A program made the position numbers and the translations under genes. A stretch of DNA of 64,000 nt, from the NCBI GenBank assembly GCA_051294905.1, contig CM119371.1:1552001-1616000 (forward strand), in the 5' to 3' direction. Positions 1 through 64,000 of this stretch are shown here, in pieces; position 1 is the first letter of the stretch, and each line of letters starts with the position of its first letter. Source of the DNA: Botryllus schlosseri. Its lineage: Eukaryota. Under the pieces are notes generated by a model. The model worked only from the letters and a program-made list of their open reading frames with translations. It made no database searches and was not told the DNA's origin.

Positions 1-1
1 C

Positions 2-859
2 ATTTATATTAACGACATTGTTAATGCATCTTTATTCCGCACAACCCTATTTGCTGATGATACTCACCTCTTCATAACCTCTAACACTGGCAATGATTTG
101 CATGCATCCGTGAATAGGGAACTCCCAAAAGTATCGAGATGGCTCCAAGCAAACAAACTAAGCTTGAATGCAGATAAGACCGAGATGCTCCTTTTAAATA
201 ATGCCAATCATAGTTTCACTGTGAACATCAATCATAAACAAATCTCCATATGTGACTCAGCAAAATATCTCGGTGTCACTATTGATGCTAAAATGTCTTG
301 GAAGCAGCATATTGAATGCACAATATCAAAACTAGCTCGGTGTGTGGGAATAATGACCCGTCTGCAATCTTTGGTTTCCAGATCAATACTACGAACCATA
401 TATTTTTCTCTTTTCCACTCTCACCTGCAATATGGAATCGTAGTATGGGGAAGTGCATGCAAAACATTTCTGTGCAGAATTCGAACCCTGCAAAACCGTG
501 CGATACGGCTGATCTCATCTGTACCTTTACGTACCAATTTATCGCCTTACTACCGTAAGCATCGAATTTTGCGAGTTGATGAGCTATATCGCTTCGAAGT
601 ATCAAAAGTTGTTCACAAATATTTTTCCAATAGTCTGCCTCCTGTGTTTGATGACTTTTTCATACCTGCTAAAAATGTCCATTCCCATTACACGAGATCC
701 TCGTCAAAGGGAAATATCTACTTACCCCCACCCAATAGCAACCTAACTAAGAGATCTATCGACTACTCGGGACCTATCATTTGGAATGCATTACCACCAC
801 ATATCCGTGAATTGCCTTATGATAGATTCAAAAAAGCCCTACTTGATCACCTCTTATCG
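2..859 (+). pseudogene. LINE ORF2 reverse transcriptase, C-terminal part (5' end outside window); true stop at 2438-2440
   Basis: Frame from base 2 reads IYINDIVNAS...LFADDTHL...WLQANKLSLNADKTE...KYLGVTID...LQYGIVVWG...YSGPIIWNALP, typical CR1/L2-group RT motifs. The last 22 aa of the listed ORF (QWFPTFF...) are read-through into the MITE. Confidence 0.9.
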
Positions 860-1245
860 CAGTGGTTCCCAACCTTTTTCATCTCGTGCCTCCCTTGGCC
901 GAAATTTGAGCCAAAATTCCCCCCTTAGGAGAAATCTGCCCGATGATTAAAAAAGGTGATTTTTAACCGCGCAATCACCGGTTGACCGAAGAATAAGACG
1001 GGCGGTACGGAGTGTTTGTTTCTAGCAGTGCTGTAGCAACACTTTGTAGACCTCCAAAAACAATGGTCTTGGTCCCAATCAAACAAATTCTGGAAGGCTT
1101 GACTCAACAGACCCCATTTTTCCATTTGTGTTTTCGGCTTATTATGCACTAATCGCTAATATAACCGCTGTGAAAAATCAGTATGCATAAATGTACTGGT
1201 CTCGCGATTTTTTTCTCAAGTAACTAAGTAAGTGGCCTTCCTATT

Positions 1246-1471
1246 TGTTTGTTTGTTTTGGGGTATTCATGGTGTTTGTCGACTACCATGGTCATTTACA
1301 CCAGGCCGATATTTATCTTATCTTCCGTAACTGCCGACTTATAGCATGGCCCACCTCTAGGCTTTTTGTAAGACACCGCTGACGCGGATGAGGTGGCGAC
1401 CTCGGTCGGACTCGAACCCGTACCCATTGGTGTTGCAGCCGCGGATTATACCACTGCACTATCTCGCCACT
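1246..1471 (-). mobile_element. tRNA-derived SINE (Cys-like head), full length
   Basis: Minus strand starts GGCGAGATAGTGCAGTGG (A box), CTGCAAC (anticodon GCA), GGTTCGAGTCC (B box), then a tRNA-unrelated body and an (AAAC)n tail. 13-bp TSD TGGCCTTCCTATT at 1233-1245 and 1472-1484. Confidence 0.85.
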
Positions 1472-1484
1472 TGGCCTTCCTATT

Positions 1485-1826
1485 GGAATTTCGTCTATTG
1501 GTCCTGGTACTCGAAAATGCGACAATAAACTGCTCAAAGTGAAGAAAATTAGCATATTATAAATCAAAATCATTCAATATTACCAAACAGAGTTATAAAA
1601 AGTGAGTCTAACAAGACTTCAACTGGAAATTGAGCAGTCAGCACAATGACTTGGACTCGGACTCGAGTCATAATAAAATGAATCTGACTCGAACCTACGC
1701 TCGGTGACTTGGCTCGTCGGACTTGACTCAATAGTGAATTGAAAATGACTCGACTTGATTCGAGTCAAAACTGTTTAAGTGAGATTGACTTGTGACTCGG
1801 AGCCTCGTGACTTGGTTACAGCCCTG
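1485..1826. mobile_element. Partial MITE of the GACTCGAGTC-rich hAT-like family
   Basis: Clustered GACTC/GAGTC motifs ending in GACTTGGTTACAGCCCTG; similar to 14670-15000 and, inverted, to 16855-17190. Confidence 0.7.
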
Positions 1827-4800
1827 ATACATACCGTGATATATAACATACACGTAATCAGATTTCCTGCTTGAGCTCATTGAAGTTTAGGACACTCATT
1901 CTGTTTCGGCAACATTGCACCAAGTTTAACATGCATTTTTTTCGATCGAGTAGCTGTTCACTAAAAATAAAGGCAGGCTAGCGATCTCTTTGACTTGAAT
2001 CGATGGCGTTGGAATATTTTGTCACTTTATGAAAATGTTGACTTGAAAATATAAGATAAATACATTCGTTAGAGGCCTTGTTGTGATAGATTCGGCAGGA
2101 CATTTGCTCGCTTAGAATATATTTGATTGAGAGGCCGTCTCTGGCCTACAAAATTGTCTTGCGAAATGCAGCACATCTGGAACTAGTTTAAAAAAACAAG
2201 GAACTTGTATGTGAGAAAGAGATTTCATATAGCATTTGAACATACTTTCAGCAAAAAAAAAAACAGCTATAAGGAGCATACGTTCTGATATGACTGGTTG
2301 ACTACATGACAGTTCGGACATGAACAATTTGGGAAATCCGTTACAATTCTGAAGTGGAATTCCTCCCTAAAAATTGCAAAATTCCCCCCAAGGGGGGAAT
2401 TCCTCCCCGGTTGGGAAACACTGTCTTATCGTTACACTAACACTGTTGCCCTACCTCGCCCAGACATTGCTTCATTGATCATTTGCTACCATCGTTTAAT
2501 TTTTCTTCTATTTTATTTTTTTAACTACTGTAACTTTTTTTACAGCCAGACTGTTTAGAGTCAAGTGTACATATTTGATGCTGGTGTGATCAGACTAGAT
2601 GACCCTCACGGTCTTATCGATCATTCCTATCTAATACCGAATACTGTGCATGCATATTTTCTGTACCACCACCACTGCCGAGTGTTATGTATTTTGGTTT
2701 GATGAAAAATAAAGACTCTCTCTCTCTCTCTCTCTTACTCGGCGTCTCAAAACTGTAGCCGCCAAACGCCATCTAGCGTCACCAGCTCAGCCGCCAAACT
2801 CCGTACAGATATTCGGCCGCCGCGCGGCGTTTGGCGTCTGGCGTTTGGCCTCTGAGCGGGTTTAACCCCTGTTGCAGCTGATAGTGAAGTTGCCTATAAA
2901 ATTTCTAACCACAGCAAACCTAAATTGTCTTGTGCCGCTAGTGCGGTATGATCGGCCATACTCTATCCACAATGCGAGCAACCGCAATAATATTTTGACA
3001 GTCACAATAGGTGTGAACACACTAAAATTCCACTCGTACCAAGTTTGTTCGACACCAACGTGGGAACAGGGTCCAACTACGACCCAACTGAACTTGCTGG
3101 TCTACATTCTGATTCATCAACTTTATTGATCGCTGACCCCTTCAACTTTACTTGCGCGTAATCGTAAAATCGCTCGATGTACGTGAGGCATTAGTGCCAT
3201 CACACAGGTGTAAGGCCGGCGTCAAATCAATAGCACTCATTCAGATCGATATATTTACTTCATGTTCAATTTAGTTATTTTCCTATGCACAATGTTATTA
3301 CTGCAAAAGATGCGATGCGAATCATCGACATTTAAAAGAACTATAAGGGGTATTCCCTAAAGCGAGACATGTTTGTTTCTGACGCCATAGAAAATTGAAA
3401 TGAGGCAGACATGGATAAGGTGGAGTGCAAATAACTTCGAAGAAAGGGGGTTCTCGAATCCCGACAAATGAACAGAAATTTCAATAAAATTTGACTTTAG
3501 ATGATTGCCTCCATTTTACAGCCGGCTAACTTCCCAATTTTCGCGCGCAAGGGGGTGAAATTGCCCATCTGCCATCTCGACAACTACTATGGTCGTACAG
3601 CTCAAAAGCTGCGAAAACATGTGTCTATCTGTCTTAAGTAGAAAGTTTTCTCTATTGTCTAGTGGGCAACCACCTTTTCCAAACAACTTACGTGTCAACA
3701 ACTTACATCTCAAGCATATTTGTTGATGGTGCAAAATCAAAAACATACAGCGGTTTCGATACTTATGGTTTTGCATTGACAATCATGCAGTAAAAAGTGA
3801 AAGGTTAATAACACCGTTTTACAAGGAAGAGACGAATTTGCTTATCAATCTTCTTGGCTAGCGTGAAGTGCACATTTATAATAAGAATCTGTCCCGTGCT
3901 TCTACGAGTTGTGAATTAGGCTATATTGGGATTTCACTTGTGAATTTCAATACCTTTCAGTGATAACATTGGCTGGCTGGCAGACTTCTGATGAACCTTC
4001 TAATTACAACAATGTAATTACATGTTTGTGCAATGCAGAGTCCGGTTGAAACTATCAACTGTATTTCGGCTATTGTGTTTCTTATGAAGGAAATACGACT
4101 TCATCGTTTTCTATATTCCATCTATCTATATTCTATAATAGCATTCACCTATTACTGGTCTGTCAGGATTTCTAGGCCAATTGTAAACAGTTACATACAA
4201 ATCTTGTAGTAATATGACGTAGGATAAGTCATACGAGATGAGCTGCTGATATCACTTATTCACTACATATGATGAACTGCAACTGCCATATGATCAGGAC
4301 GGAATACAAGGAAACGCATTGCTCTATCAAGTATGCCGGACCCCAATCGTGGAACATCTCGCTGGGTATCAGACAGTCGTCGAGCATGTCCGTATTCAAG
4401 TCGAAATACAAGCGATTTCATCCGACTGAAAACTAGTCAGCATCCAGGATCACCGGACCACGAACTAGCATATCGATCTTGCCTTCCGCCACATGCCACC
4501 TCATTTTGTTGCTTGCCTTTTATATTCTCAGCCTTACTTTTCATTCGGAGTGCATCTCTCTTCTCTACTTCGCCTAGGCCAAGGTGGGGGTCTGATTTCA
4601 AAGACTATTCCAAGTCGTTTCGGCATCGGTACCTTTCTATCTTTTCGTGTTTTGATATGATGAAAATATTAATAAAGCTGATCCTGACAATGATATCACT
4701 TCGTTATATATTCAAAACACAACATGATTGCAAGGCAATGAAAAGGTACATCGCCTAAGAAAATGATGGCAGTAAGACAGAGCTGCTTGACAGCCGCAAA

Positions 4801-7800
4801 CAATTAAAGCAGCCATTCATTACTGACCATATTACCATAACAAAAATGGCTTAATACTTTACGGATAGCTGCAATTTCTGAAAGTATTTACCGTTATTGT
4901 CATACATATTTCACCTAGTTGTTATGACATACACTGATAAAAGTGATCCGAATACATCCTCGACCTACTTCCTACTGAATAGGCATAGCTAGTTTTTGTT
5001 CTTTTCATGTTTTTTCGCAAGGTATACAACACTGACTCAAGTAGGTTAGCAATGGCACGATATAGTTTCACACGATCTGTGCATGTGCAATATCAACCGA
5101 TTCTTATCGCTGAAATTGATGAGAATTTGAGTAGAGGCGCACCATTCTGGCGTTTTCCAGTTCTCTTGCCATTGTTGCGTTTCATGGTTTCAACGCTATA
5201 GCATTACTCGCGGGCTAGCAGGCCGGCCAATATCATTTCCGAGCAGAACATTGAAATTCCACGATTCTTCTATCTGGAATATCTTGGCCTTTTTGGATGT
5301 CGTTTCGGCAAGTTCTTATTCTCTTTGGAACGTTGCATCACATTGCATTGCATTCACTTAGTTTGTCTGCAAATAAACGAGGGGTTAACACTATATCGGG
5401 TCTATCGCAGTTTGAAAGAAATATCGGTATTTGCCATTGGAGGTAATAAATATCGCCAATTTTCATGGCATCGCAAAACACAGTAGTAGGATTCAGAGAA
5501 TTATAATTTACAAAGGCTATACTGAGAATATCGATCTATTTCTTATACCTTACAGGTGAAAGTGGTCAAGTAGTCATTGTACGTGCTCAAGTAGAACTAT
5601 TGTCATACAATCTCGAGTCCAAGCATACCATATTTACCAGGTATGATACGCCTCAACGCAGTGGTTCTCAACCGCCGGTGCCAATCCGCGATGACATTCC
5701 TGCCGGTCCACCAGGTATATTACAATTTTATCCCTTAATTTCATGATGCAATGTTGAAGGATTGTCCATTGATAAAATAAATACAACATCAAATTTTAAA
5801 CTTATTCAGAATATCGTGAGGTAACATTAGGGCTGGGAACATGTTTAAATTGACTTTAAGTTCAAGACGTAGGCTATCCTTTGACGACATGCGATCGACA
5901 AGTACAGGACGGATACGAGCTGACTCATCGCTAAACAGTGTAGTTTGCACGATCATTCACATTCGATTCATTCGTTTTGTGCAGGACTGCAACTGGGGCA
6001 CCCCAAGCCGCCAAATTGCAGAGGCGCCGAGTTTGAAAATGACCAAAATTATTTGGCAAATGAGCATAAATCATAACGTATCTTTTGAAACTTTTTCCAA
6101 CATTTTCAAATTTATTTTCGCGCATTGCACGATTTAGGGTCACTAAATGTCTTGCTTATTAGGTTCCATTCTCCGAGAAATACGCATGATTTATCGAAAC
6201 CGAGATTTTGGCGTCAGCCATTACCGCGCCACGCCGTACCAACACATATTGAAGTTTAGGCTAACATGTGACTCCGAAAGGTGTTTCGAAAATTCGGCAG
6301 CGAGAAAACCGATTCAGTCCTGAATGATCGAAAATTTTCGCTAGTGGCGCGATTAAGCTACATTTTACATAAACTCTCTGCTTATACTGAGTAGAATGAA
6401 TGTGCTCACAATCACAAGTATAGGTGAAAAGATCGACCCAACTGGAGGGTCTTGGAACGGTGCCCCCCGGAAGTTTGGCTTATCGCACTGTGGGGGCCCA
6501 AAACCCACGATTTTTGGGGTCGACTGAAGAAGTGCTGTTTTGGCCCGGATTTGCGAATGGCCCGTATAGCTGCTGTAAAGTGTATTCTTGCGGTACGCAT
6601 TGTGTTCGTAGTTGCTAGAGTAACCTGCGTCTGGTGGTAGTGGTGATTCGACTGACTCCGAAATGTTTCTTCTCACGATATTGTCAAAGAGAAGAATATT
6701 ATTTGAGTTGGCGTGAAAGACTATGAACGACTTTCGGCGGTAGCACTTTTATCTGGACCGATTTTAGCAGCAGACTCGCTAAGCTACCATAAAATCACAC
6801 GAAGATAATTAATTACGAATCCTCTAAATGTCACTCTGTAACACCATATAATTCCTAAATACGGTGGCATATATTTTACATTTTGGCTTCATTTCAATTT
6901 TTAAAGTTCACCGGTTCGCCTGACATTTTTTGACTTTGACTTGACTTGACTCGAGCCAAAATGCGCAATGAATCAAGATGACTCGTGACTCGAAGGTAGT
7001 GACTTGATCGAAACACTGCTGGCTGAAGAGAGAGACATGGGATATTTTGCATCATTTACCCATGTCTCAGCAACTACATGATACTTCAATAGAGTTGTGC
7101 TACACACGGAACACCATTCCATGTCCATATTTTCGTGAATTGAGTATTTCTAAGTTCAATCTATTTGAAAAATATGTGTAACTATGACTCTAATTCTAAT
7201 CTAATTTGGAAATGAATGTCTAGGTATATCTCTAGTCTGACTTGTATCTATCATTTGAATTCCCATCAAAATTGGAAAGCTAAAATGATCTAATTGTGCA
7301 AATCAGGCCTAGCAAATCCCTGGGGTTATCGTGTGAAACCCGGTAAGGGACCACTGCTCTAAGGTAATTACTATGTATGATGGTAGTTGTGATTCTGTCA
7401 TACCTTCAATTTTTACCGTTTACACTTCTAGGGGAGTGAACTCAGAGTCGAGTTGTGGAGAAAAAGACTCGGATATTCCAGTTTGACCCGTTTGGCACTT
7501 TGGATCTTTTCACGTTTCTTCCATTCTGTTGCGTTGAGACTTTCAGCGGCTCACGTTCCTACACAGAAAACCACAAGCGGTGAATGTAGTCAATATTGCA
7601 ATTTTTTACAAGTGGTAATTGGTTAACCGGAGGTGGCTACTTTCGAAGTAGCTTCACGACGAAAGCAAAATGATTCATGACACTAACACACAATACACAG
7701 GTAGAATCTTCGTAATATTTTAAATTACCTTGACACAGGGGGCTGTGACTCACCCCAAAACTACTTTCTACTTTTTAATATTTAAATTGCAAAAGTAAAT

Positions 7801-8908
7801 AGTCTGGTCTGAAAGTAGAAGTGGAAATAACCTAAAAACATGACCACTTGAACTGCTAGTTCAAGTAGACAATATCTACTGAAAGTTTTCAGGAAACAGA
7901 ATGGATTCAGATGCCAACCGAGTGGTAATTTTCACAGCAGACCAAATCATTGAGTTGAAACAGCGAACGTGAGCTTTCAAAGTTAGTAGAAAATAGCTGC
8001 TAAAATGAGTCAAAAAGGTTGAGAATAATCAGACGATGTCCAGTCACACGGGAACTATAACATTTGGATGTTACGATGATTCATTATGATACAAATGTAT
8101 TGGAACATTACTTTGATAAAATCAGTAATGCGAACGTTTATTATACCGTACCATGCCATAGACCACATTGCAGGTCTGCCAACTACGATTTTAAATCTCA
8201 ATTTCAGAAATGTACGCGAGTTCATTAGTTACCGAATTGATTTAGAAATTTGGAACGAATTTCCTGCATCGTGTCATGACAGAGCTGATGACCTACTTTG
8301 GACTTGGCATGCATCAAGACTCAGAATACTGCAATTCTTGTGTCATACTGTGTAAAAGTTGGCCACCCTACAACTGGTACAAGGATATTTACATGTTAAA
8401 CCCAAACCTGTGACCAAGTCGCAAGGTTCCGAGTCACAAGTCCAATAAACTGTTGGGCTATAACTTCGGCTCAAGTCAAGTCAAATCATTTTCAATTCAC
8501 CACCGAATCAAGACCAACTGCTAGTGAGGAAGCAATGCGCCGAGCCTGAGTCATTGTGTTGAGACTTGAGTCGAAGCGAGTCATTTTGCGTGTTTAAGAA
8601 AATAACTTGACTCAAGTTGTGCTGAACGAAAAATTGTGACTCGAGTCATTACAACCCTGCTAAAACCTAAGATGACTGATTAAAAAATTGTTATTTTTTA
8701 TTGTACTATTTGGAGACCACTGAGAGTATGATTAAGTCCAGCCCACAACAAGGTTTCAATACCAAAGTGAGAGACAAGGCGCTAATTTTCGTTTGTATAT
8801 TCCTATAATGTTGAATTGCATAAAATCTGGAGGCAGTTTCATGCTATCGTGAAGAATGGGGATATTAATTGCGAGGGATATATAGAGCAGACAACAAGAT
8901 GGATAAAA

Positions 8909-9531
8909 AGGGCTGTTCAAAACAATTTTTTTCTTTGGAATTACACTGACTACTTGATAAAATTATGTCGGCTAAAACAACGCAGCACATCAAATTTGAC
9001 TCAATTCCAACCCCAGTAGAAGCAAAATTCTTGTAGTAGAAAGTTTTGAATTTATCATTAAAAAAATTAAACACTTTCTTCTGACCCCATAAAATTGTTA
9101 GGCTGTCAATATCGATGATGCACACCAATTTTGGCTCAATTCCCACTACTAGAAGCCTAGTTATTGTGGTAGAGAAATTTGGGTTAGAATAAAATAGTAT
9201 TTACGGTGACTAACTCTTGATTTGTTATTTCTTATAAAATCATGGAATTAGAAATTTTGCTACTTCAATAACTTCGCTTCTAGTGGTTTTAATTGAGCCG
9301 AATTTGGTATGCATCATCTCTACTGGCAACCTAACAATTTTATAGAGTAGACAGATCAATTTTCAAATATATTTTTCATATGATAAATTTTTAAAAAATG
9401 ACGGCAAGAATCTCGCTTCTACTCGTTCGAATTGAGTCAAATTTGGTGTGCAGCTTTGTTTTAGGCAACATAATAATTTTATTCCGTAGCAAGTGAAATT
9501 GGAAAGAAAAAAATTGTTTTTGAACAGCCCT
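8909..9531. mobile_element. Palindromic MITE with AGGGCTGTTCAAAA termini
   Basis: Ends AGGGCTGTTCAAAACAATTTTTTT / AAAAAATTGTTTTTGAACAGCCCT with long internal imperfect inverted repeats. Related copies at ~24180-24290, ~52546-53560 and ~60230-61077. Confidence 0.75.
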
Positions 9532-12379
9532 AATGGAGATAGAGGCAGGCATTGATTAATACTATTCTGGTCGAATAGTGCTCCAGTTAGAGTGGAGATA
9601 ATACTCCCTAGTAGAGTTGAGATACTGCTTAGTGGATACCATTGATGCTATTCAAGTATATTGGTGAAATAGTTACTGGCAGCGCAGAGTCGAGATTGTT
9701 ACCGAAATTGATGCTACTCCAGTTTAGTTGTGACATTGTCCATCGGTGGCATTGTCGACATTGACTACATAGCTACACCCGCATTTTTACGGATCTCCAA
9801 ATATAGGGGCCTACAGTGTCACTTTGAAACTATATTTTGCAGTATCGAGAGATATATGCCGGGAAATGTGCTGTTTGAAAATACAAGTGTCATAAATATG
9901 AAAAGCGCTTGTAAATGTGTTCGGAGGTAGAGAATCACCGACTGTTTTCACACGGCTATGGACTGCATCATTATTACTAATTCAAAGAGGAGGGAGGAAA
10001 TCATTCCCATAATTCGAATTTTTCGTTGGCTTGAGCCAAGGCATTTACTTTGAAAATGGAAGTGGCATATGACTCGACTCGACTGGAGACGATTCGTATA
10101 TTGACTCGACTAGTACTCGAGTCGTGGGGTATGATTCGACCAACACATATGACTCAAGACATTCTATATGACTTGATTCAAGTTCACGTAACAGGTTGAG
10201 GAACTGTTTGGGACTCGAGTCTTGTCATGAATCGAGCTATTACAAGTCTGAATTTGCTACTGTTCATTATCGGCTAATGGAAAAGATGATTGTCGCAATT
10301 TGAAATTTACTAACAAATTAGTACCTCAAGCCGACGGTGCATTGTCTCAATCTACTTATTAATGCTGCCGACACAAGTACTGTTCAGAACTACCGCATTG
10401 AAATATTACTTCAAGTAGTTGCAACAAATCTGGTAAATCGCTTGTAATTGCTTAAAAATGAACAGAATTACTGCTAAATCAATCGCCAGATAGCGTGTAA
10501 AGCTAGAGCCAGGGCAGTAATGACTCCACCCGAGTCGGACTCGAGTCATTATCTTAAAATTGGAAAATGATTCGATTTCAGTCACTTCGTCTTTTGACTC
10601 GAATCGAGTCATTTTCAAATTTCAAGACATTGACCGTGTGTGAGTCATTTAAAAAATTGCAAATGACCGTTTTGTGAATTTTATTGAAGTTTGAGAACCA
10701 CTGGGTTACAAGAACATAATTGTATTGCGCCTTCAATGTCGATCTCAATTCCAATTGTGTCTTGAAAAGTATGTCGCGGTATTAAGCTCACCTCGTATTA
10801 CAATAGAAAATGCCGTTGGTTGAAAGTTGCAAATTGCTTGAATCTGATTGATAAAAAGACCTTGTCTGTAATGACAAAGAAAAGATACTTCGATTCAAAA
10901 TCGACTCAAATTCAAACTTTACAGTCAACCAATGTGTTGCGACTTTTTGTTACAGACAGAAGTAATCATATCGGTGGTGATGTCACAGAATAAAAAACTC
11001 TCCTATCCGAGATCATTGATTTGGCGATCAAAGAAAATCTGAACTTACCCATATGGTGTCTTTCAGTCTGTTAGACATTGATGTTCGTCAGATTACATCT
11101 GATCGGTTTAGATTGCCGTACGAATGTCTTTATGATCCAACTGATGAGCATCGTAGGAATGGGACTTAAAATGATATGTCACGTGATGATCTTCCATAGG
11201 CAAGGTCTCTGTTAGAAGAGGGACGACGTCGAAATTTGACAAGGTCATTTCAATTCCCATACACATGATGTAGGTTGACACACAAAAGGTATGATATAAT
11301 TGCATATTGGAGGGTGTGCGATCTAACTTCCTACTGACCATGGTAGCATACAGTAGCGCAGTGTATTTTAAGATTCAACACACCATGAACAGCATACATA
11401 CAACACACAATTCAATGACATATAGTAATTTCATATATAGAATGTTACTTGGAAGTATCCACTGAGAGAACAGACTAACGGAATATGTGACTTTTCTCAT
11501 TAAGGAAGACACTGATTCTTCATTTGTATGACGAACTTACACTCATTGAGAACCATGAGATGCAGTTCATCCATTTTTCAAGATTCATTCCAACTTTACG
11601 TTTTTCTTGACAGTTAAAGAGAGACATCTGAAAATATTAGGTGCAATAAAGATGAATAGCTCTTTGCTGCTCTTATATAAATGTGCTCCGATTAAGAGGA
11701 GAACTGACTGCTTTCACATAGCTATGTAATGCCTTATTAATACCGATTTTAAGTGGAGAAAAGAAATGATTCACATAATTGAAATTTTTTGTCAACTTGA
11801 CTTGAGTCGAGCAATTTTCTTGAAAAATGGAAATGGAAAATGACTCGAGTCAACTTGAGACACTTTATGTGTGGTGTCAACTTGTAGGCCTACTACAGTC
11901 ATTGCACAAGTCTCAATGAAGTCATATGACTCAAACATTATATACAACTTGATTGAAGTCTCGTGTATCAGGATCAATACTTGAGTCTGCGACTCGAGTC
12001 AAGACGAGTCAAGTCATGACTCGATTTATTACAAGCCTGAATGTAGCCAGGGTATTGTCATAAAAGGATATTGTTACGAAAATCTTGTCTATTCGCGTTT
12101 TTGTTGCTCATTATCAGTTACTCAAAAAGATGATTCTTGCCATTTTAAAAGCTAGTACTGGGAAATTATTACCAAAAGCCTGCGTCTCATTCAGACAATC
12201 TATTTGGTGAAACAACTTATACTCAAGTACTCATCAGAACTTCCACTTTTGAATATTACTTCAAGTAGTTGTAACAAGTCTCAAATCACCCATAATTAAC
12301 GAGAAATTAAGGGGTCGACTTCAGACTTCCTACCAAGTGTCGGAGATTTATCTAGGCTCCCCCTTGTCATATCATCTGT

Positions 12380-12517
12380 GTAAGCAGTGTCTTATAAAAG
12401 CCCAGACGCGGGCCGTGCTACAAGTCGGCAGCTAAAGGATAGAAATGAAGAAAATTGGCCTGGTTTTAATGACCATGGTAATCAACAAACACCATGAACA
12501 CCACAAACAACAACATA
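12380..12517 (+). mobile_element. Degenerate copy of the tRNA-derived SINE (body and tail)
   Basis: AGTCGGCAG...GGCCTGGT..AATGACCATGGTAATCAACAAACACCATGAACACCACAAACAAC matches the reverse complement of 1250-1380. Confidence 0.7.
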
Positions 12518-12650
12518 ATTACTTCTACTTCAACCTCAAGATAGTGCAAGGCTAGAGCTAGAGCTAGAAACTGTGTTTACCTGTAGTCATACACATGTTA
12601 GGAGTGAAAAGAATGAGTATATCATGGTTTTTACTGGTGCTGCCAACAAC

Positions 12651-13218
12651 CAGTGTTGGGATGACTCGAGTCACTTTTTTCGTATGACTTGACTTGACTT
12701 GGCGTGTCAGAAATGTGGTTTGACTCGTGACTTGGAGAAAAGGTTTCGAGTCAATTTCAAGTAGTCAAGTGACAGTGTCGATAAAAATGGCTGATCTTGC
12801 ATATATTCGAATTGTTCTCGATACGCTGGTGTGACATGTAAGAGTGAGCAGTCACTATTTTGAATGAATATTATAGATTGAGGCTATACGGTTATTTGAG
12901 TACTTTATCAGTTCTACGCATGCGTGGGCGATACGAAGCCTTTTTTTTACATGTATATTAAACTAGGTATAGTCGTCCCACGGTTCCAAACTAATGGCGA
13001 CTTCCAAACAGCTACCGGTATCAAAATGCGATGACGCAATTATGCTTCGTACTTCAAAAAATCCACTTGAATTGAACTATGACTTGACTCGTGACTTGAC
13101 TTAACTCGACATAACTCCAGCCACCTTTGAAAATAGGATGACTTGACCTGACTCGAGTCAAATGTCAATGACTTGAAATGACTCGTGACTCGAAGGTAGT
13201 GACTTGGTTCAAACACTG
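12651..13218. mobile_element. hAT-like MITE, GACTCGAGTC-rich family
   Basis: CAGTGTT...AAACACTG termini; 8-bp TSD CCAACAAC/CCGACAAC (7/8 match); subterminal GACTC/GAGTC clusters. Relatives at ~6930-7018, 8405-8660, 10060-10250, 10509-10670, 11790-12038, 14560-15000 and 23623-23780. Confidence 0.8.
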
Positions 13219-14069
13219 CCGACAACACGCCACTATTCGGATCTGAAATCATAATGGATTTGCCAAAATAATGTAATTTATAATTTACTCACTTTTCACC
13301 TCCTCGTGTGTCAGTTGAACATTTATGTTTGTCAGATTCCGACTGAACGGTTGAGATTGTCATGCAAACGTCTTTCACGAAAGAAATTTAGATGTATCGG
13401 AGGAACAACCTCTCAAATGAGATGTTATGTACGATGATATTCTGATGGCAATCCACTGTAATAAAATTAGAAGTAGTTGTATAAATTAGATTCAGTAAAT
13501 CAAACCATCTATAAAAGGATAGCACCCGACTATATTCATCTATTTCCTATAGTCACAGGCTGAAATGGTCAGGTTTTCCTCAGTGTTACTCAGGTAGAAG
13601 TAACATCATACGTTTCTACTCAAGTGCAATTTACAAGTAACTTGAAAGACAAATGCCAGTTTTGCCAGAAAAATGCAAACTGTTCAGGTAGAAGTGTAAG
13701 TAGTCCTAAATCATAACAACTCGAGTACGGTAATTAGTACTAGTATGCAAAACTTATTTGAGATTTAAGTACTTTAAGAAAAATTAAAATGAATTCATTA
13801 CGGACCACCACTGCTTGCAGAGGACCGGATTTGGTTTTCTAGTTTATTTCACGTCCAAGCTTAGCAATGGATGTGTGTGCTTGAAGCGAGATGAAATATA
13901 TTTTGAGCATCGGCGGCTACATCGGAATGATCAGCAAAGGTTTAGGTATCGGTTTGATGGGTAGTTTATGAGATAACTGGTAATAGTCAGGCTCTAGTTC
14001 AACACACAATGGCAGGGGACAGACTAGTACACCATACTCAACCAACCATTGGACCGGGAACTACTTAAT

Positions 14070-14395
14070 TTTTAAAACAAGCAACTATAACTACTTATTT
14101 TCAAAACTAGTAACTAGAATTACTCATTTTTCAAAATTCGCTACTAGAAATAGAAATTTAATTACTCAATTTTTAACAATTAGCAACTTGAGTTGGAACT
14201 ACGCTATTTTTAAAATCCGTCACTAGAACTAGAACTACTTATTTTTCAAAACTAGCAATTAGAAATTGGAACTACTCAAGTTTTCAAAACAAGTAACTAG
14301 AAATAGAAGTATAATCACTCAATTTTCGAGAATTAGCAACTCGAGTTAAAACCGGAACTACAATCTTTTCAAAATCCGTAGCTAGAACTAGGACT
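14070..14395. repeat. Degenerate tandem array (AACTAGAACTACT...TTTTCAAAA units), probably a MITE subterminal region
   Basis: About 8 imperfect 35-45 bp units; inverted counterpart motifs (TAGTTCTAGTT) at 15465-15900. Confidence 0.55.
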
Positions 14396-15957
14396 GGCTA
14401 CTAGGGTGGAGTGAAAAATGGAAAATTTTGAATTTTAAAACGGACGCTTGATATGTGGTGCCAAATTAAAAAAAAAAAATTCCATAATAATTTTGGGCTC
14501 GTGCACCCTCTAGTTGTTGAAATTGACTAGACTTTACTATAGTCAATCTGTATAATGGCTCAGTTTGAACGCGAGACATTGACTCTGACCAAGTGATATG
14601 ACTCGAGTCTGAAACGGCCAAGACCAACATACCATTGCAATTTCGAAGAATAGTGAAGTAACCACAGTGTTGGTATTTCATCAATTGCTACTGGTACTTG
14701 AAAATGCAATCTGAGACTGTTCAAAATGCGAAAATCAGTTTATATGTTTTAAATGTTAACCAGGCAATACGCCAGATATCGTTATAAAAAGTAGTTTTAA
14801 CAAGACTAAATCTAAACTGAGCAGTCAACGCAATGACTTCGACTCTGACTCGAGTCATAATATCATGACTTGGACTTGACCCTCTGCTCGCTGACTTGGA
14901 CTCGGAATGACTCGATGGTGAATTAAGAATGACTCGACTTGACTCGAGTTGAAACTATAAAAGTAAGATTGACTTGTGACTCGGAGCCTGTATGGTTGTC
15001 ACTAAATGATTAAGAACTTCAACGTCACAAGATTTGAAAATAATACGTTCTTTTTCGGAATGACCGCAAGATCAGACTACAGCTTCAATGACTACATCTA
15101 CTCACTCAACCTTGTGAATTGTGAATTTAACACTCACACACATACCTACACACAATCCCGACGCCTGTACAATACATAAACAGAGCCATCAGCACCACAA
15201 TACCGACAAGTTTGTGCTGAATATTGAATATTGGCTCTCACGTACCTGGTCATAGGAGGTCGAGACACAAATTACTCTTGTCCTCCTTTTGATTCTTTAG
15301 TTTCTTCTGTTGAAGCACATTGATAGCTTTGAATCTCACTCCCGTTCATGATCTTCCCCTGAATCAATACCCAAACACACAGCCAGATTACAGATTACAG
15401 TTACAGCCAGATTTATACATACTACGAATCTAGTCAGTCGACGGTCATTAACTAATGGTTATCCCATAGTTCTAGTTACAATTTTTTTACCGCAAGTAGT
15501 TCTAGTTGCATTACGGATAAGTTAGTTGCGAAACTATAAAACACGTGTCACCGTTCTGTGAATCGTGATATCGGTGTTCTATTGTGTTTTGTTCTTGCAT
15601 TGCTAGCTAAAAGTCATCACTACTAACAGTGGTTAAGCCCGGTGGTGGGTTTTGATTCACGGAACCCCTTTCATCGCAAGCTCGATATCCTGGCCTTTTG
15701 TAATGCCGAATCTATCTCCAATATTTCTTAGGTTGTTTGTGATTCCGTAATTCGTATTATCCATTATTAGTCAGCTCTGTTTTAGTTAGTTGGTTTCAAG
15801 TTATCAAAGATAGTTAGTTCTATAAAATATAGTCTAGTTGCGGTTGCGAATTTTGGAAAATGAGTACCGTACAGATTTTGCAAATCCAATAGTTAGTAAA
15901 GGTCTTGCTGCAGCGCCGTAACCGTGGATTGAAAGTAGCACTTAGCATGGACGCATA

Positions 15958-16455
15958 TAGATTGGTGCGGAGCATGAACCGGAGCCGGGTTGGATATCCG
16001 GCCGGATTTTTTTTTTAATTTTGGTTGGACCGTATCGGAGCCGGATCAGTACTTCTTTGATAAGGCCAGAATCTCTATGGATAAGCATGACGTTTGTAAC
16101 TAAATAACTACCAACCATGCACTCATGGTATGCATATGCGCAGATCGTGTGTATGTATATCATGAGTCGGTGTATATGCCGCAAAAACATCAAGGACAAA
16201 AATAAACTACGTCCTACGTCCTTTCGAAACCAACAACACGCAAGAAACCGCCAAGCCAGTGCGAAAAGAAACGAGCTATATTTTTAAATTCATGGAACCA
16301 CCGTGTACCGTGTTAGGTCGGATTTCCAGCAGGACTTTTTAATTTTTGGCCGGAGCCGGATAAGTACTTTTTTCTGATACGGCCGGAGCCGGAACAGAGA
16401 ATTGACAAACCGGATCGGAGCCGGACCAGAGAATTTGTCGATCCGCTCCTCACTA
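15958..16455. mobile_element. hAT-like MITE with CCGGA-rich subterminal repeats
   Basis: TAGA...CACTA ends with CCGGAGCCGG/CCGGAT clusters at both ends; no clean TSD seen. Confidence 0.6.
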
Positions 16456-16854
16456 ATATACATACGTTTCCTCGCCATTCAGCTCGCCGATACAATTTGT
16501 CGTTTCTTCCGGGGTCTTGGATTGGACGTAAGCACATCTCTTGGAGTGGCTGATGGGCTATGGCAGAATTGCTGACGAACTAAACCATATATATTGAAAC
16601 TGTGACAGCGACGTATTCAAATACACAAATACATGCAGAAAAACACGAGTTATACACCGTATAAGGAGTCTTCAATTTTTTTTTCAAATTCAACTGACTA
16701 CATGATGAAGTTGTTAGTTTGGCTATAAAAACTCGCTACACCAAACTTGGTTTAATACCGATCAGTAGCCGCGCGTTGCTACAAGAGATGAAAGATTTGG
16801 ATATAGCCTAATATATAAAAATTAAATAATTTTTTTTCAATACTTTCTGATCAC

Positions 16855-17410
16855 CAGGGTTGTAACCAAGTCACAAGGCTCCGAGTCACAAGTCAATATC
16901 ACTTTTGTAGTTTTGATCGAGTGAAGTCGAGTCATTTCAATTCACCACCGAGTCAAGTCCGAGTTTAAGTCAGCGAGCAGAGTGCCGAGTCCGAGTCATG
17001 GAATTATTACTCGAGTCCTAGTCCAAGTCATTGTGTTGACTGCTCAGTTTCCAGTTGAAGTCTTGGTAAACCCACTTTTTATAGCTCTGTTTGGTGATAT
17101 CGAATGGTTCGCATTTATAATATGCCAATGTTCGTCACTTTCAGCAGTTTATGGTCGCATTTTCAAGTACCAGCACCAATAGACGAAATCCCAATAGTGT
17201 GTTGGCTTCAGAATTACAATGAAATATCGGTCTTGGCCATCTGAGTCTCGAGTCAATGACTTGGTTCGAGTCATGCGCAATGACTCGAGTCCAAGTCGAG
17301 TCAGTACACAGAATGACTCGAGTCGAGTCATTTCCGTATTTTGAATAAATGACTCGAGTCAAGTCGAGTCATCAGAAAATCGTGAGTCGAGTCGGACTCG
17401 AGTAACACTG
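16855..17410. mobile_element. hAT-like MITE, GACTCGAGTC-rich family
   Basis: CAGGGTTGTAAC ... GAGTAACACTG termini with dense GAGTC repeats; TSD not matched. Confidence 0.7.
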
Positions 17411-17632
17411 GTATCCATGGCTTCCCTGCTTGGCGCTCATGCATTACTGGGATAGCATGGAGGGGTGGTGCATGACTTAGAAAGTCGTAAAGGCTATATC
17501 TGCACTTCCTTGTCCAGCGGCATATGCACATCATGCACTCATGGAATGCATATGCGCAGATCGTGTGTATGTATATCATGAGTCGGTGTATATGCCGCAA
17601 AAAACATCAAGGACAAAAATAAACTACGTCCT

Positions 17633-20108
17633 TTCCTTCCTGACGCGATAGCGACAATTGAAGCAAGTACACTTCTTTCTGACGATAAAAAACGTGAAGA
17701 CATAGCATTTTATCAGGATCAAAGGGGTCCGAGATTAGCAACGATCGGTGGCAAAGATAAAGTGTTGAAAGCGAAAATCATGCTACAAAAGAGACGACCA
17801 TGAGTGCAAGAGAGTCTGCACCAGCATCAAGTAGCGAAGGTGAATTTACAGAGAGCTCATCTATATCTTCACAGGTAGTTGACACTTCTCACAGCACTGA
17901 TTTAGAACTTGCACAGTCGACATCTGGTGATTCCGCTAAATTCGTGACTCTAAAAGCTGCTGTAAACCTATTCAGCGACGAAGACCTATGCCAGGTTTTT
18001 GATCCCTTGAAAGTCAGTGATAATGCCGCTACCATGATAACTGCAGCACTGATTAAAGCTTGCGATGGCAACCCTAATGACTTCCATCTTTCAAGATCTG
18101 GGACCTATCGACGACGCATTGCAAATCGTTTGAAAATTTCCGAATCTATCTTTGAAAAAATATCCACCAATCCACCAGAGCACATTGCATTGCACTGGGA
18201 TGGAAAGCTCACTAAGAGTCGTCTAGGATATCAATTTGAGGCCTTGGCAGTGCTCGCATCGTCTGCGTATTCCGGCGCATTTAAGAAAGGGAAACTTCTT
18301 GGCATTAAAACTCTGGAAAGTGCTACAGGAAAAGCACAGGCTGATGCATCATTTGAACTGCTGGAACTTGGGAATTTAACAAAATCTGTTAGACCTCTTG
18401 TGTTTGACACAACATCCTCAAACACTGGTAAAAACAAAGGTGCGGTTCCGTTACTTGAAGAATTGATTAACAGGAAAGTTTTCTACAATGCCTGTCGCCA
18501 TCATATTTATGAACTGGTCATTCGAGAGGTTTGGAAGTGTTTGTTTGGATCGACAACCACAGGCCCTGAAAACACGGATTTTAATACCTTCAAGAAGAAG
18601 TGGAAACATATTGATAAATCAAGAAGCTATAAAACGCTGAAGTTTATTGAAGGCAGCTGGTTGACGATGAAAGCTGATGAAGCAAAGCAAGAAATAATTC
18701 CACTGATGAAACCCAATGATGGAAAGCAGAAAGAAATCTTGATAAGAGATGACTACAGAGAATGTGCAACAGGCACCTTGGCGATTTTGGATGACAAATA
18801 TGTTGATCATCGTTTTCGCAAGCCTGGTGCTACTCATAGCGCTAGATGGATGAGTCAAGTCCTGTACTGTCAAAAAATGTTCATGTGGAATGAGCAAATG
18901 GACTATTCTGAAGAGTTCATTGAAAAGTTGGAACGAATCAATACATTCATTGCTTTGTTTTATGTTCCAGCTTGGTTGAAAACTGGTATTGCATGTGACG
19001 CACCTTGGAATGATCTCAAATTCCTTCATGACAAGAAAAACTTTTCAATATGCGATCTCACTGTTGCTGATGTGGCATACAAGAAATTGCGAAAACATCA
19101 TTGGTATCTAGCTGAGGAAATGGTGGTATTTACCATGTTCTCGGCTAATCCAAAGATTCCTGACAAACTGAAGGAAGCGATGGCTGCTATATTGCTGAAA
19201 ATGCCAATCCCTGAAAAATTTCGCAGAGGTATGCCTCTCAGTCTGATCTCTGACTCTGTCTCTGAGTCAATGAGTATGGTCGATTTGATTGGGCCAGAAT
19301 CGTGGTTTCTATTTGATGCTATACATGTGGAACATGATTGGTTGAGTCTTCCAGTTTCGGAATGGCATACTGATCCAGATTTCGTGACTGCTCAAGAATT
19401 TGTGAATACTGTTGAAGTAGTTAATGATTCAGCAGAGCGTATGGTAAAATTGAATACCGTCTATGCTGCGTTCATAACGAATGACAAAAAACAGCGAGCG
19501 AGCCTCCTACAAGCTGTGGAAGATCACCGGAACAGATATGCAGATTTCTCGAAAGCAACCATTTCATCCACCTGATTTATGTAATATTTTGCCTAGTTGA
19601 TCTCTTTCTTTGCCTTATTTTTTCGTTTCCTGTGATGTTTATTATGTGGCTGTGAGTGGATGTTACATTTACAGTTGTATTCTCGCACATGGGGATCCAG
19701 GAAATTGATGAACAGTGCCGGGTAGGTTTGAGGGGTGTAGGATATGTGATCCAACAAAATGACTATCAGTTTTAGGTAGTTTTGAGCAGTTCTAAGGCAG
19801 TGTGGGACATGGAATGATATCCTGAACTAGGAATGCCTTATATGGTGGGGTTTTGTAGCACCCCAAACCGCAACAGCTGCATAAATCCATGTTATATGTC
19901 ACTTTAACTAGGCTAGGTAAAATCGTGACCCTCTGATTTTAGGGGAATCCCCTATTTTCAGCTGCTATTCTTCCAGCTCAATGTGCACACGGATGCAGGG
20001 GACGAGTTACAAAAAAAAGTAGCCAGAATATGTTTTTAAGGTATAAGGCATGGGAATCGGACTGAAAACCTGGAATTTTTGAAAGTCGGTCAATTCTGAA
20101 CAACCCTA
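17633..20108 (+). mobile_element. Truncated hATm-like DNA transposon (3' end retained)
   Basis: Transposase followed by ~530 bp of non-coding DNA ending ...CAACCCTA (TAGGGTTG terminus). The 5' side abuts a MITE-derived fragment. Confidence 0.65.
17639..19575 (+). pseudogene. hAT-superfamily (hATm-like) DDE transposase, 5'-truncated, frameshifted at ~17800
   Basis: The 591-aa ORF has LHWDGK, VFDTTSSNTG, ACRHH (CxxH), PGATHSARWM, HHWYL and VVNDSAER motifs (D/D/E triad present). Upstream 17639-17803 encodes EDIAFYQDQRGPRLATIGGKD in a different frame ending in TGA at 17801. Confidence 0.8.
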
Positions 20109-21365
20109 GTGGTCAGTAACGAAGTACTTCTACTTTTTCGAAGTACTCAAGTAGTTTTCCTCTACTTCTGGTACTTACTCAAGTAGATCTGATTTCGCTA
20201 CTTCTACTTCTACTTGTTAATATTTTGTGATCTACTTACTTACTTTTCGCTATTTTCAGTTTGTCAAGTAGAAGTAGTTCAATCTTCCAATCAGGAAGAT
20301 AGCCTGAGGAATTTCGGGGCTGTTTTCAAGGAGTATTACCATTTAATTTTCATAAAAGTTTAGTAAAGCACAGAATTTCTGTCGCTCTTCGCGCCCAGTG
20401 GATACGGAGTGACCATGCAGTATGATTTCACGAAAGTATCGGTGAATATAATTTAGATCGAGGGTTGGCGTGGTTCCGTTCACACCACACTGTCGCCCTT
20501 CGCCCATATGAAATTATTCATCACAGTATGTATGGCTCATCATAACCTTTGAAGCTGATGTTTCGCAATCTAGCATTTTCTTGTCATATCGTAATCTAGC
20601 AAATATGTCCATGGCGTGTCCTAATCTGGAAGAGTGGACTTTTTTTTTTAATTTTAGAGCTGTTTTAGCATACCACCTTTGAAACTTTCTTGACTAAAAA
20701 CATGAAATACATATTCTGCTTTTAGAAGTAGTATTTATATTTCACTTATAATTCCCAGTATCATATACTTTGAGTTATAATTAATATCAGTTCTGTTATC
20801 CGAATAACATACATATTGAAGTATAAAAGTAAGTGCAGTAATGCCTTAAATTTCTGGAAATAAAGCTACACAATATGGCTATTTTACGGTCCACCATATT
20901 TTTTATTAACGTTTACTAATCGCACAAAGTGTTTACACCAGTGGTTCCCAACCTTTTTCGGTGGCAGGGCCAAATTTGGAACTTCAGAGTGTGGTCGGGG
21001 CCGCACGAATACCAGGGCAATGAAAGGAACCCGAAATAGTCACCAAAATATGAAAATTGCCATTGTTCCGATCATTCGCTTGACGCCATTGGTCATTGTG
21101 TTGCCGCGCTTCCGTTGTTCAGAACAATCAACTTCTGGTGGCTATTTCGGAGTAGTTTTATTGCCCTGACGAGATTTCAATTCGTATTTTTGGAAATACT
21201 GCGACACTTGTTTCCGATAAAAACCGACATATCAAATTATTCGGACGCTTGGGTCGCGAGCAATAGGACTGCCGATTATGCTGATTTTTTCCGGCTAAGC
21301 AGTACGCATCTCGGCGTATTCAATCGTGAGTCACTTGTTGCGTCCGTAAATTAGTTATCAATACC

Positions 21366-22576
21366 CAGGGCCGTAACAGTACTTCGTCAGGCCCCCCTAA
21401 ACCGAACTTCGAAGCCCCTCCCCTCAGACCAGACGGGTGTTTACCGTTATTTATCATCGAAATCGGGTGTCCGTTTTAGGTAGCGACTCTGTAATAATTA
21501 AACACCTTCGGGCGTATACCCGTTGGCAGGAACGAAACAGCACTTCGTCAGCCCCCCAAAAACACTTAGGTCTTGAGCTCCCATAGGGTGGTAAACCGAC
21601 CCCTCATCCCATTGTTCGCTTCTGCCACGAAATCAGAATCACCGTTTATAGTGAGGCAGCGTGAAGCGCGAAAATCTTCGATAATTCAAAATAAAATAGG
21701 TCAATAAGACCGGGAATTGCATATATATTGCTATCAATTACTTGTCCTCTCTGCTCACGTAATCAGATTTACCGGTGGAGCTGACTGAGGTGTTGTTGGT
21801 TGTTTATGGGGTATTCATGGTGTTTGTCGACTACGATGGTCATTTACACCAGGCCGATATTCTTTTTTTTTTCCGTAACTGACTGAGGTGTCTTGGAAAC
21901 TGTGGGGCCCGCAAATAATAATTAAAAATATTCGGACGGGTAGACCCGTTGGTACGACTTCGTTACATGATGTTATTTGATGACCTCCAGTCTGCCTTAT
22001 CAAAAAATATAGAATCGCCCAAGCGTACTAAACTAAAAGATGCACACGATTTCAAATTGGTAGGTCTTCACTGGCATATAATTCTTCCCTGTGGGATGGT
22101 AGCCTATTTCTCTCGTGAGTTTCGGATTGCCAAGACAGGGACATTTGGCGCCAGTCATTTAGGCGCCTATGGTCAATTATAGGCCTACCTATATGTATCT
22201 TGTATATAGATGACGAAGCTTTCGGTCAGCGTAAGGGCAGTCCTTTTCGGCCAAGGTTTTCTCGCTGCCAATCGTTTTGGCACACTTCTTGGAGTTGCAT
22301 GTTATGGCCTAAAACTTTATGTCTTTGTGTGTCGTGGCGCGGTAATGGCCAACGCCGATATGCTCACTTCGATAAATCTTGCGTATTTTATCTTGGCGGA
22401 AGAGTACAAAATAATTATGGTAGTTGGAAACTTGAAATCGCGCCCCGCGCGAAAAATATTTCAAAAAGTTGCATAAAATACTCTTTAATTTAAGCTAATT
22501 CATTAAATAATTTTGGGCCCCCTTCGAGCTCGCCCCCCCCCAATTGGGGGCTTGGAGTGCGGCAGTTACGGTCCTG
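21366..22576. mobile_element. Non-autonomous hAT (Tip100-like) element nested in the previous one
   Basis: TIRs CAGGGCCGTAAC / GTTACGGTCCTG; perfect 8-bp TSD TCAATACC (21358-21365, 22577-22584); GGCCCC subterminal motifs. Confidence 0.88.
21792..21882 (-). mobile_element. 5'-truncated SINE (3' end only)
   Basis: GGGGTATTCATGGTGTTTGTCGACTACGATGGTCATTTACACCAGGCCGATAT is nearly identical to 1260-1312; flanked by repeated CTGACTGAGGTGT. Confidence 0.75.
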
Positions 22577-23263
22577 TCAATACCTATATATATACCTACA
22601 ACTACAACCCACAATTTCCCTGCAATTCTAATTGAAAACTCCAAGCCAAGCAAGAGTATTTTATGAATATAATTTTTTTTTATAAATCGATTTTTCAATA
22701 TTTTTGTGAGGGCCGCAAGAAGGCTAGCTGAGGGCCGCGGTTGGGAATCACTGGTTTACACCGTATCCTATACAACTTCTCCGTATTGCTCTTCGACTAA
22801 ACTACGGGCATTATAATATGGGGGATGACGCCATACCATGCTATTTTCCAAAACGTATTGTTCGAGAAAACAGAGGATTAGTATCGCATTTCCTTGCCAA
22901 TACTATCATTTTCATCCCATGATGTGGACGAATGCTTATGCTATCGAAAATTGGATACCTGCTGGTATGCATCAATATCAATCAAGCTCGTCACCTATCA
23001 CATAGCTCAATTTGCCCCTTTTTATAATCCATCCAATCAGGATCGTTTTCACAACTACTTACTTACTTGAGTACTTCTAGAGTCAGTCAATTCTACTTCT
23101 ACTTCAAGTAGTTTTAGGTTGCTCATGAAAGAAGTACTTCTACTTGTACTTGAGTAGATTTTTTCGTCGCTACTTCTACTTCTACTTGAGTAGCTTTCTT
23201 GACTACTTTGACCACCTCTGCAATGCAAAAACCCTTAGTGAAGACTACTAATGTTCGTGGCAG

Positions 23264-23621
23264 TGTTGGGATTTGAGAATTTTATTAACAAAATTCCCCT
23301 AAAAGATCAGCGACTTGCACACGGATAAATCAAGAGTCAAGACGAGAAATTATTCCAACACCTCACACCGTGAGGGATTAAATACGATGCCGTCTCAGCT
23401 CGCAATAGTCTTCGGAACGTGTCAATTCGGCGCGTCGTTCAATAAAGGTAACCGTCGTACACAGCGATCAAAAACGAACTGGCTTACAAAGCACAAACTC
23501 ACATACTGACACCTTAGCCACGCACTAGGTAATTAACTTAGTGAAAAAACAATTAAGCAATCAAGTCGGTTGGAAGCTCTTCGGCTTGCGTATCGCACGA
23601 CCACTTGACGTTAGCTTTACA
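23264..23621 (-). mobile_element. Solo-LTR-like repeat
   Basis: TG...CA ends (minus strand starts TGTAAAGC), AATAAA near the 3' end, and a diverged second copy at 57485-57804. TSD imperfect (GCAG/ACAG). Confidence 0.55.
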
Positions 23622-26520
23622 ACAGGGATTAAGTCACTGCCTTCGAATCACAAGTCATCTCGAATCATTGCACATTTTAACTTGAGTCAAGTCAATTCAC
23701 TTGATTTTCATAGGCGACAAGGGTCAAGTCAAGTCACTCGATTTCTGGAGGTGACACGAGTCAAGTTAAGTTGAAATTTCAAAGTACTATAGACATGATT
23801 TAAATTCATTACTAGGGCGATTTTTTTACACTTCAAAATAATTCAATTTTTTTTTTACATAACGAGTTTAATTTATTTAGCTGTTCTTGTGTAAATCACA
23901 CTAACATGTAACTTAGTTACTCCCGCCATTTACCAGCTTCAAAAATCTAGTGTTTCTCGGCTGTAAATCGTTTTGTGTTCACAATAGAGAAAACTTTCTT
24001 CTTAAGACTGATAGAAACTTGATGTTTAGGCAGCTTTCATGACCCTACGACTAGTGGTTGTCGAGATGGGCAATTTCACCCTCCCCCCTCGCGCAGACAT
24101 TGGGGTGATGCCGGCTGGAAAATGGAGGCAAAATTTTTAGGCAAATTCAAAATTTTCAAACTCTACGAAATCCGCGAATATCGGTTGGAATGAATTCAAA
24201 TTTGGTGTGCGTCATTTTTTAAGGCAACCTAACGATTTAATCAAGTAACCGGCAAGATTCAGGAAAAATTGTTATTTTTGAACAGCCCTAATGCAGATAC
24301 TCATTAGGAGACATTTAACAATACTCTTGAGTTATAATGAGTTGTGGATATTTTTAGCATAATTGCAAATTAGTCGCAATCACATATCAATAATAAACGA
24401 GGTCATGAAGAGAAATGAGCCAATTATATTCTGCTCGAAGCATTTAGAAAAACCAAGGTAGCAGAAAACTTGGTCATTGCCCAGCAAACACATAATTGCC
24501 TAGGGCTATCCAAGCAGTGTCCGAGTGTCCCAGTGTCCGGTTGGACAGACGTGGGCTAATACTTGGCTATCCACGTTCGAAAATGTCCGGTTCGGATATC
24601 CTAGGACATACATACAGAAAAACATTTCGGATAGTCCACTAAAAGTCCCAATTCAATTTTCAATGGATATCATAATCTGACAGTGTGCGGATATCTCCAT
24701 GTTGTATCTATGCTAAAAAGTCAACCACTCAAGTTCTTGCTGATAAGGGCACATATTTCATCCTTTCAAAATATTTCAAGAGTACAGTTCGAAAGAAAAT
24801 CGCACATTTACACACCGATATTCGGGATAGTCCACTGAAAGTGCGAATCAGAATTCCAACGGATATCATATTCGGACAGTGTGAGGATAGCTCCATTTTG
24901 TTGCAGCTCTAAAGTCAATCTCTCATTAACTCCCGACGCTGATATGCACAAATTGCACATATTTCAGTATTTCAAAATATTTCAAGAGAATTTGAAGGAA
25001 AATCGTCACTGGACATGATTTTTCATAGCGACGTCACGTAACCGGATTATGCATATGCTGGCATTGAACGGTCAATATTTACTGTCGGGCCAACATTTCA
25101 AGCCATTTCTGTGCCCTTTTAGCTGTCGTGTTACTGTTTGTTCCTGCGGTGAACATTCGCAATTCCGAAAGATGTTATGAACTTTTCGCGTGCATCATGC
25201 CGTGAGATGTTTAGCGTTTTTCACTTGAATTCGCTCAATGGGTCGCCAGAAATGGCGACTGCGCACAGTGAATCTGACTTGATCGCCATATAATTGACAA
25301 GGATTATATGCTGGTATATTGAATAGTTAATGGCATACCCTATTATCGACTTCGATAATGGTACATTCGCTTTCGTACTTTTATTTCGAGCATGTAATAA
25401 ACTTTACAAATTTATACCGCATAATGTTTTACCTTTACCGATATTACCCCGCTGAATACCACTCAACGATTGACGAGCTTTCCTCGTACGTCGCGTGGCG
25501 CCATGCGTGAAGTGAATGAGATCATTAGCCTTTTTCATCTATATGCGCAGTGGCGCATTGCGCAGCGAGCCCTGTTCACGAGATTCAAATTTTCGTCTGG
25601 GAAGTTTGAACCGTGATTCTGTGAAGTGAATTGCTGTCAGCGGCGAGAATCATTTTCGACATTTGCTGTGTGTCACTTAGCTCGGTGATTACTTAACCAT
25701 AACCACTGGTTGTAGCAGTGTAGTCAGTCAATGATACGGTTATAGTCAGAAGTGGCGTATGTGCTCAACGAAAATGCGCTTGGTTATTGAATCCCTATAG
25801 TAAAGAGCTATGACGGATCTTCGGCAGGCCTATTATTTTTTAGAGTTGATACTGTTATAGTACGTCCTTTTATTGTAACCTAACCTGATTTCTTGATCAA
25901 CATAAGGTAAAAGTTACTGTTTTGTGATTTATGACTGGAAATGGATTCGAAAGTAAGGATTTGACTGACCGCAAGCTATCATAATTTTTGAATTAGACCC
26001 GTAACTCAAATTGAGTGATAGACATACCTACTCAAGAGTCTTGGTTGCTGGTATTTCAATCATGATATTAATGCTTGGCTTCCAAATTGTATTATTGAAG
26101 TACCGATATTCAATTCTACCCAGCCCTATATATGGTCACCGTATGAGTACTATATTGCAATACTAACTTGGAAAGCTCAGCATCGGATGCGGGGAAAAGA
26201 CGACGGATAGGAAGATCTACCATATATGATTCCGATTCAAGGTCTGATTCGGGTGGTCACGAGAAGATTCAAAGAAATCGCACATGTTCCACTGATACCA
26301 GTGATACGGATCTCGCTGAAGCTCAGACGAAACATTTCGAAAAGAAATCTCAGCATCTTGAAGAAAAGTGAAAAAAGAAATATGCCAGTAATGTCACGAT
26401 TTTACTGACAGTGCATCACCAATTCACCAAATGCAGGTTAGGCCTTAATTCCTCTATGTGGCATCAAAACAGCAAGAAATCTGCAGTTATGACCGTTTGA
26501 TCTGTAAAAAGATTATTAAC

Positions 26521-26726
26521 CCAAATAGCTGGTTCGTGGTACAGAAATTGAATATAGCTTTCAATACAACATCCATTGTAACAGAATTGCGTCACACTTT
26601 GCCTTTTTGGTTTTGCTTTTAAATCTGTTTAAATCCCTTTAGTGTGCCGTTAACTCTTGAAAAAAGGCACCCGAAAAGTCGTAGAGTTTAATAGATATTC
26701 TGTTACAATGGATGTTGTATTGAAAG
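26521..26726. mobile_element. ~205-bp short element with a ~30-bp internal inverted repeat
   Basis: CTTTCAATACAACATCCATTGTAACAGAAT / ATTCTGTTACAATGGATGTTGTATTGAAAG, flanked by repeated ATTATTAAC; inverted second copy at 60522-60754. Confidence 0.7.
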
Positions 26727-26873
26727 ATTATTAACTCTCAAGTATAGTCTAGAAAGCTGAGTATATAGAGTAAAACTGAGTATGTAAGTTATGAATTATT
26801 TGAAATTTTTATGCACATGCAATGATGACTGTAGATTGTAGAAACTTCCAATTTGATAACTCAACGGTAATGT

Positions 26874-28130
26874 TAGAGCTGGCGACCAGAACGCGCAATT
26901 TAATTACGCAGGTCTCAATCAATCGAAAGCTACTTTCGCACTGATTCCGAAAAGAGAAATTAAAATCTAGTCCGGGCACTGAAAACCCCGGAAATCGCCC
27001 TCAAAGTGCCAATGTCGGTATTGTTTCAATCAATGGTAACGCCGGTAGACAATGACCGTTCAATGTCTCGTACTGATTGTGACATCATTGAGCGCCTCGG
27101 CGAAGTCGTGCCGTGATTCTCAGAGTATAACGCGTCGTATCAATCACCGTAACGCGAATCAGTCGTAATGTGAATAGTTTATGTATTTTGCGTCGTCGCG
27201 CATTCAAAAATTTGGATAAATACAAATTATAGCACAGAAGCCTACACATATATTGTAGAATTTACTATCAACGCGTATTTCTTAGTACGCAACAGGCCGA
27301 TCTACGAAACACTTTGTTCCATTCGGCACAGCGGTTCATGAATTTCATTGTAATATATATTCGGCGTTGCAATCACGCATCTGGAATTGAATTGGGCTGA
27401 TTCCGTGCATCCATGTCACACTGACAGGTGTCGGGACGCCGTTTAGGACTTCGCTAAATGAATTTTGATACAGCTGTAGGCTACTGTTGTATTGTGATGT
27501 ACGAAATGTTTTGTTAATCAACCTGTTACTCGTAGAGCAGATCTGGAGTATTATCATTTATATTTGTTGATATTTGAAAATGTGCGACGGCGCGAAACGC
27601 GATAAGTACTCGTAGCATTAGGAAGTATTCACGTTACAGCAATTGATGCGGCGCAAAGTGCTACGACTGATTGTAACGACGAAAATATATTCCAATGAAA
27701 TTCATGAACCGCTGTGCCGAATGGAACAAACTGTTTCGCGTACGCGTTGATAGTAAATTCTACGATGATATGTGTAGGCTTCTGTGCCATAATTTGTGTT
27801 AATCCAAATTTTTGAATGTGCGACGACGCAAAATACACAAACTATTCACATTACGACTTATTCGCGTTATGGCGATTGATACGGCGCGCTATACTCTGAG
27901 AATCACAGGGAACACGGCATGACTTCGCCGAGGCGCTCAATGATGTCACAATCAGTTCGAGACATTTGATTTGTTATTGTCTACTGGCGCTACCTTTGTT
28001 GGAAACAATGCCGATTTCCGACTTTGAAGGCAGTTTTCGGGGGGTTTAAGTGCCCGGACTAGATTAGTGTGAAAGTAACTTTTTATTGAGACCTGTTTTA
28101 TTAAATTTTGCGCTCTGTTTGCCAGCTATA
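26874..28130. mobile_element. Foldback/MITE with ~500-bp imperfect inverted arms
   Basis: TA(G/T)AGCTGGC ends; 26874-~27390 is the diverged reverse complement of ~27665-28130 (e.g. TGTGACATCATTGAGCGCCTCGGCGAAGTC vs GACTTCGCCGAGGCGCTCAATGATGTCACA). Confidence 0.8.
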
Positions 28131-29319
28131 AGATTACCAACTTAATCTGCGTTTAATCAACTCATATGTCTGTTACTGTGTGTTTGAGGTGCCACTACTG
28201 CCTCTGACTGTTATTTATCTGTTCAGATACGTTGTCTCAGCAAGTAGCCCTTCCTAGAGGGAGCCGTCTAGGTTCATTCTGCTGGGAATTTCCTGGAACT
28301 GGAAATGGTGAGTATATAGTATATTTATTAGATTACCGCGGAGTTTCCCAATAAAGTGGCAGCTGACAAAGTTGGACAGAACTGGGAAGAAAGCTCTGTA
28401 GTTTAGACGAGATCGTATATCGTAGATTGAACTAGTTTGTCGTCTCTATAAATTGTTTAATATAATCTTTCTGTTTAGGTGCAGTATTTCTACGACTGTA
28501 CCGGAAAAGGACTACGAGATTGCAGTCCGATCTGTGTTAAGCCATGCACCATCCAAAAACAAATCAGCAATACGAGGTAGATGCAATATTGATGTTCTAA
28601 ATATATTGCGCAGAGGAGATAATGGTTATATTGTGTGACCATACTCGTAGGCGCCAAATTTTATTTCTACATAGGGTGACCAGATGAAACAAGGGGGTTT
28701 GAAATATAAAGCAGACAAGAATTAGTAGCCTGCAGATGATAGCAAACGAGAAAGCACGCATCCCAGGCCTACGATACGAATATTGTAGGCCCCGGCGCAT
28801 CTAATCAGTAATTCCTGAACTTGACTACAGCACAATGGGTTGGAACCTAGTCTAACAACACGACAGTTGCATGTTGAAATCCTGGATTACAATTTATTGA
28901 GGCGTTTCAAGCATTACTTTGTCGCCGCCTACAAAGCTGCGTATTCAATTATTTGCGCGTGTAGGTGTAGGCCTATTGGTTAATGGTAAATAGTTGGCAT
29001 TTACGCGATATCACGGACTCGCTCATTGACAGCGCTGATGTCGTATCAAAATGACCAGACAATAGAAATATACGAAAATTTGAAATCGCAGACGGCGGGC
29101 GTTTCAGCATATTGTATGGGGTGCCACCCCATAACTCGGCCCCTATGACCATGACGCTACTCAGTACTCATATATTCACCCATGTTTTACTTGCATGTCA
29201 GTTTTTTTCGTTTTCGTGGTCGTTAATTTTAGTACAAAAAGTAGTTCATTTGCAAAGTATATCATAATCATTTGAACGTGTCTACTTCAAGTTTTTTTGA
29301 AGACCCCCAGTGTCTACTG

Positions 29320-30409
29320 CAGAGGTCTCAAACTCAAATGTGCTCGCGGGCCAATTTTCCAGTTTTTACGCCGCCGCGGGCCGCAGCATTTATAGGGGTA
29401 TTCTATGTCTTTCGAAGTAGGCCTTATTTGGCGGGAATGAATTGTCCTATTGAAAGTGAGCCGATCCAGCAGAGTGACAGTAAACACACATCGTCAAAAT
29501 GTGATTTACTCTTGTATCAACTTAGGCCTGACACGAAAAGAATCATCACAATTATACCTATTTGAATAGAATTGATATATATTAATCATAATATATAGAC
29601 ACCATGTGGGTGGACAAAAAGCTATCGGGTTATAATTTTGGAGCTACTATGGATATTTTTAATTTAACAGATTGATAATAGAGACTTATCTGATATCAAA
29701 ACATTTTAGGTTGAGCATGAGCATTGTAATTCCAATCCAGGATTCGGGTATACGTTTGATAAGTAGGCTATTAATCTCATGGCCAAATATCTTCAAATAT
29801 AGGAGCAGAAAAAAATATAAATATAACATAAATATATTAATGAATGTGTCCTAGTGACTGAAATGTCGGAACGCCGAACGCCCCATTGTTGTTACATCGT
29901 TGGAGCGTACCACTACGGTACTCGATACCTTTAAGTGGCCTTAATAACATGGTTTAGCGACCAAAAATGTATAACTAACAGATTGCCAATGGTTGCCATA
30001 CCTACTTGCTTAGTTAGCGAAATACCAAGCTGCGACCTTTTGATCTATTACTGTTCCCCTGATACGCGATTAGTTTGTTGCGTCCATGGTTCTAACAAAT
30101 GCACGGCATTCCGAGTCCACTTGAGTCATTTTCATTTTGCCACCGAGGGGTCAGGTTTTGTCATCATGAATTCGAAATGTGACGAAATAGTGAGTTTTCC
30201 ACTGCATGGTAGCGTTTGCTTTTGATTTGATAGTGAAGTTTGATGAATAGTTTCAGGCTTTCGGAGCAATTTAATAAGGAATTTTCACTTTATAACTTGA
30301 AAAGATATATGTGACACTTATATATTGTCAAATGATTTTGATTAAAAATCTAAAATGTCGTCGCGGGCCGCTCAAAATGCTATGGCGGGCCGCGTGTTTG
30401 AGACCTCTG
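29320..30409. mobile_element. Non-autonomous hAT (Charlie-like) element
   Basis: TIRs CAGAGGTCTCAAAC / GTTTGAGACCTCTG; perfect 8-bp TSD GTCTACTG (29312-29319, 30410-30417); GCGGGCCGC motifs. Confidence 0.92.
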
Positions 30410-31289
30410 GTCTACTGAATAAGGCTTGCTGGGCGTTCAGAATTGGTAGCATTTTAAAGGATTGTTTCATGTTTGCATGTAATGATTTTCTTGCTAATTA
30501 ATTTTTAGGACAAGAATGCAGAACAAGTCCATATCCTGTCTCAGCCTTGCCCAGACGATGACGAGGAAGAGGATGCTGTATAAAGTCATTTCCATCATGC
30601 CAACTTTTGGCCTCATTGCAAGTTAAACCTGTATGAAAGATTGAAGATATTTCCAGCTAAAGAAATTGTTGCTTGCAAGTGTGCATTGCTTGTTGTGGAA
30701 ATTTTTACAAGTTAAGGTTGAATCTGCTGATTATTATTTTCATCCGCTCAGGACACGGTATATACAATCAAAAAGGGGTGAAAGTGAGTCATCCTTGCTG
30801 CTCAAGTAAAGGTGGATCTGAATCTGACTACTTGAGTACTTTCCAAAAACAGAAAAAGTCGCACACTTGCAGGTTACTGCAGTTGGTAGGGGCCGCTTTA
30901 AAAATTGAGGGATATGCCACCGCGAAAAATATAATGGCACTCAACTATAGTGCGATTACTAAATTGCATTCACTATCGCTACATTATAGGGGCTATCTAA
31001 CTGGTTATGTCTCAAAAACCTAAGTAGAAGTAGTCACAAAAACATGCAACAAAAGTAGGCAAAATCTAAGTAGAAGTGCTTTGTTTGTTATACTGCACCT
31101 TGCACAATGCGTGACAGATCTGCACATAGAGGATGTCGGAACGGCCAATTGACCATAGTAAAACATCCTATTTTTTGTATCTCTATTCGTATTACCTCTC
31201 CACCTTCAATATTTGTCATCTTAAATGTCAACGTCAACTAGTGTGCATGTAAGTAGTATAGTCGATCGCTCGCATGCGGCCATGGGGTT

Positions 31290-31730
31290 CTTATGGGCGG
31301 GGTGGCGATTCGCCTGGAAACCCGGGGTGGCGATTCGCCTTTTTAGACCCCCCTCTGGGCCGCGATTCGCCATGTGTTCTTATGGGTGCGGTCGTGATTC
31401 GCCTTTTCGGGTATAGGCTGCGGCGGTGAGGTGTCTGAAAACCCGGGGTGGTGACTCGCCTTTTTTGCTATAGGCCGCGGTCGTGATTCGCCGTGAAAAC
31501 TCGTGGTCGTGACTCGTTTTTTTTGCTATAGGTGGTGGCGGTGATTCGCCATGTGTTCTTATGGGTGCGGTCGTGATTCGCACTTTCAGGCATCTCTCGC
31601 ACGTCGTACTTTCGCGTGTAGGCTGTGGCGGTGATTCGCCTGTCGTGTATTCTTACGGGATCTGTGGTGATTCGCCATGTGTTCTTATGGATGCGGTCGT
31701 GATTCGCACTTTCAGGCATCTCTCGCGCGG
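31290..31730. repeat. GC/CpG-rich subterminal array of GTGATTCGCC-like motifs (mirror at 45060-45500)
   Basis: More than ten G(T/C)GA(T/C)TCGC motifs; higher-order repeat ATGTGTTCTTATGG at 31372, 31551 and 31677. Confidence 0.85.
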
Positions 31731-34700
31731 TGTTGAATATGTACGAGTCACCAACAATAACCGCACAAACGGAAACGTGGCTTGCAAGAGGATTAAGCAG
31801 TGCGTGCGACCAATATTTCGAATGACCCGCGCGCTGAATTGTTTCCGTGCAGTCGTGTGCTACTATCGATTATTACACTAGATCAGTCAGTGTGAAATAG
31901 TTTGCTAAATCTAGGAATCAGTCGCATGGTGTTACTTTAGTAATTAGTTTACCACAGAGCCGGCGTAGCCGGTGATTCGAATACCGACAAATTTTCACTT
32001 ATTTCTGACCCAACCCTAATCCTCTGTGAAGTTGACGCTTATTCAAAAAGGTGTGAAATAATTGTAAAATCCTAATCCGAAACCGATTATTTCGACTTTG
32101 GCGTAGTGCGCATTGAAATAGGATTGACAAACATGACTAGCAACTTCCCCCACAGTCCCGTTTCGATATTATACACACACTGATTTGAAACAAGTAATGT
32201 AACATTACAACTCTATTCCCGATCCAGCTTTCCGTTTGTCAAAGAGACATTTTAACATCTTACCATACTCAAAAGAATTACTCACAACATTACCAATTGT
32301 TAAAAATCTAGTTTTAGGTAATATTTCGGTAATTAGTTTACCATAGAACCGGCGTAGACGGTGATTCGAAAACCAACTATTTGACGCTTTCTGGTGCTTG
32401 CTATATGTTTTTACACTTCGAACGTGGTGGACTTTAGTTGCGTGATAAGAATATTCAACCAATGTGTCAATTTGTCAACTCGAAATGAAACTTACTACAC
32501 AGCTCAAGTTGATTCGTATCTGAATGTGTTAATTCGGTACAATTCTAATTATTTTGAGAAATCTTTTCGTGATCTTTTGATTCGACCGTAACCTGAATAT
32601 TACTGACGCCGACTTTCAGCCACATCGAATTATTCGCACATTCCACGACGCTGTTTTCACACTTATAGAATCAATACCAACTATAATTCTACAAGAATCA
32701 AGAATCACAAGTATGTGTATTATACAGTTATTGTCTTTCTCAACACGAAATCAAACTCTTAACAAAAACACGCATCTTATCACTCGTCAACTCTATCATG
32801 AAAAGCCTCGAGTCCTTATTATCAAAAATGTTATAGCGCGGTGTCGGAATCCATTCGCGGGATGTACTAAAGGTAAATCCAGATAATCCAAAATGAAATA
32901 TTTGGACTTTGACATAATCTGAATTGAAATATATTGACAAACATGACTACCAACTTTGATCCAGTCACATTTCAAGATCATACTTTGAAACAATCCTTGA
33001 AACTTACAACTCTATTCACGATCCTGCTTTCCGTTTGTCAAAGAGATATTTCAATATCGTACCATACTCAAAAGAATTATTCACAACATTAACAATTGTT
33101 AAAAATCTAGTTTCACTTACTTGATTATATCACTACAACTCATAAATTTGAAATAATTCATCCTGGTTGTACTCGTATGATCGGTCTTTTTTTTATTCGA
33201 TTGTAAAGGTCGTTACTATTCTGAAGACAAAGTATTTACTAATCGGTGCATATACGATTTGACTTGAACATATTATATTTTGAGTATACGAGATTTGAAT
33301 GTCTGAACAATAACTGACTAATAATTTATCACAATTAAATCCGTATATTACAGCGTAAAAGATATTTGAATGTCAGCAACTCGGTAAGGTCATAGTTACT
33401 ACCACATTACCTAATTTACCCGACCAACTCGTCATGATCATTCCTGAAATCAACACAAACATGACTACTGACTTGAGTTAACCACAAAACAGCATCAAGT
33501 TTTAAATCCACTTGTAGCTTACGGCTTATTTGAATGCGGGTTATGTTTTGTTGTAATTGAGTGTACGGAAATAGTATTACGTCTCGACATCTCACCATCT
33601 TACCATATTCAAAGAGTCAACCACGAAAACATTGTCAAGTAAATCCGTTTGTAACTTACCCGACCAACTCAAACAGTATCAGTATGAAAAACAGCCAAAC
33701 ATACACGAATCCATACAATCACTAAAACCTAAAATTCATAACAAGCTTGGTTGTATTCATATCCATACACATCTTTTTTTATTCAACTTGAAAAGTCGTT
33801 ACTATTCTGTAAGATAGAGGAATTACTACGCGGTATATTCTGCAAGACAAACTAATTACTACTCGGTATATTTTGTAAGACAAAAGTAATTACTTCTCAG
33901 TGTCGGCGACTTGAGATTAACATAATATGTTTGAGTATACGAGATTTGAAAGTCTGACCAACGTAGTTGAGAATTCATTTCTTACAATCGAACGATGGTG
34001 TTATATTCAAAGTTATCATGCTGTGAACATAAGGATTGACACATTGATTTGACATATGAGATTTTGTAATAGTTGATCATTACTTTATTATTAAATTATT
34101 TGCGTTAATTAGACCCGGCGTTGTGGTAAATGTTATGACAGCAACAAACTTTTCAGTACCAATGTTATTAACATATTAAGCTGTAAAACTATGTGTGTCT
34201 GAAATGTTCTTGATAGGAAAATTACTCCACCTTGGTAAAAATCACTCTGCGTATCGCGGATATCAGAAAATATTTCCAGTAACCAAGACTAAAGATGAAA
34301 CGACAATATCGGTATTATTACATTCAACAATCAGTACAATTATTAAAATCTATCGTTTGCGATAAACAGCACTAAAAATGTAATAATTCCAGTATTCATA
34401 CATTAAACCTCCGATACAAAATGCTTTATTATCCCGATTCCCAACGGGTAATTGAAACGACTAAGTGTAGAATCAGTATATCACAGTATCGTTACTATTG
34501 AATCCAACGATTTATTGTCGGAATTTGTGACAGAGAATTGAAACATATGCACTTTACAGAGTGTGAAAATATCACTTTGAGTATCGAGTACCGTTCGAAG
34601 CTAGCGATCAATTCTTAATCATTTCAGTAACTCACCATTGTGCGTGCTAAATGTAAAATATCGCGAGGTTATACACTCTAAGACTTAGATCATTACAAAA

Positions 34701-36619
34701 GTAAATTGTGATATGTTTGTTAGATGCATCCAATTCAGTTAGAAATGTCTGGTGCACAACAATCGTAATATCAAAAAAGTACTTGCTACACTGTTATTTG
34801 CTAAACGTGTTTTGCATTGTTGTTCATTTGTAGTATTGATTGAAATTGTTCTTGAACCCTCAAATAATAATTCCTGACATGAAACCAAGCCGCTGAAAGT
34901 CGCTACCATCACGAAGATACAATGTGTACGATGTTTGTCAAATGTGTCCTACCTGGCCAACAGAAAACAATTTTCACTCACTTGAAATGAAACCAATGTG
35001 ATGGTCTCCATTCGATATTTTGTTTGTGGCAAATACTTTGCAATGAACACATTTGCGTGGTTGAGCTTTACATCATCAAGCTGTTATTTGTAAATCAAGA
35101 TTTCGGTAAACTTGTAAATGTATCGTTTAACTAACCGACATTCAGTGATTGGGGAACATACCAGACGATACACATCCATCTCCGAAATACTGCGTTGATC
35201 TTAATTTCCATCGTCGTGATAATCGAAGTACATTTCTTTCGAATTCGTAACAACCGACTATGACATGATAAATTTTTGACAAGTTATGCTTAGAAGAATG
35301 GTTGCATATCGCGAAAAAAAAAATATACCACTCATATTGATACTATTACTCCATTGATCGATATTTTCAAACGAGTAAAATTTATTACTTGAGTTTCCCC
35401 GCTTAATGTAAATGAAAACTCAACCGTCTTTTAACATCACAAAGACATTGATAAAAAGTAGGCAATCAAACACAACACTTTGTACGACACTAATTATTGT
35501 TCCACACATCTCATTTCATACTAAGTGTATACGAAAGATATTTATGACACATGAAAATATTCCCATGCTACAAACCTGTACAATGATTGGTGGTGCTTTC
35601 AAACTGTTTCGATATCACAAGAACTTTATTGTCTGAATGGGTGTTCATGTATCTTAATAATCAAATAGTTCAACACAGAACTAGTACGAACAGAAACATC
35701 AGAGTTGTTTACACAAAAGTTTGTATGTGCACAGTATGCGAATACCATGTGTAAGTCCAGCACAATTGTGGTATCCATCCGATTTAGTTAACACAATTTA
35801 CGACACCGAGGTCGCCTCATCTTTCGTAAGACAACAAACCAAGGCTTCAGGATATGTCCATGTCATAGCAATAAATCAGCTACTCCAACAACAGAGTACA
35901 TATGTTTTCTAGTTACGGTGCTTACATCTTACACACAAATCAATCTGCTGTGCTAACGAAAAGTGCTGAGTCATCACATGGTTGTCCTCACAACAATACA
36001 ACTAAAACATACTATCATACAAAATGGCCGTTATAGTCACCAATGGTACATCGTACAAGTAACAAGTCTCGAGAATCCAGTTATTCAAAAAACGTGAAAG
36101 TATTTCTACACCAAGTCGTTATGTTGACGAAGACGTATATTGTAATATCATGATCGATTTGTATTCGTTGACCGCAAAATGTCACTACTCTAAATAATTA
36201 TTTTTCACTCAAACACAAAAACCTACTTGTCGCCATTGGTTTTCATCAAGCACGAGTTCAAGAAACTTACTTACTACGACATGAATTGTTATTTTATGTT
36301 GTGTAAATAGGTAATAATTAATTCAAGTAACACTATATCAACATCATCGAGCTGTGCGAATAGATTTACATGTGGTCTTGTGGTTTTAATCGAAGTACAC
36401 AGTACGGTCTAATGTAGAGTCATCTCTATTGTACAGCAACTCGGTAGTCGAAATGCATTAAAATTTAAACAGCGATCTTGTTTCATCACGCGAAAAATAT
36501 GTTCACTATCGCGATACTTTGCACAGGACGTGTAAATCCTTTTCACACTCGTAATAGTATACCAACGGCTACCGGCGACAACGTTTAACAACACCAACGA
36601 CACTAAACATACGATACCT

Positions 36620-37195
36620 ACCCAAGTAAAATTTCCATTTTCACCTGGAGGTCAGCCGTTACCTGAGTAAAAATACCATTATTCTTTGGAGATTTATCGT
36701 TTAATCAGAGTAACAAAACATTTTCACTTGGGGTTCCATCGTTTCCCAGAGTAACAAACCCCCCTTTCCTTTGGGAATCTATTTTTTTTTCCGTGGGTAA
36801 CAAATCTTTTTCACTTGGAAATATCTTTTTTCCTCGGGTAACAAACCTTTTTCGCTTGGAAACATATTTTTTTCCCTGGGGAGCAAACCTTTTTCACTTG
36901 AAAATATATTTTTTCCTCGGGTAACAAACCTTTTTCACTTGGAAATATATTTTTTCCTCGGGTAACAACCCATTTTCACTTGGAAATATATTTTTTCCCC
37001 GAGCAACAAGCCTTTTTCACTTGTGAATATATTTTTTTCCCCTGAACAACAAACCATTTTCACTTGGCGGTCCGTCGTTTACCTGAGTAAAAATATCATT
37101 TTCCTTTGGAGATCTGGCGTTTACCCAGTGTAACAACACATTTTCTCTTGGTCATCTAGCTTTTCCTAGAGTAACAAAACCATTTTCATTTTGAA
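36620..37195. repeat. ~41-bp minisatellite (mirror at 39600-40172)
   Basis: About 14 head-to-tail units of TTTTCACTTGGAAATATATTTTTTCCTCGGGTAACAAACC, most conserved in the centre. Confidence 0.9.
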
Positions 37196-38454
37196 ATCTG
37201 ACAAACACACCTGACAATTTGATATTTTTGTATATTGTTACAACGGATAGCGACAAAATATACACCAACAACAACTCCAATACATTTGTGTAATCGCATA
37301 TTCACTTGTGCTGATGCAACCCATCAAAATCATCGGTTACCCACATGCAATGTACTGTTGTACATCGACGTTTATGTTTTTGGAAAATTGGACAATAGGC
37401 TTCGATAGTTCTGTGATGTCCGGGTTCGTGCTTTGGATTTTCCAGAGTCAAAATGTCTGAATAAAACACCTCCTTGACGATGGTTGGTATGTGGATAACG
37501 GTGTTCGGAAAACGGTTGGATTTATGTCACCCATCGCGATAATAATTCCAGGTCGAGATTTCCCCCGCGTGTTTACTATATTGTGTCTTTATTGGTCATG
37601 TATGTCTCGACATTCAGTTTGAAATCGGAAACCCTGATAAAGTATGTAACCGGATCCGGATATCAACTCTGAATTGATAAACCAATGAACAATATTCAAA
37701 GTAAACATGTTACACCCTGTGTTTCCACGAAAAAATACCATCCAGATATACGTCGCGCTTGTTTGCCCACATCAGTATACGCGTAAATGGAGGTGTGTGA
37801 CATTGCATGCAATGTGTTGGTATACAAACATCGATCCACAGACATTATCATAGCCGGTAGTTTTGATGTAGATCGAATGTCATCACACCCGATAACAATG
37901 TCATACCAATAAGCCACATTGCAATGACTCTGAGTCCGCGCTATTACATCGATATTTCGGCACCGTTCACTGATTTACTCGATGGTGTTATCGTGTTGTA
38001 ACATTACAAGATAGTCATGGCCCTATCTCCGGACAGACCACCCAGATCAATTGGATACATCGGTCAATATCCATCGTGTTGTCGACACCGAAGTTTTCTG
38101 CTGAGACTGCAGCGTTTGACCAAGGTGAACTATCGAATCACGGGTGCTCGAAATGATTGCGATCAGTCTTTCACTAAATCACGATGCATGGATGTCACTA
38201 CTCCCACATAACGACTCGTGATAAATATCGTGAACAGTGATTCTGCAAATCTCGGACTGATACTGTGATCCAATAAGGTGTGTTTCTGTGGAATGAAGAC
38301 TGCAATCGTACACCACAATAGAACACTACCTCGCGATTTCACACGCAATCATAAAACACGTCATCGTAAGGGTCCAGTTCGTCCGGTGACATTTCGAAAC
38401 GGTCGTCGCCACAAGAGATCGGTATCATTTTGAAACGACATCGTCACAAGTCTA

Positions 38455-39078
38455 TTGACGTCGATTCTGTTGGTCATGTCAATCCCTTTCACAATCCACC
38501 GTTTTTCAACTCCCCGCACCATAGTGTTACGACACAGACAAGAAGCGTCGGTGGAAATAATAAAACACGGAAAGCACACTTTGGTGTTATTTGACATGGA
38601 TTTTACACCCGACGAACCTTACATTCGAGCGATGCATTGGAATGACGCTTGTATTATTGACGTAGAAGGAACAGAAATGTATCGATTTATTGGTTTCGTA
38701 CATATCCAACAAAAACCAGGGTATGTGATTGTGCGTGGTTCGCATATTCGACTGTGAACGCTCTATTGGTATATGCTGTATAGTTCACTTTCACCGTCGT
38801 GCGAATAACCCATGTTACGGTTCGATGTTTGTGTGTCTGTATGTCACGCTTCAGATTGACTCAGAGTCATTGCAATGTGGCTTATTGGTATGACATTGTT
38901 AACGGGTGTGATGACATTCGATCTACATCAAAACTACCGGCTATGATAATGTCTGTGGATCGATGTTTGTATACCAACACATTGCATGCAATGTCACACA
39001 CCTCCATTTACGCGTATACTGATGTGGGCAAACAAGCGCGACGTATATCTGGATGGTATTTTTTCGTGGAAACACAGG
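38455..39078 (+). pseudogene. Putative spliced cargo gene of unknown function crossing from the spacer into the right arm
   Basis: ORF 38455 ends ...QQKP GG|GTATGT (donor at 38721). Acceptor CTTCAG|A at 38854 completes GGA and continues in frame as LTQSHCNVAYWYDIV...WYFFVETQ. Confidence 0.45.
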
Positions 39079-42000
39079 GTGTAACATGTTTACTTTGAAT
39101 ATTGTTCATTGGTTTATCAATTCAGAGTTGATATCCGGATCCGGTTACATACTTTATCAGGGTTTCCGATTTCAAACTGAATGTCGAGACATACATGACC
39201 AATAAAGACACAATATAGTAAACACGCGGGGGAAATCTCGACCTGGAATTGTTATCGCGGTGGGTGACATAAATCCAACCGTTTTCCGAACACCGTTATC
39301 CACATACCAACCATCGTCAAGGAGGTGTTTTATTCAGACATTTTGACTCTGGAAAATCCAAAGCACGAACCCGGACATCACAGAACTATCGAAGCCTATT
39401 GTCCAATTTTCCAAAAACATAAACGTCGATGTACAACAGTACATTGCATGTGGGTAACCGATGATTCTGATGGGTTGCATCAGCACAAGTGAATATGCGA
39501 TTACACAAATGTATTGGAGTTGTTGTTGGTGTATATTTTGTCGCTATCCGTTGTAACAATATACAAAAATATCAAATTGTCAGGTGTGTTTGTCAGATTT
39601 CAAAATGAAAATGGTTTTGTTACTCTAGGAAAAGCTAGATGACCAAGAGAAAATGTGTTGTTACACTGGGTAAACGCCAGATCTCCAAAGGAAAATGATA
39701 TTTTTACTCAGGTAAACGACGGACCGCCAAGTGAAAATGGTTTGCTGTTCAGGGGAAAAAAAATATATTCACAAGTGAAAAAGGCTTGTTGCTCGAGGAA
39801 AAAATATATTTCCAAGTGAAAATGGGTTGTTACCCGAGGAAAAAATATATTTCCAAGTGAAAAAGGTTTGTTACCCGAGGAAAAAATATATTTTCAAGTG
39901 AAAAAGGTTTGCTCCCCAGGGAAAAAAATATGTTTCCAAGCGAAAAAGGTTTGTTACCCGAGGAAAAAAGATATTTCCAAGTGAAAAAGATTTGTTACCC
40001 ACGGAAAAAAAAATAGATTCCCAAAGGAAAGGGGGGTTTGTTACTCTGGGAAACGATGGAACCCCAAGTGAAAATGTTTTGTTACTCTGATTAAACGATA
40101 AATCTCCAAAGAATAATGGTATTTTTACTCAGGTAACGGCTGACCTCCAGGTGAAAATGGAAATTTTACTTGGGTAGGTATCGTATGTTTAGTGTCGTTG
40201 GTGTTGTTAAACGTTGTCGCCGGTAGCCGTTGGTATACTATTACGAGTGTGAAAAGGATTTACACGTCCTGTGCAAAGTATCGCGATAGTGAACATATTT
40301 TTCGCGTGATGAAACAAGATCGCTGTTTAAATTTTAATGCATTTCGACTACCGAGTTGCTGTACAATAGAGATGACTCTACATTAGACCGTACTGTGTAC
40401 TTCGATTAAAACCACAAGACCACATGTAAATCTATTCGCACAGCTCGATGATGTTGATATAGTGTTACTTGAACTAATTATTACCTATTTACACAACATA
40501 AAATAACAATTCATGTCGTAGTAAGTAAGTTTCTTGAACTCGTGCTTGATGAAAACCAATGGCGACAAGTAGGTTTTTGTGTTTGAGTGAAAAATAATTA
40601 TTTAGAGTAGTGACATTTTGCGGTCAACGAATACAAATCGATCATGATATTACAATATACGTCTTCGTCAACATAACGACTTGGTGTAGAAATACTTTCA
40701 CGTTTTTTGAATAACTGGATTCTCGAGACTTGTTACTTGTACGATGTACCATTGGTGACTATAACGGCCATTTTGTATGATAGTATGTTTTAGTTGTATT
40801 GTTGTGAGGACAACCATGTGATGACTCAGCACTTTTCGTTAGCAAAGCAGATTGATTTGTGTGTAAGATGTAAGCACCGTAACTAGAAAACATATGTACT
40901 CTGTTGTTGGAGTAGCTGATTTATTGCTATGACATGGACATATCCTGAAGCCTTGGTTTGTTGTCTTACGAAAGATGAGGCGACCTCGGTGTCGTAAATT
41001 GTGTTAACTAAATCGGATGGATACCACAATTGTGCTGGACTTACACATGGTATTCGCATACTGTGCACATACAAACTTTTGTGTAAACAACTCTGATGTT
41101 TCTGTTCGTACTAGTTCTGTGTTGAACTATTTGATTATTAAGATACATGAACACCCATTCAGACAATAAAGTTCTTGTGATATCGAAACAGTTTGAAAGC
41201 ACCACCAATCATTGTACAGGTTTGTAGCATGGGAATATTTTCATGTGTCATAAATATCTTTCGTATACACTTAGTATGAAATGAGATGTGTGGAACAATA
41301 ATTAGTGTCGTACAAAGTGTTGTGTTTGATTGCCTACTTTTTATCAATGTCTTTGTGATGTTAAAAGACGGTTGAGTTTTCATTTACATTAAGCGGGGAA
41401 ACTCAAGTAATAAATTTTACTCGTTTGAAAATATCGATCAATGGAGTAATAGTATCAATATGAGTGGTATATTTTTTTTTCGCGATATGCAACCATTCTT
41501 CTAAGCATAACTTGTCAAAAATTTATCATGTCATAGTCGGTTGTTACGAATTCGAAAGAAATGTACTTCGATTATCACGACGATGGAAATTAAGATCAAC
41601 GCAGTATTTCGGAGATGGATGTGTATCGTCTGGTATGTTCCCCAATCACTGAATGTCGGTTAGTTAAACGATACATTTACAAGTTTACCGAAATCTTGAT
41701 TTACAAATAACAGCTTGATGATGTAAAGCTCAACCACGCAAATGTGTTCATTGCAAAGTATTTGCCACAAACAAAATATCGAATGGAGACCATCACATTG
41801 GTTTCATTTCAAGTGAGTGAAAATTGTTTTCTGTTGGCCAGGTAGGACACATTTGACAAACATCGTACACATTGTATCTTCGTGATGGTAGCGACTTTCA
41901 GCGGCTTGGTTTCATGTCAGGAATTATTATTTGAGGGTTCAAGAACAATTTCAATCAATACTACAAATGAACAACAATGCAAAACACGTTTAGCAAATAA

Positions 42001-45000
42001 CAGTGTAGCAAGTACTTTTTTGATATTACGATTGTTGTGCACCAGACATTTCTAACTGAATTGGATGCATCTAACAAACATATCACAATTTACTTTTGTA
42101 ATGATCTAAGTCTTAGAGTGTATAACCTCGCGATATTTTACATTTAGCACGCACAATGGTGAGTTACTGAAATGATTAAGAATTGATCGCTAGCTTCGAA
42201 CGGTACTCGATACTCAAAGTGATATTTTCACACTCTGTAAAGTGCATATGTTTCAATTCTCTGTCACAAATTCCGACAATAAATCGTTGGATTCAATAGT
42301 AACGATACTGTGATATACTGATTCTACACTTAGTCGTTTCAATTACCCGTTGGGAATCGGGATAATAAAGCATTTTGTATCGGAGGTTTAATGTATGAAT
42401 ACTGGAATTATTACATTTTTAGTGCTGTTTATCGCAAACGATAGATTTTAATAATTGTACTGATTGTTGAATGTAATAATACCGATATTGTCGTTTCATC
42501 TTTAGTCTTGGTTACTGGAAATATTTTCTGATATCCGCGATACGCAGAGTGATTTTTACCAAGGTGGAGTAATTTTCCTATCAAGAACATTTCAGACACA
42601 CATAGTTTTACAGCTTAATATGTTAATAACATTGGTACTGAAAAGTTTGTTGCTGTCATAACATTTACCACAACGCCGGGTCTAATTAACGCAAATAATT
42701 TAATAATAAAGTAATGATCAACTATTACAAAATCTCATATGTCAAATCAATGTGTCAATCCTTATGTTCACAGCATGATAACTTTGAATATAACACCATC
42801 GTTCGATTGTAAGAAATGAATTCTCAACTACGTTGGTCAGACTTTCAAATCTCGTATACTCAAACATATTATGTTAATCTCAAGTCGCCGACACTGAGAA
42901 GTAATTACTTTTGTCTTACAAAATATACCGAGTAGTAATTAGTTTGTCTTGCAGAATATACCGCGTAGTAATTCCTCTATCTTACAGAATAGTGACGACT
43001 TTTCAAGTTGAATAAAAAAAGATGTGTATGGATATGAATACAACCAAGCTTGTTATGAATTTTAGGTTTTAGTGATTGTATGGATTCGTGTATGTTTGGC
43101 TGTTTTTCATACTGATACTGTTTGAGTTGGTCGGGTAAGTTACAAACGGATTTACTTGACAATGTTTTCGTGGTTGACTCTTTGAATATGGTAAGATGGT
43201 GAGATGTCGAGACGTAATACTATTTCCGTACACTCAATTACAACAAAACATAACCCGCATTCAAATAAGCCGTAAGCTACAAGTGGATTTAAAACTTGAT
43301 GCTGTTTTGTGGTTAACTCAAGTCAGTAGTCATGTTTGTGTTGATTTCAGGAATGATCATGACGAGTTGGTCGGGTAAATTAGGTAATGTGGTAGTAACT
43401 ATGACCTTACCGAGTTGCTGACATTCAAATATCTTTTACGCTGTAATATACGGATTTAATTGTGATAAATTATTAGTCAGTTATTGTTCAGACATTCAAA
43501 TCTCGTATACTCAAAATATAATATGTTCAAGTCAAATCGTATATGCACCGATTAGTAAATACTTTGTCTTCAGAATAGTAACGACCTTTACAATCGAATA
43601 AAAAAAAGACCGATCATACGAGTACAACCAGGATGAATTATTTCAAATTTATGAGTTGTAGTGATATAATCAAGTAAGTGAAACTAGATTTTTAACAATT
43701 GTTAATGTTGTGAATAATTCTTTTGAGTATGGTACGATATTGAAATATCTCTTTGACAAACGGAAAGCAGGATCGTGAATAGAGTTGTAAGTTTCAAGGA
43801 TTGTTTCAAAGTATGATCTTGGAATGTGACTGGATCAAAGTTGGTAGTCATGTTTGTCAATATATTTCAATTCAGATTATGTCAAAGTCCAAATATTTCA
43901 TTTTGGATTATCTGGATTTACCTTTAGTACATCCCGCGAATGGATTCCGACACCGCGCTATAACATTTTTGATAATAAGGACTCGAGGCTTTTCATGATA
44001 GAGTTGACGAGTGATAAGATGCGTGTTTTTGTTAAGAGTTTGATTTCGTGTTGAGAAAGACAATAACTGTATAATACACATACTTGTGATTCTTGATTCT
44101 TGTAGAATTATAGTTGGTATTGATTCTATAAGTGTGAAAACAGCGTCGTGGAATGTGCGAATAATTCGATGTGGCTGAAAGTCGGCGTCAGTAATATTCA
44201 GGTTACGGTCGAATCAAAAGATCACGAAAAGATTTCTCAAAATAATTAGAATTGTACCGAATTAACACATTCAGATACGAATCAACTTGAGCTGTGTAGT
44301 AAGTTTCATTTCGAGTTGACAAATTGACACATTGGTTGAATATTCTTATCACGCAACTAAAGTCCACCACGTTCGAAGTGTAAAAACATATAGCAAGCAC
44401 CAGAAAGCGTCAAATAGTTGGTTTTCGAATCACCGTCTACGCCGGTTCTATGGTAAACTAATTACCGAAATATTACCTAAAACTAGATTTTTAACAATTG
44501 GTAATGTTGTGAGTAATTCTTTTGAGTATGGTAAGATGTTAAAATGTCTCTTTGACAAACGGAAAGCTGGATCGGGAATAGAGTTGTAATGTTACATTAC
44601 TTGTTTCAAATCAGTGTGTGTATAATATCGAAACGGGACTGTGGGGGAAGTTGCTAGTCATGTTTGTCAATCCTATTTCAATGCGCACTACGCCAAAGTC
44701 GAAATAATCGGTTTCGGATTAGGATTTTACAATTATTTCACACCTTTTTGAATAAGCGTCAACTTCACAGAGGATTAGGGTTGGGTCAGAAATAAGTGAA
44801 AATTTGTCGGTATTCGAATCACCGGCTACGCCGGCTCTGTGGTAAACTAATTACTAAAGTAACACCATGCGACTGATTCCTAGATTTAGCAAACTATTTC
44901 ACACTGACTGATCTAGTGTAATAATCGATAGTAGCACACGACTGCACGGAAACAATTCCGCACGCAGGTCATTCGAAATATAGGTCGCACTGCTTAATCC

Positions 45001-45538
45001 TCTTGCAAGCCACGTTTCCGTTTGTGCGGTTATTGTTGGTGACTCGTACATATTCAACACCGCGCGAGAGATGCCTGAAAGTGCGAATCACGACCGCATC
45101 CATAAGAACACATGGCGAATCACCACAGATCCCGTAAGAATACACGACAGGCGAATCACCGCCACAGCCTATACGCGAAAGTACGACGTGCGAGAGATGC
45201 CTGAAAGTGCGAATCACGACCGCACCCATAAGAACACATGGCGAATCACCGCCACCACCTATAGCAAAAAAGACGAGTCACGACCACGAGTTTTCACGGC
45301 GAATCACGACCGCGGCCTATAGCAAAAAAGGCGAGTCACCACCCCGGGTTTTCAGACACCTCACCGCCGCAGCCTATACCCGAAAAGGCGAATCACGACC
45401 GCACCCATAAGAACACATGGCGAATCGCGGCCCAGAGGGGGGTCTAAAAAGGCGAATCGCCACCCCGGGTTTCCAGGCGAATTGCCACCCCGCCCATAAG
45501 AGCCCCATGGCCGCATGCGAGCGATCGACTATACTACT
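38858..45538 (-). repeat. Right arm of the giant inverted repeat (6681 bp)
   Basis: Begins GACTCAGAGTCATTGC, the reverse complement of GCAATGACTCTGAGTC ending at 37936. The length difference is explained by a 4-bp indel plus two compensating 1-bp homopolymer indels. Confidence 0.95.
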
Positions 45539-48500
45539 CATGTATTTTTACTGTCATTGAAGAACTTCAACCTGCCACTTTTCGAATTTTTGTTACCGTC
45601 CCATTTCAATGGTATTATCATATTGTGAACGTACTTTTTCAACTTGATTTGACGGTTGTTGCTTTGAATCAATGCTGTGCTTTTTTCTACTTCACTGCAA
45701 TTTGTGATGTAGGCCTATCGCTATGTCTTGTTGCATGATTATTTTCAAAACTTGCCAACCTCTGTATTTCTGATACATTTGTGTATGTGTAATGCGGTGC
45801 ATGTCTTGTTTTCATATTCTCATTAGCAGAATTCTGGGTAATTGCTTCGACCTATCTTCATTTTTGAACACTTGCCCATGTGTCGTATTCTGTAATCCTC
45901 CCAGTGTGCATGCTTCTTCACCTTGATTGTTTGACAGTTGTTGCTTTGACTTTTTGCTGTGCTTTTGCTGCAATTTGTACTATTGCCTATAATGATTTTC
46001 AAAACTTGCCAACCTCTGGTGTTTCTGATATCGTTGTGTATGTGTAATGCGGTGCGTGTCTTGTTTTTATTCTCATTGACGAAATTGAAGGTAATTGCTT
46101 TGAACTTTATTTTTATTTTTCAACACTAGCCCATGTGTGGTATTCTTCCCAGTGTACATACTTCGTTAGTCGTCTTATTCTTAGCCCAATATTCTTAGCC
46201 CAATTGATTAACTGATCCAACGACTGCTTGTGATATTTTTGAGTACACCTGCTGCTTTATTGTATCTCTTCAACTTGAGTGAGTGATTGATTTTGACGTG
46301 ATTTACGGCCGTTGTTAATTTTACTCGTTGCTGCTTAGTTTTTATTGCTGACAATTTGATAATATAAGCTTTTTGCCTGAAAATTAATCTTGTTTAAGTG
46401 TATTTGTGCGTCGCCTAACCTGTGGTAAGGAAATATGCAGGTCCAGGAGCTAGCTAGTATTCAGAGGGTTGATCAGTGGATAGTCTATGGATATCGGTCC
46501 CAACCGGACTTTGTCCCTACAGTGGCCAGGAAGTGACTCAGAAATGACTTGATGGATGGTCAGTGGTCACCCACTGGATACCACCAGGAGTCGACACGCT
46601 CGGTGCAACCGGATAGCGGTAGGATGACTCTGTGCCAAATGACAAGTTATCCGACGGGTATCCGCTTGCCGTAATGTGTTTGCTGGGTGGTCATAGAAGC
46701 AAGAAAAATCGTTGGCTCGAAGTACAGCGACCGTCATTCTACAGTATAATATCAAGGTCATGAAATATCTTGGTAATGAAAGTTTTAAACTCGGTAAGTA
46801 GGCCATACCTTTCAACACTTTACTGAAGTCAACTGTACTAAAGATAACATAACATAACATAACATTGTTGGGTTATTATTTTTATCTGAACAAGTCACAC
46901 ACAATGTACAATGCGATAAGACACAATGCGATGTCATGAACAGATAGGAGGATATCGTACGACACGCATCAGTAGAGAATAGAGAAAGATCACTAGATCA
47001 TGATGGAATATGGAGAATCCTACATAATTGACATCACAATGAATTTCATATACTACACTACATTCATTTTCAACAAAATTTTCAATTTTATATTTTTTGG
47101 GTTTTTTTGAAACATTTAATTTCTATCATAATCCATCACACAAAACGTAAAGACAGCACAAAGTACACACTGCACAGTGCACAGTGCACATCTAAGAATA
47201 TAACAATTTTTTTCATTTTTCCATATTTATGATTTTTATGTAATTTTTATTATAATCAATTATTTTAGAGGTGTAAGACGATGGTATATGTTTATTTTAT
47301 CCCGCGGGTCGATCCCAACTTGCGAGTAAATCCTTATAATAGCAAAAAATTCAACAGGATGACGGCTTGGACTCTACTGTAGTCAAACAGCCTTCGCATT
47401 CAAATCCATTCAACCCTCAGTAATTTGTGCCGTAAAATATTCCTCTTCGAAAATATATAGGTTCGACCTGACATTTATTGCATTTCCATTGTTTTCGTCG
47501 ATTTGTGAAGCTTTATGCAACTGTTTTGGTTACTTAATTGTAAAATGCATATTAGAAATAGTTTCGTGAAATTGCATCGATTGAACATGAAATAGTCAGT
47601 TTGAATTCTAAAACGAATAGTAGTAATTCTGCTCTGCACGTCTCAATTTTGTTGATGACGATTGGCTCTTGTACACGAGTAACAATGTTGCATCTACTGC
47701 CTTTTCAGAAACTCCCTGAAAAACAAATATCTCTGAATAAATCACTATCCCAGTTAATCAATTACGTCAGCAAACTATTCGAACTATAAGCAGAAAATTA
47801 ACTGTTCACACGGGTATGTCATAACAATGCACAAAATAGAATTCGACTTGCTGTAGAGTACCTGGGATCAGAGTCGGATAAATCGTAGGGATTGAATCTA
47901 CAGGACGATTCGGCATTTAAATTTTCGCGAGACGATTCTCACGTATCGTCGGCACACAATCCAATACACGGTAACATATTTAGTCGGTACACGAATTTCA
48001 TGAAAATAAACCTGCAGACAACACATCGTATCGCGGGAGCGGTATTGGCTGTGACGGTGTACTTGCTAGAGGACTTTGTTAACATTTCGATGAGAGAAAT
48101 TGCGGTGCTGTTAACAATATCGAGTATCAATGACACTCGAAAAGTAGCTATCGGCTTGTTTTATGGAAAGCCTAAAATATTAGTGACGATAAGCGTACTT
48201 CTGCCAGAATTGGATAATTAGATAATTCTAGTTGTCTAATTAGACTAATTAGAGCAAATGCCGGTAATATAACTTGAATCTATTTTGTGAAATGATTCTC
48301 TGCACTAATTCTAATCAAATTGGTAAATAATTTATATTTTCTCATTTTAATTCAAACCCTATCTCTGGTTTTCCTGTGAATGCTACTGAGAGAATTATGT
48401 AGTGCGAAACGAGCCAAGCTTTTTGGACAGACATTTGCTATTATCATGTTGATTTGATAGTAACGGAACTGGATTCAATGACCTAGTTTTTTGCGGACTC

Positions 48501-51500
48501 AGTAATTCCAATCCCAATCTAATTTGGAAAAATGTGCAGCTATACTACAGTTTTAATCTATTTTTAAAAAAGTAAAGCGATAATTATAATTCTACCATAA
48601 GTTGGAAATAACTGTGTAGCGTCAATTCTAATTCTACTGTATGTTGAAAGAAAATTTAACTGTAATTGTAATACTTATCAATTTGGCAAAAGCAGGAAAT
48701 CTTATAGATGACCGAGTCTGACTGGAAATAAATGTGAAATCTTGTCGATTTGCAGCACAACTATTGAGCAGATTCAAGACGAAGTTTACGAAAAATTTGT
48801 AAGTTGTCACTTGCGATTACCTAAGAAAAGTATTCGACAACCAGTCCAGTAATAATATTTGAAATGCACATACTCCAGTACTTTTCAAACTTTCATTTAC
48901 ACTATTGCTACATGCACCCGAGTAAAAAATGAACGGGATCACTCCAACTTCTGTTCGAGTTTAATCAATGACTATTTCGATAGTCTCTTTGAAAATTTTG
49001 TGACAACATATTACGACCAATAACTCTATTTATATCACCCCCAGCAGCTAAACAATCCGTTCGCATTAATTCTCGACCTACGCCGCATTGACATATAAAT
49101 TCTTCGAGTATCTCATCAAATCTCAATTTCATAATACAACAAATATTTCTCCCAATAAAATGAAATCTGTGTGGTCTGAATGCAGCAAGTAATCATGAAT
49201 TGAAGTGACGCATTACTGCCGAAGATCAACTTTAGTATATATTGACAGAGGTGGTCAGCAACCAACTAACTCCACTTTTTCAAAGTATAAAAGTACGTTT
49301 TGTCCACTTACACTACTTACTTGAGTAGTTATTAGTTCAGCCTACTTTTACTTCTATTTGACAACTTTTATTTTTTTCAGCAAAACTAGGAGTGACGTGA
49401 AAAGTATGTTGCGACCGCTATTATATTCTTGCAGAATAAACGATGTCTTTTTTCCACAAAGCTATGTTCGATGCTCTGCGTGTCAACGTTATGACGTCAC
49501 TATGCGACATCACATCAGTTAATATTGTATATTAATTTAATTAATACACAATTTGCGTCACAATATTTCGAAGCTGTTGTTTGAAACCGGATGTGCATTC
49601 GAATGGATCGACGATGTAATGGAAGAATAAATCTCAACTCTCATTTTAGAACGGTCACACTTCGCAACATATACTCACCTCATATAAAATTGATCGTCGA
49701 GTCGCTTCCAGGCATCATTTTCTCGGTACACTGAAATAAGAAATAAGTTATATAGCTGAAAATGCTTGTTAGCAAAAGATGCATGCATCCTATGAATTGT
49801 GCTCTGGTGCTAAGCCTATTGCGTAATATCTGAAACAGTCATCACGCTCAAAGAGAGTTGAAATCATCAAAAATATAAATGAAATGTTTCCTATAATACA
49901 CGGTGGTTTGGTTATGGTAATTAAGCGTACCGAACTTGCGCTTATCTACTATTTTAACTCCGAATCCTATTCCTGATGATACATTCAAATCCAAGTACAA
50001 ATCCATATTTTATTTTGTCTCGCGCCCATATTCACGTCCAATCCGGTAATGGCTGAAACTTGATCAAAAAGTGCATGAGAGAGATGCATAGAGTGGACTC
50101 CTAAAATCGTGAAAAGATTTGTTATAGTTCCAGTTAAAAAGTGGTGGCTTTCAAGGGGAACATTGCTGCGGCCAAAATGTATTTCACACTCTCCACTTTC
50201 ATTTCAGACAACATTATATTTAGAGCGCAGTGTCGTTTTAATGTGTTATAGTTATGTCAGTGGGCAGTGAAATGAGAAATTACACACAATATGATGCCCC
50301 GGCAATAGAATGCATATTACGTATATATAATCCAATTAGATATGCAAATGAGTGAAAGTAACTTTAATCCATTTCTAATTATTTACGTAATGTTAATCTA
50401 TTCCAATCACTAAATTTATATTCGATTTATATTGGCACCTGTTCCACGTTCTGTGAGATACTTTCACAAAACGAATATGAACTCGCATATTTGTTTCCGT
50501 ATCAAAGGTAAATCGAACAAAGAAATCACGAATGCTATTTCAATAATGAGAGTACTTGATTAAGTTGGACAAAACGATTTCCGAATTAATGCAATGTTGT
50601 TGATTATAATTCAGTTCTACCGAAAAGAATGCACAATGCACATGAATGATGAAATGATTCGTATCAGCGCCAATATAAAAAGTGGGATGCTGTAGGACAT
50701 AAAACCACGAATCATGCAGAGAGGTGGTCAGTAACAGAGTAACTCTACTTTATCAGACTAGTCAAGTATTGCTGTCTACTTGCATTGCTTAATCAAGGGG
50801 TTGTCATTTTAGACTACTTCTGTTTCTACTTCTTGCCACAGTTGTTATTGAAAACTACAGACTTTATACTATATTGATTTTAAAAAGTATCAAGCTGTTC
50901 CTAGCTCCGTATTCGTCATCGTTTTCAATGAAATTCTTATAGGAGCCGCCTCAAATAGCCCATGTATCACGGTCACTGCATGAACATATTTTTAAAGATT
51001 CCACTCACTGGCAGTGTTATTAGGCATTTTGCATTAGTCGCGAAGACATATCTTGCAATTTCGAAAGTAGATATCTCCTATAAACTGCTAAAAGTATGCG
51101 GCCCTTCGACCAAATCTACTTTTTGAAACAACTTATTCCACTACATTTCAGACTAATACATTTTCTACTTCCACCTCAAGTTAATTTGTTATTTCTTGGA
51201 AATTGCTACTTCTACTTGTACATCAACAGCAGCTTAATGTGCTATTTATCGTTCTACTTGAGTCCTAACTCTGACTACTTTTACCTCCTCTAATCGTTCA
51301 CGGTCTCGTTTTAACAACTCTCAGAACCGATCAGAGTCTGATTGGTCACCAGATGTCGTAAATAAGCTGCATGAAGTATTAAATTTGTTCCAAAGTTATA
51401 AAAGTATATGAAAGTGGTTTACAAGTTTCTTTGACTTATCGTCTCCTTATCAGGCTCCATATATCTTTATCACGCCCCATAATGGTAGAAGTACTATCAG

Positions 51501-52545
51501 CAGCGAAGTACTTGTGCTTTTCTGTAGTACTTATTATTATATACTTGTTTCGCTTACTCAAGTAGTTTTGTTCGTATACTACCTCTACGTCAACAATTTT
51601 TTATGGTGAATACTAATAATTTATGCATATTTGACATTGTCAAGTGAAGTAGATTTTGACGCACTTCAACGATGCCTTGCTTCGAAATTGATATGCAAGC
51701 TCACAATCGGCTACGTGTGAGAGATCATGCCTGATTTTCGTACAACTATTAATCGTATTAAGTATGGGATATCGAATGAAACTAAAATACATGAATACCG
51801 TGTGTTATCACGTAACCCTGATAACGACACTATGTCATGCATGAAACTAAAGGCTCTTGATTTTTAGCGTTAGTAACGAATTGGACCTGAATTGAGCATT
51901 TCATTCAAAGTAATTGTGCTTATTTAATATACCTAATAAAACGGATCTAAGATACGATGCAACTAAACCATGACTCACATTCTAAAACTTCCAACTCAGT
52001 ATCGAGATCATTTACAATCTTCTGGACTCTCTGCAATTCGTCTCCTTTCAACATATCATGTCCCCACTCGTATATCAATGTTACTTTCTTCAAATTGGAG
52101 TTGTTGATGAGAGACGAAATGTCAGCCAGTGGAACACGATACCGTAATATGCATCGGATATATTCGATCTGCTGTGAGAAATTATGACTCTTAATATTGT
52201 GTATTACAATGATTCTTACCACTATTGTTGACCATTTCACCAGAGGCCATCATGTATTACAATATACTTTGGATCACCAGTTTGGACGGTTTAGTCTGGC
52301 TCGCTAGGCGATTCCGAAAAAATGGCCGTATTATCTGGCACATTTCTAATATATGTTGAAATTTCTAGTAGGAAACATTTCCATTCTCTCAAGACAGAAA
52401 ATGTCGACCATTTTTGGTTCAGGTCAAATTATAACCATCCGACCGTGCTGTTGAAGTTACACTGTAGTCACCGTCAGCAACAAGTCACTGCCATTGACCA
52501 TAAGTCCTCTTTTCTGACTTTTATGAAAGTGTTCTAGATGCATGA

Positions 52546-53560
52546 GGGGTGTTCAAAAAAACTTAAAAAAAAAATTCATCAGCTTACCGGTAGTTGTCAA
52601 ATCATCAGGTTACCTAAAAAACGTTGCACACCAAATTTGACTCAATTCCAACCAGTAGAAGCCATAGGTCACTCAAATTGAAATTTCGGTCATTTTTGAA
52701 ATAATAGTATTCACGGTGACCAATTTCGTCGTACCGACATGACTAAAAATCGTGTTCCAGGCAGGGATGTCTTTTTCACTTGTTTCGCTCTTGATACGGA
52801 CCTACGATGGGGTTTGAATGAAGACATCGCCAGTAAACGAAAAAAATATATGACACGGACTACCTGTAAAATAGTTCACTTTATCGAAATAGACATGTCA
52901 GAACGATGGTGAGATAATTTTCAAATAGAGTAGGCCTACTTTACACACTGAAATTAACGACCACGAAAAGAAAATGAGCTGACAAGCAGGTAAAATCCAG
53001 GTATATATATTTCTCAAGTGATCAATATTCTTGGTCGGTCCAATGTAAATTTCCGCAAGATACAATTTGATATTATATGATATTTTATTATTTGCTCTGC
53101 ACCATTCCTACAGTACTACCACAGGCAAATTATAATACTTATGGTCATCATGACAGATCTTTTCCTATCAAAAGTTATCGTCCTCTATTCATGTCATCCT
53201 ACTCCATATTCGGTTACTATAATCTAATTGTATCCATATATCGTGGTAAACACCAATGCCTTATATAACTCTATGACAAGGGGGTCCTGGTGATATTGAA
53301 AGACCATATATTTTTTTTCGTTCACTGGCGATGTCTTCATTCGAAACCCACCCTGGGACCCTGTCAAGATCAAAACAAGGGAAACGACATCCCTGCCACT
53401 TCAGGCATACCCGAAACACGATTTTTGGTCATGTCGGTGTGATGAAATTGGTCACCGTAAATATTATTATTTCAAACATGAACGAAATTTCAATTGGAGT
53501 GACCTTGGCTTCTACTGGTTGGAATTGAATCGAATTTGGTGTGCAACGTTTTAGCAAGCT
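52546..53560. mobile_element. Degenerate MITE with long inverted arms, related to the 8909-9531 family
   Basis: 52620-52850 is the diverged reverse complement of 53310-53550; shares CACCAAATTTGACTCAATTCCAACCAGTAGAAGC with 8985-9025. Confidence 0.65.
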
Positions 53561-54609
53561 CAAATGACCTCTTTTTGAGAATTTATCCTCTTTTTTAAAA
53601 ATTTTGGTAAAATGTGTGTGAAAATTCAACTGAGAAATTTGAATTAAGTACTGAAGTAACGCTCCGGCAGGTCTTTCAGGAGTTGAGCCAGAAAGTTGAC
53701 ATTCTTTTACTTAACCAACTACAAACTTGGAATAAATTTGCGATTTTTTTCAAATTTCACTCCTGTATTTCAAGTCTGATTTTTTTTAAAGGTATCCTCT
53801 TTTCAGATTCTCAAAATATCATCAGTGGTCACCCTGATCGACACTCAATTCTGAGAAGGCGAAAAAGTGCTCAGTGAGTTCACAGTTTCATGCAAAAATG
53901 GACAACAAAGCAGTTATCTGCAGAAGTGGATAATATAATTATGACACCAAAATATAATTTAAATATCTGTGGGAGCACTCATTTTGCGCTTATGAGTCAA
54001 CATCTCCTTGGCTTCCAGAGAAACCCGGATCAAGATGTAAAAATAATAAACCAAATTTCAACGTCTACGTTTACGGTCAAATCGCTTGTATTCCTCACAA
54101 CGCTTACACAGGATTGTCAGATTCCGACTAAAACAAAGCAAGCATAGCAATTCGCCAACGTATATCGTCGGTCCGGCCATTCATCGTAATTTCGCCAATT
54201 CGGTTGTTTGCGAATAATGAAGGTATTGATGGAAAAGAACAAGATGGCCGTGATATAACGTGATTATTATAATGCGTATAAGCTTTATAATCAAGTATTC
54301 AAGTGAAAAACAAGGGCATGGATTTTAAGAAAATATTTTGGAATCATTTGACTGGTCCGGCCCGCGAGTGCTCTGAAAGTTTGACTCTGACCCGCGACGC
54401 CAGTTGAGTTTGACACCCCTGCTATAGATGAACAAATTACCAGGAATCACGAACTCCGCAACTGCGGTGGATATCACGGGCATGGAATATAACTTAATTT
54501 ATGTGGAGGGGACTCGAACTGTGCGGCAGAATTCAATGATAAACGTGTGATGGTGGGAGAAGAATGTCCAATATATCCAATGCAACTAATACTGGATGAT
54601 AAGTACTAC

Positions 54610-55002
54610 CTTCTTTCGCTGACAATCTTCTAACGTCTTCCTGAATTCATCTGCTTTCTCAACGTAAAACATTGCATGGATATGAAGGGGAACGGAAATT
54701 GCTCTCCCGCGCTCCAAAATTAGTTTGTAATCGTCGACGGGTATCTGGCCATTCACGGCAATATCCAGGAGATCCAACTAAAATGCATGAATTTTTTTTC
54801 AGACTTGAATATAGCCACGGAAGAGATCATTGGGTCCGAAGTCACATAAAATCATAGGTAAATTTAAATGCGTTTGGAAATAATTTATGAATCGAATCAG
54901 GAATCGTACTTGATACTTTTTCCAGCAAGTCTCAATCATCGACCAGTCCATCGACCAGATGTTTTCTTCTTCTTCTGTGCAATCGAGCACGATCTTGCTT
55001 AT
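54610..55002 (-). pseudogene. Two well-defined phase-0 exons (55002-54910 and 54777-54610) of the host gene
   Basis: TTCAG|93 nt|GTACGA and TTTAG|168 nt|GTAGTA, open and joined as ISKIVLDC...CWKKYQ-LDLLDIAVNGQIPVDDYKLILER...CQRKK. Confidence 0.65.
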
Positions 55003-55808
55003 CTGAACACAATATTGGTTTCATTAGGTAGGATTACTTGATTGTTATGATGTATTCCCATTTGAATAATTATCCATCCAGTTTCAGTACAATAGTACTT
55101 AGTATGAATTCTTCGATTCTCCATAATGCTTATACTACATCGGTTTTAGTCTCATCAAAGAACATGCTTTTTTTAAAATCTACTTATGAATATGATATGC
55201 ATTGTACAGACGGATGATATAGAAGATGATGGTCAAAGTAGTCATCGTCGGTGGTCAAGCAGAAGTAATGCCTTCAATTTTTACTCAAGTAGAGGTATAA
55301 GAATCAATATGCAGGTAGTAAAAAAGTGAGTACTCAAGGCCTAGTTTTGACTGAAAAATGAAAACCACAAATAGAATTGAAAGTATTCTAAAATCATAAC
55401 CACTTGAGCAAGTAGTTAGGTAGGAATAATCTACTTGAATTACTACGACAAGTAGAAGTACTTTGTTACTGATCACCTCTGGATATAGGTTGTAAGGAAC
55501 TCTGGCTATGTAACGTGGTCATGGTCACTCATGTTTACCTGAACTTACCTATATGCTTGGCACGGAGAAGCATACCTTATTTGAATTGTTAACTGCCAGC
55601 TTTCCAAAACTATTATTTGTAGCATGCATTGTTGATTTTCACCTCTGACAACGTCAATGCTTGAGCGTACAATTTCACTTATAAAATAGATGAAAAGTTA
55701 TCCATGAAGTACTTTATATTTTCCAGAATCAAAATTTATGAAAACTTAACACAACCTACTTTCTCCATATCAGAATACAAAATACAACAAGCAATTATTC
55801 TCGTAAAA

Positions 55809-56100
55809 TAGGGTTAACATATTCTGGAATCGGGTAAAAATGGTAAACTTTTTCTACTTCGTAGTCGGTTGACTATAAAAAAAGGTCAACTTTCGCTCAG
55901 CTCACGAAATACCCGCCTGACAGTTAGTTCAATGTTATTTTATGGTATCTCGGTCGGATTTTGCCCTGTGTTTCAGCAAAATTCTGAAAAAAGAGGACAA
56001 AATCTCAAAAAGGAGGACATTTAGGCGTCCTCAGAGGACATTTCCAATACCCCGATAAAGGAGGATAAGTCCTCATAAGAGAGGACGTATGGTAACCCTA
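55809..56100. mobile_element. hAT-like MITE with TAGGGTTA termini
   Basis: TAGGGTTAACATA / TATGGTAACCCTA; GAGGAC subterminal repeats. Confidence 0.65.
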
Positions 56101-57484
56101 TGTAACAGAACTGGTCAAGTAGAATTGGAAGTAGTCAAAAACATTGCCGCTTGAGTAAGTAGCGGAAGTAGGCAAAGTTTTGGAGAAGTACTAGTACTGG
56201 TTTGCTATCCTCATCTATTAACGAGTCACTTACATATTTCCAGAGTACATGGTTATTATGACAATTTCACTCATAATTTTAATGGAAACTTACGAACTGC
56301 TTAATACTTTTCAGAATGCAAATTGTAACCAGTAAGTAGACTTGCCGAAAAATTGCTCAAGTCGAAACGGAAAGACGACCACATGCGTAAGTACTCAAAG
56401 TATGAAAACTGTATTAACCCCATCCATCAAAAGACTACTTTTCAGAGTACAAAACAGGTTATGCCTACTTACATTACTAGCCCAATGTGTTTCGATTTTA
56501 AGCTACTTCCATTTATACTCGAACAGCTCTTTCACAAATGCACATACTTTTCACGCATTAGATTTCTAAAAGCAGAAATTCAAAAGTAGCCACCACTGAT
56601 AAACTGCAAAATATTTGCAAAACATCGACTAAAATACTTTTACTGAGTACCTTCCAGGCCGTACATTTTCTACTTTGAACAGGTTTTTTAAGAGCTAACT
56701 TTACTTGGAATTGTGTATAAATTCAAACCATTACTTCTGCTTGGACTTGGTTTGCGACGCTGACAACATTAACCACTTCTGCGTATACTCAGACCGACTC
56801 GCAATATTATGAACGCAAGTTAAGTAGAAATTGACAGCACAAGTTATAAATTGAAACTTGCATCTTACTGCACTGCGCATTCTCTCGTTACTAAAAATAT
56901 CGAATTCGATATCTTATAAGATTTTTGCATTATATGCTCTTATTAAAATAAGACCATCATATCCACTGTACTGAAATTGTGACTGCGAGCCATGAAATGA
57001 TGCCTTGAACCCTAAACGAATTGGCCACCTGCAAACTACCCAACCATAAATATTATTAATTCAAGGGCGCTCAAGAAATCATTCGGTTAGCCTACTTGTT
57101 TTTGTTAGATATTCAGGTATTGATTACTGGATTACCTACTGTAAGATGATGAAGTACATTTGATAGTAGAATAAAATAGAATAGTCAAATCGGTCACCCG
57201 TGATTCAGAGTTCAAATCCACACCAGACATGAAACTAAATAAATAGCATAAGAAAAATATATCTGTAGCAGACCTTTTTTACTTTAAACTCTGATAACTC
57301 CCGTAAACCAGCCTGCGTGACACCCAGTTCTTCAATCAATTTGACAAATTCTGCATTGAAGAGAGTGATCAAAAATTCCACTGTCGCGAGGGAAAGAACC
57401 ATTTTGAATGATAGAGTGGATTCCTGCGAAAATAAAGTGTTGCGAGTTAGGTCACAATCCCCCAACAAGATGCCCTAAGATATA

Positions 57485-57804
57485 TGTGTGACTGAAGAAT
57501 TTTATTAACAAAATTCAAAAGAAATATCAATGACTTGCAAACAGATAAATCAAAGTCAAGACACCTCACACCGTAAGGGTAAGAATAGGATGCCTTCGAA
57601 AATTGTCAATTTGGCGCGCCGCCCAAGAAAAATAACCGTCGTACAGAGCACTCAAACACAAACTCAATGAGAAAGCGCAACAGAATGTACAATATAGATA
57701 ATGCACACTAGGAAATTGACCCAATGAAAAAGCAATCAAGCAACCAAGCCAGTTAGATCGCTTTCGACTTGCGTATCGTACGATCATTCGAGGTTCGCTT
57801 TACA
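57485..57804 (-). mobile_element. Second solo-LTR-like copy
   Basis: Collinear with 23264-23621 (GAATTTTATTAACAAAATTC...CACCTCACACCGT...TTGCGTATCG...GCTTTACA). Confidence 0.55.
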
Positions 57805-60229
57805 ATAGTGACTACTGCTGCATACTGCGGGCTAGGCTAAATCGTCGCGTTCTGAGAACATATCTTTTCAAACGAGTCACCTGAAATAGCGCACGTGAAC
57901 CGCGTAACCGCTACATGCATTATATTGATCGAAACTTTTTAGGAAATATATTAGTCCGTCCACATCTATTTTGCGCCAAGCATGAATAAATTTTGGACTC
58001 TGCACCTGAATTTCGTCGTCTTGGTCTCTATCTTCCTCTCTGTGGAAGTACATAATACTTCTACTTGATAATTTGTAAATATCGAAAAGTAAGTTGGTAG
58101 ATCTCAAAATATGACAGAGTACAAGTACAAGTAGAGTGTCGGAAATATGATTTACTTGTTTAAGTGCTACAAGGACGGGAGTACTTGAGTACTTCGGAAA
58201 AGTAGAAGTAATTGGTCATTGACAAATTCTGGGTTTGAATTACCAGAATATTTAAATTAGCTTCAACTCTTAATCACCGTGTCATTGTATTGGGTATTTG
58301 AATTGACCAAAGTTGAATAACGTTAGATTCAAGGCTATTTGATTTAATAAAACCAAGCAATTCGATTCCAAATCACATCCCTTACAACGTTGTTTCAATA
58401 TATCGAAGCAGAACCTTGTCCAGAATATACGTTTAATAACCCCCCCCCCCACTCCCACACACAATGATTCAGGAAGAAGCTCTTCAATTATTCAGTGCCA
58501 AACTTCAAAATATTTTAAAAAGTTGTCTTGCTTGTACAAAACAACAAATGGCAGAAACCACATCCCTCGATTTAAAATGACATAGAATCCCGAAGGGAAT
58601 TGAAAATTAAAGTACAGTGACAACAAAAAATCTTCAAATTCAGCATGCAAAAAAATGACTTATGAAATTATCACATGCTGTAAGCTAGCTATTCCCTACA
58701 AAATTATCACAACTTCAAAACACTCCTAATTACGTCATGAGCTACAGCTTGGCGATACTACACTGCGAGCTGATCGCTTGACGTGCCTAGCGTTGTCTAC
58801 AATTGCGCGCATAGTGAAGTCAGTGAAATGAGCAATAGTTCAATCCATTCAGATGTATGGACTCGTTATCAAAGTTGAATCATCTTGATATCAAACCTTT
58901 ACGTTGAAGTGCCCTTCAATTGTAACCGCGCCAGTAATTATGCAACGTCCACTTATCTTGATGACATCATTAGTATGGACTCGTTATCGAAATTGAATCA
59001 ACTTGATATCCAACCTTGAAGTCAAATTGACCTACAATACAGTGACCACGTATCTTGATGACATCTTCTTCGTTCTTCAATTCAACCCCTCCATCTCCTA
59101 CAGTCAGCTTGACAATCTACATATTGTTCAGATTTGAAACGCGAAACGTGCATTTTATCGATCATCTACCAAATATCGTGACGTCATATCACAGATACAG
59201 TGACGACCGAAGCATCACAGATCATCATATGTTACACGACATCGGCACGGGTCACTGATTTTACCGGCGATTTTGTCAGTGGCACCATTTTGGAACATTT
59301 GCGACTCGATATCTCCGCAAACACTCGTTTATATGAGGCATGAATTATATTGGCCACATCAGGAGAAAAAACCCTACGAATCGAGACAAATACATTTTGG
59401 TCAATCTAGTTAATCTGTAAAGCAAATCGTTAGCAACCAAAACCATATTCCTGTATTAACACGAATTCACGAGTGAATTTTGTCTTTTGATCCGAGCGCG
59501 AAATTGGACAGTTTCCTAGTGTGAGCATGTAACTCAGAATTACTTCATGGACATCATATTGACTCCTATATTAAAGGAAGACAAAATGCTGCAGTCCAAA
59601 ACGCTGTTATGTTCAGTAAAAACTTTTTCGAAGCACACTTTGTTGATAAGGACTGGTAATTATCTGTTGCGTACCGACAATGTCTACATGCACACTCCAG
59701 AATTGTGACGATGCTAGCAATGTTACTTGTTACTCACGCAGTGCATTTTTTAGCGGCACGCGGCGTTTAATTACGTGAATGGCACATAATTTGTCAAAAT
59801 ATTGATGCACAACTTGATGACCGCCAGGCTGACGGGTATCTATGACGATGCTGATGATGTTACTTTTTATTTACGCAATGCATTGTGTAGGGGCACGCGC
59901 TGTTTGGTTACGTAAATGTGACATAATTTTTCAAAATATTGATGAACAATTCGATCATCGCCAGACCGGCTGGTATCGATCACACCAATATCAAATTTTT
60001 CACATTGCATTCATTTCATTGATTCCCAATTCAGTAAAAAGCGGATTATTGTTCACGAGGTCGTGGCGTTAGCTCTGCGCTCTTATTGCTGCCACTAAGC
60101 TGCATAATCCCCTATTTCACCAAATTCGATTACATAGCTCGATATTAATGACACAGTGCGGATATTAAAACATCATATCAGTGGGTAAATACGCTACGGC
60201 TTCGGAATGAAAACAGAGTAGAACTGTTA

Positions 60230-61077
60230 ATTTTTTTTCAGAATTCACAGGCTATGTGATAAAATTGTTAGGTTGGTTGAAACAACGCTGTAAACCAAAT
60301 TTGGCTTCAAATCCAACGAATAGAAGCAAGATTCTATGTGTAGAAAGTTTTGAATTTATAATTAAGAAAAAATTCAAAAGTATTTCTTTTTCAATCCCAT
60401 AAAATTGTTGAGCAATCAGTAGAGATGATGTATAACAAATTTGGCTCAATTCCAACCGCTAGGAGCAAAGTTATTGCCGTAGTGAAATTTCCATTCCATG
60501 ATTTTATAGGAAATAAATATTGCTTTCAATACAACATCCATTGTAATAAAATATTTAAACTCAAATACTGTTCGGCACACTAAAGGGATTTAAATGGATT
60601 TAGAAGCTAAACCAAATCCGTTCAACTCCCTTCAGTTTGCCGCTAACTCTTGAAAGAGGCAACAAAAATGTCTTCAAGTTTAATAAATATTCTACTACAA
60701 TGGATTTTGTATTGAAAGCTATATTCAAGTTCTGTACCACGAATCAGCTATTTGAATAATTAATTAAAGAGTTGCCTACCGTAAAATTATTTTATTCGAA
60801 TCCAAAATTTTTCTACCGCTATACCTTCGTTCGTAGTGGTTGGAATTGAACCACAATTGGTGTGCATCATCTCTACTGACAGCAATACAATTTTACGTTG
60901 TTGACAGAAAAATTTCAAAATTTTATTTTTTAATGATTAATCCAAAATTTTCTACTGCAAGAAAATCGCTTTTACTGGTTGCAATTGAGCCAAAGTTGGC
61001 GTGCAGCGTTGTTTTTGCCAACCTAACAATTTTATAACATAGCCGAAGAAATCGGAAGGTTTTTTTGAACAGCCCTA
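60230..61077. mobile_element. MITE of the AGGGCTGTTCAAAA family with the short IR element inserted at 60522-60754
   Basis: Similar to 8909-9531; ends TTGAACAGCCCTA; host sequence resumes after 60754. Confidence 0.7.
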
Positions 61078-62531
61078 ATGCAGAATGCTTTCTATCAAGA
61101 CTATGGCGTCACCAATCACGCGCGATTGTCACGTCACAAATCTCCGCATAGGCTACTCACATTAATTATAGTGGCTTGTTAGTACACAACTAAATCATAG
61201 AATCGATCTCACTTCCCAATCCAATTTTCCAGATAGCGATTCAATCCGACGATGCCCGAGAAGTGAACGTAGTGCTGTTGCTGAGATTTTGTTCACGAAT
61301 AAATTCACTTCCTTCACCTGGAATGATGAATGAAATATGAATACAATGTCTGCCAATATCATGTCAAACTAACAGAGCTTTGCACTGACTTATTCAGGGC
61401 ATATTTTGGAAGCTGAGTATGTTCAACATCATTGCGATCCCCATAACAAAGGCAAACGACCCTAGGTTTAGAGCCAGGGTCTTTTACTAATTCATTCAAG
61501 CGGCTTCAATAAATTCTAGGAATACACAATACACAATACTTTATAATTAAGAGTACACTTTGATTTAAGTGAATGATGGCTAATTTTATTCACTTTCGAT
61601 TTCATTTTTGCGAGTGAGGCGGCCACAGTAGGATCAACTGTAATTGTAATTGAGCTTCATGTAATTAATTTAATTTTTTCATGTTATTTTAATTGTCATT
61701 GAAGCATTTCTATTCTGTGTAATTGTAATTGTAATTTGATAAAAATTTTACAAATTACAATTTCAATTGCATTTTTATTGAAACCTGACAATCCCAACAA
61801 AATAATTAGCCCATTAACATGGGTGTTCTATGCGTACCTCGTTAACTAATTCAGCCATACTAAACTGTTTCCCATAGGCCAACTTCAGCTCCGACAAAAA
61901 ACTTGGTGAATTACAATATAGGCTATTGAACAAAATCTGACTATTTCATAAATGGACGAAAAGCAAATAAACTCTTCTGTAACCTGTGCTGAACCATTTC
62001 CTACACCAAGGTCAGTGTTTTATTTTATTCTCTTTCCAGTACTGAGGCTTCCTGCAGCAATTGCAAAAAGAAATTCAAGTTTTCAACCAAGACTTCGTCA
62101 CGCTAGATCACACATTCGTAGAGATGTTATCCCAGTCTTACCTCCTATCTTAGCTTAATTTACTGGGGCCAGAACCTCTCCGCATCCTAATGTTCATTAA
62201 ATGCAGTCGAACAGTTTTGAGCAAGTGAAAATGTAACTGCGAACCAAAATTTTGTATTTGGTACTTATGAGAAGCTTCTTTACTTTTGCATTTATTTTAA
62301 TCTCACACACCTTATCGGTATCATCCTTATTGCCTTACCAATTACATTTCATTCACCTTACTCAGCTCTGAGTATTCGTTTGAGTAAAATTCATTGACTG
62401 TCTTGTATCCTATTCGCTATTAGTCGTTGCCAGTCGCTAGAACTTTTGATCGATAGTAGTCGCTTATAAAAAAATCTATTTTTTTGTATTTTTCAGAGCT
62501 CATGATTAGGAATGGTTCGAATAGGTTCAAG

Positions 62532-62742
62532 CAGGGCTGTGGAGTCGGAGTCGGAGTCGGTGGAGTCGGAGTCGGAGTCGGGGTAATTTTCGCTTGATGG
62601 AGTCGGAGTCGGAGTCGGAGTCGTGAAAACTTTAATAGCTGGAGTCGGAGTCGGAGTCGGAGTCGGTGGGAAATACTGACTGGAGTCGGAGTCGGAGTTT
62701 GTTAGAATGACTATGATTTCGACTCCGACTCCGACTCCAACT
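62532..62742. mobile_element. hAT-like MITE end with (GGAGTC)n repeats
   Basis: CAGGGCTGTGGAGTCGGAGTC... with four (GGAGTC)n blocks and an inverted (GACTCC)n block. Confidence 0.7.
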
Positions 62743-64000
62743 TCTCTATCATGTAAACATTTGCTTTCGAAGAATTTTCAATATAATTTTTATGTACTAC
62801 CAATCACTGTTATTATTAACCATACAGATCAGCTGCGGCCAGCCCGTGGCACGCAGGCCAAATTTGGCACACGAGAAGGTTAGGTGTGGCCTGCGAGGTA
62901 ATTCTCGAAATTATTTATGACATCAGGTACAATTGCAAGGCCAACCAAAATTTGATTAGCATGACCGAGAAATTTGATTATGACTAAAACAACAGTTCTG
63001 AGGCATTGACGTATCCAGGGGTCAGCCACATTTATCCCAGATCTTCGTATATGACCATGACCATGAAGTAGAATATTTCATAGCAAATTTATTTGACTTG
63101 AAATTTTTCTCGGTACTTCGCATGATTCATTGTCACTAGATTTCTTGCATTCAGTACTTGAGCCCCCTTCTGAAAATTATAAGTACATATTCTTCACGGA
63201 ATTGAGTCTAACTATATTCGCAACTAGGAGATACGGCTTCGCTTGTGCACTCGCAGCGAGATCGTCGACAAAACATTTGCACTAAATGATAGAGGCATGT
63301 TCATTGTTCACTGATACCGTCGATTTTGCTATGTCTAAACGTCGAATAATCCTGTCCTTGCCAAATGAGCCCAGTGGTATACAGATGCGACCCCCAATGT
63401 ATGTTAGCGACATATTTATTGATATAGCTATAGCCTAATTCAGTCGTTATCTTGCAAAAAAAATTCGCGCTTCGCGCGACCAGGGCCTGATTGTGCACTG
63501 CACAGTTGGATGACATAATGTTATCAATTTTAGAGCGTAATAATATAAGTCTTGTTTGCAATGTTTCATAATTCGGTTCGCTCCTATCGACGACTAAAAA
63601 AAGGTTATCAACATTCCCGTTGCCCGCGCAATGGTTCGTAAATCTCAGGTGTCCCTTTCGCCGAAAAAGTTGCCCACCCCTGATAAAGATAAAAGACATT
63701 ACTTGCAAATTACAACTCAGTTGCAGAGGGGAAGAAAATTGTAAGATGCGTTTTCGCGATACAGTCAAAATTGATGCAATTTTTGGAATTATACCATGAT
63801 ACTGTGACAGAGAAAATGCATCGGCTGGTTTTGTAAAATTGTAACAATATGTAAATATGACCAAACGATGCTTCCCATTTGACAAAATTAAAAATATTTG
63901 TAGTGTAGCTTAGCTGTTTGGGTCGAACAAATGATTAAAAAAGACTGCAAGTCCCAATCCTTGAATACTTGATTAAGTACATGTAGACTAGACATAGCCA

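Follow-up and report, generated by a model that had tools for sequence, protein, structure and literature searches.

Maverick/Polinton elements are usually described as low-copy, gene-dense, and virus-like. They number on average 22 copies per vertebrate genome, with a maximum of about 287, and an intact element, at about 17 kb, holds its genes in two modules. Copy-back defective genomes, and likewise adenovirus genomes whose termini bear long inverted duplications, gain two identical ends from a single end, reach near-genome length, and depend on a helper whose sequence makes up their arms. Foldback and Galileo transposons have some repetition within their arms and a high copy number, both of which they have in common with the element described here. 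They also resemble it in having a short center between inverted arms of great length (PMC3573991). A 6-bp target site duplication (TSD) is characteristic of Polintons (PMC10045372), and PMC8097293 defines Mavericks by a perfect 6-bp TSD, with (AGT)2//(ACT)2 as the commonest end motif and (AG)3...(CT)3 as an alternative. That paper also ties the (AGT)2 repetition to jumping back, a step in protein-primed replication, and gives intact vertebrate Mavericks a length of 12,723–24,620 bp and terminal inverted repeats (TIRs) of 46–1,447 bp (PMC8097293). Long TIRs are described for butterfly polintons in a preprint, where TIRs of ~2 kb, against the few hundred bp that are usual for Polintons, contain hexon and adenain and their inward extension mirrors internal sequence (bioRxiv 10.1101/2025.02.07.637071). 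Our searches of the open literature returned no non-coding Maverick/Polinton derivatives, the matching phrase having been applied to Tlr1, and no palindromic or giant-TIR forms.

Here we describe a 14.3-kb palindromic element from Botryllus schlosseri that is real and mobile. It lies in a 64-kb stretch of DNA (64,000 nt, hereafter the window), all of which was analyzed.

Element architecture and termini

The element is 14,287 bp long (31252–45538) and consists of a left arm of 6,685 nt (31252–37936, + strand), a unique center of 921 nt (37937–38857, + strand), and a right arm of 6,681 nt (38858–45538, − strand) that is the reverse complement of the left. These giant TIRs make up 93.6% of its length. 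Aligned with BLAST and MAFFT, they were 99.64% identical over 6,686 columns and differed by 18 substitutions (14 transitions and 4 transversions) and three indel events, one of 4 nt and two of 1 nt each. The left arm opens with AGTAGT (31252–31257, + strand), an (AGT)2 end motif of Maverick type by the criterion of PMC8097293, and the right arm closes with ACTACT at its outer end (45533–45538); the extended termini read AGTAGTATAGTC... and ...GACTATACTACT. Within the window the terminal 18-mer had two matches at ≤3 mismatches, one at each outer end, where 0.02 were expected. Directly outside the arms are two copies of CATGTA (31246–31251 and 45539–45544) that form a perfect TSD, and the seventh base does not match between the two sides. 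The 14,287-bp unit was inserted in one piece at staggered cuts 6 bp apart. On the inner side, the arms border the center with the near-palindrome GACTCTGAGTC (37926–37936) and its mirror copy (38858–38868).

A first-pass annotation of this DNA had proposed two inverted arms of ~6.68 kb that occupy ~94% of the element around a 921-bp spacer, with AGTAGT...ACTACT termini and a CATGTA TSD. The repeat search and alignment recovered the former and direct reading the latter. The flanks, which it had called unique, were so inside the window, but both were repeat-like in public sequencing runs.

The interior of the left arm was AT-rich (30–40% GC) and mostly complex, non-tandem DNA; GC content was 52–59% in the first 500 nt and 43–46% in the region of the center (250-nt windows, ~37750–38750). 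Each arm contains two repeat arrays. The left subterminal array (31287–31709, + strand; repeat families D2, D4, D5, and D6) holds 10 copies of the 14-nt motif GGTSRTGATTCGCC at ≤1 mismatch, all in the same orientation and spaced roughly 25–64 nt apart, and its right counterpart (45082–45464, − strand) holds nine. All 19 matches to the motif in the window lay no more than ~460 nt from an element end, against 0.05 matches expected. We consider the subterminal array a candidate set of protein-binding sites. Near the inner end of the left arm are degenerate tandem repeats of 41–42 nt (36619–37200, + strand; repeat families D1 and D3), mirrored in the right arm. With ~0.46 kb of motif array and 0.58 kb of 41–42-nt array, about 1 kb of each 6.7-kb arm is repetitive.

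Coding content

No ORF in the element with an ATG, GTG, or TTG start was longer than 106 aa; stop-to-stop frames reached at most 133 aa, inside the GC-rich subterminal repeats. None of the 72 frames of at least 45 aa in the arm and center matched a Pfam family. Pfam searches likewise found no Polinton genes in the element or the remaining window (no DNA_pol_B_2, rve, or related family), and no match to packaging ATPase, adenain-like protease, or major or minor capsid proteins, a negative that is weaker for the capsid proteins because Pfam models may not include those of Mavericks. Elsewhere in the window, 1/75 frames of at least 75 aa matched Pfam, an unrelated RVT_1, and neither tRNA nor Rfam families were found anywhere in the 64 kb. 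The Pfam results agree with the first-pass annotation that pPolB, integrase, ATPase, protease, and capsid genes are absent. Its limit of ~106 aa on ORF length was also correct, but it missed a conserved 93-codon ORF, and the center is not an inert spacer.

This ORF runs from ATG to TGA at 38476–38757 (+ strand) in the center. Its relatives, all of 91–98 aa, were 99% (P0105), 65% (P0106 and P0099), 61% (P0103), and 60% (P0107) identical to it; they had a common initial methionine and a common end, and aligned ungapped across 91 columns, 48 of them invariant. Since the ORF has stayed open and block-conserved in relatives that have diverged to 60–65% identity, the alignment suggests purifying selection, and the ORF is probably a real orphan gene. 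The predicted 93-aa product belonged to no Pfam family. AF2 was confident in one of five models (pLDDT 73.4 vs 34–35), and the predicted fold was weakly HSP20/CS-like, with best Foldseek E values of 0.022 (pdb) and 0.0096 (BFVD) and a best VIA Z of 5.4.

Abundance and relatedness of the arms

Parts of the 64-kb stretch were present in 20 listed public runs from 10 studies. In contigs of runs from two organisms, the whole element including the center was 30–100x deeper than the right flank, although summed contig depth is not equal to copy number. In run X1 the summed depth was 83,505–267,819 per bin in the element vs 2,576–2,965 in two right-flank bins, run X4 (an independent sample and study) had a similar pattern, and run X9 (organism B) had 82–875 within the element vs 14–24 outside. 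This excess over the right flank indicates a high-copy family, and its sequence is massively repeated in the genome, as would be expected of a mobile family. A flank segment (29000–30267) was also at very high copy in the public runs. In organism A the depth of the center was about equal to that of the arms, a parity that fits two arms per center only if contigs fitting both arms are counted once. The center was 3–6x shallower than the arms in the single run of organism B examined, and some relatives may therefore have another architecture. Contigs of the public runs are unitig-like and break at repeat borders; two low-depth contigs of organism B lost their match exactly at 45539/45540. Terminal and subterminal patterns had no matches in viral, metagenome, and prokaryote contig collections.

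Contigs of X1, counted together with those of the flanks, numbered 69,736 at ≥99% identity, 84,838 at 95–99%, and 68,656 at 90–95%, and the two arms were much closer to one another than to the bulk of the family. Both arms were alike at 14/16 arm positions tabulated, and 13 of those 14 differed from the X1 depth majority. These shared minority letters indicate that the common ancestor of the arms is much younger than the spread of the family. At 37543 in the left arm and 39260 in the right arm, the two of the 18 arm-differing sites that had family-depth rows, one arm had a private change and the opposite arm the family-majority letter. Each arm thus has a private change relative to the family majority, which points to genuine decay after duplication. 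From these comparisons, the palindrome would be either young or homogenized between its arms.

Comparison with Mavericks/Polintons and other elements

The ends and TSD match the Maverick signature in PMC8097293, as the first-pass annotation had held, though the motif statistics there come from vertebrates and may not suit this host. Its claim of near-Polinton length was also upheld, as 14,287 bp falls inside the range for intact vertebrate elements given there. The element has TIRs, as Mavericks do, but at 6,685 and 6,681 nt these are 4.6x the longest in intact vertebrate Mavericks (1,447 bp). Unlike an autonomous Maverick, it contains none of the eight core genes. It further differs from Mavericks in its 14-nt subterminal array, its orphan 93-aa ORF, and an abundance far above the copy numbers reported for them. 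Butterfly polintons have coding TIRs and keep the Polinton gene set, whereas here non-coding arms constitute 94% of the element (bioRxiv 10.1101/2025.02.07.637071).

Other assignments were considered and rejected. IS3EU/GingerRoot elements have a fitting 6-bp TSD, but their termini are TA..TA, occasionally TG..CA, rather than AG..CT (PMC10045372). Dada elements are without TIRs and insert into genes for tRNA or snRNA, where they make a short TSD (PMC3706591), in contrast to the 6.7-kb TIRs and the window free of tRNA and Rfam families seen here. Foldback/Galileo, in which the long TIRs consist largely of internal tandem repeats, was set aside on the mostly complex DNA of the arms, with ~1 kb of arrays per 6.7 kb, and on the 6-bp TSD.

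Origin of the palindrome

With confidence evenly balanced between acceptance and doubt, we read this locus as the recent insertion of a member of a high-copy, non-autonomous family that uses the Maverick/Polinton integration machinery. A retroviral-like integrase encoded by a helper Maverick elsewhere in the genome would recognize the element ends in trans. These ends may double as origins for the helper's protein-primed polymerase, given that they retain the (AGT)2 repetition. The giant arms would have arisen through an inverted duplication by fold-back or template switching, and the duplicated precursor would have been a non-coding sequence of ~7.6 kb made up of the terminus, 6.7 kb, and the center, not a gene-bearing Polinton end. 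Given TIRs of 46–1,447 bp and gene modules within ~17 kb, 7.6 kb from a Maverick end should hold genes; the lack of any gene remnant there implies that any inverted duplication involved a precursor that was non-coding beforehand. The arms would be young, or else kept alike by mutual pairing, for example if a displaced single strand forms a panhandle or hairpin. Several observations run against the reading of a family dependent on a helper Maverick. The 64 kb searched yielded no autonomous Maverick, integrase, or pPolB, the family is far more abundant than the low-copy Mavericks, and subterminal arrays of binding motifs occur more typically in cut-and-paste transposons.

A stronger form of this reading, in our estimation unlikely, is that the family is a true polintovirus satellite of a kind undescribed in animals. 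It would be a packaging-size, gene-poor linear replicon in which both ends serve as the same helper-recognized origin and integration site. Its displaced strand would fold into a near-complete hairpin before copying, so that the 6.7-kb arms stay identical, and its loop would carry one small gene of its own. Such a satellite would have been amplified orders of magnitude beyond its helper.

The element may instead be a cut-and-paste transposon of another or unknown superfamily with very long TIRs, in which case transposase from autonomous copies would bind the 14-nt array and the Maverick likeness would be coincidental. Arrays of motifs are typical transposase-binding sites in hAT, CACTA, Mutator, and P elements, and here an oriented 14-nt motif is present in 9–10 copies at each end. 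The very high abundance, unlike Maverick copy numbers, also favors such a transposon. However, Foldback and Galileo have TSDs of 9 bp and 7 bp, respectively. While long TIRs around a short center are a Foldback/Galileo habit (PMC3573991), the present element differs in its AGT-type ends, its 6-bp TSD, and mostly complex arms in which tandem arrays fill only about 1 kb of 6.7 kb. IS3EU/GingerRoot, with TA..TA or TG..CA ends, and Dada, without TIRs, are no better fit, and the element matches Mavericks specifically on two counts, the (AGT)2/(ACT)2 ends and the perfect 6-bp TSD. We regard a cut-and-paste transposon as improbable.

It is a little less probable still that the palindrome formed in place and never moved. 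A family member with short TIRs would have been inserted, and a break or stalled fork would then have been repaired from the other end, inverted and primed by the TIR, so that the right part became a mirror of the left. The arms are only 0.27% different and far closer mutually than to most family contigs, and rare variants are common to both at 13 of 14 agreeing sites. Moreover, one X4 contig joins 33803 to 42972 (the mirror of 33822), a weak hint of fold-back rearrangements at other points in the family, with a shorter side of only 22 letters. However, arm identity continues to the outermost base at either end and the TSD has remained intact, as if the element had moved whole, and in organism A the center roughly equals the arms in abundance. 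Local rearrangement also leaves the near-Maverick length unexplained.

The first-pass annotation had proposed that one Polinton end was copied back on itself in the course of protein-primed strand-displacement replication; in the strict form of this proposal, an end of an autonomous polintovirus gives rise directly to the defective genome. The ends, TSD, and near-genome length fit this proposal, both ends are one and the same end, and the (AGT)2 repetition suits protein-primed initiation. Adenoviruses supply a precedent in incomplete genomes whose termini are duplicated at length in inverted orientation. However, the 7.6 kb from terminus to center, where genes would be expected from Maverick TIR lengths and the two modules in ~17 kb, contains no remnant of pPolB, integrase, ATPase, or protease and no other Pfam match (0/72 frames). 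Decay cannot have erased these genes, because with arms 0.27% apart the copy is young. In contrast to copy-back genomes, the arms here are without helper genes, and the element is integrated in a chromosome and amplified as a family. The proposal is thus not sustained in this strict form, which we consider very unlikely.

Lastly, an assembly artefact, whether from a read that is a fold-back chimera or from repeat collapse, is scarcely credible: a high-copy family does make assembly hard, and no listed contig or read in the public runs covers the whole element or stretch, but the flanks differ and share an exact 6-bp TSD next to canonical ends, where a false fold-back would mirror the flank, the 921-bp center is asymmetric, and the arms differ by 18 substitutions and 3 indels with private changes in each.

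Implications

If the family does use Maverick machinery, then Mavericks, like other transposons and viruses, would support non-autonomous parasites able to outnumber them. The element would also be a natural substrate for determining which terminal sequences the integrase and protein-primed polymerase need, and for asking whether packaging constrains element length. The loop, with its conserved orphan ORF, would offer a concrete handle on what the element contributes to its own spread. For the host, 6.7-kb inverted repeats at 99.6% identity are a potential source of long hairpin RNA and chromosome breakage, and a high-copy family of such repeats would bear on genome stability and small-RNA silencing.

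Architecture of the palindrome

Alignment with BLAST and MAFFT (a single alignment) merged the four collinear blocks in which a repeat search had first detected the inverted repeat, and recovered the palindrome described in the first-pass annotation. The left arm (31252–37936) and right arm (38858–45538) are 6,685 and 6,681 nt long, share 99.64% identity, and enclose a 921-nt centre (37937–38857), for a total element length of 14,287 bp. The arms differ by 18 substitutions (14 transitions and 4 transversions) and by three indel events, one of 4 nt and two of 1 nt. These differences are distributed along the arm length, with 8/18 substitutions within the outermost 584 nt.

The termini read AGTAGTATAGTC... 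at the left and ...GACTATACTACT at the right. The perfect 6-bp target-site duplication (TSD) noticed earlier was also found, with CATGTA beside both ends and no seventh base matching. With three mismatches allowed, the terminal 18-mer had two matches in the window (0.02 expected), both at the outer ends, which argues against two elements lying head to head; two separate head-to-head insertions were ruled out, as this search of the window showed no internal terminus. BLAST self-comparison found no sequence resembling the element elsewhere in the 64 kb, and the window contained no paralogous empty site. The arms terminate at an 11-nt near-palindrome, GACTCTGAGTC, which could be a fold-back microhomology or chance. 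We rejected the centre as a separate insertion into a perfect palindrome, since this needs an 11-bp TSD with one mismatch and mirrored arm ends are more parsimonious.

The outer ~480 nt of each arm is GC-rich (52–59% GC across the first 500 nt) and carries oriented copies of a 14-nt motif, 10 in the left arm and 9 in the right. All 19 matches to this motif in the window fell in the outer arm parts, against 0.05 expected. The middle ~5.5 kb is AT-rich and mainly complex DNA with a few dispersed repeats, and a ~580-nt array of 41–42-nt units lies near the inner end. CpG was not depleted (observed/expected 1.2–1.4).

Gene content

None of 72 stop-to-stop frames of at least 45 aa in the left arm and centre reached a Pfam cut-off. 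Matches below it, including zf-H2C2 (E 0.019) and TEX13B_C (the best, E 0.0043), were rejected as homology because they are at chance level for 76 queries and the zf-H2C2 frame lacks the His/Cys pattern. Outside the element, a single frame of the 75 with at least 75 aa matched Pfam, as an RVT_1 fragment. Pfam searches thus found no pPolB, integrase, ATPase, or protease, nor a trace of them, anywhere in the window, in agreement with the claimed absence of Polinton (Maverick) genes. The centre is nevertheless not devoid of coding sequence: it holds a conserved 93-codon ORF (38476–38757, + strand, within the frame 38434–38754).

A search of 1.84 billion representatives returned one strong relative of this ORF (P0099, E 3.6e-31) and three weak matches to repeat proteins, and a 90%-cluster search found four clusters. 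In the alignment, identity to the ORF was 99% for P0105, 65% for P0106 and P0099, 61% for P0103, and 60% for P0107. The relatives are 91–98 aa long and all share the initial methionine and the end point; the 91 shared columns contain no gaps, and 48 of them are invariant and clustered in blocks. By our rough estimate, an amino acid identity of 60–65% implies that the DNA has diverged by ~20%, a distance at which neutral sequence should have gained indels and stops. A database of predicted ORFs favors open frames, but this bias leaves the common start and end points and the block pattern unexplained. Judging from these sequence comparisons, the ORF is likely a real gene or was one until recently.

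The ORF matched no Pfam family, and its best ESM Atlas score was 0.89, to bacterial clusters. Only one of five AF2 models was confident (pLDDT 73.4 vs 34–35 for the others), with an eight-strand beta structure. Fold searches gave no match above background; HSP20/CS-type sandwiches came closest (E 0.022 and 0.0096; Z 5.4). The WD40 likeness to P0100 and P0101 was not taken as homology, since their scores add up numerous repeats that all match a single blade-like segment. In a search for relatives of the ORF, none of 71 pattern matches in viral_contigs was confirmed. In genome_contigs 1/59 was confirmed, a segment of a bacterial MAG with 44% identity over 38 residues, which we take as a WD40-like chance match.

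Abundance and variants of the family

Twenty listed sequencing runs from ten studies contain part of the stretch, and six of these contain at least half of the sampled words. Four of the 24 listed runs were mapped onto 29000–48000. In X1, probably from the source sample, summed depth per bin was 83,505–267,819 over the element (31536–45483), 2,576–2,965 in the two bins to its right, and 1,012 in the last bin. In X4, from another sample and study, the element had 73,037–229,965 and the two bins to the right 1,893–3,471; in X9, from organism B, the corresponding values were 82–875 and 14–24. Summed depth is not copy number and is inflated by overlapping short contigs, so we used these values as orders of magnitude only. 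On that scale the family is very abundant and greatly exceeds the copy numbers reported for vertebrate Mavericks (mean 22, maximum about 287; PMC8097293). Bin 37876–38509, made up almost wholly of the centre, had a depth of 136,664 in X1 (arm-like), 97,513 in X4 (~0.75x the arms), and 81.8 in X9 (clearly lower), although the arm-to-centre ratio is ambiguous since contigs that fit both arms may count once or twice. The flanks, initially described as unique, are so within the window, but both are repeats in the compared runs.

Among the joints listed, some family members lack a 126-nt subterminal unit (joint 45076/45203) and others a 156-nt internal segment (35592/35749, with its mirror at 41042/41199). 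Both variants are ordinary family polymorphism. The 156-nt segment (35593–35748 and 41043–41198) is present in both arms here; five X1 contigs skip it, and the same was seen in X4. This indel polymorphism predates the arm duplication or homogenization in the studied copy. One X4 contig (depth 304) joined 33803 in the left arm to 42972, the mirror of 33822, leaving almost no loop, with five T between and 22 letters on the shorter side. This is a weak indication that the family includes a shorter fold-back form, which turns at a 33-nt tandem repeat.

The terminal 26-mer and 20-mer and a subterminal 26-mer had no matches in viral_contigs, metagenome_contigs, or genome_contigs. No RNA run was among the listed holders of the stretch, and in RNA run X24, of which ~6% was read, the element bins had 0–1.93 reads per strand class, insufficient to call the element expressed or silent.

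Genomic neighborhood

An intact 604-codon open frame at 17761–19575 (+) had no Pfam domain and 98 relatives at E ≤ 0.001, the best with 55% identity. Its named relatives, from an aphid relative, limpet, brine shrimp, bee, Hydra, and Cotesia, are annotated as 'uncharacterized' or 'Cc8K15.2-like', and the frame probably encodes a protein of an uncharacterized, widespread transposable element. The window opens inside a non-LTR retrotransposon reverse transcriptase, whose C-terminal part occupies 2–928 (+); this part shares 96% identity with P0109, and more distant relatives carry an APE endonuclease domain. Named relatives of both proteins come from scattered invertebrates at ~30% identity.

To the left of the element, 29000–30267 is another very high-copy repeat (summed depth 64,000–164,000 in X1 and X4), unrelated to the palindrome by sequence in BLAST. 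Directly right of the insertion lies a degenerate tandem duplication of ~254 nt (45634–45891 and 45913–46146, 84% identity). Further right, the ~70 nt at 46908–46975 account for an RNA-run bin (46752–47385) with ~800 reads per strand class, vs ≤10 in every other bin. Thousands of these reads continue into unlike sequence at 46975, and no Rfam family was found in the segment, which seems to be a short stretch shared with a strongly expressed RNA or a repeat located elsewhere. Two X9 contigs covering 45539–45764 (depth 2.2–2.4, ~93% alike) cease matching exactly at the right element boundary, 45539/45540, and each continues for a further 120–130 nt beyond the match. The orthologous site in organism B could be empty or hold something different.

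Mobilization and alternative readings

The element was integrated as a single 14.3-kb unit through cuts staggered by 6 bp. Its two ends are identical and of Maverick type, its sequence is present in highly amplified form, and nothing it encodes is known to mobilize it. Our preferred reading, in which confidence and doubt are evenly matched, is a Maverick-mobilized non-autonomous element with giant terminal inverted repeats (TIRs). The commonest end motif of vertebrate Mavericks is 5'-(AGT)2//(ACT)2-3', with perfect 6-bp TSDs (Barreat and Katzourakis, PMC8097293), and a 6-bp TSD is described as characteristic of Polintons (Kojima and Bao, PMC10045372). Mobilization by another cut-and-paste superfamily is unlikely. 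IS3EU/GingerRoot elements also make 6-bp TSDs but have TA..TA or TG..CA ends (PMC10045372), and Dada elements have short TSDs (7 bp in one example), no TIRs, and are located in small-RNA genes (PMC3706591); the window contained no tRNA or Rfam family. Together, the end motif and TSD fit Mavericks and none of the alternatives checked, with the caveat that the statistics on end motifs describe vertebrate elements and may not be those of the host.

We also doubt, somewhat strongly, that the palindrome is a local rearrangement that followed insertion of the element. The proposal of the first-pass annotation, strict copy-back of one end of an autonomous Polinton, with half of the element folding back, was not borne out and is very improbable. 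The 7.6 kb supposedly copied holds no remnant of a Polinton gene, though the copy is young. TIRs of vertebrate Mavericks span 46–1,447 bp (mean 402; PMC8097293) and their gene modules lie within ~17 kb, so 7.6 kb from an end should hold genes. An assembly artefact is scarcely credible: no contig or read in the compared runs spans the whole element, but a fold-back chimera should mirror the flank too, whereas here the flanks are unlike, an exact TSD adjoins canonical ends, the centre is asymmetric, and each arm bears private changes absent from its partner and from most of the family. The T of the left arm at 37543 is shared neither by the right arm nor by ~96% of X1 depth, and at 39260 it is the right arm that departs from the left arm and the family majority. 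These changes indicate decay after duplication rather than consensus error.

Extended TIRs do exist in Polintons: those of butterfly polintons measure ~2 kb and include the hexon and adenain genes (bioRxiv 10.1101/2025.02.07.637071). In open-access text we found no gene-less, palindromic, or giant-TIR Maverick derivative, and the term 'non-autonomous Polinton/Maverick' or a variant of it appeared in one paper, where it is applied to Tlr1; Repbase, Dfam, and supplements may hold such elements. The available portion of a review of giant transposons mentions no such Maverick derivative (PMC6431247).

For a Maverick-mobilized element, a Maverick integrase provided in trans would bind the ends, where the 14-nt array offers candidate sites for it, and the kept (AGT)2 would permit protein-primed copying by a helper polymerase. 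The terminal repetition of Mavericks is expected to serve the jumping-back step in this type of replication (PMC8097293). The template of the inverted duplication, whichever polymerase carried it out, would have been a non-coding precursor made up of the terminus, 6.7 kb, and the centre. Intact vertebrate Mavericks measure 12,723–24,620 bp (16,862 ± 1,678; PMC8097293), and the element falls inside this range at about 1.5 SD below the mean, which is at most suggestive of a packaging constraint on its length.

Age of the arms

X1 contigs, flank contigs included, numbered 69,736 at ≥99% likeness, 84,838 at 95–99%, and 68,656 at 90–95%, a spread indicating that the family is old or diverse. The two arms of the studied copy differ by only 0.27%. 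At 14 of 16 tabulated arm positions both arms agree, and at 13 of these 14 most of the X1 depth carries the other letter. Because the arms share these minority letters, their common ancestor is much younger than the family spread. Either the palindrome is a young variant limited to a subfamily or this locus, or the arms are homogenized at each copying. Adenovirus terminal repeats are kept identical by panhandle or hairpin folding of the displaced single strand, and homogenization of the arms may take the same route, with a displaced single strand of the element folding into a panhandle or hairpin.

Follow-up and report, generated by a model that had tools for sequence, protein, structure and literature searches.

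The palindromic element

The window, by which we mean the whole stretch of DNA analysed (64,000 nucleotides of Botryllus schlosseri, contig CM119371.1, positions 1,552,001 to 1,616,000 of the forward strand), carries a 14,287-bp element that is a near-perfect palindrome, its arms making up 93.6% of the length. Its features, in window positions, are:

31246..31251, no strand: left target-site duplication (TSD), CATGTA by direct reading, the same as 45539-45544
31252..37936, + strand: left arm, 6,685 bp, 99.64% identical to the right arm when that is reverse-complemented
31252..31904, + strand: left terminal region homologous to a Maverick terminal inverted repeat (TIR), beginning with the (AGT)2 end-motif AGTAGTATAGTCGATCG
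31303..31730, + strand: subterminal short-repeat array, units ...GGYGRTGATTCGCC... at 26-58-bp spacing, three repeat families
36780..37187, + strand: inner-arm tandem arrays with a 41/42-bp unit, mirror copy at 39594-40015
37927..37946, + strand: left arm/core junction, ACTCTGAGTC on the arm side and CGCGCTATTA on the core side
37937..38857, + strand: core (palindrome loop), asymmetric, 921 bp, conserved family-wide
38434..38757, + strand: open frame of 107 codons within the core, unbroken in 9 of 10 copies
38858..45538, - strand: right arm, 6,681 bp, 3' end ...CTATACTACT
44890..45538, - strand: right-hand counterpart of 31252-31904, likewise homologous to a Maverick TIR
45539..45544, no strand: right TSD, CATGTA by direct reading

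The element begins and ends AGTAGTATAG...CTATACTACT (AGTAGT...ACTACT). By full alignment the arms are 99.64% identical, with 18 mismatches and 3 indels (6 nt), and self-comparison returns them as four collinear inverted blocks of 99-100% complementarity. An inverted repeat of 6.7 kb at that identity rules out chance. An earlier note on this DNA had described a 14.3-kb palindrome with these arms and a 921-bp spacer, which our re-measurement upholds, along with AGTAGT...ACTACT termini and a perfect CATGTA TSD, both of which could be read directly. The same note took the flanks to be unique, and this stands for 30408-31319, where public runs give a low word depth, but not for 29800-30407 farther out on the left side, which is repetitive. 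Three public DNA contig sets yield short unitigs that stop at repeat boundaries, one public RNA run places 83 mostly partial reads on the window, and an Rfam search of the window found no match. Of the 6.7 kb in each arm, tandem units of 58, 33 and 41/42 bp occupy about 0.7 kb, and the remainder is mostly unique. The 58-bp period is seen at 31390-31550, within the subterminal array of the left arm, and that array is a candidate for a binding site or an origin.

Between stops, the longest open frames reach 133 aa (31468-31869, minus strand) and 122 aa; both lie in the GC-rich terminal region, so that a ceiling of about 106 aa given earlier was too low, while the absence of any gene-sized frame holds. 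Tblastn of Maverick proteins against the element gave 0 matches, and between the frame list and tblastn there is no polymerase, rve integrase, capsid, packaging ATPase or adenain-type protease in it, which agrees with the reading of an element without Polinton genes. Frames above 157 aa are likewise absent from the 7 copies listed. The 107-codon frame in the core has 18 variable sites divided 7/7/4 by codon position, a split without a coding signature, and it is probably not coding.

The dispersed family and its gene-bearing relatives

The arm/core junction, counted with at most 1 mismatch, has 408 matches in the genome (224 forward, 184 reverse), with 0/0 for the control. The core gave 40 scored matches, all at 92-100%, of which 33 cover positions 1-921. 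At the 10 loci where the junction was read, it is near-identical in all, being exact in 7 and changed at 1-2 positions in 3. Arm sequence flanks the core on at least one side at 9/9 other loci, and both inner arms are present at 8 of these, the exception being locus L025, where the left arm is disrupted. Two partitions of the element were considered and set aside: the 921-bp core is not an independent nested transposon, because all 9 other loci have adjoining arm sequence, and a core of about 3 kb is not a separate foldback element, because the symmetry runs further in L022, L027, L028 and L030.

The terminal motif has 768 genome matches (377 forward, 391 reverse), compared with 27 (10/17) for the control. 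Every one of the 9 elements with AGTAGT ends that was read at both ends has a perfect 6-bp TSD, each different; 8 of them are gene-less, the window copy included, and 1 is gene-bearing. The window element belongs to a mobile family with several hundred gene-less copies. With about 400 copies of about 14 kb, we estimate that the family occupies about 1% of the 495-Mb genome. The mobile family that the earlier note had made conditional on recurrence is thus found, with the junction at other loci and different TSDs in 9/9 cases. The idea that the palindrome was made here, or by a recent one-off event, has to be given up, as the architecture is inherited and has a single conserved junction.

Element lengths were taken from 37 adjacent +/- motif pairs among 100 motif matches listed. 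The median is 14,114 bp, and 28 of the 37 fall within 11.5-17 kb, among the matches listed. On the same basis, Maverick gene matches occur in 3 of the 37 pairs and are absent from 34, and 10 pairs enclose the junction, which in 8 cases lies close to the middle, at 0.42-0.53 of the length. A further 24 of the 37 listed pairs have neither a Maverick gene match nor an exact junction; 4 of these were inspected, and 3 have inverted ends and are either palindromic or deletion derivatives. The fourth, a 3.3-kb element at C1:19317205, has a terminal inverted repeat of just 369 bp. Junction matches are not confined to the pairs, since 41 of the 52 on C1 and C2 fall outside those listed. Long elements with the same ends (20.8 and 28.3 kb) carry insertions and short ones (3.3, 8.0 and 8.5 kb) are deletions; all five were considered as autonomous partners and dismissed, as none has ORFs. 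Gene-less elements measure about 12.7-15.4 kb as against 15.8-16.2 kb for the three gene-bearing pairs among the matches listed. The gene-less lengths would be compatible with a size constraint on packaging or replication, and common descent alone may also explain their clustering. PMC8097293 describes Maverick size as constrained, at about 17 kb.

Gene-bearing Mavericks occur in the same genome. A search with Pfam PF03175 (DNA_pol_B_2) found no match there, which is a false negative: the polymerase (pPolB) query, an ORF from a Maverick reached through a weak PF04665 match, has at least 118 genome matches, many in frames of about 1,300 aa. The Maverick integrase has 150, confined to gene-bearing elements other than the window copy, and an rve search of the genome is dominated by retrotransposon-type frames. 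An autonomous-type Polinton sharing the window element's ends, which the earlier note had looked to, is represented by the gene-bearing element C2:33149836-33166020, of 16,185 bp with TSD TAGGCT and a 793-bp TIR at 98.75%; 5.3 kb of its 16.2 kb was read, and its polymerase and integrase are coordinate-level matches. That TIR is, like the subterminal array of the window element, internally repeated.

The window element and this Maverick have an identical 17-nt terminal motif, and their TIR homology falls into two blocks. Window 31252-31330 matches at 81% identity (L057 36-113) and 31682-31904 at 90% (L057 453-672), with 31331-31681 between them not aligning; the right arm mirrors this with 45460-45538 at 79% and 44890-45108 at 91-92%, the counterpart of the 90% block scoring 92%. 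Neither the core nor some 5.5 kb of each arm shows similarity to the Maverick sequences compared. PMC8097293 gives the Maverick end-motif as (AGT)2//(ACT)2 or (AG)3//(CT)3, with a 6-bp TSD. Judged by motif, TSD length and TIR homology, the ends of the window element are Maverick/Polinton ends, as the earlier note had proposed from (AGT)2//(ACT)2 and the 6-bp TSD. On C11, the TIR limits that BLAST set for a Maverick of another lineage are not flanked by a TSD.

Symmetry of the arms and their origin

In several subfamilies, similarity to the window element stops at the 41/42-bp arrays (36780-37187). Subfamilies diverge by 6-11%. When inner arms are compared, the closest relative is the partner arm of the same copy in 9/9 copies, and for outer arms in 5/5, with 99.2-100% within a copy versus 89-94% between subfamilies. 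Arm modules that differ from those of the window are symmetric in L022, L027, L028 and L030. Arms that stay near-identical within a copy while subfamilies diverge indicate that the palindrome has been repeatedly re-symmetrised. The C1:1963401 copy has a 2.4-kb insertion and the C1:3275001 copy one of 15.5 kb, each in a single arm, and the arms are otherwise 99.6-100% alike. Two copies are hybrids, C12:23553222-23568425 with intact TSD CGTGTG and C2:30516271-30530313 with intact TSD CCAACT, each having arms from two subfamilies joined at the core. We had considered these unlike-arm copies as merely old and dropped that in favor of the hybrid reading. Joining at the core with an intact TSD implies that recombination or template switching preceded integration. 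Concerted evolution of the arms across subfamilies and the hybrids both go beyond the earlier note.

The origin of the arms can be approached from the gene-bearing Maverick C2:33149836-33166020, the single gene-bearing element with its ends read, whose outermost ORF of 188 aa is present beside the left TIR only, with its start 40 bp inside. Pfam and PDB sequence searches put no name to this element's terminal ORFs; an atlas match offers a lead that the 188-aa product may be adenain-like. In the C1:1963401 copy, the C-terminal 81 codons of this ORF are found in both arms at 91% aa identity, and in the C1:3275001 copy, 31-36 codons are found in both arms; the remnant is undetectable in the window copy itself. 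An ORF remnant in both arms of sibling copies argues that a single Maverick end, inversely duplicated, gave rise to the arms, and this bears out the earlier suggestion that one Polinton end was doubled. An origin by inverted duplication of the putative adenain side of a Maverick is in that way demonstrated in part. Of the marks of copy-back, derivation of both halves from one genome end is seen through the 2 sibling copies, and de novo varying junctions are not, one junction being common to the family.

We think it probable that these are a non-autonomous, gene-less satellite family of Mavericks/Polintons, moved in trans and repeatedly re-symmetrised. One Maverick end, that with the adenain-like gene, would have been duplicated in inverted orientation, giving a single founding junction now common to about 400 copies, and the inverted repeat would have grown over nearly the whole element to leave two arms of about 6.7 kb around the conserved 921-bp core. 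Each copy would retain Maverick ends in the form of the (AGT)2 end-motif and about 650 bp of TIR-homologous sequence, and would presumably rely for replication and integration on polymerase and integrase from gene-bearing Mavericks that share those ends, an agency suggested by the shared ends and the TSD length. The symmetry would most likely be renewed by strand switching or self-primed fold-back synthesis, a step that we would place in the strand-displacement replication of a linear extrachromosomal form. The sequences are consistent with a replication-linked copy-back mechanism of this kind, which, like the two origins proposed in the earlier note, we infer from them. A more specific version, which we regard as rather unlikely, holds the copies to be true polintovirus satellites, that is, linear extrachromosomal molecules copied by the helper's protein-primed polymerase, with the second arm refolded in most cycles, and packaged in helper capsids.

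The strongest competitor accepts the same Maverick-derived family but has the arms homogenised, as those of other large palindromes in genomes are, by chromosomal arm-to-arm gene conversion with replication uninvolved, the hybrids then being ectopic conversions of one arm by another copy. Closely spaced inverted repeats are known substrates of intramolecular conversion, the sister-arm pattern is predicted equally well, and the elements are known here as chromosomal copies alone. Set against this are the 2.4- and 15.5-kb single-arm insertions, which persist in arms that are otherwise nearly identical, and the arm modules of several kb that are symmetric across dispersed subfamilies; ectopic replacement of an arm of about 6 kb with the TSD kept is possible but demanding. 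We judge conversion a somewhat unlikely explanation. An independent foldback-type DNA transposon, with Maverick-like ends by convergence and an unseen transposase of its own, would account for the long inverted arms, some internal tandem arrays and a window copy without Maverick genes. It is very improbable in view of the gene-bearing Maverick TIR, which matches at 90-92% over 220 bp and 81% over about 80 bp with the same 17-nt motif, of the Maverick gene remnant in sibling arms, of a TSD length and end-motif of Maverick type, and of the 7 listed copies in which no frame could hold a product above 157 aa.

That the structure is an artefact of this locus, a misassembled hairpin or a post-insertion rearrangement of an ordinary element, is scarcely credible, even though the public contigs do not span it. 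The 408 junction matches, the junction inside 10 motif pairs and a separate TSD for each element speak otherwise: an architecture repeated at many insertion sites with differing TSDs makes misassembly very unlikely, and the 24 alignment positions at which the window arms differ show that it is not a collapsed artefact. There is also a doubtful proposal that would add to the satellite family rather than replace it, in which transcribed palindromes supply long hairpin RNA that helps to silence Mavericks through small RNAs, the host keeping some copies on that account. A transcript of the 6.7-kb repeat would, judging from the structure, fold to double-stranded RNA over the Maverick TIR and, in some copies, over the gene remnant as well, but selfish spread, with no host benefit, is compatible with the copy number and with TSDs that differ.

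Related systems and what the family means

Like autonomous Mavericks of the same genome, the window element has the end-motif, 6-bp TSD, homologous termini and a similar length; unlike them, it has no polymerase, integrase, ATPase or capsid genes. Foldback and MITE-like elements are also non-coding and trans-dependent, and foldback elements have long inverted arms, but here the length is near that of the full genome and not miniaturised, and ends and TSD are of Maverick type. Drosophila FB elements make 9-bp TSDs. FB-like arms are largely tandem subrepeats, whereas arrays make up a small part of the window arms.

Defective adenovirus genomes in incomplete particles, with one genome end inversely duplicated, were reportedly described by Daniell in 1976. 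They resemble the present family as a helper-dependent product of a protein-primed linear replicon with one end duplicated, and differ in being recurrent in infections, while here one founding junction is common to the chromosomal copies. We know of no case in which such adenovirus genomes form integrated, vertically inherited families. A precedent for the fold-back step comes from phi29 polymerase, for which PMC1855051 reports that more than 85% of strand-displacement chimeras are inverted and intramolecular and that a displaced 3' end primes anew on its own molecule; this is an in-vitro phage-enzyme precedent, and Maverick polymerases in vivo would act similarly only by extension. The inverted repeat of the window element, at 6,685/6,681 bp compared with 793 bp in C2:33149836-33166020, exceeds the range of 46-1,447 bp that PMC8097293 gives for vertebrate Mavericks. 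Butterfly polintons, as described in bioRxiv 10.1101/2025.02.07.637071, have TIRs of about 2 kb containing hexon and adenain, and so are alike in an inward TIR expansion over the adenain side, but those elements keep all genes and are autonomous, in contrast to 94% repeat and no surviving gene here. In the literature searched, no description of palindromic or gene-less Polinton derivatives was found.

To our knowledge, ideas on how Mavericks/Polintons replicate derive from gene content alone, with no replication intermediate seen. This family offers sequence footprints that bear on that replication, in the form of an inverted end duplication, arms re-symmetrised across subfamilies, core-joined hybrids that precede integration, and lengths just under that of the presumed helper. 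A Maverick lineage appears here outnumbered, 34 to 3 among the matches listed, by gene-less parasites of its own machinery. Multi-kb perfect inverted repeats are fragile and form double-stranded RNA if transcribed, and every copy is such a repeat. Annotation that defines Polintons by polymerase and integrase likely misses or misclassifies elements of this kind. Were the copies true polintovirus satellites, arm divergence would date insertions as LTR divergence does, near-genome length would be kept through packaging into helper capsids, and the family would document for the first time in nature both extrachromosomal Maverick replication and recombination and an endogenous DNA virus with a defective-interfering-like parasite.

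Copy number of the palindromic element

The palindrome in the window consists of the following parts.

31252-45538, palindromic element, 14,287 bp
31252-37936, left inverted arm
37937-38857, asymmetric core, 921 bp
38858-45538, right inverted arm

Over a full alignment the 2 arms are 99.64% identical, with 18 mismatches and 3 small indels. The termini are AGTAGTATAG...CTATACTACT, the target site duplication (TSD) CATGTA is present at both flanks, and the longest stop-to-stop frame is 133 aa. A 107-codon frame in the core has no coding signature, and an Rfam search of the window gave no match. The earlier note described 2 inverted arms around a spacer, with these termini, a 6-bp TSD and no gene-sized frame, and was right in all essentials. 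In public runs, word depth is ~16,000-28,000 over the distal left flank (29800-30407) and ~1,000 closer to the element, which places a second repeat family immediately upstream. Elsewhere in the window, an open frame of 604 aa at 17761-19575 (+) matches no Pfam family, and the protein-atlas clusters closest to it consist of hypothetical arthropod proteins (score 0.96-0.97). For an ORF flanking the element the atlas neighbors are mostly arthropod, which is a lead only.

The eukaryotic genome searched comprises 495 Mb in 219 contigs, with C numbers below denoting individual contigs. Copies of the terminal 600 bp lie elsewhere in pairs of opposite orientation, separated by 7-30 kb, and a 17-nt terminal motif has 377 forward and 391 reverse matches where the control has 10 and 17. 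The first 100 matches listed include 37 adjacent +/- pairs, each bounding one putative element, with a median length of 14,114 bp and 28 of them within 11.5-17 kb. The core is 92-100% identical in all 40 scored matches, 33 of which are full-length (1-921). Arm sequence adjoins it at 9/9 other loci examined, with both inner arms at 8 of these. The junction, a 20-nt sequence across the arm/core border, is near-identical at 10/10 loci and exact in 7, with 224 + 184 matches genome-wide and 0 for the control. Terminal 600 bp, core and junction are therefore all multi-copy, which bears out the recurrence at other loci that the earlier note had considered, and disposes of its contrary case, a junction unique to this locus.

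Of the 37 motif pairs, 10 have the junction inside the element (near its center in 8), and 24 have neither a Maverick gene match nor an exact junction (4 of these were inspected). Since 41 of the 52 junction matches on C1 and C2 fall outside the listed motif pairs, the core may also be paired with different end variants. The junction is present 3 times at 53-bp spacing at C1:39975837-39975962 and C3:21830736-21830861, suggesting local tandem triplication of a junction-spanning unit. In the motif-bounded C2:3706474-3726514 (20.0 kb), 2 junctions of the same orientation sit 0.32 and 0.65 of the way along, which could reflect nesting or a dimer-like arrangement.

Eight gene-less elements with both ends read have 8 different perfect 6-bp duplications.

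Window copy, CATGTA
C1:1963401, CGCGGC
C2:30516271, CCAACT
C1:3275001, GGCATT
C1:19317205, TTCGTA
C2:29339776, TATAAA
C1:29831967, GTCGTA
C12:23553222, CGTGTG

No frame exceeds 157 aa in the 7 gene-less copies whose frames were listed. Long copies (20.8 and 28.3 kb) are palindromes carrying ORF-less insertions in one arm, and short copies (3.3-8.5 kb) are deletion derivatives. The family represents hundreds of independent insertions.

Maverick relatives and the origin of the arms

According to PMC8097293, Mavericks are typified by the end-motif (AGT)2//(ACT)2, by a TSD of 6 bp and by a length of about 17 kb. The window family likewise has (AGT)2//(ACT)2 ends and a 6-bp TSD, and these are of Maverick type. 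Pfam PF03175 gave no polymerase match in the genome, a false negative. The Mavericks were reached through a weak A32-ATPase match leading to an element on C11, whose polymerase then served as query. This C11 Maverick is 19.4 kb long with 359-bp terminal inverted repeats (TIRs). It has an A32-type ATPase (PF04665, 1e-9), an integrase of rve+chromodomain type, and ORFs resembling family-B polymerases. Its ends and those of the window family are unrelated. The C11 polymerase has at least 118 genome matches spread over several lineages, and many of these have frames of ~1,300 aa, despite which the PF03175 model missed these insect-type polymerases in a six-frame search. The C11 integrase has 150 matches. 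Inside the TIRs of the same element (C11:4506703-4526063), adjoining the capsid-side genes, lies a frame of 257 aa that includes a caspase domain (PF00656, E = 4e-13) and is possibly a cargo gene.

The most abundant Maverick lineage has gene matches within 3 of the 37 motif pairs (15,814, 15,830 and 16,185 bp). One gene-bearing element, C2:33149836-33166020, was read over 5.3 of its 16.2 kb. It is flanked by the TSD TAGGCT, carries the same terminal motif and has TIRs of 793 bp that are 98.75% identical. Identity between the window ends and its TIR is 81% for the first ~80 bp and 90-92% in a block of 220 bp, so that a gene-bearing Polinton with window-type ends, as sought by the earlier note, does exist in this genome.

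In this element a 188-aa ORF starts 40 bp inside the left TIR, and a different ORF adjoins the right TIR. An ORF in the C11 Maverick shares 47% identity with the 188-aa ORF. The atlas clusters nearest to the 188-aa ORF are of Preplasmiviricota proteins, 22-28% of which have the adenovirus-protease family PF00770. Pfam and PDB gave no match, so "adenain-like" is a lead. When Maverick proteins were compared by tblastn with 5 palindromic copies, 3 had matches, only to this ORF and its C11 homolog.

C1:1963401, remnant of 81 codons at 91% identity, both arms
C1:3275001, remnant of 31-36 codons, both arms
C2:30516271, remnant of 31 codons, one arm

The window copy and the C12 copy had no tblastn match to Maverick proteins. 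The symmetric part of the family reaches past the Maverick TIR into a gene adjoining one TIR only, as judged from the single gene-bearing element whose ends were read. A gene remnant in both arms, from a gene beside one TIR only, is the signature of one-end inverted duplication, and both arms originate in this way from one Maverick end. The proposal of a Polinton end copied back on itself stands as to the inverted duplication, which may have arisen by copying back in replication. No Maverick origin is detectable for the remaining ~5.5 kb per arm or the core. In butterfly polintons (bioRxiv 10.1101/2025.02.07.637071) the TIRs are ~2 kb long and include hexon and adenain, and these elements resemble an earlier step of such a one-end duplication.

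Concerted arms and hybrid copies

In the inner arm, the 2 arms of one copy are sisters in 9/9 copies. The same is true of the outer segment 35400-36000 in 5/5 copies, at 99.2-100% identity within a copy versus 89-94% between subfamilies. In some subfamilies the arm beyond ~36.9 kb is unrelated to the window's, yet keeps a symmetry of 98.8-99.9% at 4 of the 6 loci compared, the others being one with a disrupted arm and one partial. A palindrome formed once and never re-symmetrised would group left arms across copies, and this grouping is absent. Evolution of the arms is concerted. Chromosomal gene conversion from one arm to the other would account for this and is a live alternative to re-symmetrisation in replication. 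Sibling copies match the window at 91-97% in the core and inner arms (37322-39472) and at 77-95% in the outer arms, as expected if subfamilies exchange sequence at the core or if the core acts in cis.

Two copies have unlike arms. The left arm of C12:23553222-23568425 is 98.6-99.5% identical to the C1:1963401 subfamily and its right arm is closest to other subfamilies (94-97%), with the switch near the shared core and the ends and TSD (CGTGTG) intact. A left-arm segment that is single in C2:30516271 has 99% matches as symmetric inverted pairs at many loci. These copies are not merely old but hybrids, with arms from two subfamilies. The TSD of the hybrid matches, so hybrids predate integration, which fits co-replicating molecules that recombined or switched templates. 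The matches to the C2:30516271 segment all fall outside the motif pairs of similar length, giving no sign of hybrid multiplication.

A possible record of Maverick replication

Gene-less copies would be mobilized in trans by the polymerase and integrase of same-ended Mavericks. Re-symmetrisation would occur by strand switching or self-primed fold-back synthesis in strand-displacement replication, and a size constraint tied to packaging may act on the elements. The proposed mechanism has 2 precedents. One is phi29 polymerase, whose chimeras are given in PMC1855051 as >85% inverted and intramolecular. The other is the defective adenovirus genome, which reportedly carries one end in inverted duplication (Daniell 1976). 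In the literature searched, Maverick derivatives that lack genes and are palindromic over almost their full length are not described. The family is a variant within a known kind, that of defective viral genomes or non-autonomous derivatives of DNA transposons. It is unusually valuable because it preserves a natural record of how Mavericks replicate.
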